Virus record (IMG/VR): IMGVR_UViG_3300046779_001955
Coordinates: 10,116-74,115 of that record
DNA from: a virus
Taxonomy: Duplodnaviria > Heunggongvirae > Uroviricota > Caudoviricetes
Direction: 5' to 3' (one strand)
Length of the DNA stretch: 64,000 bases
Below are positions 1 through 64,000 of this stretch, piece by piece. Position 1 is the stretch's first letter, and every line of letters begins with the position of its first letter. Under the pieces are notes generated by a model. The model was not told where the DNA came from. It saw nothing but the letters and a program-made list of their open reading frames with translations, and ran no database searches. Made by a program: the position numbers and the translations under genes.

Positions 1-51
1 GTATGTGTAAATCTCCAAACTCTAAATGTAGGTCAGAACAAACTGCAATTT

Positions 52-417
52 TCATTTACTGGTTACCTCTGTGCCCGATGGGCTTTGTGATTTGAGAGTT
101 TTGATTGTGTCGGGGTCACCGTCGACAATTTGTATGCTAAAATTTTCCCAACGAAGTTTTATTGCTGCTACTAGTTCTTGATAATCACTGCCTTGTGCAA
201 TAAATTCGTTTGTTGAATGGTTATAAAGTAGAAATTGCCCATCACATGATTCTAAACGAGCAGGCACTACATCCAATTTCACTTTTGTTTTGTAGTCACT
301 GTCTTGTTCGGATAGCACTTCTTCCACTGCCTTTTCGATAGCACTGCGAATTTGAAACATGCAAATAATATATCCCAACACCAAGCCTAACACAAAATCC
401 CACATTGCTGACTCCAA
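52..417 (-). CDS. hypothetical protein with N-terminal transmembrane helix
   Basis: 121-aa ORF; hydrophobic N-terminus; sigma70-like promoter immediately upstream. Confidence 0.5.
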   Translation of the reverse strand: MESAMWDFVLGLVLGYIICMFQIRSAIEKAVEEVLSEQDSDYKTKVKLDVVPARLESCDGQFLLYNHSTNEFIAQGSDYQELVAAIKLRWENFSIQIVDGDPDTIKTLKSQSPSGTEVTSK

Positions 418-437
418 ACTGTTATTTACATTGGGTT

Positions 438-466
438 ATTATAGAGTATGTTAGAATCTAGGTCAA
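438..466 (-). promoter_or_regulatory. sigma70-like promoter (TTGACC-17nt-TATAAT on minus strand)
   Basis: revcomp reads TTGACC tagattctaacatactc TATAAT; -10 at 438-443, -35 at 461-466. Confidence 0.6.
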
Positions 467-470
467 TGAA

Positions 471-491
471 AAAAGGCGCCGAAGCGCCTTG
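471..491 (-). terminator. rho-independent terminator, GGCGC-UUCG-GCGCC hairpin plus T6
   Basis: minus strand GGCGCTTCGGCGCCTTTTTT directly after stop of 511..777; UUCG tetraloop. Confidence 0.75.
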
Positions 492-510
492 TTGCCTCAC
501 ACGCGATTGA

Positions 511-777
511 TTAGGCAAGTCCCAATGCAATGGCTTTGTAACCAGCAGCAATCAAGCGACGGCTTGGCTTGCCCATGACATACTCGGTTACTTCAACTCC
601 ATTTGCGGCTTTGCGCTTGTCAGTGTACACACAGAAGCCGTGATTGCGAATACGGCTAATTTCAGCTGCTAGGTTGCCGATGCCCATTTTCTTGGCACGT
701 GAAGCAGAGATTGCCTCGCCGCTACGTAGAACTTGGAACACTTTGTAAGTTTTGGTTTCTTCGTTGATGAGTTTCAC
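511..777 (-). CDS. hypothetical protein (GTG start)
   Basis: 88-aa ORF; SD AAAGGTAA 6 nt upstream of GTG; followed by terminator. Confidence 0.5.
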   Translation of the reverse strand: MKLINEETKTYKVFQVLRSGEAISASRAKKMGIGNLAAEISRIRNHGFCVYTDKRKAANGVEVTEYVMGKPSRRLIAAGYKAIALGLA

Positions 778-866
778 AGTTATTACCTTTCAAAAAATTG
801 TGCTGTTTTTGCAGCTTCAATGATTATAATAGCCATGTGTTAACAAAGCAACAATTTAGGCAAAAC

Positions 867-1235
867 TTATGCAACAAGTTTGCCGGAAATTTCTTCCACG
901 TGGCGACATTTGCTGCGGTATTTAAAACCCGGGCACGAACATACCAATTGCTGTCCTACCATCTCCACTGTGTAGGAATTTCCTTTGCTGCCTGCCACAG
1001 TCCAGATTGATGACGATTGTTTGGGTTTCTCCTTGGGTATGACATAGTTCCACTGATTTTTGACTGCAACAAATCGGCGACGCCGTGCGTCAAATCGGAT
1101 TGGTGTTTTGAATTCTCGGACTGTATTGGTGCCTTGAACCACGTAGGCATACATTTTGTCTTTGCTGTCATTGAGGAGATAGATATGGTTAGGAGTTGCT
1201 GTGACCCACTCAGTAGTTTCTTGAAAGAAATTCAT
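867..1235 (-). CDS. SWIM zinc-finger domain protein
   Basis: CxC-x9-CxH motif (CSCPGFKYRSKCRH); start chosen at internal ATG 1235 forming ATGA overlap with upstream gene. Confidence 0.55.
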   Translation of the reverse strand: MNFFQETTEWVTATPNHIYLLNDSKDKMYAYVVQGTNTVREFKTPIRFDARRRRFVAVKNQWNYVIPKEKPKQSSSIWTVAGSKGNSYTVEMVGQQLVCSCPGFKYRSKCRHVEEISGKLVA

Positions 1236-1420
1236 GATGCCCTTGCAGCCATGCCGGCAAAAGTAATAACGTAATACACGCCCAACAAACCACAGATAAG
1301 GGCAAAGAACCATTGGTACCAAGCCGGTTTTGTGCCTTCGGCTTGATTAATAAGGATAGTGCAGGCAAACATACCCGACATCCAAATCAAACAATACATT
1401 ACTACAGCAAAGATAATCAT
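1232..1420 (-). CDS. small integral membrane protein
   Basis: 62 aa, two hydrophobic segments; promoter at 1449-1477 upstream. Confidence 0.5.
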   Translation of the reverse strand: MIIFAVVMYCLIWMSGMFACTILINQAEGTKPAWYQWFFALICGLLGVYYVITFAGMAARAS

Positions 1421-1448
1421 AGCAAATCCAAGTTGCCTAAGTTTTAAT

Positions 1449-1477
1449 ATTATAGCAAAGGTTGGTTAATTGGTCAA
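1449..1477 (-). promoter_or_regulatory. sigma70-like promoter TTGACC-17-TATAAT
   Basis: revcomp TTGACCaattaaccaacctttgcTATAAT; shares TTGACCAAT extension with other copies. Confidence 0.6.
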
Positions 1478-1675
1478 CCAACTGCAAACCTGCGTGTCTT
1501 GCAAATGTTGCAATTATTGCAATACCTAATTTGATAATATACTCTGTAGTTCCAGATATTTCGTACATGCGAGTTTTCGGGCCCGAGCCATTTGTCCCAT
1601 TGGTGGACACCCAAGGCACAACGCCAATTGTCTCCGAGTGTGGGTAAGTTTTGCAGTATCCGCCACATATTGCGT

Positions 1676-2005
1676 TTAGAGCTGTTCATAATCCGGTGTT
1701 GATAAAATTCGTGCCACAAGATTCTTTTGCCATGCTTCAAACGCTTCGTTCTTGGTTAACCAGGAATTTACAACTTCATAGCTACCCCAACTGCCGCGTG
1801 GTGCATTGAATTCTACCCACTGTATGACGTGTGCTAGTTCAGGTCGATTCCAACCATCGGCTCTAGCAGCAGCACCGTACAGGTCATTGGCCAGGACCGC
1901 TGTGGCAAAGCTACCCGGAGGAAGAGCATGATCCCAATATCGCCTAAATGCTTCTTCAAGGGTTTTGTTTCGGAGATCCCTCATCTCGTCTTTGCGTTGA
2001 CTCAT
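1676..2005 (-). CDS. hypothetical protein
   Basis: 109-aa ORF, no recognised motif. Confidence 0.5.
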   Translation of the reverse strand: MSQRKDEMRDLRNKTLEEAFRRYWDHALPPGSFATAVLANDLYGAAARADGWNRPELAHVIQWVEFNAPRGSWGSYEVVNSWLTKNEAFEAWQKNLVARILSTPDYEQL

Positions 2006-2128
2006 TTTGTTTCTCCACGGGTTGAACTATCACTGTTGCCGGAGGCTCGGGCCAAACTTTTTCCTTGATGGCATTGGCACCGATCCATCCCCAGGCACTA
2101 AAAAATCCCCATACAATCATATCTAATA

Positions 2129-2395
2129 TCATTCCCACTCCTCAGGTACAGTATAGTAATCCCACTTTTGTCCGCCTATCTTTTCCCATGCGTCCCACTT
2201 TTTTATTTCATCTTTGCAATTCTTGGGCATAGCAATGCTACCAACTACTGCACTGCAATGTCCGCAGCGATATGCTATACCTGAATTTTCATCGTAATAT
2301 GCAATACCACCGCAAGGCAGCTTCATCAAGGAATACCGGTCCACTAACTCTTGCTTGTATCCCGCACCACCAGGTGCCCAATCAAATTTACTCAT
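2129..2395 (-). CDS. hypothetical Cys-containing small protein
   Basis: 88 aa; CGG...CGHC cysteine pairs. Confidence 0.4.
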   Translation of the reverse strand: MSKFDWAPGGAGYKQELVDRYSLMKLPCGGIAYYDENSGIAYRCGHCSAVVGSIAMPKNCKDEIKKWDAWEKIGGQKWDYYTVPEEWE

Positions 2396-2396
2396 G

Positions 2397-2621
2397 TTAA
2401 TCCAGTGCCACAGACTTCATTGACTTCTTGCCGATCCAATGTTCATAAGTTACGCAAGTTGCACGTTCTTTGACACCAATCGGACTGGGTTCTCGTTGGT
2501 TAACAATTTTTCGTTGGAATACACAAGTCTTTCGATCTTGTACCACTTCGTGTCGTTTATCAATGAAATCACCTGCTGGTGAATACATTGCAATAATCAA
2601 TACCCAAGCGCCGGAATTCAT
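2397..2621 (-). CDS. hypothetical protein
   Basis: 74-aa ORF abutting previous gene. Confidence 0.4.
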   Translation of the reverse strand: MNSGAWVLIIAMYSPAGDFIDKRHEVVQDRKTCVFQRKIVNQREPSPIGVKERATCVTYEHWIGKKSMKSVALD

Positions 2622-2657
2622 GGAAATCTCCTAATTTAGGCTATGATTATACAATGA

Positions 2658-3719
2658 TTAGAATTTTTGATCAAGTGGTTTTGGCCGACGTTGGTTGCCA
2701 AATGCATTGATATAGTGTATGAGCTTTTGGTAAGATCCTGGTTTAGGAGATTTCCCAATTAAGTCAAGATATGATTCCAGTCCTTGGTATTGACTAGTGT
2801 CAAGATTTAGATTAGGGCCATCCCAACTCATTAAGCTCATGTAATCAGGTTCAATAAGAGGTATTATGGTGTGGTTAACACCTTTGCCTTGAGCATACGC
2901 AACAACTTCTGGTAGATCTTGTATGTTTAAAATACTCAATGTAGTGTGTAGTTCAACATAGTTGGCACACATAATATACTGATCAATACTGCTAGTTACT
3001 TCGAGCCAGTTGGAATCATATCTAATCCAACTGGCTCGTTCTCCAACAGCATCAACACTGATGAACACATGTATTTCCTTCCATGCCTGTTTTAAAATTT
3101 CAAATAGTCGAATATTCTTTGTGCCATTAGTGGTAATTTCTAACTTGGTACGAGTGGAATATCCTTCGGTCAATAAAAAATCCACAAATTGTAACACCAA
3201 AGGATTGTAGGCCGGCTCACCACCTTGTATACAAATGGTAACATCGTCGTGGTAGTTATAACTTTTTAATATATTGTTTTTTAAGTTATCCCAATGTGAT
3301 TTGAACTCGGTATTGGGGTTGGAAAACGTCACATCCAATAGTCCTGCATGTTCTTTGTGTTTTTGGATTTTAGAACTGTAGTTTTCGTTACAAGTCCAAC
3401 AGGCCAAGTTACATGCACTTCCAAAGTTTATACTCCATTCTCTCGGATATGCTGGATTTACAATTGGATTGAGTTTGTTGATGCTGGTGCGCATACTAGC
3501 ACCGGTGCGTTCTTGTATAGCACAATTTTGGCATTCAGGTGGAAACTGCTCGTATTGAAATTGTTCTTTAAACTCATTGAACCGATGATTGGTGTTCCAC
3601 CAGTGATCAAAATCTTGATTGTCGCTGACAATCTCAGGATTAACAGCACAGCAATTTCTATACTGTCCATTGGGCAACACAAAGGCTCGAACAAAAGGCA
3701 TTACGCAAAAGGGTTTCAT
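2658..3719 (-). CDS. radical SAM enzyme with Cys-rich N-terminal extension
   Basis: CNLACWTC (CX3CX2C) core, GGEP SAM-binding motif; N-terminal CxxPF-x12-G-x4-CC ... CxxC resembling an auxiliary-cluster (SPASM/twitch-like) motif. Confidence 0.85.
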   Translation of the reverse strand: MKPFCVMPFVRAFVLPNGQYRNCCAVNPEIVSDNQDFDHWWNTNHRFNEFKEQFQYEQFPPECQNCAIQERTGASMRTSINKLNPIVNPAYPREWSINFGSACNLACWTCNENYSSKIQKHKEHAGLLDVTFSNPNTEFKSHWDNLKNNILKSYNYHDDVTICIQGGEPAYNPLVLQFVDFLLTEGYSTRTKLEITTNGTKNIRLFEILKQAWKEIHVFISVDAVGERASWIRYDSNWLEVTSSIDQYIMCANYVELHTTLSILNIQDLPEVVAYAQGKGVNHTIIPLIEPDYMSLMSWDGPNLNLDTSQYQGLESYLDLIGKSPKPGSYQKLIHYINAFGNQRRPKPLDQKF

Positions 3720-4867
3720 AGAAGTTTTGCCAGTGTGCTTAGATAATTTCCTGTGTTCTTTTGAGCACTTAATAAGTCAAGTAAATCAGGATTTTGTCTA
3801 GCAATAAGTTTTTTACTAATTGCCGAATTCAACATTTGATCAATTTGATCTTTCCATGGCAACATTAAAAATTGTTTTAGAATGTTGATATCTCTCAATG
3901 GCGTAAAGGTCAAGGTGTTGCCAAGATGCCAGTGTTGGTGATCATTAGCAGCACATTCTAAAATGTGTTTGCGTAATGCCATAATATCAGATACCGGATG
4001 ATCTACTTGGCTTTGATACTTTTTCTGATTGTCTTCAATCATAAAGTACTCCCGATGCAGATAATTTTGATTTTTCAGCAGCTGATTTATTGAAGTACCA
4101 TGATGCATTGCCAACAAGTTTCCCATCTCAGGATTGCGCAAGGTAAATTCGTCTCCAGGGCATCCACTTACCAAAACAGTGGGCTTGATCCAATGGTGCA
4201 TTTGTTTGTAAGCCCAGTGATTAGATACTATAGTGTGATGATTACATACCCAAAAACGATCAAATTCAAGGTGTTCAGCTAATACTACTTCGTGTGGTAT
4301 TTCTAGTTTTTGTAAGTAACCCAACATCAAAGTAGTGTCAATACCACCACTCAGAAATATTTTTACTGGAAGATTATTGTAACTAAAAAAGTAATCAAAT
4401 TTTTCTGTTAGTATCTCATCAACATATTCAATCACCTCATCAACAGTTCTCTCTTGGGTTGGTACCTCAGTGATAACGTCAACACCGTCAGTTTTGAATG
4501 TAAGATCCTTGTTTAAAGTCAGTAAACTATCGGCAAAAATCTTTCGACTGAGTGGACAAAGATTTGTTACACCAAAGTTAGGATCATACCACAGTGGAAA
4601 ACTTCGGTACAAACTATGACGAACTTGAGCAGTTTCGTCAGATAAAATTATAATACAGTAGTTTCCACTTCGTGTAACATTGTTGTCAACAATATTGTAA
4701 ATTTCTAGATCAAGATCACCGTGATCAAGATACCCTTTGTAAGCTATAGTTTCTCGATTATGCTCAAGTATATTCCAACCTTGATCCATGTCAAGATGCC
4801 AACCGCGATGGTAATGTCCGTTGACACTAAAATTTAACTTTGGTGATCTGCTAATTGAAAAAAACAT
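3716..4867 (-). CDS. asparagine synthetase-like PP-loop ATP pyrophosphatase (amide/lactam synthetase-like), no N-terminal Cys nucleophile
   Basis: SGGIDTT PP-loop motif mid-protein (~res 172) as in AsnB C-domain; N-domain lacks Cys2; 4-nt overlap with radical SAM gene. Confidence 0.7.
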   Translation of the reverse strand: MFFSISRSPKLNFSVNGHYHRGWHLDMDQGWNILEHNRETIAYKGYLDHGDLDLEIYNIVDNNVTRSGNYCIIILSDETAQVRHSLYRSFPLWYDPNFGVTNLCPLSRKIFADSLLTLNKDLTFKTDGVDVITEVPTQERTVDEVIEYVDEILTEKFDYFFSYNNLPVKIFLSGGIDTTLMLGYLQKLEIPHEVVLAEHLEFDRFWVCNHHTIVSNHWAYKQMHHWIKPTVLVSGCPGDEFTLRNPEMGNLLAMHHGTSINQLLKNQNYLHREYFMIEDNQKKYQSQVDHPVSDIMALRKHILECAANDHQHWHLGNTLTFTPLRDINILKQFLMLPWKDQIDQMLNSAISKKLIARQNPDLLDLLSAQKNTGNYLSTLAKLL

Positions 4868-5454
4868 TATTGTCTCTTGTTTATGACTTTATCTGCTAGT
4901 CCGTATGCCACAGCATCTTCGGCGGTCATGAAATTGTCTCGTTCCATATCCTTTTCAAGTTCACTATAATCCTTACCAGTGTGCGTAGCGTAGATATCAG
5001 TCAAAACTTTTTTCCAACGCAGCAATTCTCGTGCTTGAATTTCAACGTCAGTTGCTTGCCCTGATGCACCACCTAGGGGTTGATGAATCATGTGTCGAGC
5101 ATTGGGTAGAATGAACCTGTGTCCGTGTGCCCCGGCCATTGCCAGTAAAGAACCCATGCTGGCTGCTTGGCCCAACACAATAGTATGTATCGGACAACGC
5201 ACAAATTGCATAGTATCATAGATACTCATACCTGCTGTGACACTGCCGCCCGGTGAGTTAATGTAAAAATTAATGGGCTTGTCAGGATCTTCGCTTTCTA
5301 GGAATAGCATTTGAGCTACGATCAGGCTAGCTGAGTGACTTGAAACTTCGGTATCTAGCATGATTACACGGTCCTTTAGCAGCCTAGAATAGATATCATA
5401 GCTGCGCTCGCCCTTGGAAGTGTGCTCGATTACTATGGGAACCAGGTTTGGCAT
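4867..5454 (-). CDS. clpP: ATP-dependent Clp protease proteolytic subunit ClpP
   Basis: [23 protein letters not shown] motifs; start at ATG 5454 with AAGGAG SD (ORF-track start 5511 is an upstream extension). Confidence 0.95.
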
Positions 5455-5482
5455 TACGTCTCCTTGTTTAGATAAGTAAAGT

Positions 5483-5511
5483 ATTATAACATAACATCCA
5501 ATGATACGCAA
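5483..5511 (-). promoter_or_regulatory. candidate promoter for clpP (TTGCGT-17-TATAAT)
   Basis: revcomp TTGCGTatcattggatgttatgtTATAAT upstream of clpP SD. Confidence 0.4.
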
Positions 5512-7069
5512 GATTCTTGATCAACTCAGCTTTTTAACTGAAAGTACTGGTTTAGCCAATCGCAAACCCGGTGATGTTTTTGCCGATCCTGAAGGCAACG
5601 AGATACGTTTTCAAAGTATTGATTTCTTTCCCCCTGGTGGTGGCAAATATCAAACATCTGAAGAAACACAGAAAGCCATTGACATTGCAATCAAATCTAT
5701 TGGCGTAACACCAATAGAAACAAATTGGTTTCGTGGGTCAACTCGATCATTTGGCATAGCACAATTCCAAGATGCACAAGGGAATCCCTTGGCATTTATT
5801 AGATATTTTGACAAAGAACTTAGTGCTGATCCTAGAGGTAACTATTGGGATAATCAAGGGGGTATACCAGGCTATCGCTATCAGGGCAAAGCTGCTGTAA
5901 AAACTCAGAGCAACGCCACGCCCCAGGATATTTTGACTCAACTAGATGATCTAACTCCTGCAGATATTTTGCGTCAAGTCGAAGAAAAGTTCCCAGGTAG
6001 TAATTTGGTAACAGTTACACAGCATTTGGTGTCAGGTGGTGAGTTACCATTTACTTTTATGCGGCCGCAAGAGATGGATATCTCGGCATTTCAAGATTAT
6101 TTTTGTGAGCTATTACAACCAATCGCGCTACAAACCGGACAGTTTGAAGGTGAAGCTGCGGCTGCTGCATTGGCATTTTTGCCTGATGGAGGTTTTTCTG
6201 ATACTACTATTAACTTCAGTACCAGTAAGACCGAAGGACTCAGTGATTCTATAATGACTGCTCCCGATGGCAGATCAATCAAAGTCAGTAGCAAGGGAGG
6301 TAAAGGTGCACCAGCTTCAGTGGTCAACATTCTCAATGCCTATGACGAATTACAACGCACAGCCAACGGACGCAAATTAACTAAAAAACTAATCAACACA
6401 GTTGAAATTCTCAACACAATCAAAAACACAGGCCAGGCTGAAGGTCCGTTGGTGTTGGCACAACAGTTTGGTATAATCACAGAAAAAGACGCAGAATTTA
6501 TTCGAGCACTCAAGCAAGTAAGACCTTTGCCCTTGGACTCTTTCAAAGATGTCAGTATCAGAGGTAAACAACCTTCTAAAAACCTTGTAAAACTAGCCAA
6601 GGAACGCAACACTAAAGAACCCATGCAGGTAAACTTCTTTTACCATCTCATGGCCAGTGTTGCTTTCAAGGTAGCTGACTATGTCAACAACAAAACTGAT
6701 TTCGGCAAAGATACTGCTGTTATTCTCAACAACAGTGCCTTGATCCAAGTCTACACCAAAGTAACAGCCCGTGGACAACAATGGACATTGCAAAAGTTTG
6801 GTAGTAAGTGGCCTGGATCTATATTCAGTCCCATTGCACTTGATCCTTCCAAGTCATATTACAGCACAGGAATCAAACAAAAATTTACTTTTGATATGAA
6901 GCCTAGAAAGAAATCTTTAGATGATCCACAATCAGCTCATGCTGATATATCTGATCCTGACACTGAATTCAAACGCAGCAAAGTAAAAGCAGCGCAACCT
7001 GAATCACCGCTGGGTAGTGAAAAAACTCTAGGACGTCGCAGACGTCAACGTGCAAATACTGATACATGA
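5501..7069 (+). CDS. hypothetical 522-aa protein (plus strand, between the two clpP paralogs)
   Basis: long uninterrupted ORF; Arg-rich C-terminal tail RRRRQR; no recognised motif. Confidence 0.6.
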
Positions 7070-7611
7070 TCAGTGATATTAAATTTCTGTGCTTCTTCGG
7101 CGCTGAGCCAAATATCTTGCGGTGGTAGCAAATACGTGCGTATATCATCTTCGCTCATACCAGTACACTGTTGATAGTGATTAAGCATCCTGGTCTGTGT
7201 TAGATCAAATTCTTTGATCCTTGCAAATAATTCGTGTGCCTTGCCATCACTTTCCCAAGTAAACTGATGGCTCAATATTGATGTGTTAGGAGTTAAAACT
7301 CTACGTCCTGGTGCACCCGATATAAAGATCAGCAGTGCTGCCGAAGCAATTTGTCCCAGGCCAACTGTTTTAATTGGGGTCGGTGAACTCATCATTACAT
7401 CAATAAGAGCAAAGGCCGCGCTCATGTCACCACCCTCGCTACATATCATCAACAGTAATTCTTTCTTCTTTCGTCGTGTTACATAATTAGATTGAAGAAT
7501 CCATTCAATAACTGGTTTAACACTGTCTATGGTGATTTCTCCCATGAGAAGAAACATTCCCGAATCATTTATCGAAGACACTGCTACTTCATCATCTTTT
7601 TCTGCTGTCAT
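7045..7611 (-). CDS. ClpP-family protease paralog (ClpP2-like), catalytic triad apparently intact
   Basis: SEGG, GQIASAA (Ser), LSHQF (His), Asp near C-term aligned to ClpP triad. Confidence 0.8.
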   Translation of the reverse strand: MTAEKDDEVAVSSINDSGMFLLMGEITIDSVKPVIEWILQSNYVTRRKKKELLLMICSEGGDMSAAFALIDVMMSSPTPIKTVGLGQIASAALLIFISGAPGRRVLTPNTSILSHQFTWESDGKAHELFARIKEFDLTQTRMLNHYQQCTGMSEDDIRTYLLPPQDIWLSAEEAQKFNITDHVSVFAR

Positions 7612-7627
7612 GTAATCTCCGTGAAAA

Positions 7628-7666
7628 AGCCCAAGTACATTATAACATGTAACTTGGGCTTTGCAA
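7628..7666 (-). promoter_or_regulatory. hairpin (8-bp stem, 16-nt loop) plus T-run overlapping a TTGCAA-16-TATAAT promoter
   Basis: minus strand GCCCAAGT...ACTTGGGC TTTTT after lipoprotein gene; loop carries TATAAT; upstream of clpP2-like. Confidence 0.4.
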
Positions 7667-7679
7667 CTAGATTTGGTTA

Positions 7680-8273
7680 TTATTCAGCTGCGCGATTGGC
7701 GTTGGCATCCAATTCTTTGGTGACATCAGCAGCACGAATTTCGGTGGCTTTACGAGCACGAATTCCATCTTTACGTGCTTGTAATTTATTAGCATCGCCC
7801 ATGGGCAAAGCCACCAAAACATAACTACGGAAACGAGTACCCTCGGCAATGGTTCGAGTGTCTACGATCTCAACACCAGTTACATCAACCTGTGGACACA
7901 TTGAACGAATTGCAGTTTCACTGAGTTCGCTGCCACCGCTTTCATTGTCCATCATAAAGACTTTACTTTGCTGATCAACCTTGCCGCCTGCTGACATACA
8001 AATTTTGCCCATTGCCATGAGTTTGGCTTTGGTACGAGCCATCTCCATGTCACGACTTACTGAAGTGCCGTTTGCATAAACTGCACTGTCTGAACTAGGT
8101 ACTTTCTCCATCCATGCCGGAGCCTTGTCAATAGCACGTTCAGCATACTTAACCTGGCGCTCGCGTTCAGCATCAGCACGTTTTTCAAACTTGTCATTGG
8201 TTGTACTACAAGCTGACAAAGTTGCGGCAACTGCTGCAACAAAAACCAATCGATTCAACATTTTATACCTCAT
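7680..8273 (-). CDS. lipoprotein (LPP20-like?)
   Basis: signal peptide with lipobox LSAC; 197 aa. Confidence 0.7.
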   Translation of the reverse strand: MRYKMLNRLVFVAAVAATLSACSTTNDKFEKRADAERERQVKYAERAIDKAPAWMEKVPSSDSAVYANGTSVSRDMEMARTKAKLMAMGKICMSAGGKVDQQSKVFMMDNESGGSELSETAIRSMCPQVDVTGVEIVDTRTIAEGTRFRSYVLVALPMGDANKLQARKDGIRARKATEIRAADVTKELDANANRAAE

Positions 8274-8395
8274 TATTTAGAAGAAATCCAATCGCCAACA
8301 CGACCTAAGTCTTTGCCAGCACCACTAATTGTACCACCTATTGTGCCACAGGCTGCTAGGCTTGTAACTAATAGGGCCAAAACTACAATACGCAT
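8273..8395 (-). CDS. small entericidin-like lipoprotein (40 aa), absent from ORF track
   Basis: MRIVVLALLVTSLAACGTIGGTISGAGKDLGRVGDWISSK; lipobox LAAC; G-x-G-x-D-x-G-R/N pattern like EcnA/B; TAATG overlap with downstream gene. Confidence 0.55.
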   Translation of the reverse strand: MRIVVLALLVTSLAACGTIGGTISGAGKDLGRVGDWISSK

Positions 8396-8419
8396 AAGAC
8401 CTCCATTGTACACGATAAA

Positions 8420-8986
8420 TTAAAAACGGTCAACCACTACCCATTCATTGGCATTGAGTTCGCATACAACACCTTGATATTGGCGCAGATGATCTCGATC
8501 CCAAGCTGGTTCCAGGAACCAACGACATTGCACACCGTTGTGCCAAAAACGATCAGGATAATTTGGATGGGGTCTAAATTGACTAGACTTACCAATCATA
8601 CCCGGCGATGTTTTTTTAATCATGTCAGCATCGGGATTGTCTGAGCATATCATTACTGAATCAGTAACAATTTGTTTTTTGCTCACACGATCGCGTACAT
8701 CGCGTTCGGCTTGCTGCACAGCCTGCGCACACATTTCGGTGCTGGGACGATTGCCATCCCATGTAACTTCACCGTGAGCCGGATGCCACTCGTTATTGAT
8801 TCGAGCACGAAACTCCACTGTACATTTCTTGCCACCGTTGACATCAGGTACTACCGCACGTCTCAAGTCGGCTCGTTCTTGGATGGTTACCTGTGTTCGA
8901 CTCACTGTTTTATCTTGCAAAACACAGTCAGCAGCACTGGCAGAAAGTGCAACCACACTCAGCAATGTTAGATATTTTACGGACAT
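8420..8986 (-). CDS. secreted/periplasmic protein
   Basis: signal peptide (ALSASAADC); 188 aa; several Cys. Confidence 0.6.
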   Translation of the reverse strand: MSVKYLTLLSVVALSASAADCVLQDKTVSRTQVTIQERADLRRAVVPDVNGGKKCTVEFRARINNEWHPAHGEVTWDGNRPSTEMCAQAVQQAERDVRDRVSKKQIVTDSVMICSDNPDADMIKKTSPGMIGKSSQFRPHPNYPDRFWHNGVQCRWFLEPAWDRDHLRQYQGVVCELNANEWVVVDRF

Positions 8987-9324
8987 TCTCTAAGTTCCAT
9001 TAACAGTTGATCAATAAGCCAATTGGTACGTCCACTACTGGATTCGATACGTCGATAATAGTGTTCACCGTCAGTAAACTGTTCCCATGGACGAGTCAGG
9101 TTAGTAAACTTTGCAAACAACATATCGTCAGCACTCATTTTCATTTGTTGCAACATTGCTACTTGTTGCTTTTTGATTTTGCAATTGACTCTAAAAGTGT
9201 CTAAATCGTAAATAGCCATTGGTTCTCGAATCGGAGCACCTGCACAACCCACAAGATTACTAGCGATTGCAATTATAGCGAAGATGCCACATACGAGCTT
9301 TGTACTGACCTTTGCGCTGTTCAT
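8977..9324 (-). CDS. lipoprotein
   Basis: signal peptide plus lipobox LVGC. Confidence 0.6.
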   Translation of the reverse strand: MNSAKVSTKLVCGIFAIIAIASNLVGCAGAPIREPMAIYDLDTFRVNCKIKKQQVAMLQQMKMSADDMLFAKFTNLTRPWEQFTDGEHYYRRIESSSGRTNWLIDQLLMELRECP

Positions 9325-9499
9325 ATTGCTCCTTGGATTCTAGTTTGTATTGAGCTTCATTTGCATAGTGTTCAAGGTATCGTGCCAACTGTTGTTGATT
9401 CAGACAATCATTTGGAACCAATGCAGTGTCCAAAGGCGGAGAAATACTTGGTGTCACGCAGCCTGCCAACGGCAGGCAGGCAATTAAAAGCCATCGCAT
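9260..9499 (-). CDS. lipoprotein
   Basis: internal start MRWLLIACLPLAGC (lipobox LAGC); ORF-track N-terminal extension to 9601 doubtful. Confidence 0.5.
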   Translation of the reverse strand: MRWLLIACLPLAGCVTPSISPPLDTALVPNDCLNQQQLARYLEHYANEAQYKLESKEQYEQRKGQYKARMWHLRYNCNR

Positions 9500-9675
9500 T
9501 CTTGACCTCGCTTGTTGTGTTTGTCCTGACGTTGATATGCACGACGGTTCCGTTCTACGTGCCCACGGAACGGGGTATTGGCCCCATAGAGCTCTACACA
9601 ACGACGTCGTTGCCGCGGTACTCTAAACTGTATATTTTGTGTTTTCATAATTGAAAATCCCAGTTAATGTACACA

Positions 9676-9704
9676 ATTATACACAAACTGGGATTATTGG
9701 TCAA
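9676..9704 (-). promoter_or_regulatory. sigma70-like promoter TTGACC-17-TATAAT
   Basis: revcomp TTGACCaataatcccagtttgtgTATAAT upstream of lipoprotein cluster. Confidence 0.6.
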
Positions 9705-9713
9705 TGGTTGCTT

Positions 9714-9926
9714 TTATACTAACGAATTGTGATTTTTGTAAGTGTATTCTCGTATCCAATGCTCAATGTCAGCTGGGCTTTTGGCACCTTTGAGAACTAG
9801 GTACTTCTCGAGGTCTGTCTGTGACCGACTATCTAACCATTCCCGTACACGTTCTTGGGCACGTTCCATCATTTCTCGGAGGCTAGCAGACATGATAAAT
9901 CGTTCTCCGAAGATAAGTCTCAGCAC
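9714..9926 (-). CDS. hypothetical protein
   Basis: 70-aa ORF; start uncertain. Confidence 0.4.
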   Translation of the reverse strand: MLRLIFGERFIMSASLREMMERAQERVREWLDSRSQTDLEKYLVLKGAKSPADIEHWIREYTYKNHNSLV

Positions 9927-9989
9927 GTCGTTGTCGTGCTTTGATCATTGACTCTATTAGAGAATCAACCAATTTTTTTATTTGACTCA

Positions 9990-10233
9990 TTATGTCTTGA
10001 CCTTGGCTTCTTTGGCCGCTGGCACCACTACCTGTTTCAATGATTCAGTGTAGGCTGTCCACGCATCATTTTGGGCACGAGCAAATTCAAAGCTGGCTTT
10101 GTGCACCACTTCAGCTGCTGAACGAACTTGTTCAGGCAAATAGGTAAGTGCAGTTTTTGCAGTTTTTTCCACTGAGTCAATGACTTCAGAAGCTTTGATT
10201 ATTTGAGTTGAATAAAATTTAGTAAAGTCCATT
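9990..10233 (-). CDS. hypothetical helical protein
   Basis: start at MDFTKFY with AAGGAG SD; Ala/Lys-rich helices (phasin-like look). Confidence 0.5.
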
Positions 10234-10309
10234 TTGGTCTCCTTGTAGTAAGCGAGCAAATCGAACAGCCCGACCTTTCGGCAATGTTCTTTGTTCAACT
10301 TTATTTAGC

Positions 10310-10338
10310 ATTATATTGTGCGTTGCAACAAAAATCAA
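10310..10338 (-). promoter_or_regulatory. candidate promoter TTGATT-17-TATAAT
   Basis: revcomp TTGATTtttgttgcaacgcacaaTATAAT. Confidence 0.45.
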
Positions 10339-10396
10339 GTATTTCTTTCGCCTTTTGTTACGGGATTAAATAATACATTGATTAAGGAGATTTGCA

Positions 10397-10663
10397 ATGG
10401 AACTTTTTATTTTATTGCTAGTGGTAATTGGAGCAGTTTGGTGGTTTACTTCGGTTGAGAACAAAGCAGAAGAATCGGGTCGTCATCCCTTGGATGGTAA
10501 TGTAACTAGACAAGAACCTGACTTAACCACAATACCTGATGGGATTGGTCATCAATCAATTACAGTTGCTCCGGTACTTACACAACAATTGGACGTACCT
10601 GCAACAGAATCAACTGCACCCAAAAAATCACGTAAACCTCGCGCTAAGAAATCAGCGGAGTAA
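10397..10663 (+). CDS. small membrane protein
   Basis: AAGGAG SD 7 nt upstream; N-terminal TM helix; basic C-terminus. Confidence 0.6.
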   Translation: MELFILLLVVIGAVWWFTSVENKAEESGRHPLDGNVTRQEPDLTTIPDGIGHQSITVAPVLTQQLDVPATESTAPKKSRKPRAKKSAE

Positions 10664-11674
10664 TTCTACAACTTGGTCTCGGGCAAGATTTTTGCCCTTG
10701 GCCTCACACTGTATATCCCACTGCTCTGCAAAGGTCAGAGCATATTCATTAACAGCCGAGTTCCAATAAAAGTCCGAGTGTGCTCGTAGCTTGCTCCGAG
10801 TGAAGCCTCTTGAAAGCAGTTGCTCAAGATTGGGTCTAGTACAGGGATCGTGATCCACCAAAAGATCTTCACGACTAACGCTGTAGTGAAGCACAGGGCG
10901 AACACCGCGCCAACTGTCCAAAACACGCTGCGCACGATCATCATCAGGAGTGATGTATTCTCCTGTTTTGACCCAGTGATGATGTATATCCAATGTAATT
11001 GGAACACGATGAATAACACCCAAAACAACATCAAGTCCATTTGTAATTTCATCATTCTCTATAGCGATTAGATTTCTAGCTTCGGGGGTCAATCTATCCA
11101 AAGTTTTTAGAAATTTGTCAGGCCCGCCTTTGCCTGACAAGTGTATGTTAATTTTAAATCCATGATCATGCCACTCAGCACCATAGCCCATCCATCGTGC
11201 AAGATCAACATGGTACTCAAACTCATCAATGCTGCGTTCAACAATATCATCGCTTTCACTTGCAAGAACACAGAACTGACCGGGATGGAAACTCAGACGA
11301 ACACCTAGTCTACGAGCAGCTTCGCCAACAGGTGCAAAAATTCGAGCACAATGATTTTGCACATCACTTTGCTGCCACCATTGTTGCCAGTCCTTTTCAG
11401 TGTAACCGTTGAGCATTTCTGAACCAAGACGAACCATGCGCTGAGTCTCAGGCAATGTGCCCACATGCTCTACCAGTGCTAATGCTGCTGCGGCATTATG
11501 GTTCATGATTTCAAACTGTCGTTGCTCGGCTTCGTCGCGATGCTCACGCAACCAGCGCATAGTAGTTGAACGTCCGTTCATGTGACGACTAGCCGACGTG
11601 GGTTTACGGCCAGCTACTTCTTCGGGATGATCTAGCCATTTGCAGCAAAAACCAATTTTAGTAGTGATAGGCAT
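10652..11674 (-). CDS. uvsE: UV damage endonuclease UvdE/UvsE
   Basis: SFHPGQF, NIHLSG, IENDE, DIHHHW blocks match the UvsE TIM-barrel family. Confidence 0.85.
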   Translation of the reverse strand: MPITTKIGFCCKWLDHPEEVAGRKPTSASRHMNGRSTTMRWLREHRDEAEQRQFEIMNHNAAAALALVEHVGTLPETQRMVRLGSEMLNGYTEKDWQQWWQQSDVQNHCARIFAPVGEAARRLGVRLSFHPGQFCVLASESDDIVERSIDEFEYHVDLARWMGYGAEWHDHGFKINIHLSGKGGPDKFLKTLDRLTPEARNLIAIENDEITNGLDVVLGVIHRVPITLDIHHHWVKTGEYITPDDDRAQRVLDSWRGVRPVLHYSVSREDLLVDHDPCTRPNLEQLLSRGFTRSKLRAHSDFYWNSAVNEYALTFAEQWDIQCEAKGKNLARDQVVELLR

Positions 11675-12098
11675 GAATTTTAGGTTTTACCTTTTCTTTA
11701 AGATATTGTAATTTTATACCACATTGTTGATAACCTTCGGCAATACCTAACACGTAACCCATTGACGGCGATCCAACAATGGGTCGTTGCATTTCGTAAA
11801 AGAAAAAATGCTCGTTGTCTTGACGCCAACGACGACGGTTATAGTATACTGGATAACCTTCGTATCGGTCAAGTGCTGCAATGTCCGAATCGGTTAGAAG
11901 CCAAAGAGCTCCGGGAACCACAGCACCGTGTTTTGGTACAATAGTAGCATGACTTCCAAATTCCAGTTCCCAACCTTTGAGATAAAACGATCGAACAAAT
12001 TGAGCGGTTGGGCACCGAAACGACATTTGGTTATGGTTCATGTTCGAGCCATAACCAAAATATAATTTTGGTAATTTATTAATAGATTTGAGTTTCAT
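11658..12098 (-). CDS. gamma-glutamyl cyclotransferase-like (AIG2/GGCT fold) protein
   Basis: YFGYGSNM motif near N-terminus. Confidence 0.65.
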   Translation of the reverse strand: MKLKSINKLPKLYFGYGSNMNHNQMSFRCPTAQFVRSFYLKGWELEFGSHATIVPKHGAVVPGALWLLTDSDIAALDRYEGYPVYYNRRRWRQDNEHFFFYEMQRPIVGSPSMGYVLGIAEGYQQCGIKLQYLKEKVKPKIHAYHY

Positions 12099-12128
12099 AT
12101 AGTCAAAAAAAAATCAACAACTTAGCAA

Positions 12129-12157
12129 GTATAAGTTATTGATTTTTTAAGGCCAAC
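12129..12157 (-). promoter_or_regulatory. candidate promoter TTGGCC-17-TATACT
   Basis: revcomp TTGGCCttaaaaaatcaataactTATACT. Confidence 0.45.
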
Positions 12158-12172
12158 TGGAATTTTACCGAA

Positions 12173-13090
12173 TTACTTTTCGCGCCAAAGATCCAGGGTT
12201 GTACAGTGGAAACCTCCGCCCAGCGTTCGGCTGTGTGTAAGCGGAATTGGTATAGTGTGGATTCCTTTGGATCTTAGTATTTCAATAAGAACTGTTTGAA
12301 TACTGTCCACTATAACAAGTCCTGGACGTACCACTAACATGTTAAGACCAATCCATTTGCTGGCATAAGGATATTGGTAAAAGTCCCGCGGCACACAGTC
12401 AGTTATGTATACCCTTGTCCAATCGCGCAAACATTGCGGACAATTTTCTTCGTTGACACGTTCACCATTGAGTAACACCAGTCCTTCTTGTATTGGTACA
12501 ATAGTTGAATCAATGTGTACGCCTGAATAGAATCCGCAGGCTTCGATATTGATGTTGGGAAATTGCTCTCGTAACCATTGCATAGCAGGTACATTACCAC
12601 TTTGGCTAACTAGATAGAGCCAATTGTCGTTCATTCTACACACGTTAGCAGCATCTAGAATAAATCCCTGATCTCTAGGCATGTGTCGAACATTTTCAGC
12701 CATGTCAACAATATCTTGCACACATTCAATTTCTTGATCTCTACAAGGATACAGCATAGCTGGATCTACAATGGTATTACCTGCAACCAACAAACGATCA
12801 CGAGGACAATAATTGTACATACCTTGATGAGTGGCAAAGTCGCGATCGTCGGGGCGGTAAACTGCTACACCAAGATTGTATAATACATTGCACAAATGAT
12901 CTAATTCTCTGTTTGCTTCATCAATGATATTCTGCGGTACTGGGCCTGATGGAACTGGAGTTTCTTTCCATAGAGTACGTTTGCTTTCTTGCTGAAATAC
13001 CGGATCATGGCTAGGCCAATTTGCACCAGTGGCAGATCCAACAAGTATTGCTCTTAGCGGATCCCATTCATTAAAACTGTGTATTTTCAT
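12173..13090 (-). CDS. amidinotransferase-superfamily enzyme (AGAT/StrB-like) paralog 1
   Basis: N-terminal HSFNEWDPLRAILVGS and C-terminal GGGFHCTTLDL catalytic-Cys motif; start at MKIHSF (ATGA overlap with upstream gene). Confidence 0.7.
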   Translation of the reverse strand: MKIHSFNEWDPLRAILVGSATGANWPSHDPVFQQESKRTLWKETPVPSGPVPQNIIDEANRELDHLCNVLYNLGVAVYRPDDRDFATHQGMYNYCPRDRLLVAGNTIVDPAMLYPCRDQEIECVQDIVDMAENVRHMPRDQGFILDAANVCRMNDNWLYLVSQSGNVPAMQWLREQFPNINIEACGFYSGVHIDSTIVPIQEGLVLLNGERVNEENCPQCLRDWTRVYITDCVPRDFYQYPYASKWIGLNMLVVRPGLVIVDSIQTVLIEILRSKGIHTIPIPLTHSRTLGGGFHCTTLDLWREK

Positions 13091-13602
13091 ATGCCTGTAA
13101 TTTGTAATGTGTATCGTTCGGTACTGCCAATGTTGGCAGCAATATGAGGTAAATCGTTTTTCCAACAAACCCAGTCGCCAGCTCGCCATTGTACAATTGG
13201 GTTCCCATCAAGTTCTAAATAATGTCCCCGATCCCAGTCTTCTAAAAATACTATTGCCCGAGTAATGTCTTGATCTTGGTCTATGTTGTAAATTTCTCGA
13301 AATCTACTGTAAGTGTCCCGGTGCTCGGGTATAGTTGTGCCCGGCTCCATTCTATACACACTCCAGCTAAAGTGTTCAAAATAGAAAACTCCTCGAAAAA
13401 ACTTCATCCAGGGCGGCTCTGGATTGCGCATATCGTACATGTCACCAGTAAATTTGGTTTGTGTGTATCCAAGCTTTCTCCAGAGCTCTTGGGTAACAGG
13501 ATCGTTAAAAGGTTCGTTTTTATAATCTAACAATCGATGTTGATAACCCCACCATGGTGCAAGATGTCCTTGCGACCAATGATTAGTTTCTAGTATTGCC
13601 AT
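13087..13602 (-). CDS. cupin / 2OG-Fe(II) oxygenase-like protein
   Basis: H-x-D (EHRD) ... H (LPHIA) facial-triad spacing. Confidence 0.45.
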   Translation of the reverse strand: MAILETNHWSQGHLAPWWGYQHRLLDYKNEPFNDPVTQELWRKLGYTQTKFTGDMYDMRNPEPPWMKFFRGVFYFEHFSWSVYRMEPGTTIPEHRDTYSRFREIYNIDQDQDITRAIVFLEDWDRGHYLELDGNPIVQWRAGDWVCWKNDLPHIAANIGSTERYTLQITGI

Positions 13603-14833
13603 AGTGTATTATGGTCACACGATTTGTTTGTGTGTTTAGTTTGCGCCATGGGTCAACTACAACTGAGTTAGTGGGAATGTAACTATAATACTCATCGGCT
13701 TTGACATCCCCGGTGTATCCGTATGTAACTGCACGATTATGTGCCATCAATACTACCGAAGGTTCTGAGAGTTCGGTTACTACATCTATGGGATCATCGG
13801 CCAACGGATCCAAATACACAACCCTGCGACCTAGTTCCTGGATATAGAATCCAACTAGTGTAGAGTAAGATCCAATACAATAAGGTACATCAGGTTTATA
13901 TGCCTTACCATGAATAACAATCGGACTGTTACCTAGTTGATGTAGATCTGCTTGCTCTACTAAAAACTTTGCAAGATTTCGTGCTTGGATTTCGCGAGCA
14001 TGCATGATGGTATCAAACAGATCATAACCTATATCATATTCTTGTGCAAGCCAGCGCAAGGCAATGTTATCACGTGGATGGCATGCTCCAGCATCGCCCA
14101 TGCCTGCTGTCATGTACTTAGGTCCCATGATACGCATGGTACTACGAGCCAGGGCATTAGTTACTACGTCAACATTGATATTGCCAATCTTGAGTGCAAA
14201 GTCTTGAATCATGTTAGCAAGACCAACCTTGGCGCTGATGTATGTGTTATAAAAGATTTTAATAGCTTCACATTCGTCCCAGGTGCCAACTTCGTATCTA
14301 GGATCATTCTTCATAATACCCCGATACAATTCAATAAGTTCGCTGGCAACTCCTGTAACACTACCGTCTTCGGTGCCGATAATAACCATCTCTGGGTTAG
14401 CCATGTCCCACTTAACTGAACCCATAGCAATCAAGTATGGATTGTATAAGAATTGATGTTTCTTATCAAGCAATGTAATGAACTTACGACGTGTTGTCCC
14501 CGGGAGAACTGTGCTAATTAACACAACCTTTTTACTTGATTTGGCATGTTGGTTGATTTTAAGTATAGCATCAATCACAGCTTCATGTCCAAAATCTCTA
14601 GGCTCCATATGAGAACTAGGAATTGATCCATCATAACCTTCGGCATGCGGGGTAGGGACTGCAATAAAAATCCAATCACTGTGGTTGATCATCTCACCGA
14701 TGTCAGAATATACTTGTACAGTTTCACTTTGACGAGGGAAAATATCATATCCATTAGTTGGATACCTCTCAGCAAAAACTTCAGCACAGTCCAAACCTAA
14801 CTTACCTAAACCAATAAAACCTACTCTGGGCAT
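13583..14833 (-). CDS. nucleotide-sugar (UDP-glucose/GDP-mannose family) dehydrogenase
   Basis: VGFIGLGKLG Rossmann motif, GGACHPRD catalytic-Cys block; start at MPRVGF with AAAGGA SD. Confidence 0.8.
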   Translation of the reverse strand: MPRVGFIGLGKLGLDCAEVFAERYPTNGYDIFPRQSETVQVYSDIGEMINHSDWIFIAVPTPHAEGYDGSIPSSHMEPRDFGHEAVIDAILKINQHAKSSKKVVLISTVLPGTTRRKFITLLDKKHQFLYNPYLIAMGSVKWDMANPEMVIIGTEDGSVTGVASELIELYRGIMKNDPRYEVGTWDECEAIKIFYNTYISAKVGLANMIQDFALKIGNINVDVVTNALARSTMRIMGPKYMTAGMGDAGACHPRDNIALRWLAQEYDIGYDLFDTIMHAREIQARNLAKFLVEQADLHQLGNSPIVIHGKAYKPDVPYCIGSYSTLVGFYIQELGRRVVYLDPLADDPIDVVTELSEPSVVLMAHNRAVTYGYTGDVKADEYYSYIPTNSVVVDPWRKLNTQTNRVTIIHYGNTRN

Positions 14834-14897
14834 AAACAATCCTTTGTTGAAAACATTAATTATCAGTGAAAACTGATGGTCTATAAATAATTTTAAC

Positions 14898-15323
14898 ATG
14901 CGTTATCAAAATTTACAACTCCAACCTATATCTATTTCCTTTGAATCAAAACTTTCGGACAATGTAGACACTGAATTTTCTGTGGGTACTCGGTTTGCCT
15001 CAGCTAGCCAATTTGTCAAATTATTACCGGGCCTGACTGTATTCACTGATGTTGTTGAGCTTGGCAATCATGATCAACTGCGTATATTTGTAAAGAATAT
15101 AAAATACGGGGATTCAGTAAGAATTAAAGATATTGAAATTGGTAACGTTACTTTACAGCATTACATTTACCAAGGGTGCCAATATCAGGCTGCTGCCAAA
15201 GACTATTACAAACCTGGCACTGAATTTCATCTTGACGGAGTGTTTGAACTAGACATTACAATGCCCATATGGCGCTGGTTGCTGAATCACATTGAAAGAG
15301 AGATACGTGAAAACCGAACATAA
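14898..15323 (+). CDS. hypothetical protein
   Basis: 141-aa ORF on plus strand inside the enzyme island. Confidence 0.5.
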   Translation: MRYQNLQLQPISISFESKLSDNVDTEFSVGTRFASASQFVKLLPGLTVFTDVVELGNHDQLRIFVKNIKYGDSVRIKDIEIGNVTLQHYIYQGCQYQAAAKDYYKPGTEFHLDGVFELDITMPIWRWLLNHIEREIRENRT

Positions 15324-16074
15324 CTTGCCGGAAATTATCAAACAATTACACGACAACAATCAAGTTGAATTAGATTCTGTATTACACTGTGGTATTCCAT
15401 ACATGATGTTAGATTTACATGCACCGCGATTTTCTCGAGATCAAACTCAGAGTTGGATCAATCAGTGGTTTCATTCACAATCCACTGACCAAACTCCGGA
15501 AACAGAGTTTACAAAATTAACACATCGGTCATTTGAAATTGACAGTGAGCTCAACAAGGGTTGGAAAAGCCGTATTATATTTGGTCCAGCAGAATGGTGC
15601 GAGCATTGGCATCTTGGAACTCACGAAGATGAATATACATTAAGTATCAAGCATCGCAATGATTTTAATTTTGTTTGGCTGGTCAAAGAAAATCATCCAG
15701 TGCGCACATGGATCAATACAATGTTCACCGATGATGAATTACTCAATGTCACTGCTTGGGCGATGCCGCCTGGAGGATATTTAAATCCTCATCAAGACTC
15801 TACTACCAATCGTCACGGTATAAACAATCTTTATTGGGCTGTTCAATGGGATCCGGGTAATGAGTTTGGATTCTATCGTTTTGGAACCATACCTATCAAA
15901 GAAGGATCGGTGTGTCTGGTCAATAACTATTCTTATCCTCATTGGGTAGTCAACAACAGTAGTTCTGATCGCCTTGTATTAAGTATTGGTGCTGATCTAA
16001 ATAAAATTGAGCCTGACATTATTCGTAGTTGGCATCTGATGCATAGTCTCGGCCGGGGAAATAATCCTGCATAG
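15292..16074 (+). CDS. aspartyl/asparaginyl beta-hydroxylase-like cupin oxygenase
   Basis: NPHQDS (HxD) and YPHW (distal His); start codon uncertain (TTG). Confidence 0.5.
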   Translation: MKERYVKTEHNLPEIIKQLHDNNQVELDSVLHCGIPYMMLDLHAPRFSRDQTQSWINQWFHSQSTDQTPETEFTKLTHRSFEIDSELNKGWKSRIIFGPAEWCEHWHLGTHEDEYTLSIKHRNDFNFVWLVKENHPVRTWINTMFTDDELLNVTAWAMPPGGYLNPHQDSTTNRHGINNLYWAVQWDPGNEFGFYRFGTIPIKEGSVCLVNNYSYPHWVVNNSSSDRLVLSIGADLNKIEPDIIRSWHLMHSLGRGNNPA

Positions 16075-17281
16075 TACCTTTGCGACCTAGATCCAGCGTA
16101 TGACAGTGGGTACCAGCGTCCCAGAAGAACTGATGTCTACTGGGTATTACGTGACATGTAATGCCATAGCGTTCCATTGCACGTATGACATTGTCATCAT
16201 GTTGTGCGACCACAGCAGTCTTGGGATCAATCATTAGTATGTTCACAAAGAAACGTGTTTCCAATGCATTACCTGTCCAACTACGTAGATAACTATCAAC
16301 AAAATCTGTGAGTGCAGCCGTGCGTTCTTGTCCTCGTAAATACCAACGTCCAAATCCCCACTGTCTGATCTTTCGCCATCCTTCGCTTTCAACAAGATAA
16401 CTGTTGTCACTACCATAAATTATCTCCCATCCGGGAAAACTCTTTTCATAGTTTGTTCGATCATGGTAGCTGACAATAAGGCCCGGAGCAACCGGACAAA
16501 ATGTGCCATCACTGTGTCCTCCACAATCAATAATGTTAGATCTATATTGAGTTCCAGCAATTTGCTGACTTATGGCAGTGAGCTCAGGAGTTATTTCATC
16601 ATAACTTTCGGTACTGAAATACAGATCTCTCCCAAGTCTAGTGACCATACTACCGTTGACCAAACGCCAGTGATCACTGATGTCAACTATCTGGTTTCCT
16701 TGTTCTATAACCCATTCATAGATACCATTGTAAACTCCACCGGGATTAGTTGATCTTGGTTCCATGGTATACCAAGTTTCATTGCGCCAGTGCAGATATT
16801 GACATTGATTTATTAGAATTTCTTGGATATGTTTGGGGAGTTCTTTGAAACTACTTTCGCGTGAGCAATCTGGCCATCCAGGTTGACGAACGTCTTGATA
16901 AAACTGGCCCCAGCCTGGCCATTCTTCATAATGATCAGCGTAGACCATTGAATCTTGTGTGCGATTTATATAAAATAAATCTCCAATCATTACATGTGCG
17001 TCTCTAGGACACACCGGCGGCCTTGGGTACTCTTTAACTGTTTTGGATTCTATTGATTCTGCAATTTTATGCCAGTCACTGACATTGGGCCTAAATACTC
17101 TTACTCCACGTGATTCAATAAATTGTGCTAACGCATCAAGATCTTCCTGCGTTTCAACAACTATTTTTTCCAATAAGTTTCGCAGTTTGGTATCTTGTAC
17201 GTAGGAGAAAAATTCAGGTGGCCAACAACTCCCGACTACACAAGCTTGAAGTGGATCCCAATGTTGGTAAATTTGTAGCAT
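16019..17281 (-). CDS. amidinotransferase-superfamily enzyme paralog 2
   Basis: YQHWDPLQACVVGS and GTHCHTLDLGR motifs. Confidence 0.7.
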   Translation of the reverse strand: MLQIYQHWDPLQACVVGSCWPPEFFSYVQDTKLRNLLEKIVVETQEDLDALAQFIESRGVRVFRPNVSDWHKIAESIESKTVKEYPRPPVCPRDAHVMIGDLFYINRTQDSMVYADHYEEWPGWGQFYQDVRQPGWPDCSRESSFKELPKHIQEILINQCQYLHWRNETWYTMEPRSTNPGGVYNGIYEWVIEQGNQIVDISDHWRLVNGSMVTRLGRDLYFSTESYDEITPELTAISQQIAGTQYRSNIIDCGGHSDGTFCPVAPGLIVSYHDRTNYEKSFPGWEIIYGSDNSYLVESEGWRKIRQWGFGRWYLRGQERTAALTDFVDSYLRSWTGNALETRFFVNILMIDPKTAVVAQHDDNVIRAMERYGITCHVIPSRHQFFWDAGTHCHTLDLGRKGTMQDYFPGRDYASDANYE

Positions 17282-17283
17282 AG

Positions 17284-18537
17284 GTGATTATGTCAATTCC
17301 GTTAGAACAACTGTATGATTTTTATGACAGCATTATCTCTGATAACCTAATAATTTATCAGTTCTGGCCACATGGATCTAAAAACATCTTGGATTTAAAA
17401 CCTATACAAGCATACAGTTTGGAACAAGTGGTCACAGACCCAATTATGATTTGCCATGACCAAGAACCATTGCATTTTGATTTTTACACTTCAGACAAAA
17501 TATCTGGTCTATGGGCTCACGGAGCTGGCTCTGACTGGCCACCAGAGTTTGCAGAGTTTTGGGAAAGTCGTAATCTTAGATCTGCCTGTGAAGTAAACAT
17601 ACACGATCAATGCCTGTTGTTGCACAGTGAACAACGTAGTAAAAATTTAAACCAATATCAACAATCAGGCTTTGTTCCTGTATATGTCTGGAGTCACGGA
17701 ATTATTGCGAGAGACTGGTATAGATATGCAGAGATTGACCCGAGATTACAAACCCAGCACCAGTCAACTTATGATTTTAACATATATGCTCGAGCTTGGA
17801 CTGGTACAAGAGAATATAGACTGATGCTGTTGGCATTGACAGCGGATATATCGCATCATTGTCGTGTGACATTCGCAGCCAATGATGGTGGATCATATCA
17901 AAAATATCAACCCACTAATCCAAAGTTTTATATCAATCATTTTGATCTTGTAAATCTCTACAGTGACAGTTCGATTAGCAGTGACTCAAGTGCAACCTAC
18001 AATTGGCAGCATTATCAACAGTGTGCAATTGATGTTGTCACTGAAACTTTATTTGATGATGATCGAATGCACTTAACCGAAAAAGTGTTACGCCCCATTG
18101 CCTGTGGCAAACCATTTATCATAGCCGGTCCTTGGGGTAGCCTTGAATATCTAAGAACATATGGATTTGAAACGTTTGAGAGTTTGATAGATGAAACCTA
18201 TGACACTATAGAGAATCCGTATCAACGTCTACGTGCATTGACAGATCTAATGCGTCAGATTGCGAGAATGTCTGGTCACCACAAAAAACAACTGTATCAT
18301 GCCATGAACAACATAGCTCAAAGAAACCGCAGACACTTTTTCAGCACAGAATTTTTTCAACAGTTAATTGTTGAATACAGTGTTAATGCTAGAGATGGTC
18401 TTAGGCAAGTGTACGAAAGTTGTCAAGGCACTGAGTGGAACTCGCACATGTCTGTGTACAATCAATATCCCAACTTGCACAGTGAAATCTTAGATTTACA
18501 ATCAGTGGTGCTAGATAGACTCCACACGACAAGATAG
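17284..18537 (+). CDS. hypothetical 417-aa protein
   Basis: long ORF divergent from amidinotransferase 2, start codons 3 nt apart. Confidence 0.6.
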   Translation: MIMSIPLEQLYDFYDSIISDNLIIYQFWPHGSKNILDLKPIQAYSLEQVVTDPIMICHDQEPLHFDFYTSDKISGLWAHGAGSDWPPEFAEFWESRNLRSACEVNIHDQCLLLHSEQRSKNLNQYQQSGFVPVYVWSHGIIARDWYRYAEIDPRLQTQHQSTYDFNIYARAWTGTREYRLMLLALTADISHHCRVTFAANDGGSYQKYQPTNPKFYINHFDLVNLYSDSSISSDSSATYNWQHYQQCAIDVVTETLFDDDRMHLTEKVLRPIACGKPFIIAGPWGSLEYLRTYGFETFESLIDETYDTIENPYQRLRALTDLMRQIARMSGHHKKQLYHAMNNIAQRNRRHFFSTEFFQQLIVEYSVNARDGLRQVYESCQGTEWNSHMSVYNQYPNLHSEILDLQSVVLDRLHTTR

Positions 18538-18975
18538 AATTTCCAGTGTTTCTAAAATTACGTTCGCTGTTAGATCCACAACATATTCACCTGATCTAAA
18601 TTTATTGTCCAAAACTACAAAATCATCAGTTGTGGTATACCATTCGTTTAATATATGTAACAATTTGTTTTGACAATCAATATATCCATAGGTATAAATT
18701 TTGTGAAATTCTATCTTGTTGATGTCGGTTTTTTCTGGAACCCTAAACCATGTTACACTGTGCAATAATTTGAAATTGCTATTGCCCTTGAAGCTTTCTG
18801 AATGCGCGGCTAAACTCCACTTCACTGCTTCCCCAATCGGTGCCATTTGAGAAATATCAGCTAGTAATTGTTTACCATCAGTTGTATCGCGAAAATCAAA
18901 AGAGTAGCTTGATCCATCTACGGCCCATACAGCAGTAGATACCAACAGTATAAAAGATACAAATAGTTTTTTCAT
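18511..18975 (-). CDS. secreted protein
   Basis: cleavable signal peptide (LLVSTAVWAVDG). Confidence 0.55.
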   Translation of the reverse strand: MKKLFVSFILLVSTAVWAVDGSSYSFDFRDTTDGKQLLADISQMAPIGEAVKWSLAAHSESFKGNSNFKLLHSVTWFRVPEKTDINKIEFHKIYTYGYIDCQNKLLHILNEWYTTTDDFVVLDNKFRSGEYVVDLTANVILETLEILSCRVESI

Positions 18976-19112
18976 AGCGGTTCCTGTATTTGTACTTACA
19001 ATACAGAACTGAAAATTAAACCATGTGTATTATCCTCGGTGTGGGGGTGAAGGTGGCGGCCCTGGAGGTGTTGGTTTAGGCTTTCGATGATTGTACCAGC
19101 TCATATGTATCC

Positions 19113-19147
19113 CCAAAAAAAAGCCCCGTCGCCGGGGCAAAAAAATT
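19113..19147. terminator. bidirectional rho-independent terminator
   Basis: AAAAAAAA GCCCCG tcgc CGGGGC AAAAAAA; hairpin flanked by A/T runs on both strands. Confidence 0.7.
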
Positions 19148-19697
19148 AAATCCAAAGCCAAATACCTTGACTCATTAGTAATAATCCTAGAGCTGCTACT
19201 CCTATACTACTATAGAACATTGTCATTGATACTGCTAAGATACTTGCTGATAATAATACGATTGCAAGTTGATATGCTGTGCCTGCAAATGTCATCCAAG
19301 GACCATGACGTTTGGCCTGATCTCTGTCGGCTTCAAGATGCTGTGCTTTGGCCATAAGTTCTCGTTTGCCTTCGCCTTTTTCCGGATCGCTTTCGTAGCG
19401 TTCAATTTTGGCCCGCATTTTTTCTGCTTTGACCCGATCGCCGCGTTGAATAGCATCATCTAAGTTCTGTTCGGCCAGTGCTTGTTTAATTGATTTTGCT
19501 TGATAGAATGCCCATACGTTGTTTGCTGCAATGGTATTGTTGAGTACTTTGCTTGAAAATCCATTGGCCATGTAAGTATTAACCGCCAGCAGTAAGGCGA
19601 TGACTGTGATTACCCACCCTGCTTTGTCTTTGATTTTTGCTTCGGCTTCGCTGCGTGTTAGGACTTTGCCTGTGACTTTGTCGATCATTTGTTTCAT
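19146..19697 (-). CDS. membrane protein (1 TM + coiled coil + 2 TM)
   Basis: hydrophobic segments, charged coiled-coil middle. Confidence 0.6.
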   Translation of the reverse strand: MKQMIDKVTGKVLTRSEAEAKIKDKAGWVITVIALLLAVNTYMANGFSSKVLNNTIAANNVWAFYQAKSIKQALAEQNLDDAIQRGDRVKAEKMRAKIERYESDPEKGEGKRELMAKAQHLEADRDQAKRHGPWMTFAGTAYQLAIVLLSASILAVSMTMFYSSIGVAALGLLLMSQGIWLWI

Positions 19698-19725
19698 ACT
19701 TGTCCCTTTTCGTTATAGTTGATAT

Positions 19726-20508
19726 TTATCCGTCGATCTCACAATCAACCCACTTGAGGTTATTGTATTGATTATAAAACAGTGTGCCTTTTGGCAGCAA
19801 ACAACGACCTAACTCGGGTCGCATTTCTATACGTATTTGAACCACACTCCAAACCAACCAACACAAATACAGTATGGCTAGAGAAGTCAGACTCCAGCAC
19901 ATCACTTTGTATTTGATTCTTTTTTTACGTGCTGCTCGTGCGCGAGCTGCTGCGCGATCTCGCTGCATTTCAGCAGCGATTGCACCAGCCTGTTCAACAC
20001 CTACAATTTTCATCATGGCTTCAACTTCGGTCCACAGCGCACCTAGTTCTGGTGGTGATTGATACACCATGATCTCACGTAGTTCTGTTCCCATGGCGTC
20101 TAGCTGCTTTTTAAGTAGCACACGCTGCAGAGCACGTTTACCTATACTATCTTCGCCGTGATAGACTTCGGTTTTGCTACGGCGTTCTTCTTCTTCAAAG
20201 ATTGCATTGCATTTGTGAAGGTTATCAAAGTAAACTCCTAGCTGTTCTCCAATCTGTGTGTAGATATTAGTAGTATCACCACTCTGTTTGTTTAAGTTGA
20301 TGATGCGATTTTTTTCTTCAATGTATTGATTTTTTTCAGCAACAGTTGGGGGGTGATCTTTGTAAGCACGATGGAATTGATCATCAAGATCCTTGAGAAC
20401 ATCCTTGATGTCCCCAGCAGCACCTTTGATATCTTTATAAAGCTTACATCCTTCTTTGACGAGCTTTACTGCCCCGTTGGCCAAGGCAAACAGCGTTAGC
20501 GGATCCAC
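19726..20508 (-). CDS. hypothetical protein with C-terminal TM anchor
   Basis: 260 aa; Arg/Ala-rich stretch then hydrophobic helix. Confidence 0.6.
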   Translation of the reverse strand: MDPLTLFALANGAVKLVKEGCKLYKDIKGAAGDIKDVLKDLDDQFHRAYKDHPPTVAEKNQYIEEKNRIINLNKQSGDTTNIYTQIGEQLGVYFDNLHKCNAIFEEEERRSKTEVYHGEDSIGKRALQRVLLKKQLDAMGTELREIMVYQSPPELGALWTEVEAMMKIVGVEQAGAIAAEMQRDRAAARARAARKKRIKYKVMCWSLTSLAILYLCWLVWSVVQIRIEMRPELGRCLLPKGTLFYNQYNNLKWVDCEIDG

Positions 20509-20575
20509 AGCTTGCTCCTATTTTTGTTGTTTTAATAGCTGTAGATCTATTTAAGTGGATTGTTAAGAACTTTTC

Positions 20576-20935
20576 TTAGTTGTTTTTACGCAAAATACCG
20601 TCCCATTCAGGATCTGGCGCTTGATCCTTGAAACCTCGGATACGCTCATGTAAGATATCATAAAAACTATCAACTTTACCGCCCCATTGACCTTTGAGAC
20701 GAGTAATTCCTGACAGACACCCGTCCCAGTCTTGAGCTCGATATGCCTCCATGAGTTCGCGATGCCAAGACTGAAGTTTATCAACCACAGCAAGCTCTTG
20801 GAATGGAACATACTCAAGAACACAGTAAGCAGTGACTGGATTGTTTTGATTTGGTAATACCATAGTGTCAAGTTCTAGTACTATGTGTTTTTGCTCAAGT
20901 TCGGCTTTGGCAACGGGATCAAAAATTATGTGCAT
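20576..20935 (-). CDS. hypothetical protein
   Basis: 119-aa ORF. Confidence 0.5.
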   Translation of the reverse strand: MHIIFDPVAKAELEQKHIVLELDTMVLPNQNNPVTAYCVLEYVPFQELAVVDKLQSWHRELMEAYRAQDWDGCLSGITRLKGQWGGKVDSFYDILHERIRGFKDQAPDPEWDGILRKNN

Positions 20936-20959
20936 ATAAATTCCTTTTAAATATGTATC

Positions 20960-21742
20960 ATGCGTATTTCATTTGATTTAATTTCAGACTTACATATCGA
21001 AACCTGGGATAGTTTTGATTGGACTGGCCAAGCCACAAGTCCATTCTGTATTGTGGCCGGGGACGTTGCCAAAGATAGAACCATAGTTTTAGAAACCTTG
21101 GAACACCTGAACCAATGCTATCGTATGGTATTTTACATTGATGGCAACGATGAACACAAGTATTATATGGACGATGTTGGCCGAAGCTATCGAGAGTTAG
21201 CTGCCTCTATTGATGCCCTGGACAATGTTGTGTATCTACAAGACAATGTTGTTATCATGGACGGCATAGCTGTTATTGGCACCAATGGCTGGTGGGGGTT
21301 TGACTTTGATCCCAATATTGATATAAATCAAACCAAGTATTGGTGGGAAGAACAACAAGTTGATCCAACTAATGCTCGAATAGTTGAAGATCTCAGTAGA
21401 ACTGATGCTGCTTTTTTAATCAAAAGCATTCAAAGATTGCAGCGTCACCAAGATGTACGTCACATTGTTGTGGTAACTCACACCGTTCCAAGATATGATC
21501 TCATAAGCCATGATCTTCAACTTGAAGGAACCTATAGATTCAACTGTATGGGCAACAGTTTGATGGAACTGGCTCAACATGCTGATACAGAATCAAAACT
21601 ACACACTTGGTGTTTTGGACATTATCATAACTCAGTAGATAGATTCGTCAACGGTGTTAGATTTATCAACAACTGCCGCGGGCGTGGAGACACCGAGCAT
21701 AGTAACCCGGTGTATTATCCTAGACGTATTGAATTAGATTAG
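20960..21742 (+). CDS. calcineurin-like metallophosphoesterase
   Basis: DLHIE, GDV, GNDEH, GHYH metal-ligand motifs. Confidence 0.8.
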   Translation: MRISFDLISDLHIETWDSFDWTGQATSPFCIVAGDVAKDRTIVLETLEHLNQCYRMVFYIDGNDEHKYYMDDVGRSYRELAASIDALDNVVYLQDNVVIMDGIAVIGTNGWWGFDFDPNIDINQTKYWWEEQQVDPTNARIVEDLSRTDAAFLIKSIQRLQRHQDVRHIVVVTHTVPRYDLISHDLQLEGTYRFNCMGNSLMELAQHADTESKLHTWCFGHYHNSVDRFVNGVRFINNCRGRGDTEHSNPVYYPRRIELD

Positions 21743-22050
21743 GCTTCGGCTTCAATTTTAACTTGAAGCGGGTAGTTTTGAGTACGTGCGCTCACTGTGA
21801 CTTCAATGCCTTTTTGTTCGGCAAGTTCGTAAGGCAACACTGCCACAGTGGCCGAACCGGACTCGTGTATATCCATAGTGATATCATGAGCGGTAGTGGG
21901 AGTATAATCAAAGAACTCAACTAAGCTACCAATAACAAATTCCATGCTGGTTTGATTGTCATTGAGATAGATCACTTTGTACATTGGTGGTTCTTTGATG
22001 GCTGTTTGTAGTTTTGTACGTGATTCAACGAGTGCGTCAGATTGTGCCAT
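21739..22050 (-). CDS. clpS: ATP-dependent Clp protease adaptor ClpS
   Basis: PPMYKVIYLNDNQTSMEFVI matches ClpS core; ATG 22050 with AAGGAA SD preferred over TTG 22080. Confidence 0.8.
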   Translation of the reverse strand: MAQSDALVESRTKLQTAIKEPPMYKVIYLNDNQTSMEFVIGSLVEFFDYTPTTAHDITMDIHESGSATVAVLPYELAEQKGIEVTVSARTQNYPLQVKIEAEA

Positions 22051-22069
22051 TTTAGATTCCTTGATTTCT

Positions 22070-22088
22070 GGGAGGGACAAGCCCTCCC
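22070..22088. promoter_or_regulatory. GC hairpin GGGAGGG-acaag-CCCTCCC between hsp20 and clpS
   Basis: 7-bp GC stem; weak T-run so function unclear. Confidence 0.3.
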
Positions 22089-22104
22089 ATGTATTTACTT
22101 TAGA

Positions 22105-22545
22105 TTAGTTTGAGTAAGTGATTGCAATGCTCTTAGGCTTAATAACTTCAGGTAACTGACGCTCAAACCTTACAGTTAAAATACCATCGCGGCATACAGC
22201 ATCAACAACTTCAACATACTCACCCATGGTCCAGCTACGCATGAATTTACGATTACTGATTCCTTGATGCTTGTAGCTGTGTCCTTCGGGAAGCGCAGTA
22301 TCGCGCTTTTCACCAGTGATGATAACATCACCATCACGGGTAGCAACATCAATTTCACCTTGCGCAAAGCCAGCCACAGCAAGTTGTAGTTCAAAGGTAT
22401 TTTCGCCGGTTTCTACGATGTTGTAGGGAGGGTAGTTGTTATTGGCAGCATGATCAATTTGATTCATAATTCGATCAAATACGCGATCTACACCAATTGC
22501 ATTGCGGTAAAACGGGGTTAAATCAAAAGCAGTTACTTTAGTCAT
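22105..22545 (-). CDS. small heat-shock protein Hsp20 (IbpA-like)
   Basis: FDLTPFYRNAIGVDRVF ... GYPPYNI ... AVAGFA alpha-crystallin blocks; GAGGAG SD. Confidence 0.9.
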   Translation of the reverse strand: MTKVTAFDLTPFYRNAIGVDRVFDRIMNQIDHAANNNYPPYNIVETGENTFELQLAVAGFAQGEIDVATRDGDVIITGEKRDTALPEGHSYKHQGISNRKFMRSWTMGEYVEVVDAVCRDGILTVRFERQLPEVIKPKSIAITYSN

Positions 22546-22608
22546 GTCATTCTCCTCGTAAGCAAGTTGACTATTGTAGCCCGACCATCGGCACTACAAT
22601 ACTATTTA

Positions 22609-22884
22609 TTATACACTAGATCCAAAATTTGTTTTATTATTTAGGTCAACTACAAAGCGCCATCTTCGTGCGGTGTAACTTCGTGGGTTCCAAGTCACAG
22701 TAAAAAAGGTATAAAGATTATCACTCTCAAAACAGACTCTATGAAATAATTTGACTGTTTTGGATGTGTAAGGAATTCCATACTTCTCGCTCCAGGCCTT
22801 GAGTTCGGTTTCAATTATGTTTAGGGCAATTGCAACAGAACGCATGTGCTGGTCACGGGTGGGCAATGCGAACTCAATGTACAT
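22609..22884 (-). CDS. hypothetical protein
   Basis: ORF overlapping S21 stop; start uncertain. Confidence 0.35.
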   Translation of the reverse strand: MYIEFALPTRDQHMRSVAIALNIIETELKAWSEKYGIPYTSKTVKLFHRVCFESDNLYTFFTVTWNPRSYTARRWRFVVDLNNKTNFGSSV

Positions 22885-23105
22885 CAGTAGAATTGACGAG
22901 GTAATTGTTGGCTGTTGAGGTATTTCTTCCAACGAGCACGAGCAGAATTGCGCTTGATTTTTCTAGCTGTGGTAGGTTTAGTGTACTGTTGACGCTCCCG
23001 CAGATTTATCAACAGTTGCGATTCTGCAACTTTTTTCTTGAGTTTACGCAACGCTTTGTCAACATTGCCATCTTGACCCACATAAACTACTAAACCTCGA
23101 CGCAC
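22884..23105 (-). CDS. rpsU: ribosomal protein S21
   Basis: 73 aa, VDKALRKLKKKV ... RERQQYTKPT ... RKIKRNSARAR pattern. Confidence 0.85.
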   Translation of the reverse strand: MRRGLVVYVGQDGNVDKALRKLKKKVAESQLLINLRERQQYTKPTTARKIKRNSARARWKKYLNSQQLPRQFY

Positions 23106-24304
23106 TAGATGTTCTCCTTTGGTGTAGGGGTATTTACCTGGTCAAGATCAATTTCTACTAACTTTATTTCACGATCTTGATAGTGTTTTAGATTGTACAT
23201 GTGTGGCAACAAGATACGCTCTAATTCACTGTGCAAGCCCCGTGCTCCAGTTTTATTTGCTCGAGTTCTGCGAGCTATTTCTCTTAGACTTTCTGATGTA
23301 AATTTTAGTTCCACACTGTCTTGTTCAAACAACCATTGATACTGTGAAATGTAATTGTGTTTGATATCAGTGAGAATTGAAATTAATTGATCCTCATCTA
23401 GATCTGACAATGTGACCCAGCTCGGAAAGCGTCCCACAAACTCAGGAATCATACCAAACTTCATTAGATCATCAGGCACAACTTGACTTAGACTCACGGA
23501 TTCTCGTGAACCAACATCAGCGGCGAAGCCCATGGCAGTACCTTGTACACGATTCTTTACAATGGTGTTAAGCCCAACAAATGCTCCACCGGCAATAAAC
23601 AAGATATTGCGAGTGTTGATTTCAATCATTTCAAAGTTGGGATTTTTACGTCCAGCAACTGGGCTTACTCTACAGGTTGTACCTTCAACAATTTTTAGCA
23701 ATGCTTGCTGAACACCTTCTCCGGATACGTCTCTTGTGATAGATGCCGACTCACTCTTACGTGCAATTTTGTCTATTTCGTCAATAAACACAATTCCGCG
23801 TTCGGTTTTTTCAACATCACCGTTGGCAGCAATCAGTAGTCTAGATATCAATGTCTCGACATCATCGCCTACGTACCCAGCTTCGGTTATTGAAGTGGCA
23901 TCTGCAATGGCAAACGGAACATCAAGATAACGTGCCACAGTTCGTGCCAATAGAGTTTTGCCCGAACCTGTGGGACCAAGCATTAACACATTGGATTTTT
24001 CTATTTCTACGTCAGTGCTGGTATTGCTGATACGTTTGTAGTGATTGACAATTGACACTGCCAACATGATTTTGGCTTGATCTTGCCCAATGACATATTG
24101 ATCTAAAAAGTTTTTTATTTCAATGGGATCAAGCCTGCGTTGAATATCAACCTTGGGTGTTTCTACTGTGTCGTTTCCTAGCAGTTCTTGACATAGATCC
24201 ACACATTCATTGCAAATACCAACATGATCACCTACTATTAATTTTTTGACCTGATCCTTGTGCTTACCGCAAAAATTGCAGTGGTTAAATTGTTCTTGAG
24301 CCAC
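23105..24304 (-). CDS. clpX: ATP-dependent Clp protease ATPase subunit ClpX
   Basis: N-terminal C4 zinc finger (CNFCGK...CNEC), Walker A GPTGSGKT, ClpX-specific blocks. Confidence 0.95.
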   Translation of the reverse strand: MAQEQFNHCNFCGKHKDQVKKLIVGDHVGICNECVDLCQELLGNDTVETPKVDIQRRLDPIEIKNFLDQYVIGQDQAKIMLAVSIVNHYKRISNTSTDVEIEKSNVLMLGPTGSGKTLLARTVARYLDVPFAIADATSITEAGYVGDDVETLISRLLIAANGDVEKTERGIVFIDEIDKIARKSESASITRDVSGEGVQQALLKIVEGTTCRVSPVAGRKNPNFEMIEINTRNILFIAGGAFVGLNTIVKNRVQGTAMGFAADVGSRESVSLSQVVPDDLMKFGMIPEFVGRFPSWVTLSDLDEDQLISILTDIKHNYISQYQWLFEQDSVELKFTSESLREIARRTRANKTGARGLHSELERILLPHMYNLKHYQDREIKLVEIDLDQVNTPTPKENI

Positions 24305-25884
24305 TATACTCCCGTTGGGTTTTGTTTGTTTAACCTATCAGCTATCTGTTCACGCTCGCTGTAAGTTAATAATTCTGGATCGTATTCCCCAGATTCAATT
24401 TTCTCAATTAGATAATCAATATATGCAGCATCATAAGTGTAACTGTCACTGATGTCTTTGTCAACTTCAATCCACTTTTTGCCATTGTACTTATAAAGCT
24501 GGCTAGGCATGATATCAACTCTTAGGAATGTATCACCTCGCTTTGGCGTTTCAGGGAAATCAATTCCAAACCCCGATACATTTTCAATCTTGGGAGCATT
24601 GTCAGCATGTAATGCTAGATCCTGCATCCATGGCAGTTGTTCAATTTTTCCTGCATCTAGTAGTCGGCGCTGTTCTTTGATGGTGGTTTCTGGATGTGAG
24701 ATTTTCCATGCTCGCATGGCTTCTTTTTCTTCGTCGCTTTGCTCGTTGTCAACAATTGGTTCAACAACATCTACTACAGGCGGATTGCCTTCTTCTAATG
24801 CAGTGTCATAGGCTTTTTCAAATGCAGCAATTTCTTGATCAGTCCAGGGACGAATTGTTATTCCGGCTATGTCTTCGGGTGGACGAATATTCATTGCAGC
24901 CGCATCGTCTGATGAGGGATCCATAGCAAGCGGCTTGACTCCTTCTGTATCAAGCGGAGGCGGCATGGTATCATCAGAATCCAGAGACGAGGGACTCCCA
25001 GGAGCGACATCGGATTCGACTTGAACGTCAGGAAGCGGTTCAAGATCGAGCCCTTTGACTTCTGGCGGATCATCACGGGATTCTACGGTTGCGGCTGCAA
25101 GCGATGAGACTTCATGTTCAAATCTATCACGTTTGATCCAACTCATGCTTTCTGTTGCTGCCAACAGCATCATGATTGCAAGAGGATCAAATACAATAAC
25201 AATACAGATGATGACCCAACGCACTGCTTTTTCCAACATTGTTTCGTCGGGTTTGTCATTGTAAATCAACGCTGCGATATATTTGATAGGGCCAACTTCG
25301 GCTTCGACTTTTCTTAGTTCTTTGGCAACAGGAGCTCGTTCTTCTTTGAGTCGCGTGATTTCTTTTTGAGCTTTTGCAATGTCGTTTTGCAACGAGGTGC
25401 GTTCTCGAGACTGCGCTTTACGTATTTGGTTACTTCTTTCAGCTCCTCGCTCGTCTGACGACCTTCCAAGGATTTGATCCACTTGGCTGTCCATTTGTGC
25501 AAGTGCTCGGCGTGCAGACTCGATATTGTCTTGTTGCGTTTTAATTTTTTCATCGATCATCGTGACCTGATCGGCCACAGCGCCCGAAGGCACTGCTTGA
25601 TCAAGGTGTGCTTTGGATAAGAAACCAAAAATACCCATGCTGGTCAACATCATGAGAATAACCACGGCTGTGCATAGATATGCTTTCATTAATAGCTTGG
25701 CATCACGCCAGTATTCATGCAACCACAGGGTGACAGTGACCTTGGCTGTTTCTAAGATAGATCCCATGATGGCAATGGGTATCACTGCGGCAGCAAATAT
25801 AGCCATAAGGCCAGCTATACTGTAAAAAGCAGCAATGGCACTGAGTGCCACTGCTACCATCAACATAATATAACTTAGAAACAA
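24304..25884 (-). CDS. membrane protein with coiled-coil and acidic Pro-rich region
   Basis: multiple TM helices at N-terminus and middle; 526 aa. Confidence 0.6.
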   Translation of the reverse strand: MFLSYIMLMVAVALSAIAAFYSIAGLMAIFAAAVIPIAIMGSILETAKVTVTLWLHEYWRDAKLLMKAYLCTAVVILMMLTSMGIFGFLSKAHLDQAVPSGAVADQVTMIDEKIKTQQDNIESARRALAQMDSQVDQILGRSSDERGAERSNQIRKAQSRERTSLQNDIAKAQKEITRLKEERAPVAKELRKVEAEVGPIKYIAALIYNDKPDETMLEKAVRWVIICIVIVFDPLAIMMLLAATESMSWIKRDRFEHEVSSLAAATVESRDDPPEVKGLDLEPLPDVQVESDVAPGSPSSLDSDDTMPPPLDTEGVKPLAMDPSSDDAAAMNIRPPEDIAGITIRPWTDQEIAAFEKAYDTALEEGNPPVVDVVEPIVDNEQSDEEKEAMRAWKISHPETTIKEQRRLLDAGKIEQLPWMQDLALHADNAPKIENVSGFGIDFPETPKRGDTFLRVDIMPSQLYKYNGKKWIEVDKDISDSYTYDAAYIDYLIEKIESGEYDPELLTYSEREQIADRLNKQNPTGV

Positions 25885-25888
25885 ACTT

Positions 25889-26158
25889 TTATTCAGCGAT
25901 TTCAGAATCTTCTTCCTTGTCTACAACTTCAACTGGTAATGTATATTTAACCGATAACCAAGAAGCAAACCGTATATCGGGTATTTCGAACCATATTTTA
26001 CGAGGCTGTGGTAGCCAAATACGACTTGCCTCTGCACGAAGTGTTCGTTTTACACGTCGTTGACCTCGCCAATTGCCGGTACCAAACCAACGATTGGCTT
26101 CACGTATAACTGCATACCAATCAGATTGTAGTCTGCATGTTACTAAAATTCTGTGCAT
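25889..26158 (-). CDS. hypothetical basic protein
   Basis: 89-aa ORF. Confidence 0.5.
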   Translation of the reverse strand: MHRILVTCRLQSDWYAVIREANRWFGTGNWRGQRRVKRTLRAEASRIWLPQPRKIWFEIPDIRFASWLSVKYTLPVEVVDKEEDSEIAE

Positions 26159-26176
26159 AAAAGCGAACCGTTATGT

Positions 26177-26299
26177 CTAAGAGATCAACAATATACCAAT
26201 ATATCCTGCTAGCGTGACTGGAATTCCAATGTACCAGGCAATGCGCTTACCACAGGTAGTGACCAGCAATCTGACAGGTATAACATCTACCCTTGCCAT
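26177..26299 (-). CDS. possible 40-aa peptide with C-terminal TM helix (or part of an ncRNA)
   Basis: MARVDVIPVRLLVTTCGKRIAWYIGIPVTLAGYIGILLIS; lies ~225 nt downstream of a consensus promoter; weak SD. Confidence 0.25.
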   Translation of the reverse strand: MARVDVIPVRLLVTTCGKRIAWYIGIPVTLAGYIGILLIS

Positions 26300-26532
26300 T
26301 GCACGATCCAGTCTGCACCGAGCCTACTCTGTGCCCTTGATTCGTACTACGAATATAACACAGTTTTGTCAAAGAGTATCTGGATACATTTATTCCTCTA
26401 TTGACTGCAGACAATGCTCAACCTACTGTAGGACTAAATTTTTCAACTGTATCAGCCACGCTGGGGTGTTACCGTGTTTGCATATCGCAGACTCCCCGCA
26501 TCAGTTCCTACTGAACGCCCTATGCACTTATA

Positions 26533-26561
26533 ATTATACCAAGTTTTTGGTAAACTGTCAA
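26533..26561 (-). promoter_or_regulatory. consensus sigma70 promoter TTGACA-17-TATAAT
   Basis: revcomp TTGACAgtttaccaaaaacttggTATAAT; fires into 370-nt ORF-poor region. Confidence 0.65.
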
Positions 26562-26570
26562 TGACTTCGG

Positions 26571-26903
26571 TTAACTGATAACTGCTTTTTGTTTGGGCCT
26601 GTCGTCTCGAAAACAGTGCCCGTTTTCTCGAACCAATTCAGCAGCGCCCTGCGGATGGTCTTCGAACATCTGAATTATGTCCTCTTTGGTAACACCAGGC
26701 TCGGCACTGACCACATAGATTTCGTAGTGCCGATGAGTGTTGTATTGTGCTCTGAGTTGTAGGTGCATCAAATTTGGAATACGAACCTTGGCGGTTTCTT
26801 CTCGGAGTTTGGACCACATAATTGATTGTGAAATTTCAGTAAGGTCTTCGCAATACTCAAGACCGTACATATCCCACATCACTAAAAATTGGTGCTCGTT
26901 CAT
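26571..26903 (-). CDS. hypothetical protein
   Basis: 110-aa ORF. Confidence 0.5.
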   Translation of the reverse strand: MNEHQFLVMWDMYGLEYCEDLTEISQSIMWSKLREETAKVRIPNLMHLQLRAQYNTHRHYEIYVVSAEPGVTKEDIIQMFEDHPQGAAELVRENGHCFRDDRPKQKAVIS

Positions 26904-27112
26904 GCTAATCCTCGTACGAATCTATGGTAAAATGCCGCAGCCAAACAACTATATGCTAAGTCAGGTCTATCAACACGTTGATAGTGTATCCAGTGCTGGC
27001 CATCTAGTATAATTTCTTCAACAATTCTAAATTGTCGGCCGTCACCATTGCTCCATGTTTCACTCATGCGTTTTCTTAAGCTCCTCAAAAACCATCTCTT
27101 TGGCTCTGGCAT
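26900..27112 (-). CDS. hypothetical protein
   Basis: 70-aa ORF, start uncertain. Confidence 0.4.
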   Translation of the reverse strand: MPEPKRWFLRSLRKRMSETWSNGDGRQFRIVEEIILDGQHWIHYQRVDRPDLAYSCLAAAFYHRFVRGLA

Positions 27113-27356
27113 TGAGTTCTTCGCGTTCGGCTTGAATCATCTTCCAGGCCATGTCTGTTATGTACTCTACAATAGTATCTTTGCCTAGTTCAGTTAGACC
27201 CGAATACTCTCGTCCCACTGAACTAACTCGATAATGGCGATCGCTTTTTAAAATTTCTAACAATCCGCCATAGAGTACATCTTTAGTAGAATTACGTTTC
27301 ATTTTTGTATTCCAATATCTAAGTTGTAACCACAACAGTTTTATATGTTGTATCAT
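27060..27356 (-). CDS. hypothetical protein
   Basis: 98-aa ORF, start uncertain. Confidence 0.4.
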   Translation of the reverse strand: MIQHIKLLWLQLRYWNTKMKRNSTKDVLYGGLLEILKSDRHYRVSSVGREYSGLTELGKDTIVEYITDMAWKMIQAEREELNARAKEMVFEELKKTHE

Positions 27357-27374
27357 AATGTGTATCCACTTTCG

Positions 27375-27608
27375 TCATTTTACAATTTCAATGGTGTTAC
27401 CAAGGGCAAATTGCTCTACTCGGTGTTGATCAAAACATTTGGGACAAAGACAATTGTTGCCGGGTCCGCCCATGCCCGAGATTATAGTTCCGCATCTACT
27501 GCAAGATCTTACGGCTGCTGTAGAGATCATACCGGGTATAGGCGGAGGTATAACGCGATATTGGTTTTTCCCGCAGGGTGTATAGCCTATAATTCCTAAG
27601 TCGTCCAT
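27375..27608 (-). CDS. zinc-ribbon small protein
   Basis: CGK...CSRC...CLCPKC cysteine pairs; start at MDDLG. Confidence 0.5.
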   Translation of the reverse strand: MDDLGIIGYTPCGKNQYRVIPPPIPGMISTAAVRSCSRCGTIISGMGGPGNNCLCPKCFDQHRVEQFALGNTIEIVK

Positions 27609-27904
27609 TTTAATAACCACCATTGAATGTCATTGTAATTGGTAAATCCCCAACACTCTTGATTGTCTTGATTGTTACTCCAAAAGCATCGAACATACCC
27701 TTGTAAATTTTCTCTACACCAAGACCAGTAGTCTGTCTTGGTTGTTCCGGAGGCATTACGAACTTGCCCGACTGTTACAAACCATCCACATAGTGTAGAG
27801 TGTAAATCATGTTCGGGAATCCATAGTGGACTAGCTGGATCAACAGAAACTCCATTAAAATTTCTATCTATCCACTCAATGAATTCTTCTCTGGTTTGTA
27901 TCAT
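27596..27904 (-). CDS. LRW-tail small-protein paralog A (ends LLKWTT)
   Basis: Trp-rich; start at ATG 27904 forming ATGA overlap with paralog B stop. Confidence 0.55.
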   Translation of the reverse strand: MIQTREEFIEWIDRNFNGVSVDPASPLWIPEHDLHSTLCGWFVTVGQVRNASGTTKTDYWSWCRENLQGYVRCFWSNNQDNQECWGFTNYNDIQWWLLKWTT

Positions 27905-28134
27905 GCCCACCTCAAGGCAAATATACTGTAGGTTTTGGCATTGGGAATTGTAACAACCATGCCTTCTACTGACGAATTGTACTTTTGACACCAACGTCGG
28001 AGGTCAGTGTAATGTTCGTTCCAAAAAGTTATGTCTGACAGTATCACTGTGTACTCTAAAAAGTCATAACCTAACTCCAAGGGCGAATGTGTAATAAAAC
28101 GTCGTCGATGTGGATTGTCATAAACTACAGTCAT
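27901..28134 (-). CDS. LRW-tail small-protein paralog B
   Basis: ends IFALRWA; ATG within conserved GAGGTGGTCATGA junction. Confidence 0.6.
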   Translation of the reverse strand: MTVVYDNPHRRRFITHSPLELGYDFLEYTVILSDITFWNEHYTDLRRWCQKYNSSVEGMVVTIPNAKTYSIFALRWA

Positions 28135-28334
28135 GACCACCTCAACGCAAATAGTGTAGCATCAGTTTGATGAGCAAAGTAATAGACTCTATGAAACTCG
28201 TCTTTGTCATAGGGCACATCCCAATCCCAATCACGTTCATCTATGTTCTTAGACAACCATACAAGAAGATTCATAAAATGATCCTGTCCCTTCCAAGGCA
28301 TGGCTACTGGAATATTACACCAGTCTGCTTTCAT
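28131..28334 (-). CDS. LRW-tail small-protein paralog C
   Basis: ends LFALRWS; ATGA-coupled. Confidence 0.6.
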   Translation of the reverse strand: MKADWCNIPVAMPWKGQDHFMNLLVWLSKNIDERDWDWDVPYDKDEFHRVYYFAHQTDATLFALRWS

Positions 28335-28513
28335 GCCCACCTCAACAAGTATAACATATAATCTGATTTATTACGAAAACAAACATATCCACGATTTCGC
28401 CACCACGATCGATTCAGGGCGTAGCCGGTGTCGGGGCCGATATCACCAAAAGTTTGGCGACACCATTCTATCCTGGCGTATGCTTCGGGCATCTTTGCTC
28501 GGTAATAGGTCAC
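28331..28513 (-). CDS. LRW-tail small-protein paralog D (GTG start)
   Basis: ends LYLLRWA; GTGA junction in same position. Confidence 0.55.
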   Translation of the reverse strand: MTYYRAKMPEAYARIEWCRQTFGDIGPDTGYALNRSWWRNRGYVCFRNKSDYMLYLLRWA

Positions 28514-28692
28514 AACCACCTCAAATGAAAAAGCATAATGTTAGCTTCACCGTAGATCACAACGTCATGATGAACAGCATTGTATTCCCAAGGGCCGCCG
28601 TAGGTTCTGACTCCGTATGTGTGGACACACCAGTCCAAGATTTCTTTGCACATCACCCAATTCTTATGTGGTAGATGAAATAATTCTTTCAT
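28510..28692 (-). CDS. LRW-tail small-protein paralog E
   Basis: ends LFHLRWL; ATGA-coupled. Confidence 0.6.
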   Translation of the reverse strand: MKELFHLPHKNWVMCKEILDWCVHTYGVRTYGGPWEYNAVHHDVVIYGEANIMLFHLRWL

Positions 28693-28871
28693 GACCACCT
28701 CAACATAAACATCAGTGCTTCGTTTTCGTTCCCAAAAAAATAATCAATCTTGGACCGGTCGTAAGTGTTGTACCCGTCTTGGTGTACATCATTAGTGATA
28801 TAACTCGGACAATGCTGTTTGGCCCAATCAAGTGCCTGCCACATTGGATCGTAGGGCAAAGTCACTGTCAT
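28689..28871 (-). CDS. LRW-tail small-protein paralog F
   Basis: ends MFMLRWS; ATGA-coupled. Confidence 0.6.
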   Translation of the reverse strand: MTVTLPYDPMWQALDWAKQHCPSYITNDVHQDGYNTYDRSKIDYFFGNENEALMFMLRWS

Positions 28872-29125
28872 CGGCTATATTTTAACATGAACATCATACA
28901 GTCAGATTCTTTTTCAAAAATCAATCGTGCTGATCCTTTATCATATTTCAATACAGCTCCCCACATTGCAAGATGCTGATCGCGTTGTTCATACCATAAT
29001 TCTCGACTTGTTTGACCACCTGCAGGTAAAGAATCAACAAAGTTATCCCACCAGTCAGGTCTAGTTCTATGATCGTTGTCGATGATCACTACTTCTCTAG
29101 TAGTGTTAATTGGTAACTCAGTCAT
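28868..29125 (-). CDS. LRW-tail small-protein paralog G (variant tail MFMLKYSR)
   Basis: ATGA-coupled to paralog H. Confidence 0.55.
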   Translation of the reverse strand: MTELPINTTREVVIIDNDHRTRPDWWDNFVDSLPAGGQTSRELWYEQRDQHLAMWGAVLKYDKGSARLIFEKESDCMMFMLKYSR

Positions 29126-29352
29126 CGCCATCTCAATGCAAATTCCACAGCGTCTCTTTTGTTTTTAAATTCCCAACGAGTAGTATAATCATGCCAACTA
29201 TGAGTACGCTCGCGCCAGGGTGCAGAATTTTTCCGACCATAGCGATCGGCTAACCATGTCCAACGCTGATCATATTCTTCGTAGGTTCGAACCGAAGTCA
29301 CTACACTGTAACTCCAGAGTCTGCGATCCTGTCTACGCTGACTGCTGTTCAT
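29122..29352 (-). CDS. LRW-tail small-protein paralog H
   Basis: ends EFALRWR; first gene of array. Confidence 0.6.
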   Translation of the reverse strand: MNSSQRRQDRRLWSYSVVTSVRTYEEYDQRWTWLADRYGRKNSAPWRERTHSWHDYTTRWEFKNKRDAVEFALRWR

Positions 29353-29584
29353 CTCCGGGTTCCTTTATGACATCAAAGATATCACCGTATTCAACAAATG
29401 GTTCCATGCGATAGCTGTCACCCTGGCGTTCTGTTGCAGTGTAATACTGTTGCTCAAAAATTGGCTGTAACCAAATCCATCGGCCTGACACTGTACGACG
29501 TGGACGCCAGGCCCAGGTCCGACGCCAGGTATAGCAACCATCGTAATCAAAATGTTTTGCTGTGGGTGGTTTATAATAGAACAT
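29333..29584 (-). CDS. hypothetical Trp/Arg-rich protein
   Basis: 83 aa from ATG 29584. Confidence 0.45.
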   Translation of the reverse strand: MFYYKPPTAKHFDYDGCYTWRRTWAWRPRRTVSGRWIWLQPIFEQQYYTATERQGDSYRMEPFVEYGDIFDVIKEPGDEQQSA

Positions 29585-29744
29585 CGTCTTCACCGCGACA
29601 TTGATGTCTAAGTGCCAGCTTTTCTTTCAACCATATCTTGCCGCAATCCGCACAACGCCAGGCGGTACCGTCGCGACTAAAAGGATAATCTCTAATAGGA
29701 TGTGATCCTTGTTTGGTTGTGATTTTTTCTATCTTGGGTTCCAT
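29571..29744 (-). CDS. 57-aa C2HC/C2H2-like zinc-finger protein (not in ORF track)
   Basis: WRCADCGKIWLKEKLALRHQC; TAATG overlap with DNA ligase stop. Confidence 0.35.
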   Translation of the reverse strand: MEPKIEKITTKQGSHPIRDYPFSRDGTAWRCADCGKIWLKEKLALRHQCRGEDDVLL

Positions 29745-31138
29745 TACAATTTTTCTCCAACATCAAACCCACGGAAGCGTACAAATCTAGGGAATCGCAG
29801 TGAGTACGATCCGTCTTGGTTCTGTGTTACTGCATCGGCTTCTACTTCAACAATCTGACCCACGATATTATTTCCATTGACATGATGATTCCAAAACTCA
29901 TCTCTATCACTATCGCTGAGGCCACTACCAACATTGACGGTAATGTGTCGCCCGTTATCGGATCCCTCGCAAACGAGAGCTCCAAGTCGTCCCAGATTTC
30001 TTCCAGTGCCTTCTTCAAGATTGACAACCTCCAAGTCTACTGTGATTGTGGGTTTCCATTTCATCCAATTACTGCTGCGTTTACATTCGTAGTGTGCTTG
30101 AAGGTTCTTAATCATAATACCTTCAAAACCTTCTGCCACAGCGTCTTGTGCAAATTTTTGCATAGTAGATTTGCCAACTGAAGTGTCAAGATCTACTTCA
30201 ATACCTGGCATTATACGAACGCTGGGATTAGAATCTAACAAAGGACGCAGCAATTCAAGTTTTTCACTGCGACGTTCTTGTGATAATTGAATCTGTGATC
30301 CTCGTTTAAATGCATCAAGTGACACCCAGTCAAACACATAAAACTTTGAATCATTGGCATTGGCATCACGTTTACGACGTGCTTGCTTCATTAGGGTTTG
30401 AAAACTTTCGCCAACAATTTCACCGTCAAGAACTATTGGTGCACCATTGGCCAGTAATCGTTTGATTTCTAGTGCGTTACCAATGAGTTGATCTTCTATA
30501 ACACTGAAGTTTTCAAAGACCTTTCCGTTGCGACTGTATAGAGTAACTGCACCGTTATTGTCAATTACAGCCAACACACGAACACCATCAAGTTTGCATT
30601 CGATTCTGGCACGACCAGTCATCTTGTTGGGATGATCTGCAGAGTCTGTGGCCAATTGACAAGTAAACACTGGTATAGCCCAGTCGCTTTTACCTAGTAT
30701 CTTGTTCAGTGTTTTTTCACTAATGCCGCAGCGCAGACCTTTGATCAATACACGACGACACATGTCATTCCACTCTTGACTATCAAATTGGCGACTGCAT
30801 TCTTCCACCATTTGGCGCATGTGATTACCAGTGACTGAACGAGTGCGTAGTGCCTCGCATAGTGCCCAGAACTGTGGCCACGGATTGGGCTGACCTACAA
30901 TATTTTCAGTTTCAGGAACCTGTTTGATATTGTAAGTGTAAAAAGGATTGTATGCAAGATAGCAATTAAACAAAAAGATTTGAGCACTAGAGCTACCTAG
31001 TTTTGCAGCCATAAAGGCTTTTTCAATAACCCGTTCTTTGTGTAAGCGGCTATCTGAGCTTTCAAGATCATGGATCCAATCAGCTGCCACCGGTACTCCG
31101 TTAAAAGAAGTGTCTTTGGGATTGAACACTTGTGCCAT
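29744..31138 (-). CDS. ATP-dependent DNA ligase
   Basis: KxDG adenylation motif (ECKLDGVRV), OB-domain C-terminal region. Confidence 0.9.
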   Translation of the reverse strand: MAQVFNPKDTSFNGVPVAADWIHDLESSDSRLHKERVIEKAFMAAKLGSSSAQIFLFNCYLAYNPFYTYNIKQVPETENIVGQPNPWPQFWALCEALRTRSVTGNHMRQMVEECSRQFDSQEWNDMCRRVLIKGLRCGISEKTLNKILGKSDWAIPVFTCQLATDSADHPNKMTGRARIECKLDGVRVLAVIDNNGAVTLYSRNGKVFENFSVIEDQLIGNALEIKRLLANGAPIVLDGEIVGESFQTLMKQARRKRDANANDSKFYVFDWVSLDAFKRGSQIQLSQERRSEKLELLRPLLDSNPSVRIMPGIEVDLDTSVGKSTMQKFAQDAVAEGFEGIMIKNLQAHYECKRSSNWMKWKPTITVDLEVVNLEEGTGRNLGRLGALVCEGSDNGRHITVNVGSGLSDSDRDEFWNHHVNGNNIVGQIVEVEADAVTQNQDGSYSLRFPRFVRFRGFDVGEKL

Positions 31139-31172
31139 AGTATTTAGAGTCCTTGTAACAGATTAAAAGCGT

Positions 31173-31201
31173 ATTATAAAGAATTATTCTTATTTGGTCA
31201 A
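31173..31201 (-). promoter_or_regulatory. sigma70-like promoter TTGACC-17-TATAAT upstream of ligase
   Basis: revcomp TTGACCaaataagaataattcttTATAAT; AAGGA SD follows. Confidence 0.6.
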
Positions 31202-31576
31202 TTACCAGCTGGAATTGTAGTAGACCTTTAGGCCTAGAAACACTTCGGCTTTGGCTTCGCGAATAAATTGCAAGTCCTGTTCTCGATAATACTCATCTGA
31301 TGGATTGCCAAAGAAAAACCCTTCGGTAAAAGGCAGTTCTCCGGCTGTAATGGTTCGTTCCAGCCGTTCAAGATCATCCCAGGTAAGTTCAAGTTCTACA
31401 CCGTTAAAGTCCCCACCATTGGGATGGTGGTCGTCACCGGGGCGACCTTTTTCTTCCCATAGTCGCTCCATCCAACCGTGTAGGTTTGGATGTTTACGCC
31501 AGTATGAAAGCTCTCGATAATCGTCACTGTCATTTTTGGTAGTTGATCCAACATAAGCGTACATGTCTAAACCCAC
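31202..31576 (-). CDS. hypothetical protein
   Basis: 124-aa ORF. Confidence 0.55.
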   Translation of the reverse strand: MGLDMYAYVGSTTKNDSDDYRELSYWRKHPNLHGWMERLWEEKGRPGDDHHPNGGDFNGVELELTWDDLERLERTITAGELPFTEGFFFGNPSDEYYREQDLQFIREAKAEVFLGLKVYYNSSW

Positions 31577-31586
31577 GGTGTTCTCC

Positions 31587-32399
31587 TTATCGAGTGTTAA
31601 CGATTGGTGTTGCGTTACCGATGATCATAGTACACTTGGAGTTCGCAGCACATTCTTCCATAGCCAATGCTTTCTTGTACTCGATCAACTGGTTGGTAAT
31701 ACTTTGTGTCAAGATGTTGTTGCGACGTGCAGTACCTTCGGCCTCGGCAACTACACGAGCAGCTTCGGCCTTGGCCAATTCAAGCTCGGCTTTCTTGGCT
31801 TCGATCTGTTTCTGCATCTGCACGTTGGCAAGAATACTGTTTTCAATTGCAGGATCTGTTATAACCTGACGCATTACAACACGAGTCACAGTAAACACAC
31901 CAGGATCCGATTTATCCAACTCAGCCTGCACATTTTTCTGTACAGCAGTAGCAACTTCATCACGGTGTTGGTGAATAGTTAGCGAATCGTGTTTGGCAAC
32001 TTCTTCATAAATTGCAGTGCGACTCAAATTCTCAACTAGTTGATATCCTGCGTACCAGTATCCATGTTGGCTACGTGCATTTTGTGCAGCGTACTTGGTG
32101 TAGAGTTCAGGAACTTTGGCGCCGTTTACTCGGTAGTAAACAGTCAAATCCATTTCTTTCAGCGTCAAGTTGTCCTTGGCCTTGGGTGTCATGTTGTCAA
32201 GATTTACAGCAGATTCTTTGGCAGTAAACTCTCGCACACTAGACAGCACCGCAAGATACATGCCGGGTTCAACAGGTTCAGCGTTGACTTTACCAAATGT
32301 AGTACGAACACCTACGTTGCCTTGGTCAATAACACCCATACAACCACCTAATATCAACGTAGTACCAATGACCGCTGTTGTAATTAAACCTCGATACAT
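31587..32399 (-). CDS. SPFH/band-7 (HflC/prohibitin-like) lipoprotein
   Basis: lipobox LGGC; SPFH core; C-terminal AEAE/AKAEAARVVAEAEG helix. Confidence 0.8.
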   Translation of the reverse strand: MYRGLITTAVIGTTLILGGCMGVIDQGNVGVRTTFGKVNAEPVEPGMYLAVLSSVREFTAKESAVNLDNMTPKAKDNLTLKEMDLTVYYRVNGAKVPELYTKYAAQNARSQHGYWYAGYQLVENLSRTAIYEEVAKHDSLTIHQHRDEVATAVQKNVQAELDKSDPGVFTVTRVVMRQVITDPAIENSILANVQMQKQIEAKKAELELAKAEAARVVAEAEGTARRNNILTQSITNQLIEYKKALAMEECAANSKCTMIIGNATPIVNTR

Positions 32400-32400
32400 T

Positions 32401-32577
32401 TTAAACCCTTTCTAATAAAACGATTACAAACAAAACCGCTGTGGCACTGATACCACAATAGGCCATGCGTTTAGACCATAACCCGGTCCAGGCCTTTTCC
32501 TCTTTGTCCATGACATAGTTAATAACAAAGAATCCTAGAGTCAGTACAAACCAACTCACAATTAATCTTATGATCAT
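32401..32577 (-). CDS. small 2-TM membrane protein upstream of SPFH gene (not in ORF track)
   Basis: MIIRLIVSWFVLTLGFFVINYVMDKEEKAWTGLWSKRMAYCGISATAVLFVIVLLERV; ATGA overlap with zinc-ribbon gene. Confidence 0.45.
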   Translation of the reverse strand: MIIRLIVSWFVLTLGFFVINYVMDKEEKAWTGLWSKRMAYCGISATAVLFVIVLLERV

Positions 32578-32792
32578 TTCTTTTTGTCCTTGGGAAATTT
32601 AGTACACCAGATACAGCGAACACTGGGCTTGGCATAAAAGTAACTGCCGGTGTCGGGGAATTTACCTTTGCAGCCGGCACAGATATAAGTTTGCATAGCC
32701 GGACCCCAAGGACCATCCACAGCCGCTTGCTGCCTGGGCCCAAGGTCTCCAGACACAGGCTTTGCTTTAATTTTCGTATTCATAAGGATCAA
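32574..32792 (-). CDS. zinc-ribbon protein
   Basis: CAGCKGKF ... CIWCTKF. Confidence 0.45.
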   Translation of the reverse strand: MILMNTKIKAKPVSGDLGPRQQAAVDGPWGPAMQTYICAGCKGKFPDTGSYFYAKPSVRCIWCTKFPKDKKK

Positions 32793-32921
32793 TCAAGTCG
32801 GCTTCAAGCACAGCATCTTCGTAAGTGGCAGCACCAAGTTGAATTGTGGTGCCATCGGCATAGCAGGCTAGATATGAATTGTACAGCGAATCGTATTCGA
32901 TGCCGGTAAAAAAGTTACCCA

Positions 32922-33113
32922 TTAGAGTCCTCGTAAATGGTTGATGACAATACGTGCTTCTTCAAAGTCGCTGCGAGCCAAGGCTTCTTCGATCATGTGT
33001 GCATGCAGTTCATGCAACTCTTCTAGCATGGCATTGACTATTTGGCGCTTGCGATTCAAGCTTTGGAATTCCACTCGCCGGTAACCACTAAATTGACGAC
33101 TATAATCATTCAC
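32922..33113 (-). CDS. hypothetical protein (GTG start, AAGGAG SD)
   Basis: first gene after promoter 33143-33171. Confidence 0.5.
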   Translation of the reverse strand: MNDYSRQFSGYRRVEFQSLNRKRQIVNAMLEELHELHAHMIEEALARSDFEEARIVINHLRGL

Positions 33114-33142
33114 AGCAGCTCCTTGTTATTCACTATACCCAT

Positions 33143-33171
33143 ATTATAGCAAAAAGGAATTTATTGGTCAA
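33143..33171 (-). promoter_or_regulatory. sigma70-like promoter inside duplicated ~55-nt block (copy 1)
   Basis: revcomp TTGACCaataaattcctttttgcTATAATatgggtatag...aaggagc. Confidence 0.65.
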
Positions 33172-33177
33172 TGGTTG

Positions 33178-33408
33178 CTATTTTTGCAACTTTTCCCAGA
33201 CCAACTCACGTTCGTGAACGTTTGCTACTAACTTGATGTAGCCATTGGAGAAGCAAGTGAGTATTATGTCTCGAATGTTCTGTGGACATGTAGGATCAAA
33301 TTCTATGCCGGCACGGGGAGCAGCCTGGAATCCGTCGCTGATAAAGTAATCCGGATCACCTTGGCGAATTTGTCGAATTTGACGAGTCGGAAGATTATCA
33401 AAATTCAT
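33178..33408 (-). CDS. hypothetical protein
   Basis: 76-aa ORF in overlapping early-gene-like string. Confidence 0.45.
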   Translation of the reverse strand: MNFDNLPTRQIRQIRQGDPDYFISDGFQAAPRAGIEFDPTCPQNIRDIILTCFSNGYIKLVANVHERELVWEKLQK

Positions 33409-33599
33409 TCAAAGTACTCCACGGCATGAGGAATATCGCGCCAGCGTCCCCACCAAGTGCGATACTGCAATACATTGGCAGTGTTGCTGCTGCCTAGTTC
33501 TTGTTTGGCTGTCATCATGCTCACAGAATATTTTTCACTGTATTCTTTGACCATGGCAGCAGTGATGATTCGACGTCGCTGTAACCAACGGAGTTTCAT
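33405..33599 (-). CDS. hypothetical protein
   Basis: 64 aa; ATGA overlap. Confidence 0.45.
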   Translation of the reverse strand: MKLRWLQRRRIITAAMVKEYSEKYSVSMMTAKQELGSSNTANVLQYRTWWGRWRDIPHAVEYFE

Positions 33600-33862
33600 T
33601 ATTTTTTAAGTAGTTTAAAAATTTTATCGGCTGTGACTATTTCATGCAACTGCTTGACTTCTTTGACTCGGACTTCAAATTCCACAATCTCCCAGTCATC
33701 AAGTTGACGGCGATAATAATCCGAAGACGAGTTAAGATGTTGTGTAATTATTGCGCGAAGCTTTCCCAGCGTATCGTAGACCTTGCCAGAATTGTTCCAA
33801 GTGCCGTCGGACTTGCGAAACAGTTCAGGATTCTTACGATTACGTATTTTATAGTAGTTCAT
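33599..33862 (-). CDS. hypothetical protein
   Basis: 87 aa. Confidence 0.45.
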   Translation of the reverse strand: MNYYKIRNRKNPELFRKSDGTWNNSGKVYDTLGKLRAIITQHLNSSSDYYRRQLDDWEIVEFEVRVKEVKQLHEIVTADKIFKLLKK

Positions 33863-34131
33863 ACTTTTTTACGATTTAAAATATCCCAGGCCATGCCATG
33901 CCACCGAGTAAAAACCACTCGCCAAAATCCTGGAAGACTTCCAGCGGCGCAACTCATTTCCCACCATTCGCCGTCGGTACCTTGATACACTACGCGGGCA
34001 TCAATACCGTAGATACCTTTTACTTTTTTAAGTACTTGCTCGGCATCGTTGGTCACACTTGTAGCACCATCTAGATCTTGTAAAAAGATGATGCCATCTT
34101 TGACTCCAACTATTTCCCATTGGCTACGCAT
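33859..34131 (-). CDS. hypothetical protein
   Basis: 90 aa; ATGA overlap. Confidence 0.45.
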   Translation of the reverse strand: MRSQWEIVGVKDGIIFLQDLDGATSVTNDAEQVLKKVKGIYGIDARVVYQGTDGEWWEMSCAAGSLPGFWRVVFTRWHGMAWDILNRKKV

Positions 34132-34136
34132 AATTT

Positions 34137-34529
34137 TTAGCAGTTGACTGCTTCCTGTTTGACAGCAAAGCGATACAGTGCATCACATTCTCGAATAAAG
34201 TGTTCACCTACGTCCATGCTTACATAATCTACACCTTGCATACCTTGCTCGGTATATGAGACATCAAGTATAGCGTCGGGGCTAAATCCAAACGTCTTTT
34301 CCATACAGGTAAGGAATGTGTGTTTCCATCCCATGTCCGAATAGATCAATCCGTCTTGGTCTACGTCCCAATCTCGTGTATCAAAGTAAACACGAAGTTC
34401 ACCAAACTCGTTGTTGCTACTTACTGACGCAAGTTCAACACGATTGACTCGGACGGTTTTGTGCGCTTCAGACCAATATCCAGTTCCTGCAGTTTTAGTA
34501 ACAAAATTAACTTGTCGATCAAATATCAT
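34137..34529 (-). CDS. hypothetical protein
   Basis: 130 aa. Confidence 0.5.
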   Translation of the reverse strand: MIFDRQVNFVTKTAGTGYWSEAHKTVRVNRVELASVSSNNEFGELRVYFDTRDWDVDQDGLIYSDMGWKHTFLTCMEKTFGFSPDAILDVSYTEQGMQGVDYVSMDVGEHFIRECDALYRFAVKQEAVNC

Positions 34530-34702
34530 TCTGTTGCCTCGTTTATAATATCTCTAAACTCTTGCATAGTAAATTCCCGACCTCGCCACCACGCCACAGC
34601 TGGGTCTAATACTTTGACCTTGAGATCCAAGGTAACCTCTACCCACAGGTCACCGTTTTGATGCGGTGCATTCTTAATGCAATATACGTTGCCTTCTTTC
34701 AT
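34526..34702 (-). CDS. 58-aa hypothetical protein (not in ORF track)
   Basis: MKEGNVYCIKNAPHQNGDLWVEV...; ATGA overlaps at both ends. Confidence 0.4.
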   Translation of the reverse strand: MKEGNVYCIKNAPHQNGDLWVEVTLDLKVKVLDPAVAWWRGREFTMQEFRDIINEATE

Positions 34703-34848
34703 GCTGCCTCTAGTTCGCGGATTTGTGCTGCCAGTTTCTGGCGCTGTTCGTCAATGCGAGCATTAGATTCTTCGTCGAGCTCGCCGGCAATCTCATCAAG
34801 ATGAATCAGCTCGTTGTACAATACATCAAGTAAAGTTTGGTCAGCCAT
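34699..34848 (-). CDS. small acidic protein
   Basis: start at MADQTLLD. Confidence 0.4.
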   Translation of the reverse strand: MADQTLLDVLYNELIHLDEIAGELDEESNARIDEQRQKLAAQIRELEAA

Positions 34849-34852
34849 AAAA

Positions 34853-35122
34853 TTACTCCTTGTCCATAATGTATGTAAACAGAACCCACTTGGCACGGTT
34901 AAGCAATTGGCGCTGGTCTTCGATGGTGTTGAAATCAGGCTGTTCGTATGCCATCATTTCTTGTGCATCCGACATCATGGACGCCACAATCATTGCCGGG
35001 CCACTTAGTTTAAAAGTAATGCTAGACTCTATTGCTTCGCGCATGCCGTCTTCGGTTACACCATACATTGAAACTTCACGCTTTTGCTGTTCAGTTAGTG
35101 ATTCGTAAATTGCAGTGGCCAT
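34853..35122 (-). CDS. hypothetical protein
   Basis: AAGGAG SD; 89 aa. Confidence 0.5.
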   Translation of the reverse strand: MATAIYESLTEQQKREVSMYGVTEDGMREAIESSITFKLSGPAMIVASMMSDAQEMMAYEQPDFNTIEDQRQLLNRAKWVLFTYIMDKE

Positions 35123-35251
35123 TTTGTTATCTCCTTAAACTTCTTCCCAACGCCAACCTTTGAAATAAGCCCGCATTGTGAGCAGGGCTGCAATAAAAGC
35201 AACGGCACTTAAAACAGTCATTTGTTGCTCCTTGTTATCTACTATACCCAT

Positions 35252-35280
35252 ATTATAGCAAACAGGGATTTATTGGCCAA
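35252..35280 (-). promoter_or_regulatory. sigma70-like promoter inside duplicated ~55-nt block (copy 2)
   Basis: revcomp TTGGCCaataaatccctgtttgcTATAATatgggtatag...aaggagc. Confidence 0.6.
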
Positions 35281-35297
35281 CCAATTTCTAATGTTGC

Positions 35298-35591
35298 TTA
35301 TTCAACAACAGTCAGCATACTTGCAGGAACACGCCATAGTCTATTATGAGGCGCGAGTTCTGCAACAGTTACATACTTTATTGCAACTTTTTCTACAGTA
35401 CAAATCATTTCACGACCAAGGCGGTTATTGTAAAATTTAACAGTTGCACCTTTTGCAACACTGCGTTTCACAGCCTTTGCCAGTTGAGTGCGACGAAATT
35501 TTACAGCAGAGGCAATACTTTCTAGTTGCTCATTTGTAAACGAGCCAAACATGATTGCTGAATTAACATCCTGAATGGAAAGTTGCGACAT
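35298..35591 (-). CDS. hypothetical protein
   Basis: AGGAG SD; 97 aa. Confidence 0.5.
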   Translation of the reverse strand: MSQLSIQDVNSAIMFGSFTNEQLESIASAVKFRRTQLAKAVKRSVAKGATVKFYNNRLGREMICTVEKVAIKYVTVAELAPHNRLWRVPASMLTVVE

Positions 35592-35621
35592 TGCTAACTC
35601 CTAATAAGTTACAGTATCGTT

Positions 35622-35650
35622 ATTATAAGGAAATTGGGATTAATGGTCAA
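35622..35650 (-). promoter_or_regulatory. sigma70-like promoter TTGACC-17-TATAAT
   Basis: revcomp TTGACCattaatcccaatttcctTATAAT. Confidence 0.6.
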
Positions 35651-36018
35651 CCAAACTGTGTGTTTTGGAATCTTGTAGCTGCTGCTTTTTGCAAGGGTTT
35701 TTTAGATGGTGTTCCGGTGCCTAATTCATCGTGAGTATAAAATCCATATAGAAATACAGTTCTATTGACGATACGATAAACAATGCTGACATCAGGTGTA
35801 AGGTGTGCATGACGAAGTCCCGGAACTTGTCCTAAAGGTGCATCACCTACAAAAGCTCGGTCAGTGGGATTCCATTGTTGATTGGGGTCTTGTCTTTTAA
35901 CATGCATGAACTGTCGAAGTTTAGCACGAACGCCAGGGTACGGAAGAATTCGATGGTTATAGGTACGGCGGAAATCGTTACCGCGAAGAAATGCTGTTTG
36001 CGGCGTCGTATGCTTCAT
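35647..36018 (-). CDS. possible RelE/YafQ-fold toxin-like protein
   Basis: C-terminal HAHLTPDVSIVYRIVNRTVFLYGFYTHDEL resembles RelE/YafQ core; overlaps upstream acidic ORF. Confidence 0.35.
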   Translation of the reverse strand: MKHTTPQTAFLRGNDFRRTYNHRILPYPGVRAKLRQFMHVKRQDPNQQWNPTDRAFVGDAPLGQVPGLRHAHLTPDVSIVYRIVNRTVFLYGFYTHDELGTGTPSKKPLQKAAATRFQNTQFG

Positions 36019-36190
36019 CCCAAGAATCCATTTCTGCAATTAGTTCGTCGGCTGTCTGGGGTTCGCTCCAGCTATCCGATTCATGTGCTTCCATAATACG
36101 CACAAGATCTTCGGTGAGAAAACCAGTGTTATTATTTTCAGCAATCTCTTCACGCAGGTGCCGGCGTCGAGTAACTTCGGTAATTTTCAT
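35978..36190 (-). CDS. small acidic protein (possible antitoxin-like partner)
   Basis: 70 aa, strongly acidic C-terminus, overlaps downstream gene. Confidence 0.4.
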   Translation of the reverse strand: MKITEVTRRRHLREEIAENNNTGFLTEDLVRIMEAHESDSWSEPQTADELIAEMDSWDEAYDAANSISSR

Positions 36191-36220
36191 AGCAATATTT
36201 AGTTAGATCAAAAAGTCTGC

Positions 36221-36249
36221 ACTATAGCAGTATCTTAGTAATTGGTCAA
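36221..36249 (-). promoter_or_regulatory. sigma70-like promoter TTGACC-17-TATAGT
   Basis: revcomp TTGACCaattactaagatactgcTATAGT. Confidence 0.55.
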
Positions 36250-36255
36250 ATGTTG

Positions 36256-37191
36256 TTAATTTGTTATGATCTGACTTGCTGCTTGAGCTGTGGTGTAGTT
36301 GGGATTGGTTAGATTACCAGGCTCTGGTGGTGTAGCCGGAGTCGCAGGAATCTGACTGTTTAGACCTACCCCGGCGTTGTTGAGAGCCGCTATGTTTCTA
36401 GCTTCGCGTAAGGCACCAACTATAGCCTGTCCGGTTTGATTGGTAGTCTGTGCCACTGCTTGAAGATACTCTGCAGGTCCCCCGGCTTCGGTTTGAACTC
36501 CCCAGGTATGTAAATTATCTACAAAACTTTTCACAGCTGGAAAGCTATTGGCCACAAGATTTGCATAATCAATATCAGCAGCGTCAAAGTTCGTGACTTG
36601 GATACTGGCGGCTTCGCTTAGTGTGGTCCAGTTGTTGTTGATGTTGGCAGTTTGGCTGGGGTAACTAGATACTAGGCCAGAAATTGTTGTGTTGGCTGAC
36701 GAACACAGCGAAATAATTGCATCATTGATATTAGAATATGTTCCTTGTCCTGGTCCAGTAGGTATCACAATGGTATTACCAAAACCTGAATATCCGCCTT
36801 GTAACGCAGTGACCATACGAGTGTAGGTTGTGGTCAATGTTGACACATTCATTGTTGCAATGTTGCTGGTTGTGTTGGCCAATTGTCCGGTGATTCTATA
36901 ACCCGATGCTGAACCCATGACATCACCGATGGTCAAAGTTCCATTAGGACCAGTACCAGTGGCTACAGAATTTGCAATGTAATTTTGTACTGACGTAGGC
37001 ACTGCTTGAGTTTGACTGTTAATATTACTCAATCCTTGATTAGTTTCTAACAAGGACACTGCTGTGGCAAATTGTTCTAGACTTTGTATTTCGCTGATGC
37101 CTTTGACTTGATCAAAACTGGCCTGCAAGGCTTTGTTGGCCAAAGCCTGATCAGCGGGGATAATTATTTTCAGTCGTTCATATGTAATCAT
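36256..37191 (-). CDS. virion structural protein (S/T/N/Q-rich)
   Basis: low-charge, Thr/Asn/Gly-rich composition typical of fibre/baseplate proteins. Confidence 0.5.
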   Translation of the reverse strand: MITYERLKIIIPADQALANKALQASFDQVKGISEIQSLEQFATAVSLLETNQGLSNINSQTQAVPTSVQNYIANSVATGTGPNGTLTIGDVMGSASGYRITGQLANTTSNIATMNVSTLTTTYTRMVTALQGGYSGFGNTIVIPTGPGQGTYSNINDAIISLCSSANTTISGLVSSYPSQTANINNNWTTLSEAASIQVTNFDAADIDYANLVANSFPAVKSFVDNLHTWGVQTEAGGPAEYLQAVAQTTNQTGQAIVGALREARNIAALNNAGVGLNSQIPATPATPPEPGNLTNPNYTTAQAASQIITN

Positions 37192-38177
37192 GCTGGTAGT
37201 TCTCGAATATAGTACTGAGGTAACTGTTGCTCTAGATTACTGTTCACAGTTCCTTGATTATCCTTGTAGATTCCACGAACTCCAACATTAGTCGCAGTGG
37301 TCAATGTAGAAAAACTAGTGGGAAACATTTTCACAGGATTGAGCAAATCAGCTAGAGTGTTGATATTGGCTGTGGTTACATCTAAAATTGCTAAACATTG
37401 CTCTAGTGTTGATCCAGTAGTTTTGACCATGACCTGATAGGCTAATTTTTGGTAAGTATCAGCCATATCATAATTGGGATCAGTTATTTGATCAAGTTCT
37501 GATTGTGGTATGCCTTGCGCTAACAATGATGACTGTAGATCCGGGACCACGCCGCCTTGACTAAACAATTGATACAACAATGCTGCTGGTGATCCTAGGT
37601 TACCTAGATTTTGTAAATTAATAAGTTTACCTAACTTCAATAAATCTGCACCAAATGCCGGAAGTGCCAAATTCATGTTGGAAACATCACCAGTGGTTAA
37701 ACTGTCCATGTTGGTGTATGTTGGTCCTAGATAGGTGGCTGAATTTTGTGAAGTGTTGATAACTTCGTTGGTCAAAGCCACATATCCCGTAGCTGAACTA
37801 AAAGCCTGACAGAATTTGCTTAGATCGTTGGCACTAACAACTGCATTGGCTTCAGATAATATTAATCCTGTTACTCCGGGTGCGGCATACCCAACTGTGA
37901 TGTTAGTGATATTGGCCGGTAACGCATCGGCCAATGCAGGACAGGTAGTGCTGCCTATAGTGTACATAACATTTAGAGTTGAATTTGCCAAAGGAGCAAC
38001 ATTGGCCGGAAATGGCACATTGGCCGGAGTACCACCAATAGTGATTGCTTGATGTAACTGTGCCACCCAGGTCTGTGCGTTCCAACTAGATATTTGTGTA
38101 GTCAGTGCGGTGCTGACACCAATGCCTTGATTTTGTTTTATACCTGCTAGTGCAATTAACTGTAATGGAGTTGTCAT
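37188..38177 (-). CDS. virion structural protein
   Basis: composition as above; adjacent to PAAR gene. Confidence 0.5.
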   Translation of the reverse strand: MTTPLQLIALAGIKQNQGIGVSTALTTQISSWNAQTWVAQLHQAITIGGTPANVPFPANVAPLANSTLNVMYTIGSTTCPALADALPANITNITVGYAAPGVTGLILSEANAVVSANDLSKFCQAFSSATGYVALTNEVINTSQNSATYLGPTYTNMDSLTTGDVSNMNLALPAFGADLLKLGKLINLQNLGNLGSPAALLYQLFSQGGVVPDLQSSLLAQGIPQSELDQITDPNYDMADTYQKLAYQVMVKTTGSTLEQCLAILDVTTANINTLADLLNPVKMFPTSFSTLTTATNVGVRGIYKDNQGTVNSNLEQQLPQYYIRELPA

Positions 38178-38464
38178 GCTGCGAATACATCTCCTGAACC
38201 TTGTGCAATGGATGTGCAACCACCATAAGCGTCACCGACTCTAGCAATGGGTCGACCGTTAACAAAAACTGATCCTGAACCTCCGGTGATTTGTGCTGAG
38301 TGCGCTGGACAACTATCGCCTCCGGGTTTCAAATGCACAGTTGAACTATCGCCTTGGCGAGCAGCTCCGCGACCATTAACAAATACATCACCAGACGCTG
38401 ATTGTATGTTATGTCCTGAACAATGTGGTACATTGGTGTCACCTTGTCGAGCTACTGCGGGCAT
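38174..38464 (-). CDS. PAAR-repeat spike-tip protein
   Basis: repeated G-D-x-x-x-H/C ... VFVNGRxxARxGD blocks, 96 aa. Confidence 0.85.
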   Translation of the reverse strand: MPAVARQGDTNVPHCSGHNIQSASGDVFVNGRGAARQGDSSTVHLKPGGDSCPAHSAQITGGSGSVFVNGRPIARVGDAYGGCTSIAQGSGDVFAA

Positions 38465-38651
38465 TTTCTATCCTCATTAATTGTTGCAATTGATTGTTCC
38501 ACTGTTCTATTTCTTCATGCTGCTCTGGAGTATGCGGTCCAGGTGGAATTTCTGGGGCAAATTCTATTACGTGATCAAAATCGTCAGGAATAGAGGCAAA
38601 CTCGTTGTATGTTTCAAGTTTGCCTCTGCGCATTACTACAAAACGATGCAT
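38439..38651 (-). CDS. hypothetical acidic protein
   Basis: 70 aa. Confidence 0.4.
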   Translation of the reverse strand: MHRFVVMRRGKLETYNEFASIPDDFDHVIEFAPEIPPGPHTPEQHEEIEQWNNQLQQLMRIENARSSSTR

Positions 38652-38950
38652 TATCCTGTGATAATTTGCTTGCGAACTGGTGCAATACCAGTTGTTGATT
38701 CAATGTAACTATCACGCACCTGTTCACGAACTTCAGCAAACAAACTTATGTTTGCTTTATTTATTGTGACAACGGCGTCAAGATCTGCGGTAAACAAACT
38801 GGGTATCAGTTGGATACCATTGGGTCCGGGTAACACAGTCAAGGGACTGGATACTGTGATAGTGTCACCGTCATCGGCCATGACTTTAGCCACCAACTCG
38901 TCACCGTTGGAAATTTTAATACTGTATACATCGTGTATTTTAAGCTGCAT
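38651..38950 (-). CDS. hypothetical protein
   Basis: 99 aa. Confidence 0.5.
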   Translation of the reverse strand: MQLKIHDVYSIKISNGDELVAKVMADDGDTITVSSPLTVLPGPNGIQLIPSLFTADLDAVVTINKANISLFAEVREQVRDSYIESTTGIAPVRKQIITG

Positions 38951-39170
38951 TTAAAAACCTTTGTTTGAGTTCTTGGAATCCGCCCACATACTCGTCGTTG
39001 AGTATGATTTGTGGTACTGTGCGAGCTGTTGGAATAGCTTCTAATAGATCTTCTCGGGTGTAACCATCACCAATTTTGCGTTCTTCAAATTCTATGCCCT
39101 TTTGAGTTAACAGGGCTTTGGCTTGATCACAAAACGGACAATGATACTTGCTCCATACTACTGCTTTCAT
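38940..39170 (-). CDS. glutaredoxin (NrdC/NrdH-like)
   Basis: CPFC active site, 76 aa, upstream of RNR genes. Confidence 0.9.
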   Translation of the reverse strand: MKAVVWSKYHCPFCDQAKALLTQKGIEFEERKIGDGYTREDLLEAIPTARTVPQIILNDEYVGGFQELKQRFLNAA

Positions 39171-39182
39171 TATTATTTCTCC

Positions 39183-40283
39183 TTATAGTGCTGGCAACTC
39201 ATCGTAGTCAATTTCATCACTCATGACTCCGATAACATAGTTAGTTGATTCGTTTTCCTGCAATGCAGTTTGCTTCTTGTGTGTATCAACATGTTTATTG
39301 AACCAAGGTATTGGAGTTGATCTTGGATAGGGTTCGTTGTATTTGATACCAATTTCTTTGAGTGCATTGAATGCTGTATAGTCCATGAAGTCTTTGAGAA
39401 TGTTGGCGTTTAGACCAATCACTGGACCTTTTTGGAACAGATAGTCTGCCCAGGCCTTCTCTTCGCGTACTACATCAAGGTACATGTCATAAACATCGGC
39501 CAAGCATTGCTCTTTTGCTTCGGCAAATCGGGGATCGTCTTTGACTACTTGGTTAATTAGATAGCCGGTCCAATCTCTGTGTAATATTTCGTCTTGTAAA
39601 ATCAATCCAATAATATTACCATTGCCAATAAAGATTTTGTTTTCTACCATGGCAAGGCTAGTAGCAAAAGAAACCATAAAGCGTAGAGCTTCCAAGGCAT
39701 AACTGGCATTGAGTGCTAACCAGATCGCACGGATATGTTCGCTGTCGTCAATCTTCTCACCAGTCTCTCGTCTGCAGTTGATCAAGTGCAGTCGATCATA
39801 GAAATATCCAACGTTTGATGCCATGTCAACAATGGGCTGTGTGTCATGTATGGAGTTGAATACTTCCTTGGGTACATTGTAGATATTGCGAATAATGTGT
39901 GAATAACTGCGACTATGAATATTTGTTTCAAAGAATGTCCAGTTATAGATCAAGGCCTCAAGTTCAGGTAATGATACCACCGGTGTAAACACTTGGCTGG
40001 GACCACGTCCTTGCAAACTGTCTAGAGCCGTTTGACGTAGTAAGTTTGAAGTAAAGATATGTCGAACAGTTTCCGAAGATTCTTTGAAATCAGTGGCATC
40101 CTTGGTTAGATTCACTTCTTCGGGCACCCAAAAGAATCCGCGGGCTTCTTGCTCAAACTTTACTATCTTGGGATACTTAACTTCTTCAAAACGCTGAATG
40201 GTAACAGGACCTTCGGGATCCAAGAACATTTTGCGTTGTAGATAATTTGTTTGATGTTTTAAATCGTACTGTGCTTTTGACAT
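39183..40283 (-). CDS. nrdB: ribonucleotide reductase class Ia small subunit
   Basis: ferritin-like di-iron ligands (E...EILH), C-terminal acidic tail. Confidence 0.95.
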   Translation of the reverse strand: MSKAQYDLKHQTNYLQRKMFLDPEGPVTIQRFEEVKYPKIVKFEQEARGFFWVPEEVNLTKDATDFKESSETVRHIFTSNLLRQTALDSLQGRGPSQVFTPVVSLPELEALIYNWTFFETNIHSRSYSHIIRNIYNVPKEVFNSIHDTQPIVDMASNVGYFYDRLHLINCRRETGEKIDDSEHIRAIWLALNASYALEALRFMVSFATSLAMVENKIFIGNGNIIGLILQDEILHRDWTGYLINQVVKDDPRFAEAKEQCLADVYDMYLDVVREEKAWADYLFQKGPVIGLNANILKDFMDYTAFNALKEIGIKYNEPYPRSTPIPWFNKHVDTHKKQTALQENESTNYVIGVMSDEIDYDELPAL

Positions 40284-40422
40284 TTAATTTTACCTAATTT
40301 TTTATTGTATCTTATTGTAAACATAGAATTGCAAATTCTCAAAACAAAACCAAGTTGATTACTTGATCTAGGATAAAAATTCAATCCCTGTTTAACACGG
40401 TGGCCTTCGTCTCTAATGTGTA

Positions 40423-42768
40423 TCATAATTTACAGGCCTCGCAGTCATCTTCGTAGTCTTCGGCTATTAGCATTTCATACTCACGTTTTAGTTGCTCCAA
40501 GGATTCAAGTTCGTCAGAGTCTTGACTTTTAGATCCTTGCTTGTTGATCAAACTATAGTAAAAAGTTTTAATACCCCAGTGGTGTGCTTGCATCAAATTC
40601 TTGGCAATCAATGTTGTAGGCACTTTGCGGTTAGCAAAGTGTGCAGGATTGTAGAATGTGTTTGTTGATATTGATTGGTCTACATAGGCTTGTAGCACTG
40701 CTGCTGTTTTGAGATATCCAACACAGTCAGTTTGATCCCACATCAATTGATATTTGTTTTTAAGTTTATGATAATCTGGTACTACTTGTGTAAATGATCC
40801 TGCTTTGGATTCCTTTACAGTAATCAAACTCATCGGTATCTCAATACCGTTAGTACTATTAATGACAACAGAACTACTCTCAACGGGAGCAATTGCCATA
40901 AGTGTTGCATTCCTAACTCCATAACGTTTCATATCCTCTCGTAGTGGTTCCCAATCAAGTTCAGGAGAAAAATCTGTTAATTCATTGGCTCCTTCGGCAC
41001 GTAGTTCCCAGGGGAAAGTACCTTGACCATACCTTGTACGATCGCTGTCTCGGCAGCGTCCACGTTCTCGAGCTAGCTCAACGGTAGCTTCTGTAAGATA
41101 AAACGCTTGGTGTTCGATCCACGATTTAACTTCTTTAAGAGCATCGTCGTCCCCATAATTGAGGCCTCGCTTGGCGTGCCAATAAGCAAGGTTTGTAATG
41201 CCAATACCAAGCGGCTGGATTTCTTCATTACTAAGGCGACTCTGTACGGAGAGAAAGTCTTGATAGTCAAGTATGTTACAGAGGCTGCGTTGAAGAATTC
41301 TACAAGCGCGGCGCATATCTTCCGGATGTCGGAACGCTCCCCAATTGATTGAGCCCAAGGTACAGAGTGCAATTCTTCCGGACTCATCATCTAATCTCCT
41401 GAATGGTCGGGTAGGTAAAAGTATTTCGCAACATAGGTTTGATTGATAAATTGTGTGCCATTCAGGATCAAACGGACCTTGATTCATTACATTGTCAATA
41501 AACACAAGATAGATGCGCCCTGTGTCTGTGCGCTCTTTTAAAATTCCACTTTTAAAAACTTCTTCTGCTGCAATAACTTTCCGGCGCAGCTTAGGATCTT
41601 TCTCGTATTTGACGTATAGATCTTCAAATCGTTGTGTGTCTCTGTAGAAAGCTTCATATAGGTCCGGTACTTCATTGGGATCAAAAAAGGTAATGTCTTC
41701 TTTATTCTTGAACCGTCTCCAGAAGAACGCAGAAAGAACCACCCCATAATCCATGTGTCTAACTCTTGTTTCTTCTGTGCCTTGATTGTTTTTAAGCACA
41801 ATAAGATCATCAAACTGATGATGCCAAATTGGATAGAACACAGTGGCACTGGCATTGCGAATACCGCCTTGTGAACAACTGCGAAGATCGCCAAACCATT
41901 TCTTTAGGAATGGAATCATTCCTGTGTGCATGATCTCGCCGCCGCGTATGGGTGAGCCCAATGGGCGTAAACGACCAATCTCCAAACCAATGCCAGCACG
42001 TTTGCTGGCATACTTGGCCATCATCTCCCCACTAGCAAATATGCTATCCAGATCGTCGTCACTGCGGATAAGAACACAACTGCTAAACTGTTTAGTAGGA
42101 GTTCCAAGACCAGCGAGCACAGGAGTAGCAAGGGTAAAAAGACCATCACTAGCAGCGTTGTAATACTCTTTGATATACCGCATTCGGGCAGTGTTAGGAT
42201 CTTCACGATGGAACACCGTGGCTGCTGCAACCATGTATCTGACCTGGGGAGTTTCATATATTTCCTTGGTACTGCGATTCTTGACTAGATATTTTTCAAT
42301 TAACTGTTCAATAGCCGCATAGCTGTACTGTTCATCGCGACTATGATCAATAATTTCATCCATGCGATCCCAGTCTTCTTCGGAATACCACTCCAACAGG
42401 TCCGGAGTGTACAAACCGGTCTCAACGTTTCGACAAACAATGTCATATAAACGTGGAACTTCATAACTTCCATAAACGTCTTTGCGTAGCATAGTCAGTC
42501 GTTGTTTACCGGCTACGTATTGATAATTGGTGTGTCCTACATCAGGATTTGCATCTACATCAATTAGATCCACACAGGCTCTAAGTGTAATTTCATCAAT
42601 TTCTCGGGTTGATATTCCGTCATAAAAATGTAGCTGTGCTTTTATTTCAATCATTGATTGGCTAACGTCTGCGGTTCCGGTGCAGACTTTGGCGATTTGA
42701 CCCTGCCATTTTTCTAGCGCCAAAGGCACACGGCTACCATCTCGTTTGACTACTGTGATTGTTGCCAT
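40423..42768 (-). CDS. nrdA: ribonucleotide reductase class Ia large subunit
   Basis: N-terminal ATP cone (VVKRDGSRVP), active-site Cys blocks, C-terminal CEAC. Confidence 0.95.
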   Translation of the reverse strand: MATITVVKRDGSRVPLALEKWQGQIAKVCTGTADVSQSMIEIKAQLHFYDGISTREIDEITLRACVDLIDVDANPDVGHTNYQYVAGKQRLTMLRKDVYGSYEVPRLYDIVCRNVETGLYTPDLLEWYSEEDWDRMDEIIDHSRDEQYSYAAIEQLIEKYLVKNRSTKEIYETPQVRYMVAAATVFHREDPNTARMRYIKEYYNAASDGLFTLATPVLAGLGTPTKQFSSCVLIRSDDDLDSIFASGEMMAKYASKRAGIGLEIGRLRPLGSPIRGGEIMHTGMIPFLKKWFGDLRSCSQGGIRNASATVFYPIWHHQFDDLIVLKNNQGTEETRVRHMDYGVVLSAFFWRRFKNKEDITFFDPNEVPDLYEAFYRDTQRFEDLYVKYEKDPKLRRKVIAAEEVFKSGILKERTDTGRIYLVFIDNVMNQGPFDPEWHTIYQSNLCCEILLPTRPFRRLDDESGRIALCTLGSINWGAFRHPEDMRRACRILQRSLCNILDYQDFLSVQSRLSNEEIQPLGIGITNLAYWHAKRGLNYGDDDALKEVKSWIEHQAFYLTEATVELARERGRCRDSDRTRYGQGTFPWELRAEGANELTDFSPELDWEPLREDMKRYGVRNATLMAIAPVESSSVVINSTNGIEIPMSLITVKESKAGSFTQVVPDYHKLKNKYQLMWDQTDCVGYLKTAAVLQAYVDQSISTNTFYNPAHFANRKVPTTLIAKNLMQAHHWGIKTFYYSLINKQGSKSQDSDELESLEQLKREYEMLIAEDYEDDCEACKL

Positions 42769-42775
42769 TTTTCCT

Positions 42776-43201
42776 CTATCTTAATTTTTGTTTTATTTGT
42801 TGCTGTGTTACTTCACGTCTTATGTTACCGCTCTCGAGGTAGGTATTTAAGATGTCATCTGGAGAATAATTCAGTATATATTTCCTTGAGTGGATCAGGA
42901 CTAAATTGTTCTGATTTTCCTCAACCAACCGTGAATCCTGCATATCGGCGCGATCTAACATGGTTATAGTATACATGATTCCCAGTCCTCGTGCAACATC
43001 ACAGTAGATATTGTCACTCAATAATTGCCATGGATCTGGCCAATCCCGTAGGTCATCCCAGTGTAGGTAATATGGTTGCCAAGGCATTTGGAACCACCAC
43101 TGATTTATTGCCGCAAGACACTGTTCTATCGGCAAAGGAATGCTGGAATCTCTAAGCTGATTCCAAGCTCGAAGTCGATCTTCAAATGCAGCCTGCATCA
43201 A
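42776..43201 (-). CDS. hypothetical Trp-rich protein
   Basis: 141 aa. Confidence 0.5.
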   Translation of the reverse strand: MMQAAFEDRLRAWNQLRDSSIPLPIEQCLAAINQWWFQMPWQPYYLHWDDLRDWPDPWQLLSDNIYCDVARGLGIMYTITMLDRADMQDSRLVEENQNNLVLIHSRKYILNYSPDDILNTYLESGNIRREVTQQQIKQKLR

Positions 43202-44811
43202 GCCAAATGTTGTAGACTATAAGTAATTTCACCGCTTTGACCGGTGCTGGTTGTGGCATAACTCACTGTTATGGTGTTGGTACTTTGTGATACTGTTAAG
43301 GTCAAACCGCTGGTTGCATTTTCAGTGTAGTCATCGGTGTAGAAATATCCACCTGAGCCTGACCCTGCAATCACACTCAACGTACCTGAACGATAAATGG
43401 TTCCACGAACAAATGTATAACGCATGTCAAATGCGTGGAACTGGCCAGTCATTGGACTGCCTGCAGGATTACCACTGTCAGTTGTAAACAATGTTGTGGT
43501 ACTGGCATTGTCAGCAATTGCAGTTACTTGTGCTGCACCAATTTGATAGTTTCCGATATTTACATAGCGGCCATTTTCAAGGTTGACAACAGGATTATCC
43601 AACGTTTGGATGCGTGGGATCAGCGTGGTCTGCACCTGTGTGTCAGTTCTAGCAAACATATCGTTGATGCTGGTGTTGGTGGCTTCGTTGATATAAATTA
43701 CAGGATCTGTGGGTGTTGCAGAAAATCTGTTGCCAACATCATAAAAGGTATTAAATGCCGAAACACAACGATATGAGTTTTCAAAAACCACGCCACGTTG
43801 AAAAATATTGTCAAAGGTCGAACTCACAATACGAATACCTTCAGGAGTTCCCCCCAACACTTGATCTACATAGATACCTTCAAACAATGTGTCAAAATGG
43901 CAGTCGGTAAATGCAATACCTTGTACCACATCAGTGACGTGTGAAGCATAGGTGGTATTGGTAAACAAGCATTGTTGCAAACTGATGTTGTTGACAATCA
44001 AACTACCAGTGCTGTTGAATACTATACCAGAAATGTTGCCTTCGGCACCGGTAGCAATCTGCGTTACTGTGAGAGGACCAGCAAATCCACAATTTATAAA
44101 TGTTGTATCATGTGCAGTATCAACTAAAAACAAATCAATTTCCTGTATGCTCTGAAATCCCATGTTTTGAATGCTAATTTCCATTGGCGGTGTCGCACCG
44201 TTGTTACCAATTTGTGCACCGGTTTGCTGTAGACTATCACCGGTACGTGCAACATAGGAATTTAGTGATGACACGTCTGACGACTGGTCCATCATGATTA
44301 CACTAGCAGTAGGACCGTCACCATAGAGATATGCAAATGGTGGGATAATAATAGATTCACTGATCAGATATACACCGGCTGGAAAATACAGTCCTCGACG
44401 AGCAGCAACATTGTTGCTACGGCAATATAGTTCAAACATTGCACGATTAATGGCGTCAGTATTGTCAGTAATCCCGTCACCCACAGCACCAAAGTCTGTG
44501 ACCACTACAAAACTATCAAGCCGTGCCTGCAAGCTCTGAGTTATTGGAGATCCAGCAGCTGGCCCGGTTTGAGCTACATAACCAGCAGCTTCACCTTTGT
44601 AAGTGTAGGTATTTTGTAGTTCAAAGATATTGGAAAATTCTGTAAGAATTTCAGTATTTCCAATAACTGGTGCGCCTTCTTGCAGTGTGCCGTTACCAAT
44701 GAATAGTCTACGCTCGTTAACTGCATAGCCAAATTCTGCACCGCCTAACTGCGGAAGATCGTCTAGTTGTCCCTTGCGCTGGGTAATTCTACTGATTTGA
44801 ACAATAGCCAC
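43198..44811 (-). CDS. tail fibre / tailspike-like protein (beta-helix-like repeats), GTG start
   Basis: 537 aa, repeating N-I/T-S-G-I hydrophobic ladders; AAAGGAA SD. Confidence 0.5.
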   Translation of the reverse strand: MAIVQISRITQRKGQLDDLPQLGGAEFGYAVNERRLFIGNGTLQEGAPVIGNTEILTEFSNIFELQNTYTYKGEAAGYVAQTGPAAGSPITQSLQARLDSFVVVTDFGAVGDGITDNTDAINRAMFELYCRSNNVAARRGLYFPAGVYLISESIIIPPFAYLYGDGPTASVIMMDQSSDVSSLNSYVARTGDSLQQTGAQIGNNGATPPMEISIQNMGFQSIQEIDLFLVDTAHDTTFINCGFAGPLTVTQIATGAEGNISGIVFNSTGSLIVNNISLQQCLFTNTTYASHVTDVVQGIAFTDCHFDTLFEGIYVDQVLGGTPEGIRIVSSTFDNIFQRGVVFENSYRCVSAFNTFYDVGNRFSATPTDPVIYINEATNTSINDMFARTDTQVQTTLIPRIQTLDNPVVNLENGRYVNIGNYQIGAAQVTAIADNASTTTLFTTDSGNPAGSPMTGQFHAFDMRYTFVRGTIYRSGTLSVIAGSGSGGYFYTDDYTENATSGLTLTVSQSTNTITVSYATTSTGQSGEITYSLQHLA

Positions 44812-44838
44812 TTTGTGTTCCTTTATTTGACCCTGTAT

Positions 44839-45555
44839 TTAGTTGGTCAAATAGTAGAGTTCAAGTCGCTTCCACCACTCGTTGCAATAATAATCAAATT
44901 CCTTGCCCTCGAGTATGAATTCCTGGTATTCGGGATTCTTTATGATGTTTAATTGACTGTCTTGCTCGGGTTTTACGCACATTAGTATTACGCCTTTGCG
45001 TATGTCTGTGCCGTAGACTTCGTTGTGTGCTAGAGCATAGGCTGCTAATTGTAGAAAATAATCACCAATCCACTCACGCTTTTTGGGCCGGTTTGTCTGC
45101 TTGTAGTCCAATATTGATAACTCGCCATGATGTAAGCCCACACCATCTGTTGTACCGGCATATAATCTAGGAAAATAAAGCGGAATTTCAATGCCGTAGA
45201 ATTCCGTCACACGATCTCTAAGACCTTGATCAATCACAGTTCTAGCCATGGCCAGGCTAGCCCAACTAAATGGATTGGTCACTGACTCAGCAATATAATT
45301 GCTGCGTATATAATTTTCAAGATACGTGTGCATTTTTGTGCCACGATTAGCAGCTTCGGTGGTGATTTGCTGCGCACGTTGTGCGCCTACCCGATTACGC
45401 CAGTTTTGCAAACTTTGTTTTGATTCTTCTGATTTTGTGCGATCTAACACTGTGGTAACGCTGGGAACTCGACTGCCGTCGGGGGTTTGATATACTCTTT
45501 GGCCATCGTCGGACATTCTACTCAAAAATTGATATTGGTATTTTTGAATCAGCAT
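44839..45555 (-). CDS. PD-(D/E)xK family exonuclease (lambda-exo/YqaJ-like)
   Basis: D ... ELSILDYKQ (D-ExK) motif, QLAAYALAH. Confidence 0.6.
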   Translation of the reverse strand: MLIQKYQYQFLSRMSDDGQRVYQTPDGSRVPSVTTVLDRTKSEESKQSLQNWRNRVGAQRAQQITTEAANRGTKMHTYLENYIRSNYIAESVTNPFSWASLAMARTVIDQGLRDRVTEFYGIEIPLYFPRLYAGTTDGVGLHHGELSILDYKQTNRPKKREWIGDYFLQLAAYALAHNEVYGTDIRKGVILMCVKPEQDSQLNIIKNPEYQEFILEGKEFDYYCNEWWKRLELYYLTN

Positions 45556-45974
45556 TTAGTAACCCAAATACTAGATTTTGTCAAAAATTCTACACCGGCA
45601 CTATCGCGATAATCCGTACGATAAAACACACGCTCTATGCCACTTTGATAGATTAGTTTTGCACACTCTAGACAAGGTGCATGTGTGACAAATAAACTAG
45701 CACCTAGTCCGCTGTTGGCACTGCGGGCCAATTTGGCTATAGCATTTGATTCTGCGTGTAGAACTTCAGGTTTGGTTGTTAGTACAGCACCATCTTCAAA
45801 GAACTCTTCGTGTTCACAATCATTGTCCCAGCCCGCAGGCATGCCGTTGTAGCCATAACTTATAACAGTATCGTCTTTAACTATGACAGCACCAACATGT
45901 AATCTTCGAGCGTGACTTAGATCTGACGCACGTTGTGCCCAGTCCATGTAAAGATCTATATATTTCTGTTTCAT
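45549..45974 (-). CDS. dCMP deaminase
   Basis: HAESNAI and PCLECAKLI zinc-binding motifs. Confidence 0.9.
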   Translation of the reverse strand: MKQKYIDLYMDWAQRASDLSHARRLHVGAVIVKDDTVISYGYNGMPAGWDNDCEHEEFFEDGAVLTTKPEVLHAESNAIAKLARSANSGLGASLFVTHAPCLECAKLIYQSGIERVFYRTDYRDSAGVEFLTKSSIWVTKC

Positions 45975-46297
45975 ATTCTGAAACTTTCTCCGCAGCCGCA
46001 GCGGTCTCGTTCTCGTGGATTTATAAAATCAAAACCCTCGTTTAATCCCTGGCGTTTCCAATCCATTGTGAGTCCGTCAACATAAGGCAAATCTTTGCCG
46101 TTGACATAAATTTTAACGCCATGGCTTGTGTACCCCATCCAGTCTCTGGTCACCGGTGGATTATCAACATACTCTAATTTGTATGCCAGTCCTGAACAGC
46201 CAGTGGTACGTACTCCTATAGAAATCCCAACACCTTTTCCTCGACTTTCAAGTTGTTGCTGCACTTTACGAGCAGCTAGTTCGGTTAGAGTAATCAT
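45971..46297 (-). CDS. iscA: Fe-S cluster assembly protein IscA/HesB family
   Basis: MITLTELAARKV start, C-terminal CGCGESF. Confidence 0.85.
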   Translation of the reverse strand: MITLTELAARKVQQQLESRGKGVGISIGVRTTGCSGLAYKLEYVDNPPVTRDWMGYTSHGVKIYVNGKDLPYVDGLTMDWKRQGLNEGFDFINPRERDRCGCGESFRI

Positions 46298-46361
46298 AGT
46301 TAAATTATACAGTCCTATTAGAATTAACGCAAATTGTGCAGCGCCAAATATAAATATTTTT

Positions 46362-46952
46362 ATGTTAACAATATTCATTCACGGTGCAACTGCCAGCGGC
46401 GCCAGCTTCAATTATTTACGCTCAGATTTAGATGGCGAACATCTAGTGTTAGAGTATGACAGTGAAGATGGGTTTTTCTACAATTTAGATCAACTCAGCA
46501 AACAGATTGAAGCTGCGCGATCTCGTGAACTTTTCTTTATTGGACACAGCCTAGGTGGAATCTACAGTTTGAGTCTTGCTGATCGATTTCCCAAACAAAC
46601 TCGTGGTGGTATTACTATATCTACTCCCTACGGTGGTTCGGAAATAGCGCCATTTCTCAAATACTTTGTTCCGTTCAACCGATTGCTCAAAGAAATAGGT
46701 CCAAATTCCAAGCCCATACAACACGTCAAAAATATCACTCCATTGGTTCCTTGGCACAATATTGTCACAGTCAAAGGAAATAGTCCCTGGATTGCTGCTG
46801 CCAACGATGGAGTAGTCACAGTTGATTCACAGCGGCATCACGAATGTATTGAGTATATTGAAATGTCGTCTAACCATTATGAAGTTTTAATGAGTCCTGA
46901 AGTGGTAAATCTTGTCAAACAAAAACGAAGTCAGGCCTTACGCAAGAAATAA
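46362..46952 (+). CDS. alpha/beta-hydrolase (lipase/esterase-like)
   Basis: GHSLGG nucleophile elbow; start at ATG 46362 (upstream ORF extension overlaps iscA antisense). Confidence 0.55.
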   Translation: MLTIFIHGATASGASFNYLRSDLDGEHLVLEYDSEDGFFYNLDQLSKQIEAARSRELFFIGHSLGGIYSLSLADRFPKQTRGGITISTPYGGSEIAPFLKYFVPFNRLLKEIGPNSKPIQHVKNITPLVPWHNIVTVKGNSPWIAAANDGVVTVDSQRHHECIEYIEMSSNHYEVLMSPEVVNLVKQKRSQALRKK

Positions 46953-47356
46953 GTTTTAGCCGAACGATTGATCAATTGTCTAATACGATCTTTCAAAGGC
47001 ACATAGGATTTGTAGCCAAAAGTTCTAGCAAACTTTTGCACAAGGCGATCGTAAAGAGGAATCTTGTCTGCTTCCTGTGCTGAAAACGTTATTTTTTCAG
47101 GATGATGACTTTGCACAAACTCTCGTAATATCTGCATGACTTTACCAAACACTTCAAACTCACCGCCTTGACCTGATGTAGTTATTCTGCCACCTACAGT
47201 AAACGCAATGTCATACCCACCGTCATTGGTCTCAGTAAACAGTACATCAATAATTCTGCCTCGACTGTCTTGCGTGGTGGCCCTGGTGTCAGTGAAAAGC
47301 TTTCGCCAGTGTATTGGTTCGTCGTAGCGGGTTTGTAGAACTTCATTAATTTTCAT
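46931..47356 (-). CDS. hypothetical protein with N-terminal MKINE motif
   Basis: shares N-terminal M-K/R-I/L-N-E with two neighbours. Confidence 0.5.
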   Translation of the reverse strand: MKINEVLQTRYDEPIHWRKLFTDTRATTQDSRGRIIDVLFTETNDGGYDIAFTVGGRITTSGQGGEFEVFGKVMQILREFVQSHHPEKITFSAQEADKIPLYDRLVQKFARTFGYKSYVPLKDRIRQLINRSAKTYFLRKA

Positions 47357-47726
47357 GTTTTGCTCGATAGTCAGCCAATGCTGCTTTGATTGCGTCTTCG
47401 GCTAGAATTGAACAGTGTATCTTTACCGGAGGGAGTGCAAGTTCTTCTGCAATCTGAGTATTTTTGATCTGACTTGCTTCATCAAGAGTTTTACCCTTGA
47501 CCCATTCTGAAACCAGCGACGACGAAGCAATTGCCGAGCCGCAGCCATAGGTTTTGAATTTTGCATCGGTAATGACGTTGTCTTCGACTTTGATTTGAAG
47601 TTGTAGTACATCACCACAGGCCGGTGCACCAACTAATCCTGTGCCTACACTGGGATCGGTTCGATCTAGTTTACCCACGTTTTTTGGATTTTCGTAATGT
47701 TCTAAAACCTGTGATGAATATGCCAT
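47346..47726 (-). CDS. iscU: Fe-S cluster scaffold IscU
   Basis: GAPACGD, LPPVKIHCS motifs. Confidence 0.95.
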   Translation of the reverse strand: MAYSSQVLEHYENPKNVGKLDRTDPSVGTGLVGAPACGDVLQLQIKVEDNVITDAKFKTYGCGSAIASSSLVSEWVKGKTLDEASQIKNTQIAEELALPPVKIHCSILAEDAIKAALADYRAKHEN

Positions 47727-47748
47727 GACAAATTATAGACTAGAAGAT

Positions 47749-48099
47749 TTATTTTTGAGCACGTTTGGCCATGTTGGCCACAACATTCTGAGCTTGATCA
47801 GTGTTCATTTCGCCTTTGGTTCCCTGAGTGTCAGCATCTTCGCCAGCACCTTTGAATACAATGCGTCCGGTTCTATCATCGCCTTCGACATTGGCTATGA
47901 TATGACTCAGGGGTGGTTGTCCAACCATTTGTTTGAGTTGATCAACTGTGAGGGGGATACCCATTTGACTTGCTAGTTTAATGAAACTAGCAGTAGAAAA
48001 TGTCTTGGCAACATTTTCGTCTTGAGCACGATTAAGGAGAAACTGGCTTAGTGCAACCAGTTTCCCATTGTCTCGCATTTCAACTTCGTTGATGCGCAT
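47749..48099 (-). CDS. hypothetical protein with N-terminal MRINE motif
   Basis: 116 aa. Confidence 0.5.
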   Translation of the reverse strand: MRINEVEMRDNGKLVALSQFLLNRAQDENVAKTFSTASFIKLASQMGIPLTVDQLKQMVGQPPLSHIIANVEGDDRTGRIVFKGAGEDADTQGTKGEMNTDQAQNVVANMAKRAQK

Positions 48100-48824
48100 T
48101 ATCTACGCTTTCTGCCAAGGCCCTTGCCATCAGGAGGAGGTAAGTCAATTTCAGCATCAACATCTAGTTCGCCGCCGGGAGGAGGCATTTCACCTGCCAT
48201 GCCACCTGGAGCTGCGCCACCAATGTCTGCGCCTGGTGCACCAATGCCTGGAATTTCACCAGGAGCACTACCAATTTGCTGTCCAGTGACCACTGACAAT
48301 GCCTGTTCAAGTTGCTGTTTGGCACCTTGTAAATTTTGAATCATTGTTTGTAATGCTGCGTTGGCATCGTTGTTGAATTGATCAGCTTGTTGTGTACCTA
48401 CTTGGTTGCGAATTGAGTCTACTAGAGCAGGTAATTCTTTAAACTGCATTTCTGACACATCTTCAAGCATGCCTTGTACACTGTCAACCATGTCTTGTGC
48501 TGCAAGAACAACCTGTGCTTGCTGCACTTCACTTTCTTGTAGACGTTGTATACGACGAATTTCACGTTCAGCTGACAGCTCACGTAGACGCTGTGTGAGT
48601 CCTTGCTCCATCATCACTAGCTTGAGATAGCTTTGATTACGCTCGCTTTGATGGAACGCAGGGCTAGCACGATGTTCGCTAACTAATTTAGATACGCGGC
48701 CCAATAGCTGACGTGTTTGCACAGTATTGAGCTGTTCAAATTGCACACGTCCGCCAAAGTAACTTTCAAATACTTTAGCGATATACTTTGATTGGCGCTG
48801 CGCGGCCAGTTCGTTGAGTTTCAT
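48099..48824 (-). CDS. coiled-coil protein with Gly/Pro-rich C-terminus (scaffold/internal-protein-like), N-terminal MKLNE
   Basis: 241 aa; heptad-rich middle; GxPG repeats at C-terminus. Confidence 0.5.
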   Translation of the reverse strand: MKLNELAAQRQSKYIAKVFESYFGGRVQFEQLNTVQTRQLLGRVSKLVSEHRASPAFHQSERNQSYLKLVMMEQGLTQRLRELSAEREIRRIQRLQESEVQQAQVVLAAQDMVDSVQGMLEDVSEMQFKELPALVDSIRNQVGTQQADQFNNDANAALQTMIQNLQGAKQQLEQALSVVTGQQIGSAPGEIPGIGAPGADIGGAAPGGMAGEMPPPGGELDVDAEIDLPPPDGKGLGRKRR

Positions 48825-49269
48825 TTGAGAATCCTTTATGATGTAAATATTTAGCCAATTTTATACATTTTTCTAATTCTGCTAGGGTCCATGATTGGCG
48901 TGCTGCACGATGTTGTGATTTGACTATGGCCAGTTCTTTCAAAACTGGATTATGTGTGTGTTCTTTGACTGCCCGGCGTTGCGATAACCCGTTCTGCGTG
49001 TGTTGTAGTCGCTCGTCTAATTCTAGTATTCGACGTGCTAGATTCAAGTTATTTTGATTGTCGGCTATGCACCAGCTCAGGGCTGTTTTAGTGCTGTGAA
49101 AGCGACCTTGTGTTGTGTCACCTGCGTCGACCCTATATAAACCTTTTTCGGGCACAATACGATAGCGGCCAAATGCTTGATAGCCCTGATCATCTTTTAG
49201 AATCAGATTTGGCTGTAACTCGCGAAGTTCGCTCTGGGCTATTTCTATTAGACGCTGACTGGGTTTCAT
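48775..49269 (-). CDS. hypothetical protein
   Basis: start at MKPSQRL; overlaps downstream gene by ~50 nt. Confidence 0.4.
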   Translation of the reverse strand: MKPSQRLIEIAQSELRELQPNLILKDDQGYQAFGRYRIVPEKGLYRVDAGDTTQGRFHSTKTALSWCIADNQNNLNLARRILELDERLQHTQNGLSQRRAVKEHTHNPVLKELAIVKSQHRAARQSWTLAELEKCIKLAKYLHHKGFSNETQRTGRAAPIKVYR

Positions 49270-49529
49270 TTGGTTACAAAGTGAGTGAGCAAATAGCCAA
49301 TAGTGCTGGCTAAAAATGCAATAATTCCTATGCCCCAATTTATCAATTGATTGTTGCGTTTTTCAGTGATACTACTGACCATGTCTTTGACTTTCCCCAC
49401 ATCGGCTTTTACAGAGGTCAGTGTTGACTCAACAGTTTCTAGTTTTTCTTCAAGAAATCTATAACGCTCGGCGCACAATTCTACGTGCGCTTCAAGACTC
49501 TTTTTTTCAATGTCAGTGGTATCGGCCAT
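49266..49529 (-). CDS. coiled-coil protein with C-terminal TM helix
   Basis: 87 aa. Confidence 0.5.
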   Translation of the reverse strand: MADTTDIEKKSLEAHVELCAERYRFLEEKLETVESTLTSVKADVGKVKDMVSSITEKRNNQLINWGIGIIAFLASTIGYLLTHFVTK

Positions 49530-49551
49530 TTGTTGTTTCCCAATGCTTTAT

Positions 49552-49953
49552 TTATAATTCCATAAACCAAATATTGGCCCCGGAATCAGATGTATCTAGA
49601 GCAGGTTCAAGCTGGGTCGTTTCACCAAGATCAACAATCATTGGCACGTTTTCGCAGTCTAGTTTTAACGATGCAAAATTGTCAGAAAATACATCATCTC
49701 GATCTGATTCTATTTCAAACCACCAAAGTTCTCCGTCAAATTGTGCTGCTGTGATGTTTACTAACTGTGTGCGCAAACTCAATAATTGTATCAGTGTTTC
49801 GTAGTTTCGTTGCTGATTTCGTGAGCGGGTCCAAGATTTTTCGTCTTCAATGAGATTGTCGCGAGCGTCACGATATGGAACTCGTTGACTTCGGTAATGC
49901 CCGGTAGTACCGGTAGTGGTACAATCAAACTTGGTTGTGATGCGAATCTTCAT
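49552..49953 (-). CDS. hypothetical protein
   Basis: 133 aa. Confidence 0.5.
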   Translation of the reverse strand: MKIRITTKFDCTTTGTTGHYRSQRVPYRDARDNLIEDEKSWTRSRNQQRNYETLIQLLSLRTQLVNITAAQFDGELWWFEIESDRDDVFSDNFASLKLDCENVPMIVDLGETTQLEPALDTSDSGANIWFMEL

Positions 49954-50191
49954 TGATTAAATGATAGTATACCTTGACTTGTTCAAGCATGTCAGCTAAC
50001 TGAGTGTTGTTCATAGCAGCCACTCGTATGTTGTGCCATAATTGATTTTCTTGTTGTAACAACTTAGTAGCTGCAACCGTAGGATCTTCATAGTGTAATT
50101 CTCTCGTGGGATTACCCAGTGTTCTACGATAAATGGTTTTGCCACCGTCGGGGCTTTCATATATTAAATTAGGGTTGTGTGCCTGTGCCAT
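49925..50191 (-). CDS. hypothetical protein
   Basis: 88 aa. Confidence 0.45.
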   Translation of the reverse strand: MAQAHNPNLIYESPDGGKTIYRRTLGNPTRELHYEDPTVAATKLLQQENQLWHNIRVAAMNNTQLADMLEQVKVYYHLINEDSHHNQV

Positions 50192-50807
50192 CTATAAATT
50201 GACAGTTAAATGCAACTACTACCCGATCTGTGTTGCCAGTATAGGGCATGCCCGAATGAAGAATCCAACTTGGAAAAATAATCAGTTGACCGTCAGTGGC
50301 TTGTATATCAAAACTTGATGTAAGGCTTGCCCATCTAGTGCCAATATCAGTGTATCCGGGCATTATTGGACTGTAAAATCTATTGCAGCCATTTTTGGCA
50401 TGTACATCACTGTCTGCTGATCGAATGTAATATATTCCGGACCAGCTAGAATTAGGATGCATGTGCATGTCGTGATAACCGCCGGAACGAGTGATATGAC
50501 ACCAGGCTTCGTGTACACTAATGCCAATCCTAGCATTGGCAGGCCAGTGTTTTGCGTTGGCATCTTTGGCTGCTTCAAACACCGAATTACGACACCACTC
50601 CAACAGCGCACGTACACTGTCATGATCATAGTTGAAAAAATCAAAATTGCTTTCGTAAAGCCCTTGTTTGATATTTGAGGCTACACCACTGGTGGATTTT
50701 TTTTGTTCTAGATCATAACACACCGTGATTAAATTTTGTTGATGTTCTGCAGCCTGCTCCCATTCAAATTGGTACATGGGCACAGTCCAAGTCGGTATTG
50801 TTTTCAT
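50169..50807 (-). CDS. 2OG-Fe(II) oxygenase-family protein (cyanophage/marine-phage type)
   Basis: start at MKTIPTW after terminator; His-rich GGYHDMHMHP block. Confidence 0.55.
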   Translation of the reverse strand: MKTIPTWTVPMYQFEWEQAAEHQQNLITVCYDLEQKKSTSGVASNIKQGLYESNFDFFNYDHDSVRALLEWCRNSVFEAAKDANAKHWPANARIGISVHEAWCHITRSGGYHDMHMHPNSSWSGIYYIRSADSDVHAKNGCNRFYSPIMPGYTDIGTRWASLTSSFDIQATDGQLIIFPSWILHSGMPYTGNTDRVVVAFNCQFIDGTGTQP

Positions 50808-50821
50808 GCTGGTATTTACAG

Positions 50822-50852
50822 CAAAGAAAAAGCCCGGCAATAAAAGCCGGGC
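50822..50852 (-). terminator. rho-independent terminator
   Basis: minus strand GCCCGGC-ttttatt-GCCGGGC TTTTTCTTT after gene ending 50875. Confidence 0.75.
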
Positions 50853-50874
50853 TGGGTGCTGCAACCAACTAAAA

Positions 50875-51348
50875 TTACGATGTTGCTAGTTTGAAACCAA
50901 CGTTGGTTACGTCTGAACCGCTGACGTTAACGCCGCGAGTCTGACCACTTGAGTTTGTGATCTGAACGTTGCCAAGTGCTTGGATAGCTGTCTGTAGTGT
51001 AGCAGCGGTCCATGCAGCAGTTGGGTAAACTGCGTAGCTGATCTGACCAGCATTGGTGTTTTCAACCTGATACATGGTGATAGTAGCTTGTGTTTGTACA
51101 GCTTGGTTGATGCTTTGTACAACGCCTGGGTCAGTTACATTACCGCACTCATTGCGTAGATCGATGTTCTGATTAGAACCGTTTTGAATGATTGCTGCAA
51201 AGTAGTCTAACTTAGGACCTTGCATCTGAACTAGAGCTGCTGATGCACCACCAGCTGAACTAGCAATGTTACCTGTTTGTGCACCGTTTGCTACGTCAAG
51301 AGCAAATACCGATTGTGCATCACCGTTTGGACGGAATAATTGTGCCAT
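50875..51348 (-). CDS. probable abundant virion protein
   Basis: AGGAG SD, own terminator; Ala/Gly/Thr/Asn-rich 157 aa. Confidence 0.5.
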   Translation of the reverse strand: MAQLFRPNGDAQSVFALDVANGAQTGNIASSAGGASAALVQMQGPKLDYFAAIIQNGSNQNIDLRNECGNVTDPGVVQSINQAVQTQATITMYQVENTNAGQISYAVYPTAAWTAATLQTAIQALGNVQITNSSGQTRGVNVSGSDVTNVGFKLATS

Positions 51349-51409
51349 TTTAAATCTCCTAATAAAGTGGGCATAGCAGCCCTACTTTTATTTAGTCATT
51401 TTGGTAAAA

Positions 51410-52144
51410 TCACGTGGGATTCATTAAGAAAATACATTGGCCCGTGGCAATTGCGCTGGTATTTGATCCACCATAGGGGTTGGCACTTTGTGTTTTTTGC
51501 AGGGCCGAAGTTGGAGTAGTAAAGTTGCCGGTGTAGACTGCAATGTTGGATACACGGAAATTTGTGATATCTCCGCCAAACTGTTCACTGGCTAGGCCGC
51601 CAGCGGCCTTGCCGCCAATATAGAATTTCTGAGTGCCACCGGTGATGTTAGTGGCGTTGGCCACTCCGCCAAATGCACTAATCAAAGTACCATTTTTGTA
51701 CAAATTAAGACGACTAGAAGCTCTTACTAATGCAAAGTGTACCCACTGATTTTTAAAACTACCTAGTATACCAATACCCATATTGACGAGTGTGTTGGGG
51801 CTGAACCATACATAAGGATTAGTACCTTCTAAACTAATACCTTGCACTGGGTAGTTTACCCCTGTGGTATTGCTTTGCCAGTACACTCGAGGAAATGCGT
51901 TTGAGTCCGTTTCATATTGAAACCACTCCACAGTAAAATTGCCAGTACCAAAACTCAACCCACTATAGTTTTCATAGTAAACATAACTGGTCGTTGCACC
52001 GGTAAATCTATAACTGCTGCCTGACCCAAATGGCGATGTTGATACCACAGTTGCATTACTGACCGCTGTGGGAGTATCGTAAGGGCTTGCAGGAACCGTG
52101 TCCTGTATAGTCACACCTTGTAGATTTACACCTTGAATCAGCAT
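51410..52144 (-). CDS. structural protein with concanavalin/LamG-like composition
   Basis: 244 aa; Gly/Thr/Asn-rich beta-sandwich-like pattern. Confidence 0.45.
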   Translation of the reverse strand: MLIQGVNLQGVTIQDTVPASPYDTPTAVSNATVVSTSPFGSGSSYRFTGATTSYVYYENYSGLSFGTGNFTVEWFQYETDSNAFPRVYWQSNTTGVNYPVQGISLEGTNPYVWFSPNTLVNMGIGILGSFKNQWVHFALVRASSRLNLYKNGTLISAFGGVANATNITGGTQKFYIGGKAAGGLASEQFGGDITNFRVSNIAVYTGNFTTPTSALQKTQSANPYGGSNTSAIATGQCIFLMNPT

Positions 52145-54042
52145 TAGTTGTTACGAGCTCGATTTGTAGCAGTAAATCCGCCAGGTAGTCTGTTCACTGC
52201 TTTGGCATACCCTGCGGGTGTGGCCATGACCCAGCCTTCTTGTCCGGGATGTTGTAGATCCAACTGATGTAGTATGTCCATTTTTAAATCATGCAATAAT
52301 AACCAAATACTAAATGCTGCTGACAATGCTTCGGCATTGCTCTTAGGGCTTTGTAGATATTCTACAATATTGGCATACTTGCGCGGTGTCACTGTTGATT
52401 GTAGCCAGTCGCTAAAACCACCAACAAGATTGCCAAAGCCACGACCCACACGGCTATTGATATAATCCACGCAAAGCTTGGCTAGATCTGTGATCTGTTG
52501 TTGACGCAGTTCAACTGGATTAAACAGTTGATTAATTTGTTGACCGTGTTGCGCAATCAACTGACGAATCTGTTGACCCATATCACGATTTGCCTTGATA
52601 TTTGTACCAGCAATGGGAGGAATCAATAACAAGCCAGGCACTGGTTTGAATTTAATTCCATTGATGGGTTGTTTGGCCGACCCTTGGTCAGCATACATTG
52701 TATGCATGGCAATAGCAGTGTCGGCCCCGGCAATTTGTTGACCAAGCGCACTGTTTAAAGGAATTTTATATTCCACAGTGTTGGGTGTGAATACTGCAAA
52801 GCCGTGATCTTCGTGCCAAGGTTGCTGGGGATAGAACAACAAGTCGCCTTTGACATATCCACGCTGTGACTTTGGAAATGCTGCTTCTAGCTTGGTCCAT
52901 AAGTCTAGATAAATTGGAGCCAGAGTTTCCACACGATTTGCCATGTTGCCTTTGACTCGAGCTGCATCATCTCTGCGTTGCATGTCTTTGGAAATGGCTC
53001 TAGGTGATGTAAACAATCCATCGTAGGTCTTGGCATCAAAACCTGACCCGTCTGTGAGTACAAACTCTCCGGTGCTGGGTTTACGTCCAAAAACCACAGC
53101 GGGCTTGCCATCCCATTTAACTGTAGTGGTTGCGGGATCTTGTGCGGCTGCGGCAATGATTTTTAGTGCTTCATTGGCTCCTGCAGTGCCACGGCGGAAC
53201 ACTAAATCTTCAATGTGCTCAATGCCTTTGGCACGGCCACCAACATTTTCAGTTTCGGGTATAAAACGATCTTCTACCAAGGCCATCATGCCCTGATTAA
53301 CAATGCGATCCCGCAGACGTGCAATAAAACTCACATCACTTTCCTGCACCTGCCCTGGTGGTGTGAGCCCGTCGCGAGCTAGATATTGTTCAAAGTCTGC
53401 GACCTTGGCAGCACGATCTTTGTCACGGGCCAACGCAGCATAGATAGATTCAACATTCTTTAAGTTTTCTCTTGTGGCACGTGGTCCCAACAGCATACGA
53501 GCTGCTTCGTCAGGATCCATTGTGACAACATTGTTGGTAGTACGCGATGCCACACCATTGCTGCCAATCTTCAAACCCAATTGCTTGGCCACTGAACTCA
53601 TTAAGATGTTGCGATATACACCTTTGTATTCCGAATCTTCGCCGCCAGCATAAAAGAATGTGCCCCAATCTAGATTAGGAAAAAACATAAAATCAGTCTG
53701 CACATAGCCTTGATCGGGTCTACCAGCAATGGGAGTGCGCAAATGAACTTCACCTTTGCTGCGGATCCAATCACGAGGTTCTAATCGATGAGCCTGTGCC
53801 CAATGGTTTAATTTTGCCACCAACTGTTCTTTGGTTACTTCGCTGAGATCAACTGCTAGATCAAGATCTCCGGAATCAGGTCTACGTCCGGTAGATCCCA
53901 ACCAACGTTCTTTGGGGAAATCAATACCGGTTACTTGTTCTATCCATTTAATGGTTGTGGGAATATCGGTTTGGCGAATACGTCCAGTGAGAGGATTTCC
54001 GTCACCATCTTTGAAAACATTACCACCTTCGTTTAGATTCAT
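52144..54042 (-). CDS. large protein with nucleotidyltransferase-fold-like motif
   Basis: start at MNLNEGG (TAATG overlap with upstream gene); GSTGRRPDSGDLDLAVD resembles GS-x9-DxD NTase signature. Confidence 0.45.
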   Translation of the reverse strand: MNLNEGGNVFKDGDGNPLTGRIRQTDIPTTIKWIEQVTGIDFPKERWLGSTGRRPDSGDLDLAVDLSEVTKEQLVAKLNHWAQAHRLEPRDWIRSKGEVHLRTPIAGRPDQGYVQTDFMFFPNLDWGTFFYAGGEDSEYKGVYRNILMSSVAKQLGLKIGSNGVASRTTNNVVTMDPDEAARMLLGPRATRENLKNVESIYAALARDKDRAAKVADFEQYLARDGLTPPGQVQESDVSFIARLRDRIVNQGMMALVEDRFIPETENVGGRAKGIEHIEDLVFRRGTAGANEALKIIAAAAQDPATTTVKWDGKPAVVFGRKPSTGEFVLTDGSGFDAKTYDGLFTSPRAISKDMQRRDDAARVKGNMANRVETLAPIYLDLWTKLEAAFPKSQRGYVKGDLLFYPQQPWHEDHGFAVFTPNTVEYKIPLNSALGQQIAGADTAIAMHTMYADQGSAKQPINGIKFKPVPGLLLIPPIAGTNIKANRDMGQQIRQLIAQHGQQINQLFNPVELRQQQITDLAKLCVDYINSRVGRGFGNLVGGFSDWLQSTVTPRKYANIVEYLQSPKSNAEALSAAFSIWLLLHDLKMDILHQLDLQHPGQEGWVMATPAGYAKAVNRLPGGFTATNRARNN

Positions 54043-54791
54043 TATTTGGTTCCTGTTGGCGGTGGTGTTTGTGCTGGTGGTGCACCACCAGCCACGGGTC
54101 CAGCTGATGTTCTCAGCAATCCTAGTCCTGCCAACAACGCATTGACAGCTTGATTGTTTGTGGGTGCGACCTGTTGATTTTGTCCTGCCGGCCATTGCTG
54201 TTGTAACTGAGCAATCTGTGGAGCCATACGTTGCATCATGACCTGAGATGCTGGAGTCAACTGTGGAGATCTAGATGGGTTGTAAACCTGACTCACTGTG
54301 GCCGCTTGAACATTTTGCACAAGACTTTCTAAATGATGTGCAACAAGATTGTTATCTTCGGTCTTGGTCCCGGACACAATACCACGAATATCTGCTTGCA
54401 ATGCTGCTTTGTTTCGCTTTGGCAGGTTATTAACTGCGTCTCGGCCAGCAAACAGTCTAGTATTAATATAATCAGTCAACATTGATGTCAGTGCAAAAGA
54501 ACTTAATTTGCTGGGACTATCAACTTTCATTTGTGCCATTTTAGACGCTACTATACTAGCCCAGGCTGCCATTGCTGCTTCAAGCTGCTTGGGCTGCAAG
54601 GGTTGTAGGAGCTGCTGAGCCACTTTTGCTTCCTGTCCCGACGCAGCCTGTGGAGTTTTACCTGTGATGGCTTGTCCGGCTATGCCTGCCAGTGCGCCAC
54701 CTATTGCTCCCCAGTTGACCTCACTAATTGGTTTCTTTTTGCTTTGGGTAATGTCAGATATTTGCATCAGTTTTCCTAACGGTCCTAACAA
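54042..54791 (-). CDS. Gln/Ala-rich hypothetical protein
   Basis: 249 aa; low complexity. Confidence 0.5.
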   Translation of the reverse strand: MLGPLGKLMQISDITQSKKKPISEVNWGAIGGALAGIAGQAITGKTPQAASGQEAKVAQQLLQPLQPKQLEAAMAAWASIVASKMAQMKVDSPSKLSSFALTSMLTDYINTRLFAGRDAVNNLPKRNKAALQADIRGIVSGTKTEDNNLVAHHLESLVQNVQAATVSQVYNPSRSPQLTPASQVMMQRMAPQIAQLQQQWPAGQNQQVAPTNNQAVNALLAGLGLLRTSAGPVAGGAPPAQTPPPTGTK

Positions 54792-55002
54792 ATTTATTAG
54801 GATCTTTGAATTTTATAGCATTTAAAAATTTTCTCTGTAGATTTTCTGCTTGATCAGCAGGAAAATCCTGTTCAATTTGTTCAAATAATCTAATAGCTGA
54901 TTGAATAATGTTGTCAGCGCGATTTTCCAGCACATGCTTGCGATCGCGATCAACATACATCGAGTTCAATTCTTCAAGAATACTACGTGTCTTTTTTTGC
55001 AT
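54754..55002 (-). CDS. hypothetical protein
   Basis: 82 aa. Confidence 0.45.
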   Translation of the reverse strand: MQKKTRSILEELNSMYVDRDRKHVLENRADNIIQSAIRLFEQIEQDFPADQAENLQRKFLNAIKFKDPNKFVRTVRKTDANI

Positions 55003-55066
55003 TATACGCGACCTTTAGATTATTTATTAATTTTTGGGGTTTGGGTTGGCATCAAATATTTAAGGA

Positions 55067-55891
55067 TTGTCCAACACTCATTTAAATATCAATTCAATGA
55101 GCCAGCCCACAGAAAAATTACACCAGATAAATGATCCGTATTTGCAATCCCTACGCTATAACTGGTACCATAATTCACAGCAGCCAGTTGAAAAATCTCA
55201 ATTTGAACAGGCGGCCAGTGACTGGTTTTTGAGCTCAAAAATCAATAATCTCAACGGAACCGATCAGTTTGCCTATATTGACACTATTCTGGGCTGCACA
55301 CACTATATTGACAGTTTATTGATCAAGCACGGTCGTAATATACAAGTCCTCCCCGGGGATTATCGATATTACAGCTACATGGGCATTCCGCACACTGAAC
55401 CTGGAAATCTAGTGCCTGGTGTTCCTTTGGTTGTTAGTTTACCCAATTGGTTTTACACTGACATAAGACCTGATTGGTTTCAAGTACTGCTAGAATGCGA
55501 ATCCAAGAACATTGACATACACATCGATATGGCCTGGATGCCAGTGTGTAGGGACATTAATTTAAACTTAGATCATCCCTGTATCAAATCATTTGCTATG
55601 AGTCTCAGCAAATACAGCATGGAATGGAACAGGATTGGTTTGAGATGGAGTCGCAGCAGAACCATGGATTCTATCACTGTGTTTAATCATTATCAAGGAG
55701 ATGTTAACCAGAGTGTGATCAGCTGTGGATACTATATTGTCAATAATCTTGCTAGAGATTATGCCTGGGACACATATAGATCCAAACATTTTTCAGTGTG
55801 CCAGGAACACAATCTTGAGCCCAGCCGAGCCATACACGTTGCCTATCAAGGATCAACGCCGGTGGGCATTGCCGGTCTACTGGTCCAATGA
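55067..55891 (+). CDS. hypothetical protein (plus strand)
   Basis: 274 aa; convergent overlap with following gene. Confidence 0.5.
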   Translation: MSNTHLNINSMSQPTEKLHQINDPYLQSLRYNWYHNSQQPVEKSQFEQAASDWFLSSKINNLNGTDQFAYIDTILGCTHYIDSLLIKHGRNIQVLPGDYRYYSYMGIPHTEPGNLVPGVPLVVSLPNWFYTDIRPDWFQVLLECESKNIDIHIDMAWMPVCRDINLNLDHPCIKSFAMSLSKYSMEWNRIGLRWSRSRTMDSITVFNHYQGDVNQSVISCGYYIVNNLARDYAWDTYRSKHFSVCQEHNLEPSRAIHVAYQGSTPVGIAGLLVQ

Positions 55892-56454
55892 GCGTACAAA
55901 CTGTAACGGTTTACACCAGCAGGAACTGGTGTAGTGGTTTGATGTTGGACGTTATGGCTAGTACAGATATATCCAAAATTATGAAAAAAACCAACAACGT
56001 ACCTGGCTCCGTTGACAAAGAATGTTGTGCCACAGCTACTAGGCGCATCAAACAAATAGAGCTGTAGACTGATGTCAATCACAGGATTATCAGTGTGTGG
56101 GCCAAAGTAATACCCTTCGGTATCACGCCAAATCTGAATTCCAGCAAAATTTAATTGTCGTTGAAACTGTTGTTCAAGCTGGGATGTTACCGAAGCGCAC
56201 ACATCATGCAACTCTTCTATTACTGAATCAGCGTCCCAGGTTATCTTATGCCTGGGCATTGATTCTTGTCCCGAGACCAGGGTCCATTGCTGTGGATCAG
56301 ACTGATCAATATAACTTTCAAGTTTGTCTAAGATATCCTCGGTCACAAAGTCCTTGACTATCCAAAGATTTGGAACTAGTGTGGGGGCAGCTTGCTCGGA
56401 AGACAGGCGGGCGCGGCGGCAATTTTTTTCAATTAGATCATAATCAATCATCAA
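55846..56454 (-). CDS. prolyl-4-hydroxylase-like 2OG-Fe(II) oxygenase
   Basis: GPHTDNP (HxD) block and distal His. Confidence 0.55.
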   Translation of the reverse strand: MMIDYDLIEKNCRRARLSSEQAAPTLVPNLWIVKDFVTEDILDKLESYIDQSDPQQWTLVSGQESMPRHKITWDADSVIEELHDVCASVTSQLEQQFQRQLNFAGIQIWRDTEGYYFGPHTDNPVIDISLQLYLFDAPSSCGTTFFVNGARYVVGFFHNFGYICTSHNVQHQTTTPVPAGVNRYSLYAHWTSRPAMPTGVDP

Positions 56455-56516
56455 AATTATTTAATAGAAATTTTATTGCAGTTAAATATCTGCCCAGGCA
56501 TTTATATAGGCACATT

Positions 56517-58226
56517 ATGGCACACTCAGACTTAGAACAAATTCAATTACTCATGGCCCAATTTCGTAGGCCCTGCCCCGAAGATCTAGAATATCAAGAC
56601 CGACTGGTTGAAGAATTTGGTATTATAATTGATCGACGATTCACAGACTATTTTTTAAAAATACGACAGATACTAGATTTAAATTCTGATATACCTCACA
56701 TGACTCGAGGATCAGCGGGATCTAGTCTTGTATGTTACTTAATGGCAATAACTGATGTTGATCCCATTGAGTGGAAAATTCCGTTAGCACGTTTCTTAAA
56801 TCCTTTCCGCGACGATTTACCCGACGTAGACATAGATGTTCCGCATCACAGTCAAGAACGAGCTATGCAACGTATATTTGATGCATGGCCTGGGCGCACT
56901 GCACGTATATCAAACTATGTGATGTACAAGGAAAAATCAGCACGTAGAGAAGCTGCAAAGAGATTAGGTGCACAGGGTAGATTACCTAGAGACATTGATT
57001 ACAAAAAATTAGGCATTGATGTTGAAGAAGCCCAGCGTATAGAAAAAAAACTAATGGGCAAAAAACGTTGCTTGTCAAAACACTGCGGTGGCGTGATTGT
57101 GTTTGATCGTAAACTACCGCAGAGTTTATTTCGTGATGATAATCTCATCTTGCTGGACAAAAACGAAGTGGAAGATCTTGAACACCTCAAGGTTGATATT
57201 CTAGCAAATCGTGGACTTAGTCAACTCATGGAGATTGACCCTACTCGTAGAGTACACGAATATCCCATGGAAGACGATCTAACCTCTGAACTACTGAGTC
57301 AGGGCAATGTTTTGGGTGTGACTCAAGGAGAGTCCCCGGCCATGCGTAGATTGTTCAGAGCAATAAAACCAACTTCGGTACACGACTGCGTGTTTGCCAC
57401 TGCACTTGTGCGTCCGGTAGCTATTGAAGGACGAAAAAAAGCTTCTTGGTTTCACGACTGGACAGCAACCGGAGTCCGAGAACATGCTATTGTATGCGAA
57501 GATGATGCCATAGAACGCATCATGAAATTGATTGGTGTCAACGCATATGAAGCTGATATGTATCGTCGAGCCTTTGCAAAAAAGAACGAGGAAAAGGTCA
57601 TGGAGTTTATGGCACGCTTGGGCGATCATCCTGAACGAGATTCCATACAAAAAGAAATGCAGAATCTAGCAGGGTTTGGCCTTTGTCGAGCTCATGCTGT
57701 TAATCTTGGTAGATTAATCTGGGCATTGGCCTATCAAAAAGCACATAATCCTAGAGAGTTTTGGAGAGCTGTGTTAAAACATTGCCAGGGATCTTATGCT
57801 AAATGGGTCTATCGTAACGAAGCCAAGCGAGCTGGATGGGATCTACGTGATCTTGGTTTTTCAAATTGGATCATAGAAGATCCAATCCAAGCGTTTAAAG
57901 ATTACGGGGCCTGGAACACACCTGGATTTCTACCTAACATGGGAGTGCAAGGTCTTTATCTTGACAGATATGAATTTGCTGGCATAGTGGCAAACTCCCG
58001 AGTGTTCAAACGCGATCGCCAACAGTATATACATTTTATTACACTGGGAGTAGGCGAAGGTGAATATGTAGATTTAATCGTAGACCGTCCTGTGAAATAC
58101 AGTACGGGCAGTGTGATTATAGGTCAGGGCGAAATAAAATCTCGTGATGGCAGTCAATTTTTACAAGTGGATCGGAAAAATATCAAGGCCGTGGATATTG
58201 ACGACTACTTCAAGGTGTCTTTTTAA
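56517..58226 (+). CDS. minimal DnaE-like (Pol III alpha family, C-family) DNA polymerase, copy 1
   Basis: TRGSAGSSLVCYLMAITDVDPI, PDVDIDV catalytic Asp pair, RAHAVNLGRLIWALAYQKAHNPREFW fingers block; start at MAHSDLEQ; no PHP or C-terminal OB domains. Confidence 0.85.
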   Translation: MAHSDLEQIQLLMAQFRRPCPEDLEYQDRLVEEFGIIIDRRFTDYFLKIRQILDLNSDIPHMTRGSAGSSLVCYLMAITDVDPIEWKIPLARFLNPFRDDLPDVDIDVPHHSQERAMQRIFDAWPGRTARISNYVMYKEKSARREAAKRLGAQGRLPRDIDYKKLGIDVEEAQRIEKKLMGKKRCLSKHCGGVIVFDRKLPQSLFRDDNLILLDKNEVEDLEHLKVDILANRGLSQLMEIDPTRRVHEYPMEDDLTSELLSQGNVLGVTQGESPAMRRLFRAIKPTSVHDCVFATALVRPVAIEGRKKASWFHDWTATGVREHAIVCEDDAIERIMKLIGVNAYEADMYRRAFAKKNEEKVMEFMARLGDHPERDSIQKEMQNLAGFGLCRAHAVNLGRLIWALAYQKAHNPREFWRAVLKHCQGSYAKWVYRNEAKRAGWDLRDLGFSNWIIEDPIQAFKDYGAWNTPGFLPNMGVQGLYLDRYEFAGIVANSRVFKRDRQQYIHFITLGVGEGEYVDLIVDRPVKYSTGSVIIGQGEIKSRDGSQFLQVDRKNIKAVDIDDYFKVSF

Positions 58227-59619
58227 GTTGCCCAAGTAATTGCTTTAATTTTGCACTTTGTACGTCTATTGAAATTTTTCCCGGTTCGTCTGCTACAGTA
58301 GCAGACTCTGTGTCGGGGGTGAGTTGACTCTTTGCCTTGATTGATTCATAGATGTTGGGAACATGTTTTTTAAACTCTTGATAATCTTGATCTTCAGCTA
58401 AATCAACAATTCTCATGGTCTCAATATTGTACTCTAGATCAATCTTTTGTCCTACGCCAGTAGAACTACGCGATTTCATACATTGTATTTGATATTTGCC
58501 ACGCTCTCGCATGTTTCTAGAAGTGAAGATGCCAAACACATTGTCAGCTGTGTTGATCTTTGAAATACCACCGGAAATATGCGAGTGATCAAATTCAACT
58601 TCTTCCACAGCAGATCTATTCAACTGTGATGCAGTGACCATCAGTATGCCTAGTTCTTTGGCCAGGTTACGCAGCTCTTCACTCACATACTTGTCCTTGA
58701 CAAACAAGTCATTGGGCGAAACCTTGGCACTTACCGGCATCAACAGATCTAAATAGTCAATCATCATGAAATCAACTTTGTGCCCAGTTTGGATCTGATA
58801 TTCTTTTAGAAAACTGCGTATGTCATTGATATTACTTTGCGCTGGCAATGCTTTGACCTGATAGCTGCCGGCTTTCTTGCTCACCATTTTAACTTTGAGT
58901 GCAGCAGTTTCTTTGTCGCGGCGGATGTCTTTGGTTGACATATTTGTCAACATTGCAGTGGTACGCAATCCCGTGAGCTCCTGACTAAGTTCCAGTGTGA
59001 TGTAAACACCATGAAGACCTGCCTGTACCCAGTTCAATGCAATGTTCATCATCACTAGCGATTTACCAGATCCTGAACCACCAGCAAAGATGTTGAGTTC
59101 ACCTCTGCTGAATCCACCGTACAACAGTTTGTCCATTTGCGGCCATCCTGTTGACACTTGTCCACCAGAATCAAAGTAGCGTTTAAGCATGCCTTCGGGA
59201 TCCTCCCAGAAGTTCATGCCTAGATCCTTGGTTAAACTAATTTGCACAGCATCCTTTATGAGCTTTTCTACAGGATCATATTCACCCTTTTCAATCATGT
59301 CTGCGGCTTTGAGGATAGCACGTTCTAGTTCCTGCCGTTTGGTAAACGATTCAAACTCTTCAAAGAACCACTCAAAATGTCCGTCGCTGATGTCGGGAAT
59401 TGAATTTAATGTTATGCCAGTGACCGCAGCAATCTGTGTTCGATCAGGCATGGTATGATACTGATCAGTATGTTGTTTGATAAACTCAGCTGCTGGGCGT
59501 AGACTTTTTTCAAAGTTTGCTGGATTGTAGATATTTTGTACGCGAACATAACTGCTGGCATCTTCCAGCATCATTTCTAAAAACAATCGTTGTACGTCTT
59601 GGTTATAATTTTTAATCAT
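58210..59619 (-). CDS. DnaB-family replicative helicase
   Basis: Walker A GGSGSGKS, RecA-like C-domain; start at ATG 59619. Confidence 0.9.
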   Translation of the reverse strand: MIKNYNQDVQRLFLEMMLEDASSYVRVQNIYNPANFEKSLRPAAEFIKQHTDQYHTMPDRTQIAAVTGITLNSIPDISDGHFEWFFEEFESFTKRQELERAILKAADMIEKGEYDPVEKLIKDAVQISLTKDLGMNFWEDPEGMLKRYFDSGGQVSTGWPQMDKLLYGGFSRGELNIFAGGSGSGKSLVMMNIALNWVQAGLHGVYITLELSQELTGLRTTAMLTNMSTKDIRRDKETAALKVKMVSKKAGSYQVKALPAQSNINDIRSFLKEYQIQTGHKVDFMMIDYLDLLMPVSAKVSPNDLFVKDKYVSEELRNLAKELGILMVTASQLNRSAVEEVEFDHSHISGGISKINTADNVFGIFTSRNMRERGKYQIQCMKSRSSTGVGQKIDLEYNIETMRIVDLAEDQDYQEFKKHVPNIYESIKAKSQLTPDTESATVADEPGKISIDVQSAKLKQLLGQLKKTP

Positions 59620-59629
59620 ATGAGACTTT

Positions 59630-60304
59630 TCAAATATAATTATCCAGTTTCTGTAGACAATGATTGGCAAACAGTGTCTGTGCTTCATTGCTAGCAACGT
59701 GGAACAGTGGAGCGTTATTTAAGCTTTGATGATACCAGAGGTTAATAGATATTTCGTTGTTATGATAATCAGCGATGATGTTTTCTATAAAGTTTTGTCG
59801 TAGATTTTGATGCCAATCACGACGATACTCAAACCCACCAAGACTATAGACAAATTTTAATTTGTTGATCTGTGCTGTTTGCAAACAGAATGCAATTAAA
59901 AAATAATCTTTTAACCACTCAAAACTTTCACTTGCAGCCAACGTGCGCCATCGATCTATAGCATCAAGCCGAGTCTTGTCTACAACATTTATAAAACTGT
60001 TGGTAATCCAACGTTGTTTTTGAAAGTCAGCTAATTCTGCTGCTGTGATGGCTTTTGGTATGGCTGTGGTATTGTGATCTAATTCGTAACGTCCTTCGGT
60101 AGTAAAAGAAAAAATCACAGCATCAGGTTTTAATTGTAGACCTTGTAGTAGTTGCATGGCAATCATTGCATTGCTTGCCCCACCAGCAGCTAGATTACAC
60201 AGCTCAATGTCAGCACTGTGATTGAGTATTTTTTCACTCCAATGCAGTTCCGGATAGTCAGGATCTGTTATAGCAAAACTGTCGCCACACACCAGTATTC
60301 TCAT
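59630..60304 (-). CDS. SGNH/GDSL hydrolase
   Basis: N-terminal VCGDSF block; sits between primase and helicase genes. Confidence 0.6.
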   Translation of the reverse strand: MRILVCGDSFAITDPDYPELHWSEKILNHSADIELCNLAAGGASNAMIAMQLLQGLQLKPDAVIFSFTTEGRYELDHNTTAIPKAITAAELADFQKQRWITNSFINVVDKTRLDAIDRWRTLAASESFEWLKDYFLIAFCLQTAQINKLKFVYSLGGFEYRRDWHQNLRQNFIENIIADYHNNEISINLWYHQSLNNAPLFHVASNEAQTLFANHCLQKLDNYI

Positions 60305-61284
60305 CGTATTTTCTTTTGTAATTGTTTCTTTGCCAATTCAATGTGCAGTCGACTGTGATGTCGTGCTTGCAATATTGTCAACAATGTGGTAAGTCTTCCC
60401 ATACGGCACACAGCATCATTGATATCTTTGACACCTTCAGGCCAGTTGGGAACACTCACACTCCAGCCCAACTCCAGAGCACGATCAATTAAACTGATAC
60501 CTGAGCGATCTTGATCAGGTACCACAACAACTTCTCGGCCTAGACTGCGGATTAGTCGGACCTGAGCATCGTTGATTTCGCTGTGCAGCACTGCTAGTCC
60601 CGATATGCTCAAGGCATCAAACACGCCTTCGCATACAATTGCATATTGCCAATTGGCTTTTTGCAGGTCTGTGCCAAACACATAGCCTGATTGTATTTCA
60701 TTGATGTATTTTGGTATTTTACCATCTAAGAATCTGCAACTGTAACCAACAATGGTATTGTCATGGGTAAATGGTATGACAACGTGCGGTCGGGTCCAGT
60801 GAACGCCATCGTTGTTGGGCTGAATCATTATGGGATAATCACTAGGTATACAGCGATGTCGTACATAGTCTTGATACTCAGGATATTCATCTGTGAGCAA
60901 TTCAGCAAACGCCGGCAACTCTCGTTCATCAAATTTTATGTCAGCAACAGAATTAAATGTACGCTGCCGATCATTTAATATCCCTTCAATGCTGCGATGT
61001 CGCATGCTTTCAAGATTTAATTGATTAATTTCCTCTTCGGGAACATTAAACCATTCCAATAGCTTGCGAGCTCGGTAAGTTAAATTTCTGCCTAGAATAA
61101 AACTTGCAGTATAGTTACAATTAAAACAATGATAGCTCCAGCCCTGCTCTGACACTTTGATTCCGCCGCGACTACGCCGATCCTGACTGTGACCGTTGTG
61201 AGTGCAGCACACCGCATTGAAACTTATCCAACCCGAACTAGAAGTTTTTCGGCGTCCACCAATGTAACCAAGTATGTCTAGCAT
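60301..61284 (-). CDS. DNA primase (zinc-ribbon + TOPRIM, T7 gp4 N-terminal type)
   Basis: CCTHNGHSQD ... CFNC zinc ribbon; CEGVFDALS TOPRIM. Confidence 0.8.
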   Translation of the reverse strand: MLDILGYIGGRRKTSSSGWISFNAVCCTHNGHSQDRRSRGGIKVSEQGWSYHCFNCNYTASFILGRNLTYRARKLLEWFNVPEEEINQLNLESMRHRSIEGILNDRQRTFNSVADIKFDERELPAFAELLTDEYPEYQDYVRHRCIPSDYPIMIQPNNDGVHWTRPHVVIPFTHDNTIVGYSCRFLDGKIPKYINEIQSGYVFGTDLQKANWQYAIVCEGVFDALSISGLAVLHSEINDAQVRLIRSLGREVVVVPDQDRSGISLIDRALELGWSVSVPNWPEGVKDINDAVCRMGRLTTLLTILQARHHSRLHIELAKKQLQKKIR

Positions 61285-61982
61285 CTTGTTATTATAGCAG
61301 ATTCAATGTGTGAAATCAAGATATCTGCTATAATTTGATGTCCATGTTCGTTGGGATGACGTTGTGGTGCCCAGCAATTGGAATGGGAACTCAATAGAGT
61401 CCTAAGATTGGTATCAGGAAAGATCAGGCTTTTACAATCAAATTGTGGATAACTTTTTAGGATATTAAATTGTAACAACGGTTGTCGATACCGTTGGCCA
61501 TCAAAAAACATCAAGGCCTGTTGATAATTGTTTTCCCAAAGAGCACGACAGTCACTTTGAGCTGTGTAGTATTTGGTTAACTGGTGCCAGGCATCTTGGT
61601 AGCACGTGGTGTTGTGTACCCAGGCGCTGTGTACATATCTATTCCAAGGTGGATCGTTGACATGCTGTACATGATTGGGATTATACCAACTGCTGCGTGA
61701 TGCATCAGTTAGTCCAACTAAAATCAAAGTATTGGCATGATCGGCGTGATTATTAAACCACCAAAGATAGTTCCAAATAGTGCTTTGAAGACTGCCTCCG
61801 GGTATGGCAAAATTTTTTACAGGTACATCAAAGTGTTTTCCAATTAGCCCAACAAAACACTGAGATTCTCTATAGCTGGTGTTTTCTATGCTGTGTGGCA
61901 ATAAATTAGATTGTTTGGGGTCAACTAATTCGTCACCCCAAACCCAACTGTCGCCAAACGCTGCGATGCTGGTGAACTTCAT
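61278..61982 (-). CDS. SGNH/GDSL hydrolase paralog
   Basis: AFGDSWVWG block. Confidence 0.55.
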   Translation of the reverse strand: MKFTSIAAFGDSWVWGDELVDPKQSNLLPHSIENTSYRESQCFVGLIGKHFDVPVKNFAIPGGSLQSTIWNYLWWFNNHADHANTLILVGLTDASRSSWYNPNHVQHVNDPPWNRYVHSAWVHNTTCYQDAWHQLTKYYTAQSDCRALWENNYQQALMFFDGQRYRQPLLQFNILKSYPQFDCKSLIFPDTNLRTLLSSHSNCWAPQRHPNEHGHQIIADILISHIESAIITRC

Positions 61983-63061
61983 TAACGATAGGTAATTTGT
62001 TCAATGACGCCAGGGACTATGGTAACTGTGGCTGCTTGCTGACTTGGAGGCACAGGACTGTATCCTGAACCACCATTGAGCACTGTGACGTTAGTGACCG
62101 CACCACTACTGTTGATGTTGGCCACAGCCGATGCTCCGGCCCCGGCACCTACTATTATCACCAGGGGTTCGGCTAGATAACCTGATCCTGCATTGAGAAT
62201 GTTGACGTTGGTCACTGCACCGTTGCTGACTGTAGCGTTGGCTAGAGCAATTGTAGCTCCGTTTACACCACCGTATTGGTTGATTGCTACTCTAAGCAGA
62301 TTGTAGTTGCCTTGCACTGTGAGATTGATGTTGCTGGTATTGGCATAAAATGAGTAGTTGGGACTCACATCGAACCAAACACTTTCATAATTTTCGGCTG
62401 CTTGAATTTTAATGTTGCCAGTAAAAGTATTGGCTTTCAATACAAATGTACCAACTGCTGTGGGATTACCATCAACATAGCTAGAATAGGTTTCACTGTA
62501 AGTAGCCGGCATTGACTGCTGCGGCAGTGCCCAGTCTGGTCTTGTGGTGTAGGGTTGCGAAGCCGGGTAATCACCAGGACCGTACATGGTAGGAATAGTC
62601 ACTGTTCGGCTTGGTGCAAACTGCGGGTACGTAGAATCTAAGATATAAGCCACACCCCTACCATTGGCACCTTCGTCGGTGAATACTGACTGCGTGAGAT
62701 TTCCCGATGATCTAGTAATGCTATAGCTACATGTCTGCGCATCAATAAGGTCAAGATCAGCTTCGGGTATAGTGACTTTGATACGCCCGTATGTTGCGCT
62801 GAGAATTTCCATAGTGCCGCGATATATTAGTGCTGCACCATCTTGACTTATCAATTGAAAAACAAATGTGCTGCCAGTGACATTCACTGGTTTTTGGTCT
62901 TGATTAAACATTTCAAACAAGAGAACGTTGTCAACGCCTTTGTTTATGGTAATAGGTTTTGAATACACTGGATCCCACCTCGCTGTGAAATAAGCACCAC
63001 TGGTGTCAATCAATAAAACCGGGTAACGCTGTTGATATAAATACGCCGTGGTTGAATACAT
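61982..63061 (-). CDS. structural protein with internal tandem Ig-like repeats
   Basis: GAVTNVNILNAGSGY / GAVTNVTVLNGGSGY repeat. Confidence 0.5.
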   Translation of the reverse strand: MYSTTAYLYQQRYPVLLIDTSGAYFTARWDPVYSKPITINKGVDNVLLFEMFNQDQKPVNVTGSTFVFQLISQDGAALIYRGTMEILSATYGRIKVTIPEADLDLIDAQTCSYSITRSSGNLTQSVFTDEGANGRGVAYILDSTYPQFAPSRTVTIPTMYGPGDYPASQPYTTRPDWALPQQSMPATYSETYSSYVDGNPTAVGTFVLKANTFTGNIKIQAAENYESVWFDVSPNYSFYANTSNINLTVQGNYNLLRVAINQYGGVNGATIALANATVSNGAVTNVNILNAGSGYLAEPLVIIVGAGAGASAVANINSSGAVTNVTVLNGGSGYSPVPPSQQAATVTIVPGVIEQITYR

Positions 63062-63082
63062 AAGAATCTCCAGCTAATATTT

Positions 63083-63460
63083 ATGGGCAGCGACTTTTTT
63101 GCAAAATTAGCTGAAAAATACCCGTTTATAACGTTGTGCGTCTACGCCAGCAACGAATATGTGGGTATAATTCAGAATCGTGACGAAACAATTACCACCA
63201 TCTATGACTTTGGTAGTCTCAAAGATCTTGAGCAAAAACAAAGATTTTTGGATCTTGCCAATGTTTGGTGGTGGGAAAGCAATAGATCAATCCCGATTAA
63301 TATATTCTTGCGCGGGGACTGGGACGAATTTAGAATCAGTTTGCGTACTTTCATCAACAGAGATCTTGAAATAATACACGGCCCTGTGTGCAGTTTACTT
63401 GACATTGCCAAGAAAAAAACCAAACGTAAGTCAATTACTCTGGTTCGCCGTATTGATTAA
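63083..63460 (+). CDS. hypothetical protein
   Basis: 125 aa. Confidence 0.45.
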   Translation: MGSDFFAKLAEKYPFITLCVYASNEYVGIIQNRDETITTIYDFGSLKDLEQKQRFLDLANVWWWESNRSIPINIFLRGDWDEFRISLRTFINRDLEIIHGPVCSLLDIAKKKTKRKSITLVRRID

Positions 63461-64000
63461 ATTCATGTGCAGTGTGACCAAAACTGCATAACTCACAGCA
63501 TGTGCTTTTTTAAAGCTATAACCGTCGGCTGCGGTATCCCATACTGTAACAGCAACTTCCTTCCAAGTTTGCCCAATCAAATGACGTTTGCCCGGGCGAA
63601 TAACAGCTAAAAACATTGCCATTCTAGCAATTGAATCCACAGGCTCTGGCATCTTTAGCAAGGTTTCATAATGATTGCCAATGTGTACAATCTGTTCAAC
63701 AAACTCAGAATCTTGCAATCTTGACCATGGTGGCTCCATAGACAACAGTTCTTGGTAGTGTTCTTGATCCCGAATAGCTTGATATACCGACATATTAAGT
63801 AAATCAAGTTTGAAGTATCCACGTTGTTCGGCTTCTTGATAATCAATTGCTGCGCATTGATTGATCGGATCCCAGGGCACATCTGTGACATACACACCAG
63901 AATTGTGTCTACGTATTTCGCCTTGGTGCCGTTGCATAGCCGGCACAGTGTCAATGAGTTCTAAAACTTTGGTTCGATCTGCAAAGTCTATGTCAATGTC
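63431..64000 (-). CDS. DnaE-like polymerase copy 2 (partial, continues past window end)
   Basis: reading frame open to 64000 with DIDIDFADR catalytic block, RHNSGVYVT and KAHAVSYA fingers motifs. Confidence 0.75.
   Translation of the reverse strand, partial: DIDIDFADRTKVLELIDTVPAMQRHQGEIRRHNSGVYVTDVPWDPINQCAAIDYQEAEQRGYFKLDLLNMSVYQAIRDQEHYQELLSMEPPWSRLQDSEFVEQIVHIGNHYETLLKMPEPVDSIARMAMFLAVIRPGKRHLIGQTWKEVAVTVWDTAADGYSFKKAHAVSYAVLVTLHMNLINTANQSN

Follow-up and report, generated by a model that had tools for sequence, protein, structure and literature searches.

Three neighbouring genes of an uncultured jumbo phage encode proteins that start with the same short peptide, M-(K/R)-(I/L)-N-E, and this peptide is conserved in their mutually unrelated families. 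We consider it probable that these leaders are T4-type propeptides and head-targeting signals on internal virion proteins, from which a gp21-type protease would remove them. The stretch of DNA analysed (64,000 nucleotides, hereafter the window) is collinear with positions 144 to 181 kb of the cultured jumbo phage PA5oct, and we assign it to an uncultured jumbo phage of a lineage that is PA5oct-like and related to T4. An earlier note on this DNA had proposed packaged proteins that bear a T4-type signal and on which a head protease acts. The conservation of the motif, the finding of the PA5oct counterparts in virions and the occurrence of a Peptidase S77 in the clade speak for this proposal, whereas an aspartate at residue 5 in one third of the homologues of one of the proteins speaks against part of it, and the S77 protease of this phage itself is one that we infer from relatives. 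The mechanism would not be new in itself.

A common N-terminal signature in three neighbouring genes

The three genes all lie on the minus strand, and the earlier note had both their coordinates and their common M-(K/R)-(I/L)-N-E start right. Gene A (46931 to 47356) encodes a protein of 141 aa that begins MKINEV (codons 1 to 6 at 47339 to 47356) and is, by blastp, a homologue of the PA5oct virion protein gp135. Gene B (47749 to 48099; 116 aa) begins MRINEV (codons 1 to 6 at 48082 to 48099) and is the positional counterpart of PA5oct gp246; its ATG and the stop codon of gene C overlap in the sequence TAATG. Gene C (48099 to 48824; 241 aa) begins MKLNEL (codons 1 to 6 at 48807 to 48824) and is a homologue of the PA5oct virion protein gp247. 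In all three proteins I/L-N-E occupies residues 3 to 5. The iscU gene (47346 to 47726, minus strand; Pfam NifU_N, 2e-50) sits between genes A and B, embedded among the motif genes as had been pointed out before; its product starts MAYSSQ, lacks the leader motif and stands outside the signal-bearing set. It comes after gene B in 29 of the 80 related loci and also in one NCBI contig.

We then asked how often such starts arise by chance, a high random frequency of the motif among the N-termini of this phage being what the earlier note had named as the finding that would count against it. Of the window's non-overlapping ORFs, about 110 in number, genes A, B and C alone start with M[KR][IL]NE, compared with 0.007 such starts expected per window when residues 2 to 6 are shuffled column-wise among the ORFs, and three were reached in none of 20,000 column shuffles. 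In the window and 80 related loci taken together, the looser pattern M-x-[LI]-x-[ED]-[LFVIM] was found at 175 of 1392 ORF starts, compared with 19 of 6088 internal Met contexts. Codons 2 to 6 differ among the three genes (AAA ATT AAT GAA GTT in A, CGC ATC AAC GAA GTT in B and AAA CTC AAC GAA CTG in C), and the likeness is thus at the peptide level and not at the DNA level. A comparison of the block with deposited phages at the DNA level gave iscU as the sole match; C and B, searched by tblastn, had none in these phages, and an IMG/VR pattern search with gene A gave none either. The T4 late promoter TATAAATA had 4 matches for 3.25 expected, a count so near expectation that it is uninformative.

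Conservation of the leaders and candidate cleavage sites

Of the distinct sequences of family C, 123 of 142 retain the motif, as do 109 of 122 in family B and 6 of 9 in family A; the genes upstream of DUF6267 retain it too. Family C is the largest, with 1249 cluster representatives at 50% identity, and of the best 40 the 39 that are full-length all start with M-[KI]-L-x-[ED]-[LFI]. In its 123 motif-bearing members residue 3 is always Leu, residue 5 is Glu in 81 and Asp in 42, and residue 6 is Leu in 108 and Phe in 15. In family B, 108 of the 109 distinct members have Glu at residue 5, and M1, R2 and E5 are invariant across 18 database homologues. Gene B always comes after gene C, the C-then-B pair being present in 58 of 80 related loci. 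The two proteins were nonetheless ruled out as paralogues, their profiles giving an hhalign probability of 0.5%; indeed A, B, C, the genes upstream of DUF6267 and DUF6267 itself (see below) have only their first six or so residues in common. At the nucleotide level, Leu3 of C is written with 5 synonymous codons and Glu5 of B with GAA (23) or GAG (19). Such retention of the peptide in divergent homologues of unrelated families, together with synonymous codon variation, points to selection on the peptide itself. In the AlphaFold2 model of protein B (mean pLDDT 61.7), residues 1 to 8 have a pLDDT below 50 and no secondary structure, which places them, at low confidence, outside the fold.

As to where a protease might cut, protein C has a second (L/I/V)-x-E site, V18-F19-E20 followed by Ser-Tyr (48765 to 48773, minus strand), a candidate cut site that would close a leader of 20 residues. 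Its Glu is conserved: [LIV]xE with Glu at residue 18 to 20 occurs in 116 of 123 family members, while residues 7 to 16 between the two sites are highly variable. A third site, L95-Q96-E97 followed by Ser (48534 to 48542, minus strand), directly precedes the conserved C-terminal domain (EVQQAQVVLAAQDMVD…), and 38 of 40 family C representatives have [LI]xE[SAG] at most 7 residues upstream of the conserved core, even with an N-terminus-to-core distance that ranges from 44 to 343 residues. The protein matches PHROG 14154 'virion structural protein' (7e-12) and has a coiled-coil-like region, a Gly/Pro/acidic tail and a basic C-terminus, so that its earlier description as a coiled-coil protein with a Gly/Pro-rich tail holds. 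In family A, a second (L/I)xE followed by Ser is present in 5 of the 8 relatives outside the window, 4 of which continue SFD or SFN, and is absent from the window's own A protein. In family B, 71 of 109 members have no second site within 40 residues and none is conserved. Removal of 5 residues only would be unusually short, an observation against leader cleavage in B.

At all conserved sites P3 is Leu, Ile or Val. With Asp at residue 5 in 42 of 123 members, site 1 cannot be the universal cut site in family C, and it is for this reason more likely that residues 1 to 6 form a docking signal and that cutting occurs at the second (L/I/V)xE further in. We propose that (K/R)-(L/I)-x-(E/D)-hydrophobic, directly after the initiator Met, would dock the protein to the assembling prohead core, and that a prohead protease of the gp21 type (Peptidase S77) would then remove the leader by cutting after Glu in (L/I/V)-x-E. 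The gene C leader of about 20 residues would consist of the docking hexapeptide, a variable spacer and V-F-E with the cut before Ser; the further conserved L-x-E, again before Ser, would mark the border between a hypervariable spacer and the conserved C-terminal domain.

Further signature genes in the same 8-kb block

The earlier note had limited the signature to genes A, B and C. This stands for the strict motif, but two further genes in the 8-kb block also bear the signature. The first (54042 to 54767, minus strand) also encodes 241 aa; its product begins MQISDI and has I14-S15-E16 (54720 to 54728), after which comes a Gly/Ala-rich stretch. In related loci, the genes that occupy this position have the N-termini MKINEFKKTEQLDEG, MQIHELTQHPLNEG, MKLNEVNRPDKLSEA and MQIFEITARRRQKIDE. 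The second (52144 to 54042, minus strand) encodes a DUF6267 protein (Pfam, 9e-28) with the K-x-D-G motif VKWDGKP. Its true start is at 54042, in a TAATG overlap with the upstream gene, and not at the longest-ORF start 54195; from this corrected start the protein has 632 aa and begins MNLNEGG. Short DUF6267 forms of related loci have a leader of 20 to 30 residues, MNL(S/T)ESL…(L/I/V)xE, that abuts the conserved KGHLDHPED, whereas in cyanophage S-CAM9 and Vibrio phage 2.275.O the DUF6267 proteins are leaderless and begin at this very motif. DUF6267 thus has a leader only in this clade, which indicates that the leader is modular. A PDB sequence search with the DUF6267 protein gave no matches. PA5oct gp256 was considered as a DUF6267 member, and neither Pfam nor the family HMM supported it.

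At the head of the block, a gene for 82 aa (54754 to 55002, minus strand) starts MQKKTRSILEEL and is a homologue of PA5oct gp259, annotated 'virion structural protein' (tblastn to PA5oct, 47% identity, 3e-14; PHROG 11854, 1e-15). The 347-kb contig from which one of the related loci (L089) comes has a homologue of it, 7 kb downstream of the capsid gene. The products of 54042 to 54767 and of the DUF6267 gene are probably internal virion proteins as well.

Counterparts in PA5oct virions

Protein A matches gp135 (141 aa, MHLFEL start) by blastp at 1e-10 to 4e-10, and protein C matches gp247 (MFLKDVKITE start) at 1.8e-19 with the family HMM and at 5e-13 by blastp. For B and gp246 ((M)KIKDILVE start) the HMM gave only E=0.07, and the link is positional. 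All three PA5oct proteins were flagged by ESI-MS/MS in whole virions (PMC7318152) and have the same N-terminal signature. Motif-bearing PA5oct virion proteins include gp135, gp246, gp247, gp104, gp105, gp254, gp279 and gp333 (Lood et al. 2020, PMC7318152). We read proteins A, B and C as virion proteins, most likely internal head or core proteins. The PA5oct set differs in being annotated as 'structural protein' only, and PA5oct itself in having another replicative polymerase and no iscU at the corresponding position.

Virion proteins make up 9 of the 16 PA5oct CDS that start with the motif, compared with 84 of the 429 others (Fisher p=0.0017), and 6 of the 7 CDS in which another [LIV]xE follows it by about residue 11 (p=4e-4). 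The remaining 7 of the 16 motif-bearing CDS, among them gp256 (MNIAEI), were undetected in virions. The virion list also includes clearly non-structural enzymes (ribonucleotide reductase, thymidylate synthase, ligase), which means that detection by mass spectrometry is not proof of a location in the head. The mass spectrometry was that of whole virions, heads and tails together, and is silent on N-terminal processing. A shared leader or its processing is mentioned neither in the PA5oct paper (PMC7318152) nor in the RaK2 paper, and our literature searches found no description of a leader of this kind in PA5oct or RaK2-type phages.

A T4-type head module in the lineage

The head module of PA5oct runs from the portal through gp333 (small, MKINDIITE), gp332, the protease gp331 and gp330 to the capsid protein gp329, gp331 matching Pfam Peptidase_S77 (5e-24) and gp329 Pfam Gp23 (1e-96). 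Read from these matches, it has the T4 order with a predicted gp21-type protease. An S77 protease is present in 77 of 80 environmental head-module loci (the IMG/VR capsid-protein matches listed). In these 80 loci an N-terminal (L/I)xE is found in the capsid protein (MATKLFES), the protease (MANKLYEY), the protein at the scaffold position (MAKKIDEILSES) and the gp333-like protein (MKAKDLLVEF). At E<=1e-50 to the PA5oct capsid protein we obtained at least 8000 capsid clusters, the best 120 being 76 to 100% identical.

Within the 64-kb window we found no S77 protease, portal or capsid gene. The search for a prohead protease elsewhere in the genome, suggested in the earlier note, was therefore negative as far as the window reaches and positive in the collinear relative PA5oct. 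Contigs with a window-type C/B pair showed no overlap with the 80 IMG/VR capsid-protein loci listed, and the same linkage sought through a degenerate DNA pattern of family C gave no contig overlap among the 120 matches listed. In a capsid-protein search of a 5.8-billion-protein set, two contigs sought there, one of 86,474 bp that encodes a B protein identical to that of the window and one of 105,347 bp, were not among the best 120. PA5oct head proteins compared by tblastn with all C loci had as sole match a 136-aa capsid-fragment fusion in locus L052, and window-end proteins, used as queries to extend the window, matched only short Logan contigs. As no S77 gene lies in the window and none was placed on a contig of its own subclade, we infer the presence of the protease in this phage from its relatives.

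Discussion

The leaders resemble several N-terminal sequences of T4. The targeting sequence of the T4 internal proteins IPI, IPII and IPIII (MKTYQEFIAE, cut by gp21) is likewise short and stands at the very N-terminus of proteins that are otherwise unrelated, with a Met-Lys start, an acidic and then a hydrophobic residue at about positions 5 to 7, and (L/I)xE within some 10 to 20 residues. A gp21-type protease belongs to the lineage here as well, and the leader appears portable, as judged from DUF6267. The differences are that the first (L/I)xE here already falls at residues 3 to 5, in the consensus M-K-(L/I)-x-(E/D)-hydrophobic, that the predicted distance to the cut site ranges from about 9 to 30 residues by family, and that the cargo belongs to families with no relation to the T4 internal proteins. 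In T4 the cleavage rule is L/I-X-E and the targeting sequence has 10 residues (PMC9026906). The propeptide of gp24, MAKINELLRE, corresponds to the first 10 residues, which are removed (PMC9958956), and its A-K-I-N-E-L nearly equals the K-I-N-E-V and K-L-N-E-L of the window. Read from the T4 genome, the other N-termini are MKTYQEFIAE in IPII and IPIII, MELITE in Alt, MEGLIE in gp67, MLLIPE in gp68, …LLIE9 in gp21 and MLKEQLIAE in gp22. Like gp24, the proteins gp67, gp68, Alt, gp21 and gp22 are head or core proteins with (L/I)xE in their first 4 to 10 residues. The window proteins differ from gp24, a capsid-shell protein, in being small, mutually unrelated in sequence and of unassigned fold.

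Jumbo phages of the phiKZ-type lineage, that is, the Chimalliviridae and their relatives, offer a second comparison. In phiKZ, 201phi2-1 and SPN3US many internal head proteins likewise have N-terminal propeptides cut after Glu, with redundant sites. The proteases of this type are diverged gp21 homologues that act in an S/A/G-x-E context with a small P3 (PMC9026906). The leaders studied here have Leu, Ile or Val at P3 of all conserved sites, as in T4, and a phiKZ-type propeptide was rejected; the lineage, too, is a different one.

The hexapeptide might instead be a virion assembly or docking signal that is neither a protease substrate nor specific to the head, one that binds, for example, a common chaperone or a tail or baseplate factor and is retained on the mature protein. 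The Asp5 variants of C would fit such a role, for in T4 an Asp at the cleavage position blocks processing while targeting still works (PMC9026906), and so would the want of a conserved second site in B and the inability of the PA5oct proteomics to distinguish heads from tails. We nevertheless think this unlikely, since the signature is also carried by the capsid protein, the protease, the scaffold-position protein and the small protein after the portal in the head module, and since C, the A relatives, the genes preceding DUF6267 and the short DUF6267 forms all have a conserved (L/I/V)xE plus a small residue at cleavage positions typical of T4.

The earlier note had seen a scaffold in protein C, and with it the two small proteins might be core proteins like T4 gp67 and gp68. 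Protein C, with its several (L/I)xE sites, is indeed coiled-coil-like and acidic. Both in PA5oct (gp330) and in the 80 listed head modules, however, another gene fills the gp22 position between the genes for protease and capsid protein; gp330 was undetected in PA5oct virions, as expected for a scaffold, whereas gp247 lies about 70 kb from that position and was detected in them, and positional equivalents of gp67 and gp68 (gp333 and gp332) already adjoin the portal gene. The scaffold assignment was thus abandoned, and the reading as a whole is improbable.

As a further possibility, a cut after residue 5 may expose an N-degron, Leu or Phe, that a phage ClpS would pass to Clp proteases, timing the destruction of surplus or injected proteins and so limiting their lifetime. 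The window encodes ClpS (21739 to 22050, 2e-23), two ClpP paralogues (4867 to 5454, 4e-81; 7045 to 7611, 9e-27) and a ClpX-like AAA+ protein, and Leu or Phe occupies residue 6 in all 123 C members and in 68 of 109 B members. This evidence is purely circumstantial, however. Residue 6 is commonly Val or Ile in B, as it is in the window's A protein, and Val and Ile N-termini are not substrates of ClpS in the bacterial N-degron pathway; a T4-type protease would not cut the Asp5 variants, and T4 leaders without a known degron role also have a hydrophobic residue after the acidic one. We judge such a degron very unlikely.

Finally, that the motif is a coincidence or a by-product of translation initiation without any peptide function is scarcely credible: highly expressed genes of bacteria and phages do often have Lys at position 2 and A-rich early codons, and four small early-region PA5oct ORFs have a loose motif and no virion detection, but no shuffle reached the observed count, the motif is conserved across the 1249 family C representatives, its codons are synonymously diverse and include G/C-rich ones (CGC, CTC, CTG, GAG), and it is enriched among PA5oct virion proteins.

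If the leaders are T4-type propeptides and the signal works as in T4, the hexapeptide plus a downstream (L/I/V)xE would predict head-loaded, and probably host-delivered, proteins in PA5oct-like jumbo phages, a lineage that is almost entirely uncultured and, as the numbers of capsid clusters and C representatives indicate, environmentally abundant. Candidate ejected effectors, such as the ligase-like DUF6267 enzyme, could then be listed without recourse to a cultured phage. A stronger version, which we hold to be doubtful, makes M-K-(L/I)-x-(E/D)-hydrophobic a portable label whose one task is to address proteins to the prohead core, which is separable from the cleavage site, Asp being tolerated, and which evolution has attached to new cargo, DUF6267 included; were it true, the injected protein set of this mostly uncultured lineage could be read directly from its genomes. 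The leader might also serve to package foreign proteins into jumbo-phage heads, a use to which the T4 targeting sequence has already been put.

A conserved N-terminal signature in a block of minus-strand genes

The three ORFs that the earlier note had placed at 46931-47356 (gene A, 141 aa, starting MKINEV), 47749-48099 (gene B, 116 aa, MRINEV) and 48099-48824 (gene C, 241 aa, MKLNEL) are present there, all on the minus strand. Among about 110 non-overlapping ORFs of the window only these three start with M[KR][IL]NE, and the codons of the signature are not the same in A, B and C. The earlier note had asked whether such a motif might be frequent at random, and it is not: when residues 2-6 were shuffled column-wise among the window ORFs, 0.007 such starts were expected per window and three were reached in 0 of 20,000 shuffles. 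The looser form M-x-[LI]-x-[ED]-[LFVIM] starts 175 of 1392 ORFs (window plus 80 related loci) versus 0.3% of internal Met contexts. The signature extends to two more minus-strand genes of the block, one at 54042-54767 (MQISDI, with I-S-E at residues 14-16) and a DUF6267 gene at 52144-54042. The true start of the latter is 54042, giving MNLNEGG, as indicated by a TAATG overlap with the upstream gene and by homologues starting MKLLEGG, MNIFEGG or MQINEGG.

No Pfam family was found for A, B or C; C matched PHROG 14154 'virion structural protein' (7e-12) and A, weakly, PHROG 16075. In family C (123 distinct sequences, all with M1) we found K2 in 114, L3 in 123, E5 in 81 and D5 in 42, L6 in 108 and F6 in 15. 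In a second, independent set (clustering at 50% identity, 1249 representatives), M-[KI]-L-x-[ED]-[LFI] started 39/39 full-length C sequences among the best 40. Family B (109 distinct sequences) has L or I at position 3 in 109, E5 in 108 and F, V, L or I at position 6, and M1, R2 and E5 are invariant across 18 database homologues. Family A is small, and six of its nine distinct members keep the motif.

Paralogy of B and C is excluded, since their profiles are unrelated (hhalign probability 0.5%). A DNA-level signal is excluded by synonymous codons that vary freely at conserved positions (five codons for Leu3 of C; GAA 23 and GAG 19 for Glu5 of B), and chance by the shuffles and the conservation across families. 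On this evidence the signature is conserved and acts as a peptide.

Regarding the layout of the block, B directly follows C in 58 of the 80 related loci. Between A and B lies iscU (47346-47726, minus; Pfam NifU_N 2e-50), and an IscA/HesB-type gene is found at 45971-46378, so that Fe-S cluster assembly genes sit within a virion-protein block. The iscU gene follows B in 29/80 related loci and in one NCBI contig, PA5oct (a cultured jumbo phage, NC_071039.1) is without it at the corresponding position, and neither iscU nor iscA bears a leader; both are auxiliary genes inserted into the block in one subclade. Elsewhere the window has a gene for a radical-SAM protein (2658-3719) and ribonucleotide reductase genes (39183-42768). 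TAATG stop/start overlaps are present at the C/B junction (48099) and at the start of the DUF6267 gene, and gene A starts 11 nt within the 3' end of iscU; these overlaps suggest that translation is coupled along the block. The sole plus-strand ORF of the block, a possible alpha/beta-hydrolase (46362-46952, 196 aa from the first ATG, GHSLGG motif) without a PHROG match, is convergent with gene A, whose 3' end it overlaps by about 22 nt.

The window and PA5oct

The window is phage DNA, coding for a DnaE-type polymerase, DnaB helicase, primase, ribonucleotide reductase and ATP-dependent ligase, as well as a pectate-lyase-like spike and a lectin-fold baseplate-like protein. No deposited phage close to it at the DNA level was found; relatives of the product of an 82-aa gene (54754-55002) pointed to PA5oct and to further phages of 350-470 kb. 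The stretch of PA5oct from 144 to 181 kb is collinear with the window, the common order being primase, DnaB, the 82-aa gene, a run of 'structural proteins', exonuclease, spike-like protein, ribonucleotide reductase, then ClpX-like, Hsp20, ClpS, ligase and ClpP. The gene order of the window recurs in a 105-kb NCBI metagenome contig. C has at least 145 relatives in IMG/VR, on contigs up to 360 kb, and a degenerate C pattern matched at least 120 contigs. Despite the collinearity, the replicative polymerases differ: that of the window is a short DnaE-type Pol III alpha fragment (56517-58226, opposite strand (+), 569 aa; nearest deposited relative the 484-kb uncultured phage LR756508, 37% identity), and the 'DNA polymerase' gene of PA5oct (216595-221821) is interrupted by a homing endonuclease.

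C is homologous to PA5oct gp247 (family HMM 1.8e-19, blastp 5e-13) and A to gp135 (blastp about 1e-10, each 141 aa); B and gp246 agree in position and size alone (HMM E=0.07). All three keep the signature (gp247 MFLKDVKITE, gp135 MHLFEL, gp246 (M)KIKDILVE) and are flagged as ESI-MS/MS virion proteins; the flags carry no N-terminal information. We scanned the whole PA5oct genome, in which 93 of 445 CDS are flagged, the count given in the paper (PMC7318152). Virion proteins make up 9 of the 16 CDS with a loose-motif start versus 84 of the 429 others (one-sided Fisher p=0.0017, odds ratio 5.3), and 6 of the 7 motif CDS with a second [LIV]xE by about residue 11 (p=4e-4). Several N-termini look like 10-residue leaders (MRLNEINLIE, MKILEFNLTE, MKLSEICILE, MKINDIITE). 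The list is not clean, as it includes ribonucleotide reductase, thymidylate synthase, GTP cyclohydrolase, DNA ligase, UvsX and FtsH-like proteins, and 'virion protein' is therefore of limited meaning for the homologues cited here; either cytoplasmic proteins were carried over in the preparation or many enzymes are packaged.

Probable T4-type leaders and candidate cleavage sites

The prohead protease of T4, gp21, cuts after L/I-X-E, and in IPIII residues 1-10 form the capsid targeting sequence (PMC9026906); residues 1-10 of gp24 are removed (PMC9958956). The N-termini taken from the T4 genome are gp24 MAKINELLRE, IPII and IPIII MKTYQEFIAE, IPI MKTFKEF…ITE19, Alt MELITE, gp67 MEGLIE, gp68 MLLIPE, gp21 MNEPQLLIE, gp22 MLKEQLIAE and inh MIDKDYIAE. 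The starts MKINEV, MRINEV and MKLNEL are almost the gp24 propeptide, and the phiKZ-type rule S/A/G-x-E does not fit them. T4-type N-terminal leaders on internal virion proteins, as the earlier note had proposed, are the best-supported reading, given the conservation of the motif, the PA5oct virion counterparts and the likeness to gp24. The suggestion that C is a scaffold was not supported: the scaffold position in PA5oct is occupied by gp330, undetected in virions, whereas the C homologue gp247, encoded about 70 kb away, is detected. The mechanism itself is the known T4 one; what seems undescribed, in the literature searched, is the signature and its cargo set in the PA5oct-like lineage.

Further candidate sites (arrows) lie downstream. 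C varies greatly over residues 7-16, after which 116 of 123 members have a second (L/I/V)xE with Glu at residue 18-20; in the window it reads V-F-E↓S-Y. A third, [LI]xE[SAG], was seen in 38 of 40 representatives at most 7 residues from the conserved C-terminal domain. The spacing from N-terminus to conserved core ranges from 44 to 343 residues. In T4, Asp at the cleavage position stops processing, not targeting (PMC9026906). Since C often has Asp at residue 5, its residues 1-6 more likely would serve as a docking part, with cutting at the conserved sites further downstream. For B the sole candidate cut site would be residue 5; an AlphaFold2 model (18 sequences, mean pLDDT 61.7) left residues 1-8 unstructured, which is compatible with a linear signal, albeit weak evidence for one. 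A-family relatives read MKLSEITE↓SFDS and MKIKDIIDE↓SFDS, and genes upstream of DUF6267 MKINEFKKTEQLDE↓G, MQIHELTQHPLNE↓G and MKLNEVNRPDKLSE↓A. The C spacer upstream of the C-terminal domain is hypervariable and of low complexity, rich in A, Q, G, P and T (proteins P0142-P0180; window 48099-48824). C ends in a conserved basic LGR-x-RR, and B likewise in MAKRA.

Short DUF6267 proteins carry a leader of 20-30 residues, MNL(S/T)ESL…(L/I/V)xE↓(A/D/G)KGHLDHPED. Those of cyanophage S-CAM9 and Vibrio phage 2.275.O are leaderless, their first residues being the conserved motif itself (MAKNTHLEHLED), which marks the leader as an add-on in the window's clade. The short DUF6267 proteins have about 385 aa; the long ones, among them that of the window, have about 630 aa and an additional N-terminal domain of about 330 aa. 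The K-x-D-G motif of DUF6267 (VKWDGKP; window 52144-54042, related loci L021-L078) resembles that of covalent nucleotidyltransferases (ligases, capping enzymes), and a PDB sequence search gave no match.

Head module and prohead protease

The earlier note had called for a search for a prohead protease elsewhere in the genome. No gene of the Pfam family Peptidase_S77, that of T4 gp21, was found in the 64-kb window or, in the contigs searched, on any of its own subclade; one is present in PA5oct. There the head module follows T4 gene order from portal to capsid (Pfam search; PMC7318152): gp334 (portal), gp333 (73 aa, MKINDIITE, virion), gp332, gp331 (Peptidase_S77, 5e-24), gp330 and gp329 (Gp23, 1e-96). 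In 80 listed environmental head modules, whose capsid proteins are 75-83% identical to that of PA5oct, four products keep an N-terminal (L/I)xE: the capsid protein (MATKLFES), the protease (MANKLYEY), the protein in the scaffold position (MAKKIDEILSES) and the one resembling gp333 (MKAKDLLVEF). On one 347-kb contig, the 82-aa gene of the window has a homologue that lies 7 kb downstream from the capsid gene.

The only proteases of the window are two ClpP paralogues (Pfam CLP_protease 4e-81 and 9e-27), grouped with the N-degron adaptor ClpS (2e-23), a ClpX-like AAA+ ATPase and Hsp20 (4867-5454, 7045-7611, 21739-22050, 22105-22545 and 23105-24067, all minus) and collinear with PA5oct gp212, gp224, gp225 and gp229. 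Since PA5oct has an S77 gene in its head module, the annotation of its ClpP as 'head maturation protease' is probably a mislabel.

The capsid protein is very strongly conserved in the lineage, the best 120 listed being 76-100% identical to that of PA5oct (L088-L167; P0021-P0140), with at least 8000 clusters at E<=1e-50; the leader-bearing cargo proteins diverge far more (35-48% mean identity). In one related locus (L052), a 136-aa ORF fuses a fragment like the conserved N-terminal part of Gp23 (…IIGVQPMTGPV…) to a small domain ending FLLRWA/RWS, which recurs in two adjacent ORFs (126-410, 804-1214, 1748-2050).

Follow-up and report, generated by a model that had tools for sequence, protein, structure and literature searches.

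The end of the window (the whole 64,000-nucleotide stretch of phage DNA analysed) contained two genes related to C-family DNA polymerases, hereafter copy 1 and copy 2, together with a helicase, a primase and further ORFs (Table 1). All six ORFs named in the original prediction were present, with the coordinates and strands that it gave, and its placing of two C-family-polymerase-related genes within one replication block held true.

Table 1. Genes and ORFs of the replication block, with positions in the window.
Feature	Position	Strand	Length	Remarks
Copy 1, complete compact C-family (DnaE-like) DNA polymerase	56517..58226	+	569 aa	Palm, fingers and probable C-terminal OB fold, without PHP
DnaB-family replicative helicase	58210..59619	-	469 aa	Pfam DnaB_C 77.2 bits; phrog_19 7.6e-68
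ORF with SGNH-like motifs	59630..60304	-	224 aa	VCGDS, GGAS, HNNE
DnaG/TOPRIM-type primase, stand-alone	60301..61284	-	327 aa	Pfam Toprim_2 27.9 bits (cut-off 22.1)
Probable divergent SGNH/GDSL-like hydrolase	61278..61982	-	234 aa	Blocks GDS, PGGS, HPNExGH
Protein resembling virion proteins	61982..63061	-	359 aa	BppU_N-like N-terminus, two Ig-like repeats; conserved block member
Conserved ORF of unknown function	63083..63460	+	125 aa	phrog_11637 at 1.6e-30
Copy 2, C-terminal unit (C-unit) of split minimal Pol III alpha	63431..64000	-	200 aa in full	First 11 codons beyond the window

Copy 1 scored above the Pfam gathering thresholds for both palm (DNA_pol3_alpha, PF07733; 136.7 bits, E 1.5e-39) and fingers (DNA_pol3_finger, PF17657; 52.6 bits, 4.5e-14), aligned to the palm and fingers of the Taq and E. 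coli Pol III alpha PDB chains at E about 1e-25, and matched phrog_405 at 8e-61. The NCBIfam matches were at superfamily level only, and the protein fell far under every DnaE/DnaE2/PolC equivalog cut-off (best 158.9 bits vs 939). The catalytic aspartates, D103, D105 and D227, are among the invariant residues. Homolog lengths (565-572 aa, save one entry of 538 aa) support the ATG at 56517 as the start, and with the palm match in Pfam starting as early as residue 23 there is no space for a PHP domain. This bears out the earlier description of copy 1 as a PHP-less compact DnaE-like enzyme. The accompanying claim that a C-terminal OB domain is missing as well is probably mistaken: the stretch 476-560 is a predicted beta domain (pLDDT 74-92) that matched OB folds such as those of SSB, Stn1 and RPA by Foldseek at probability 1.00, and no sequence family matched this region. 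The whole structure model was poor (pLDDT 51), and the probable C-terminal OB fold is called from one confident sub-domain of it. At its 3′ end, copy 1 converges on dnaB with an overlap of 17 nt.

The frame of copy 2 is open up to the window edge, where it begins with DIDIDF, and it had been predicted to be a second minimal polymerase running off the window. Sequence beyond 64000, available from an identical full-length protein (P0001), showed instead that the whole protein is 200 aa, with 11 residues outside the window. Copy 2 contains the DxDxD strand and, within KLD, a third catalytic aspartate; its fingers motifs are RPG and FKKAHA. These motifs are above chance, since profile comparison with the compact DnaE matched residues 41-148 of the C-unit to residues 187-301 of copy 1 (hhalign, 97.3%, E 2e-11). 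The predicted DxD and fingers motifs are thus present and DnaE-related, but they belong to half of an enzyme rather than a whole one; in a sense copy 2 is the fragment that the original prediction had named as grounds for its own refutation, although conserved and not decaying. At least 7979 homologs (roughly 8000) were found, the 120 listed being 179-203 aa and nearly all 186-203 aa, and the catalytic and fingers residues were invariant across 39 sequences. Against PHROGs, in which the two units of the split enzyme correspond to phrog_11778 (C-unit) and phrog_11127 (N-terminal unit, N-unit), copy 2 matched phrog_11778 at 7.5e-59 and the full-length DnaE families at 2e-6 and 2e-5. The ten best PDB fold matches of its AF2 model (pLDDT 85.7) were all Pol III alpha, with no other credible match by Foldseek. 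Large cultured phages that encode homologs include Atu_ph07, Phosso and PA5oct-like phages; the stand-alone genes of Phosso and PAC2 (192 and 200 aa) begin a few codons before DIDID, and the annotated CDS of Atu_ph07 starts 22 codons downstream of the match start. Copy 2 is the C-unit of the already described split minimal DNA polymerase III alpha. Neither BLASTP nor phmmer detected pairwise similarity between the two copies, their relation being visible via diverse profiles only, and the term paralogous, in the sense of a duplication, is unsupported.

The N-unit is a distinct family of about 170 aa, exemplified by Paride_0087, which ends in '...WGVGRGSSVASYVLFLIGVHKVDSLKYNLDIKEFLK' and matches phrog_11127 at 6.6e-46 and phrog_405 at 3.6e-7. 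It has 5542 homologs, of which the 120 listed are 169-182 aa, all with PF07733. Residues 88-171 of the N-unit matched residues 15-95 of copy 1 (hhalign, 96.8%), and the equivalent of the N-unit in copy 1 stops directly before the DxD motif, where the C-unit begins. In Paride, the N-unit lies 43 kb from the C-unit and just upstream of the clamp loader, and the same clamp-loader neighbourhood was seen in a related contig (L183). Searches of the window and its flanks (7.3 kb on the left, L182; 4.2 kb on the right, L004), about 75 kb altogether, gave no N-unit; that the window lacks it is to be expected, because it is more than 40 kb away in relatives. Family-level co-occurrence suggests that it would be encoded elsewhere in this genome. 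Copy 1 was also considered as the missing half of copy 2 and rejected, since the dedicated N-unit family supplies that part.

Pfam, PHROG and NCBIfam matches confirmed the primase and the DnaB helicase, which are separate genes. The helicase reached TIGR03600 (phage_DnaB) at 4e-21, below its cut-off, and is 47% identical to Paride_0021; the primase, a homolog of Paride_0020, matched phrog_47 (DNA primase) at 7.4e-37 and the TIGR01391 dnaG domain at 1.4e-10, and has a zinc-ribbon-like Cys/His cluster at its N-terminus. This separation is not unusual, since Paride, PAC2 and Phosso, all annotated relatives, are arranged alike; the Atu_ph07 record names no separate primase, and a 341-aa gene upstream of its helicase matches the window primase. 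The two predicted SGNH/GDSL genes fared less well. The one upstream of the primase reached Pfam Lipase_GDSL at E 0.0084 and 16.7 bits, below the cut-off of 23.6 (best homolog 1.5e-4); the three best PDB matches of its family profile were GDSL proteins (E 0.08-1.1), and the family, found in 29 related loci, is conserved in this place before the primase gene among many relatives. The one between primase and helicase resembles SGNH proteins in motifs only, had no match in Pfam, PHROGs or NCBIfam, and aligns to the other SGNH-like family through motif blocks only. Of 80 related loci, 6 had an SGNH_A-like ORF, and just L049 and probably L047 had it in the primase-helicase slot; the ORF is a sporadic insert. 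The 359-aa protein matched baseplate and virion structural families of PHROGs at 1e-10 and BppU_N at 4.7e-4 (below cut-off), and Atu_ph07 and Phosso have, at the corresponding position, genes with the annotation virion structural protein. The 125-aa ORF converges on the C-unit gene, with a 30-nt overlap at its 3′ end, and its position and orientation are kept in all relatives examined, including Paride_0018, Atu_ph07 gp073 and Phosso 438.

The window is collinear with 15-52 kb of Paride, sharing the C-unit, primase, DnaB, exonuclease, RNR, PAAR, ligase and protease. It is likely that the source phage groups with PA5oct/Paride-like phages and with those that Iyer et al. call 'group 2.2', Atu_ph07 among them. 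Copy 1 is 76-93% identical across many contigs, with four outlying loci at 61-64%; on one contig pair compared, copy 1 was 84% identical vs 70% for the C-unit. Among 80 IMG/VR loci, it lies on the strand opposite to the downstream dnaB with the sole exception of L098, converging directly on dnaB in about half. Each of the 18 loci whose downstream flank reached 9 kb or more contained the C-unit, 3.6-7.6 kb from copy 1, and copy 1 was absent from its dnaB-side site in L007, L010, L012, Paride, Phosso and Atu_ph07. In all likelihood, the region is a conserved block of replication genes from an uncultured jumbo phage and encodes a C-unit and, separately, a compact polymerase, and there is good reason to believe that copy 1 is neither the partner nor a recent duplicate of copy 2.

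Alongside the 200-aa C-unit, the block encodes a DnaB-type helicase, a stand-alone DnaG/TOPRIM primase and a small number of accessory ORFs. The split in the polymerase falls inside the Pol-beta-like palm, with the N-unit supplying helices and the GRGS nucleotide-binding loop, and the C-unit, beginning where the N-unit ends, supplying a reduced fingers domain together with the DxD strand and the third aspartate; the two would have to assemble to form one active site. The N-unit gene would lie elsewhere in the genome, as it does near the clamp-loader gene in relatives. Copy 1 is a self-contained compact DnaE-like polymerase, without the PHP proofreading/pyrophosphatase domain; one large environmental clade carries it beside dnaB, on the opposite strand, in a slot of variable content. 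Paride encodes PolB, an exonuclease subunit and a clamp loader; PolB, clamp and clamp loader were absent from the window. Relatives suggest that the principal replicase would be a family B polymerase of T4 type together with clamp and clamp loader, and the C-family enzymes could then be auxiliary, for example in lagging-strand primer extension or repair synthesis. No biochemical data on copy 1 or the split enzyme were found in the literature searched.

Among other readings, copy 1 might have taken over from the family B polymerase as main replicase, or act as a second true replicase beside it. Its very strong conservation (79-93% identity), exceeding that of the C-unit on the contig pair above, its position beside dnaB and the primase, the probable OB fold in its model, as in cellular DnaE, and a C-terminal tail ('...DIDDYFKVSF') that could be a clamp-binding peptide are consistent with such a role. 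Nevertheless, this is unlikely: copy 1 has neither a proofreading domain nor an adjacent exonuclease gene, the rest of the window is collinear with PolB-encoding relatives, and a variable opposite-strand slot is typical of accessory cargo. Less likely again is that copy 1 replaces a lost N-unit and that the C-unit now works with copy 1 in this clade. About 75 kb of this genome without an N-unit and the strict linkage of copy 1 to the C-unit would fit this, but the active site of copy 1 is already complete, the distant location of the N-unit in relatives would account for its absence, and the C-unit keeps all residues that are invariant in clades without copy 1.

The original prediction, of two paralogous and complete minimal DnaE-like polymerases that pair up as a heterodimer or specialise in the leading and the lagging strand, is very improbable and is largely refuted already by the length of copy 2. 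The DxD and K/RxHA motifs common to both genes, and their joint presence in every related contig of sufficient length, speak for it; against it, copy 2 has none of the N-terminal nucleotide-binding part of the palm, which a dedicated family provides, the copies share no pairwise similarity, and the C-unit is far commoner than copy 1, occurring without it in the six phages and contigs listed above. The idea of copy 2 as a pseudogene or decaying fragment, or of the copies as halves of one intein- or intron-split gene, is scarcely credible and was ruled out by conservation and the completeness of copy 1. Copy 2 does start abruptly at a catalytic motif, but its length is near-constant among the listed homologs and its catalytic residues are invariant, while copy 1 is complete alone, on the other strand and 5 kb away, and Pfam scans gave no intein-family match for either gene. 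The preferred reading is a C-unit accompanied by an independent compact polymerase. Its novelty is modest, namely that a large uncultured clade has a compact polymerase beside dnaB together with the split C-unit.

T4-type phages encode a DnaB-family helicase and a TOPRIM primase as separate adjacent genes (T4 gp41/gp61). The window resembles this arrangement rather than the fused T7 gp4 type; unlike in T4, an SGNH-like ORF is inserted between the two genes.

A split minimal DNA polymerase III alpha has been reported in jumbo phages of group 2.2, to which Atu_ph07 and its relatives belong (Iyer, Anantharaman, Krishnan, Burroughs & Aravind 2021, Viruses 13:63, PMC7824862), and phages with the split enzyme have no other Pol III domains according to these authors (PMC7824862). 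Copy 2 agrees with that enzyme in being a stand-alone protein of about 200 aa, with DxD at its start and an end just past the fingers K-x-H-A, in its 41-45% identity to the C-units of Atu_ph07, Phosso and PA5oct-like phages, and in its neighbourhood, with a C2H2 protein upstream, the convergent small ORF, and primase and DnaB downstream. Unlike the phages described by Iyer et al., this clade adds a complete C-family polymerase, probably with an OB fold.

Copy 1 shares with bacterial DnaE (E. coli, Thermus aquaticus and M. tuberculosis DnaE1; PDB 2hnh, 2hpi, 5lew) the palm and fingers (PF07733, PF17657), three catalytic aspartates, the RP and R/K-x-H-A fingers motifs and probably the C-terminal OB fold, but it is half the size (569 vs about 1160 aa), lacks the PHP and the tau-binding C-terminal domain, and is shortened between DxD and the third aspartate. 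The full-length DnaE-like proteins of Streptomyces phage Ejemplo (gp52) and Rhizobium phage RHph_N1_15 (EVB78_086) have the same core, with 26-27% identity over palm and fingers; they are 1135-1161 aa long and start about 320-350 residues before the core matched by copy 1, and the N-terminal region of such phage polymerases is the PHP domain (Kazlauskas & Venclovas 2011). The compact architecture of copy 1 had only one counterpart in the phage collection searched, in the uncultured 484-kb phage LR756508.1 (37% identity).

All six ORFs of the original prediction, which had described a replication module with two paralogous minimal DnaE-like polymerases and a primase and helicase split by SGNH genes, are present where it had placed them, and two more conserved ORFs, coding for the BppU_N-like protein and the small plus-strand protein of the table, lie between them within the block. 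As a whole, the observation was partly confirmed and its interpretation partly supported.

Features of the replication block, in window coordinates
Feature	Coordinates	Strand	Length
Copy 1	56517-58226	+	569 aa
DnaB helicase	58210-59619	-	469 aa
ORF with SGNH-like motifs	59630-60304	-	224 aa
Primase	60301-61284	-	327 aa
SGNH/GDSL-like ORF	61278-61982	-	234 aa
Protein with BppU_N-like N-terminus	61982-63061	-	359 aa
Conserved small ORF (phrog_11637, 1.6e-30)	63083-63460	+	125 aa
Copy 2 / C-unit	63431-64000	-	frame open up to window edge

Copy 1 is predicted to be a genuine, complete and compact C-family polymerase. It matched PF07733 (DNA_pol3_alpha) with 136.7 bits (cut-off 23.9, E 1.5e-39) over residues 23-230 and PF17657 (DNA_pol3_finger) with 52.6 bits (cut-off 22, E 4.5e-14) in Pfam; the stretch from palm start to fingers end of the Taq, E. 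coli and M. tuberculosis Pol III alpha aligned with it at E ~1e-25, and the full-length phage DnaE family phrog_405 matched it at 8e-61. D103, D105, D107, D227, R299-P300 and the C/K-x-H-A fingers motif were invariant among 27 diverse homologs, down to 28% identity. The lengths of its close homologs (565-572 aa, save one entry of 538 aa) indicate that the ATG at 56517 is its start. Since the palm match begins at residue 23 and no PHP match was found, copy 1 has no PHP domain, as had been proposed; the ORF upstream (55067-55891), checked beside this question, gave no Pfam match.

The companion claim that copy 1 also lacks an OB domain at its C-terminus probably does not hold. The AlphaFold model, built from a shallow alignment, is poor overall (pLDDT 51), and within this otherwise low-confidence model a beta domain at residues 476-560 is predicted with confidence (pLDDT 74-92). 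A Foldseek search with the model returned Pol III alpha first and then OB folds (SSB, Stn1, RPA, Teb1) with probability 1.00, to which the beta domain corresponds. Judged from the model, a C-terminal OB fold is likely, rather than proven, because sequence searches of this region against Pfam and PDB gave no match. Copy 1 ends about 10 residues past the OB-like domain, leaving no space for a tau-binding domain. By eye, its C-terminus (58195-58226, '...DIDDYFKVSF') could be a clamp-binding tail, in which Y564 is nearly invariant among close relatives of 79-93% identity; its acidic and aromatic residues presumably resemble the clamp-binding tails of T4- and RB69-type polymerases.

Copy 2 had been taken for a second polymerase running off the window, and is now predicted, from sequence and modelled fold, to be the C-terminal unit (C-unit) of a split minimal Pol III alpha. 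Its frame opens with DIDIDF at the window edge, and the full sequence past position 64000 was recovered as a 200-aa protein (P0001), identical to copy 2 across the 189 visible residues and with DIDID at residues 12-16, so that just 11 codons lie beyond the window; on the contig carrying P0001, the gene upstream is unrelated and called at 378 aa. The C-unit family comprises at least 7979 matches, and the 120 listed are all 179-203 aa long, nearly all of them 186-203. In the cultured relatives Phosso and PAC2 (PA5oct-like), the homologs are annotated as genes of 192 or 200 aa starting a few codons before DIDID, and in a third, Atu_ph07, the annotated CDS starts 22 codons past the beginning of the match.

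A Pfam scan of copy 2 gave no match, phrog_11778 ('DNA polymerase') matched it at 7.5e-59, and its fingers segment significantly matched the full-length DnaE phrogs 405 (1.9e-6) and 11165. The C-unit model is confident (pLDDT 85.7), and its ten best PDB matches in Foldseek were all Pol III alpha (probability 0.57-0.97), and only noise came after them. The family profile searched against PDB sequences had M. tuberculosis DnaE1 as its sole, non-significant match (E 2.1), in which the motif order agreed.

The missing half of copy 2 appears to be a separate protein, the N-unit, and not copy 1. In the cultured relative Paride it is Paride_0087, a protein of 169 aa annotated 'DNA polymerase' with the C-terminal end '...WGVGRGSSVASYVLFLIGVHKVDSLKYNLDIKEFLK', which matches phrog_11127 (6.6e-46) and the full-length DnaE phrog_405 (3.6e-7). 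The N-unit family has 5542 members, of which the 120 listed are 169-182 aa long, each with a PF07733 match. By hhalign, N-unit residues 88-171 correspond to copy 1 residues 15-95 (96.8%). With the end of the N-unit at copy 1 residue 95 and the DIDID of the C-unit at copy 1 residues 103-107, the cut falls cleanly within the Pol-beta-like palm, after the GRGS loop with its helix and before the metal-binding strand. Jointly the two units span the core, with nothing missing save a shortened segment from the DxD motif to the third aspartate.

In Paride the N-unit gene lies 43 kb from the C-unit, immediately upstream of the clamp loader, and in one related locus (L183) it is likewise in the clamp-loader neighbourhood. 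Searches by motif regex, by phmmer with the copy 1 N-terminus or the Paride N-unit, and with the N-unit HMM (A5) detected no N-unit in the window, 7.3 kb leftward (L182) or 4.2 kb rightward (L004), and recovered copy 1 alone. This absence is expected if the gene is distant, and an N-unit gene elsewhere in this genome is presumed. Eighty IMG/VR N-unit loci had no contig in common with the copy 1 loci, and in none of them did window genes recur in collinear order, single ORFs alone matching at no more than 68% identity; on a 122-kb contig used to attempt the linkage (P0294), a deaminase was the sole gene shared with the window.

Several other readings of the two genes could be weighed against these data. 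Copy 1 as an error-prone polymerase of the DnaE2/ImuC type would agree with NF004225 being its best NCBIfam match, yet its 158.9 bits fall far short of the cut-off of 939 and hardly exceed the scores of other DnaE models, all NCBIfam DnaE models giving superfamily-level matches only; this candidate was rejected. The description of the two polymerases as paralogous did not hold in any recent sense: BLASTP, phmmer and hhalign with shallow (at least 58-79% identical) alignments connected them through the DxD motif only. A profile link was obtained only with more diverse profiles, the C-unit against a diverse compact-DnaE profile giving 97.3% and E 2e-11, an alignment that pairs residues 187-301 of copy 1 with residues 41-148 of the C-unit. 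From sequence comparison, the two copies are best described as distant members of one superfamily rather than recent paralogs.

Were copy 2 a decaying fragment, the invariance of D12, D14, D16, K75, D77, R146, P147, K175 and H178 in the C-unit family (the last two in an F-K-K-x-H motif) would contradict it, these catalytic and fingers residues indicating a gene under selection. Nor could the two copies be halves of one gene, a reading rejected on the grounds that copy 1 is complete and that the missing half is the separate N-unit. Copy 2 as the C-unit of a split enzyme, standing beside a complete copy 1, is the reading followed below.

The reversed window is collinear with Paride from 15 to 52 kb, sharing in order the C-unit, the convergent small ORF, primase, DnaB, a PD-(D/E)XK exonuclease and the large and small RNR subunits, and continuing with a PAAR protein, a ClpX-like ATPase, a ligase and a protease; the C-unit neighbourhood is also common to Atu_ph07 and Phosso. 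This collinearity places the source among the jumbo-phage relatives of PA5oct/Paride, Atu_ph07 and Phosso, and megablast of the region against phage genomes gave no match and hence no close cultured relative. Outside the collinear stretch, Paride carries PolB, a polymerase exonuclease subunit and a clamp loader. A check for clamp and clamp-loader genes found none in the window, the clamp loader being seen in the relative Paride, and PHROG and Pfam searches of the ~50 other window ORFs likewise revealed no PolB and no separate PHP or exonuclease subunit. The family B polymerase of Paride is split in its annotation into two CDSs, Paride_0110 and 0112, with a homing endonuclease gene between them (L099 37883-43109, equal to Paride 87883-93109).

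Elsewhere in the window, a UvdE-type UV-damage endonuclease (10652-11674, minus strand; Pfam UvdE 3.6e-26, phrog_8420 5e-69) and an ATP-dependent DNA ligase (29744-31138) provide repair functions that could be served by a polymerase lacking proofreading. At 23105-24304 lies the gene of a ClpX-like ATPase (zf-C4_ClpX plus AAA_2), two ClpP/prohead-protease-like genes at 4867-5511 and 7045-7611 may be paralogs, and the minus-strand genes 12173-13189 and 16019-17281 both match phrog_25854 (2e-20 and 5e-12), as an apparent duplicated pair. Small minus-strand ORFs (60-130 aa) are densely packed head to tail at 25.9-29.7 kb and 32.4-36.2 kb. tRNA and Rfam scans of the whole window found no tRNA genes and no Rfam match, and a promoter/terminator scan gave signal no higher than the shuffled background.

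Next to the C-unit, the small plus-strand ORF is convergent with the C-unit gene, the 3' end of which it overlaps by 30 nt. This pairing and orientation are kept in all relatives examined (Paride_0018, Atu_ph07 gp073, Phosso 438 and all metagenomic loci), which suggests that the small ORF is functionally linked to the C-unit. The protein with the BppU_N-like N-terminus, located inside the replication block, contains two Ig-like 'GAVTNVxxLNxGSGY' repeats, and at its position Atu_ph07 and Phosso have genes annotated as virion structural proteins. Just beyond the window, a C2H2 zinc-finger protein (CRYCEKEF...HLC) is conserved (L004 2119-2832, L003 5310-5981), its gene lying two genes upstream of the C-unit in L004 and directly upstream in PAC2; the L004 protein is 31% identical to the Paride gene product at the same position.

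The DnaB helicase was well supported (PF03796, 77.2 bits, cut-off 27; phrog_19, 7.6e-68). Of the proposed T7-type primase separate from DnaB, the separation of the genes stands, and the T7 gp4 type does not, the primase being TOPRIM/DnaG-type with an N-terminal Cys/His cluster. Primase and helicase are annotated as separate genes in Paride, PAC2 and Phosso too, and in Atu_ph07 the window primase finds its match in a 341-aa gene lying upstream of the helicase. In T4, primase gp61 and helicase gp41 are separate, whereas in T7 gp4 they are fused; the window arrangement is like the former and unlike the latter.

The SGNH/GDSL-like ORF upstream of the primase conserves block I GDS, block II PGGS and block V HPNExGH, with no conserved block III asparagine evident in a five-sequence family alignment. 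It scored 16.7 bits against Pfam Lipase_GDSL, under the cut-off of 23.6, and its family profile found GDSL proteins as best PDB matches at non-significant E of 0.08-1.1; the ORF is kept upstream of the primase in 29 related loci. The 224-aa ORF between primase and helicase had no match in Pfam, PHROGs or NCBIfam, and its BLASTP comparison with the former was not significant, only the GDS, GGAS and HNNE motifs aligning. Similar ORFs occur in 6 of 80 related loci, of which L049 and probably L047 alone have it in the slot between primase and helicase, and in L007 the likeness of the positional equivalent is confined to the motif blocks. An ORF does stand between primase and helicase, as had been noted, and the rarity of its kind indicates that this split is a local insertion, not an organising feature of the module.

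Copy 1 itself occupies a variable site. In Paride dnaB is directly followed by a homolog of window ORF 54754-55002, and at the same site the window has an extra 3.2 kb, made up of copy 1 on the opposite strand and two ORFs; copy 1 is missing there in Paride, L007, L010, L012, Phosso and Atu_ph07. It is nevertheless widespread, with more than 100 cluster representatives of 79-93% identity on contigs up to 192 kb. Across 80 IMG/VR loci, copy 1 lies between a DUF6267 gene and dnaB on the strand opposite dnaB, with the sole exception of L098, where dnaB is upstream on the same strand; it is directly convergent on dnaB in about half of these loci and separated by at least one gene in the rest. The C-unit is present in all 18 loci with at least 9 kb downstream, at 3.6-7.6 kb from copy 1.

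The slot from dnaB to the Paride_0022 homolog (55003-58226; also L014 11697-12809 and L016 11690-14598) varies in content, other cargo by contig being a radical-SAM gene or ORFs of 274, 278 or 341 aa; in the window it holds, besides copy 1, the overlapping ORFs 55067-55891 (plus strand) and 55846-56454 (minus strand). In most related contigs reaching far enough, 3.6-5.9 kb separate copy 1 from the gene of the 683-aa DUF6267 protein (52144-54195, minus strand), and in a few the distance is shorter; by eye the 'KWDGKP' motif of this protein recalls the nucleotidyl-transferase lysine motif of ligases. Within the phage collection, the only full-length match to copy 1 was a 574-aa protein of 37% identity in LR756508.1, an uncultured phage of 484 kb. 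There (L006, 39382-57040) the homolog does not adjoin dnaB, and nearby ORFs look by eye like an EF-G-like translation GTPase and a TnpB/Cas12-like nuclease.

On the evidence of sequence and fold, the C-unit carries the three carboxylates and the dNTP-contacting fingers residues, and the N-unit the GRGS loop; the two would assemble to form one active site. Copy 1 would be a self-sufficient polymerase without proofreading. Because the replicase in the relatives is PolB with clamp and clamp loader, the C-family enzymes might, by analogy, be auxiliary and perhaps serve primer extension or repair. A more ambitious proposal, which we regard as unlikely, is that a widespread uncultured clade of jumbo phages runs up to three polymerase systems (the family B enzyme of the relatives, the two-piece Pol III alpha and the 569-aa PHP-less DnaE with an OB fold), with the compact DnaE as a true replisome component, either a second replicase or a replacement of PolB. 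If true, no natural C-family replicative polymerase would be smaller, and the enzyme would offer a natural system for testing the minimal needs of a C-family replicase. Apart from this proposal, a large environmental clade has, beside dnaB and in the same block as the split enzyme, a DnaE-like polymerase that is complete and compact and lacks proofreading, which raises the question of how two or three polymerases share the work. At 50% identity, compact DnaE-like proteins that lack PHP (~540-600 aa) fall into dozens of clusters, and they could provide attractive small C-family polymerases for biochemistry.

A literature search for experiments with the split enzyme or a PHP-less phage DnaE led no further than Iyer et al. 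(2021; PMC7824862) and Kazlauskas and Venclovas (2011), and yielded no experimental study of the split enzyme. In group 2.2 jumbo phages, the former described a minimal Pol III alpha specific to phages, whose two units, an N-terminal one that binds NTP and a C-terminal one that binds Mg2+ and template, come from genes lying far apart; a family B polymerase accompanies it. Copy 2 resembles their C-unit in being a stand-alone short protein (~190-200 aa) that begins at the metal-binding DxD strand. The window adds nothing to the definition of this enzyme, among the oddest of predicted polymerases in having its active site divided over two genes, but independently confirms it and maps the cut point. 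The cultured-phage DnaEs checked here are full length (1135 and 1161 aa), in contrast to the 569 aa of copy 1, and the survey of viral C-family polymerases by Kazlauskas and Venclovas (2011) reported PHP domains throughout. According to Iyer et al. (2021), phages with the split enzyme carry no other Pol III domains, a generalisation to which the copy 1 clade is an exception. The split mini-polymerase is thus already published, and what is new is that a large uncultured clade conserves it together with a DnaE-like polymerase that is complete and compact.
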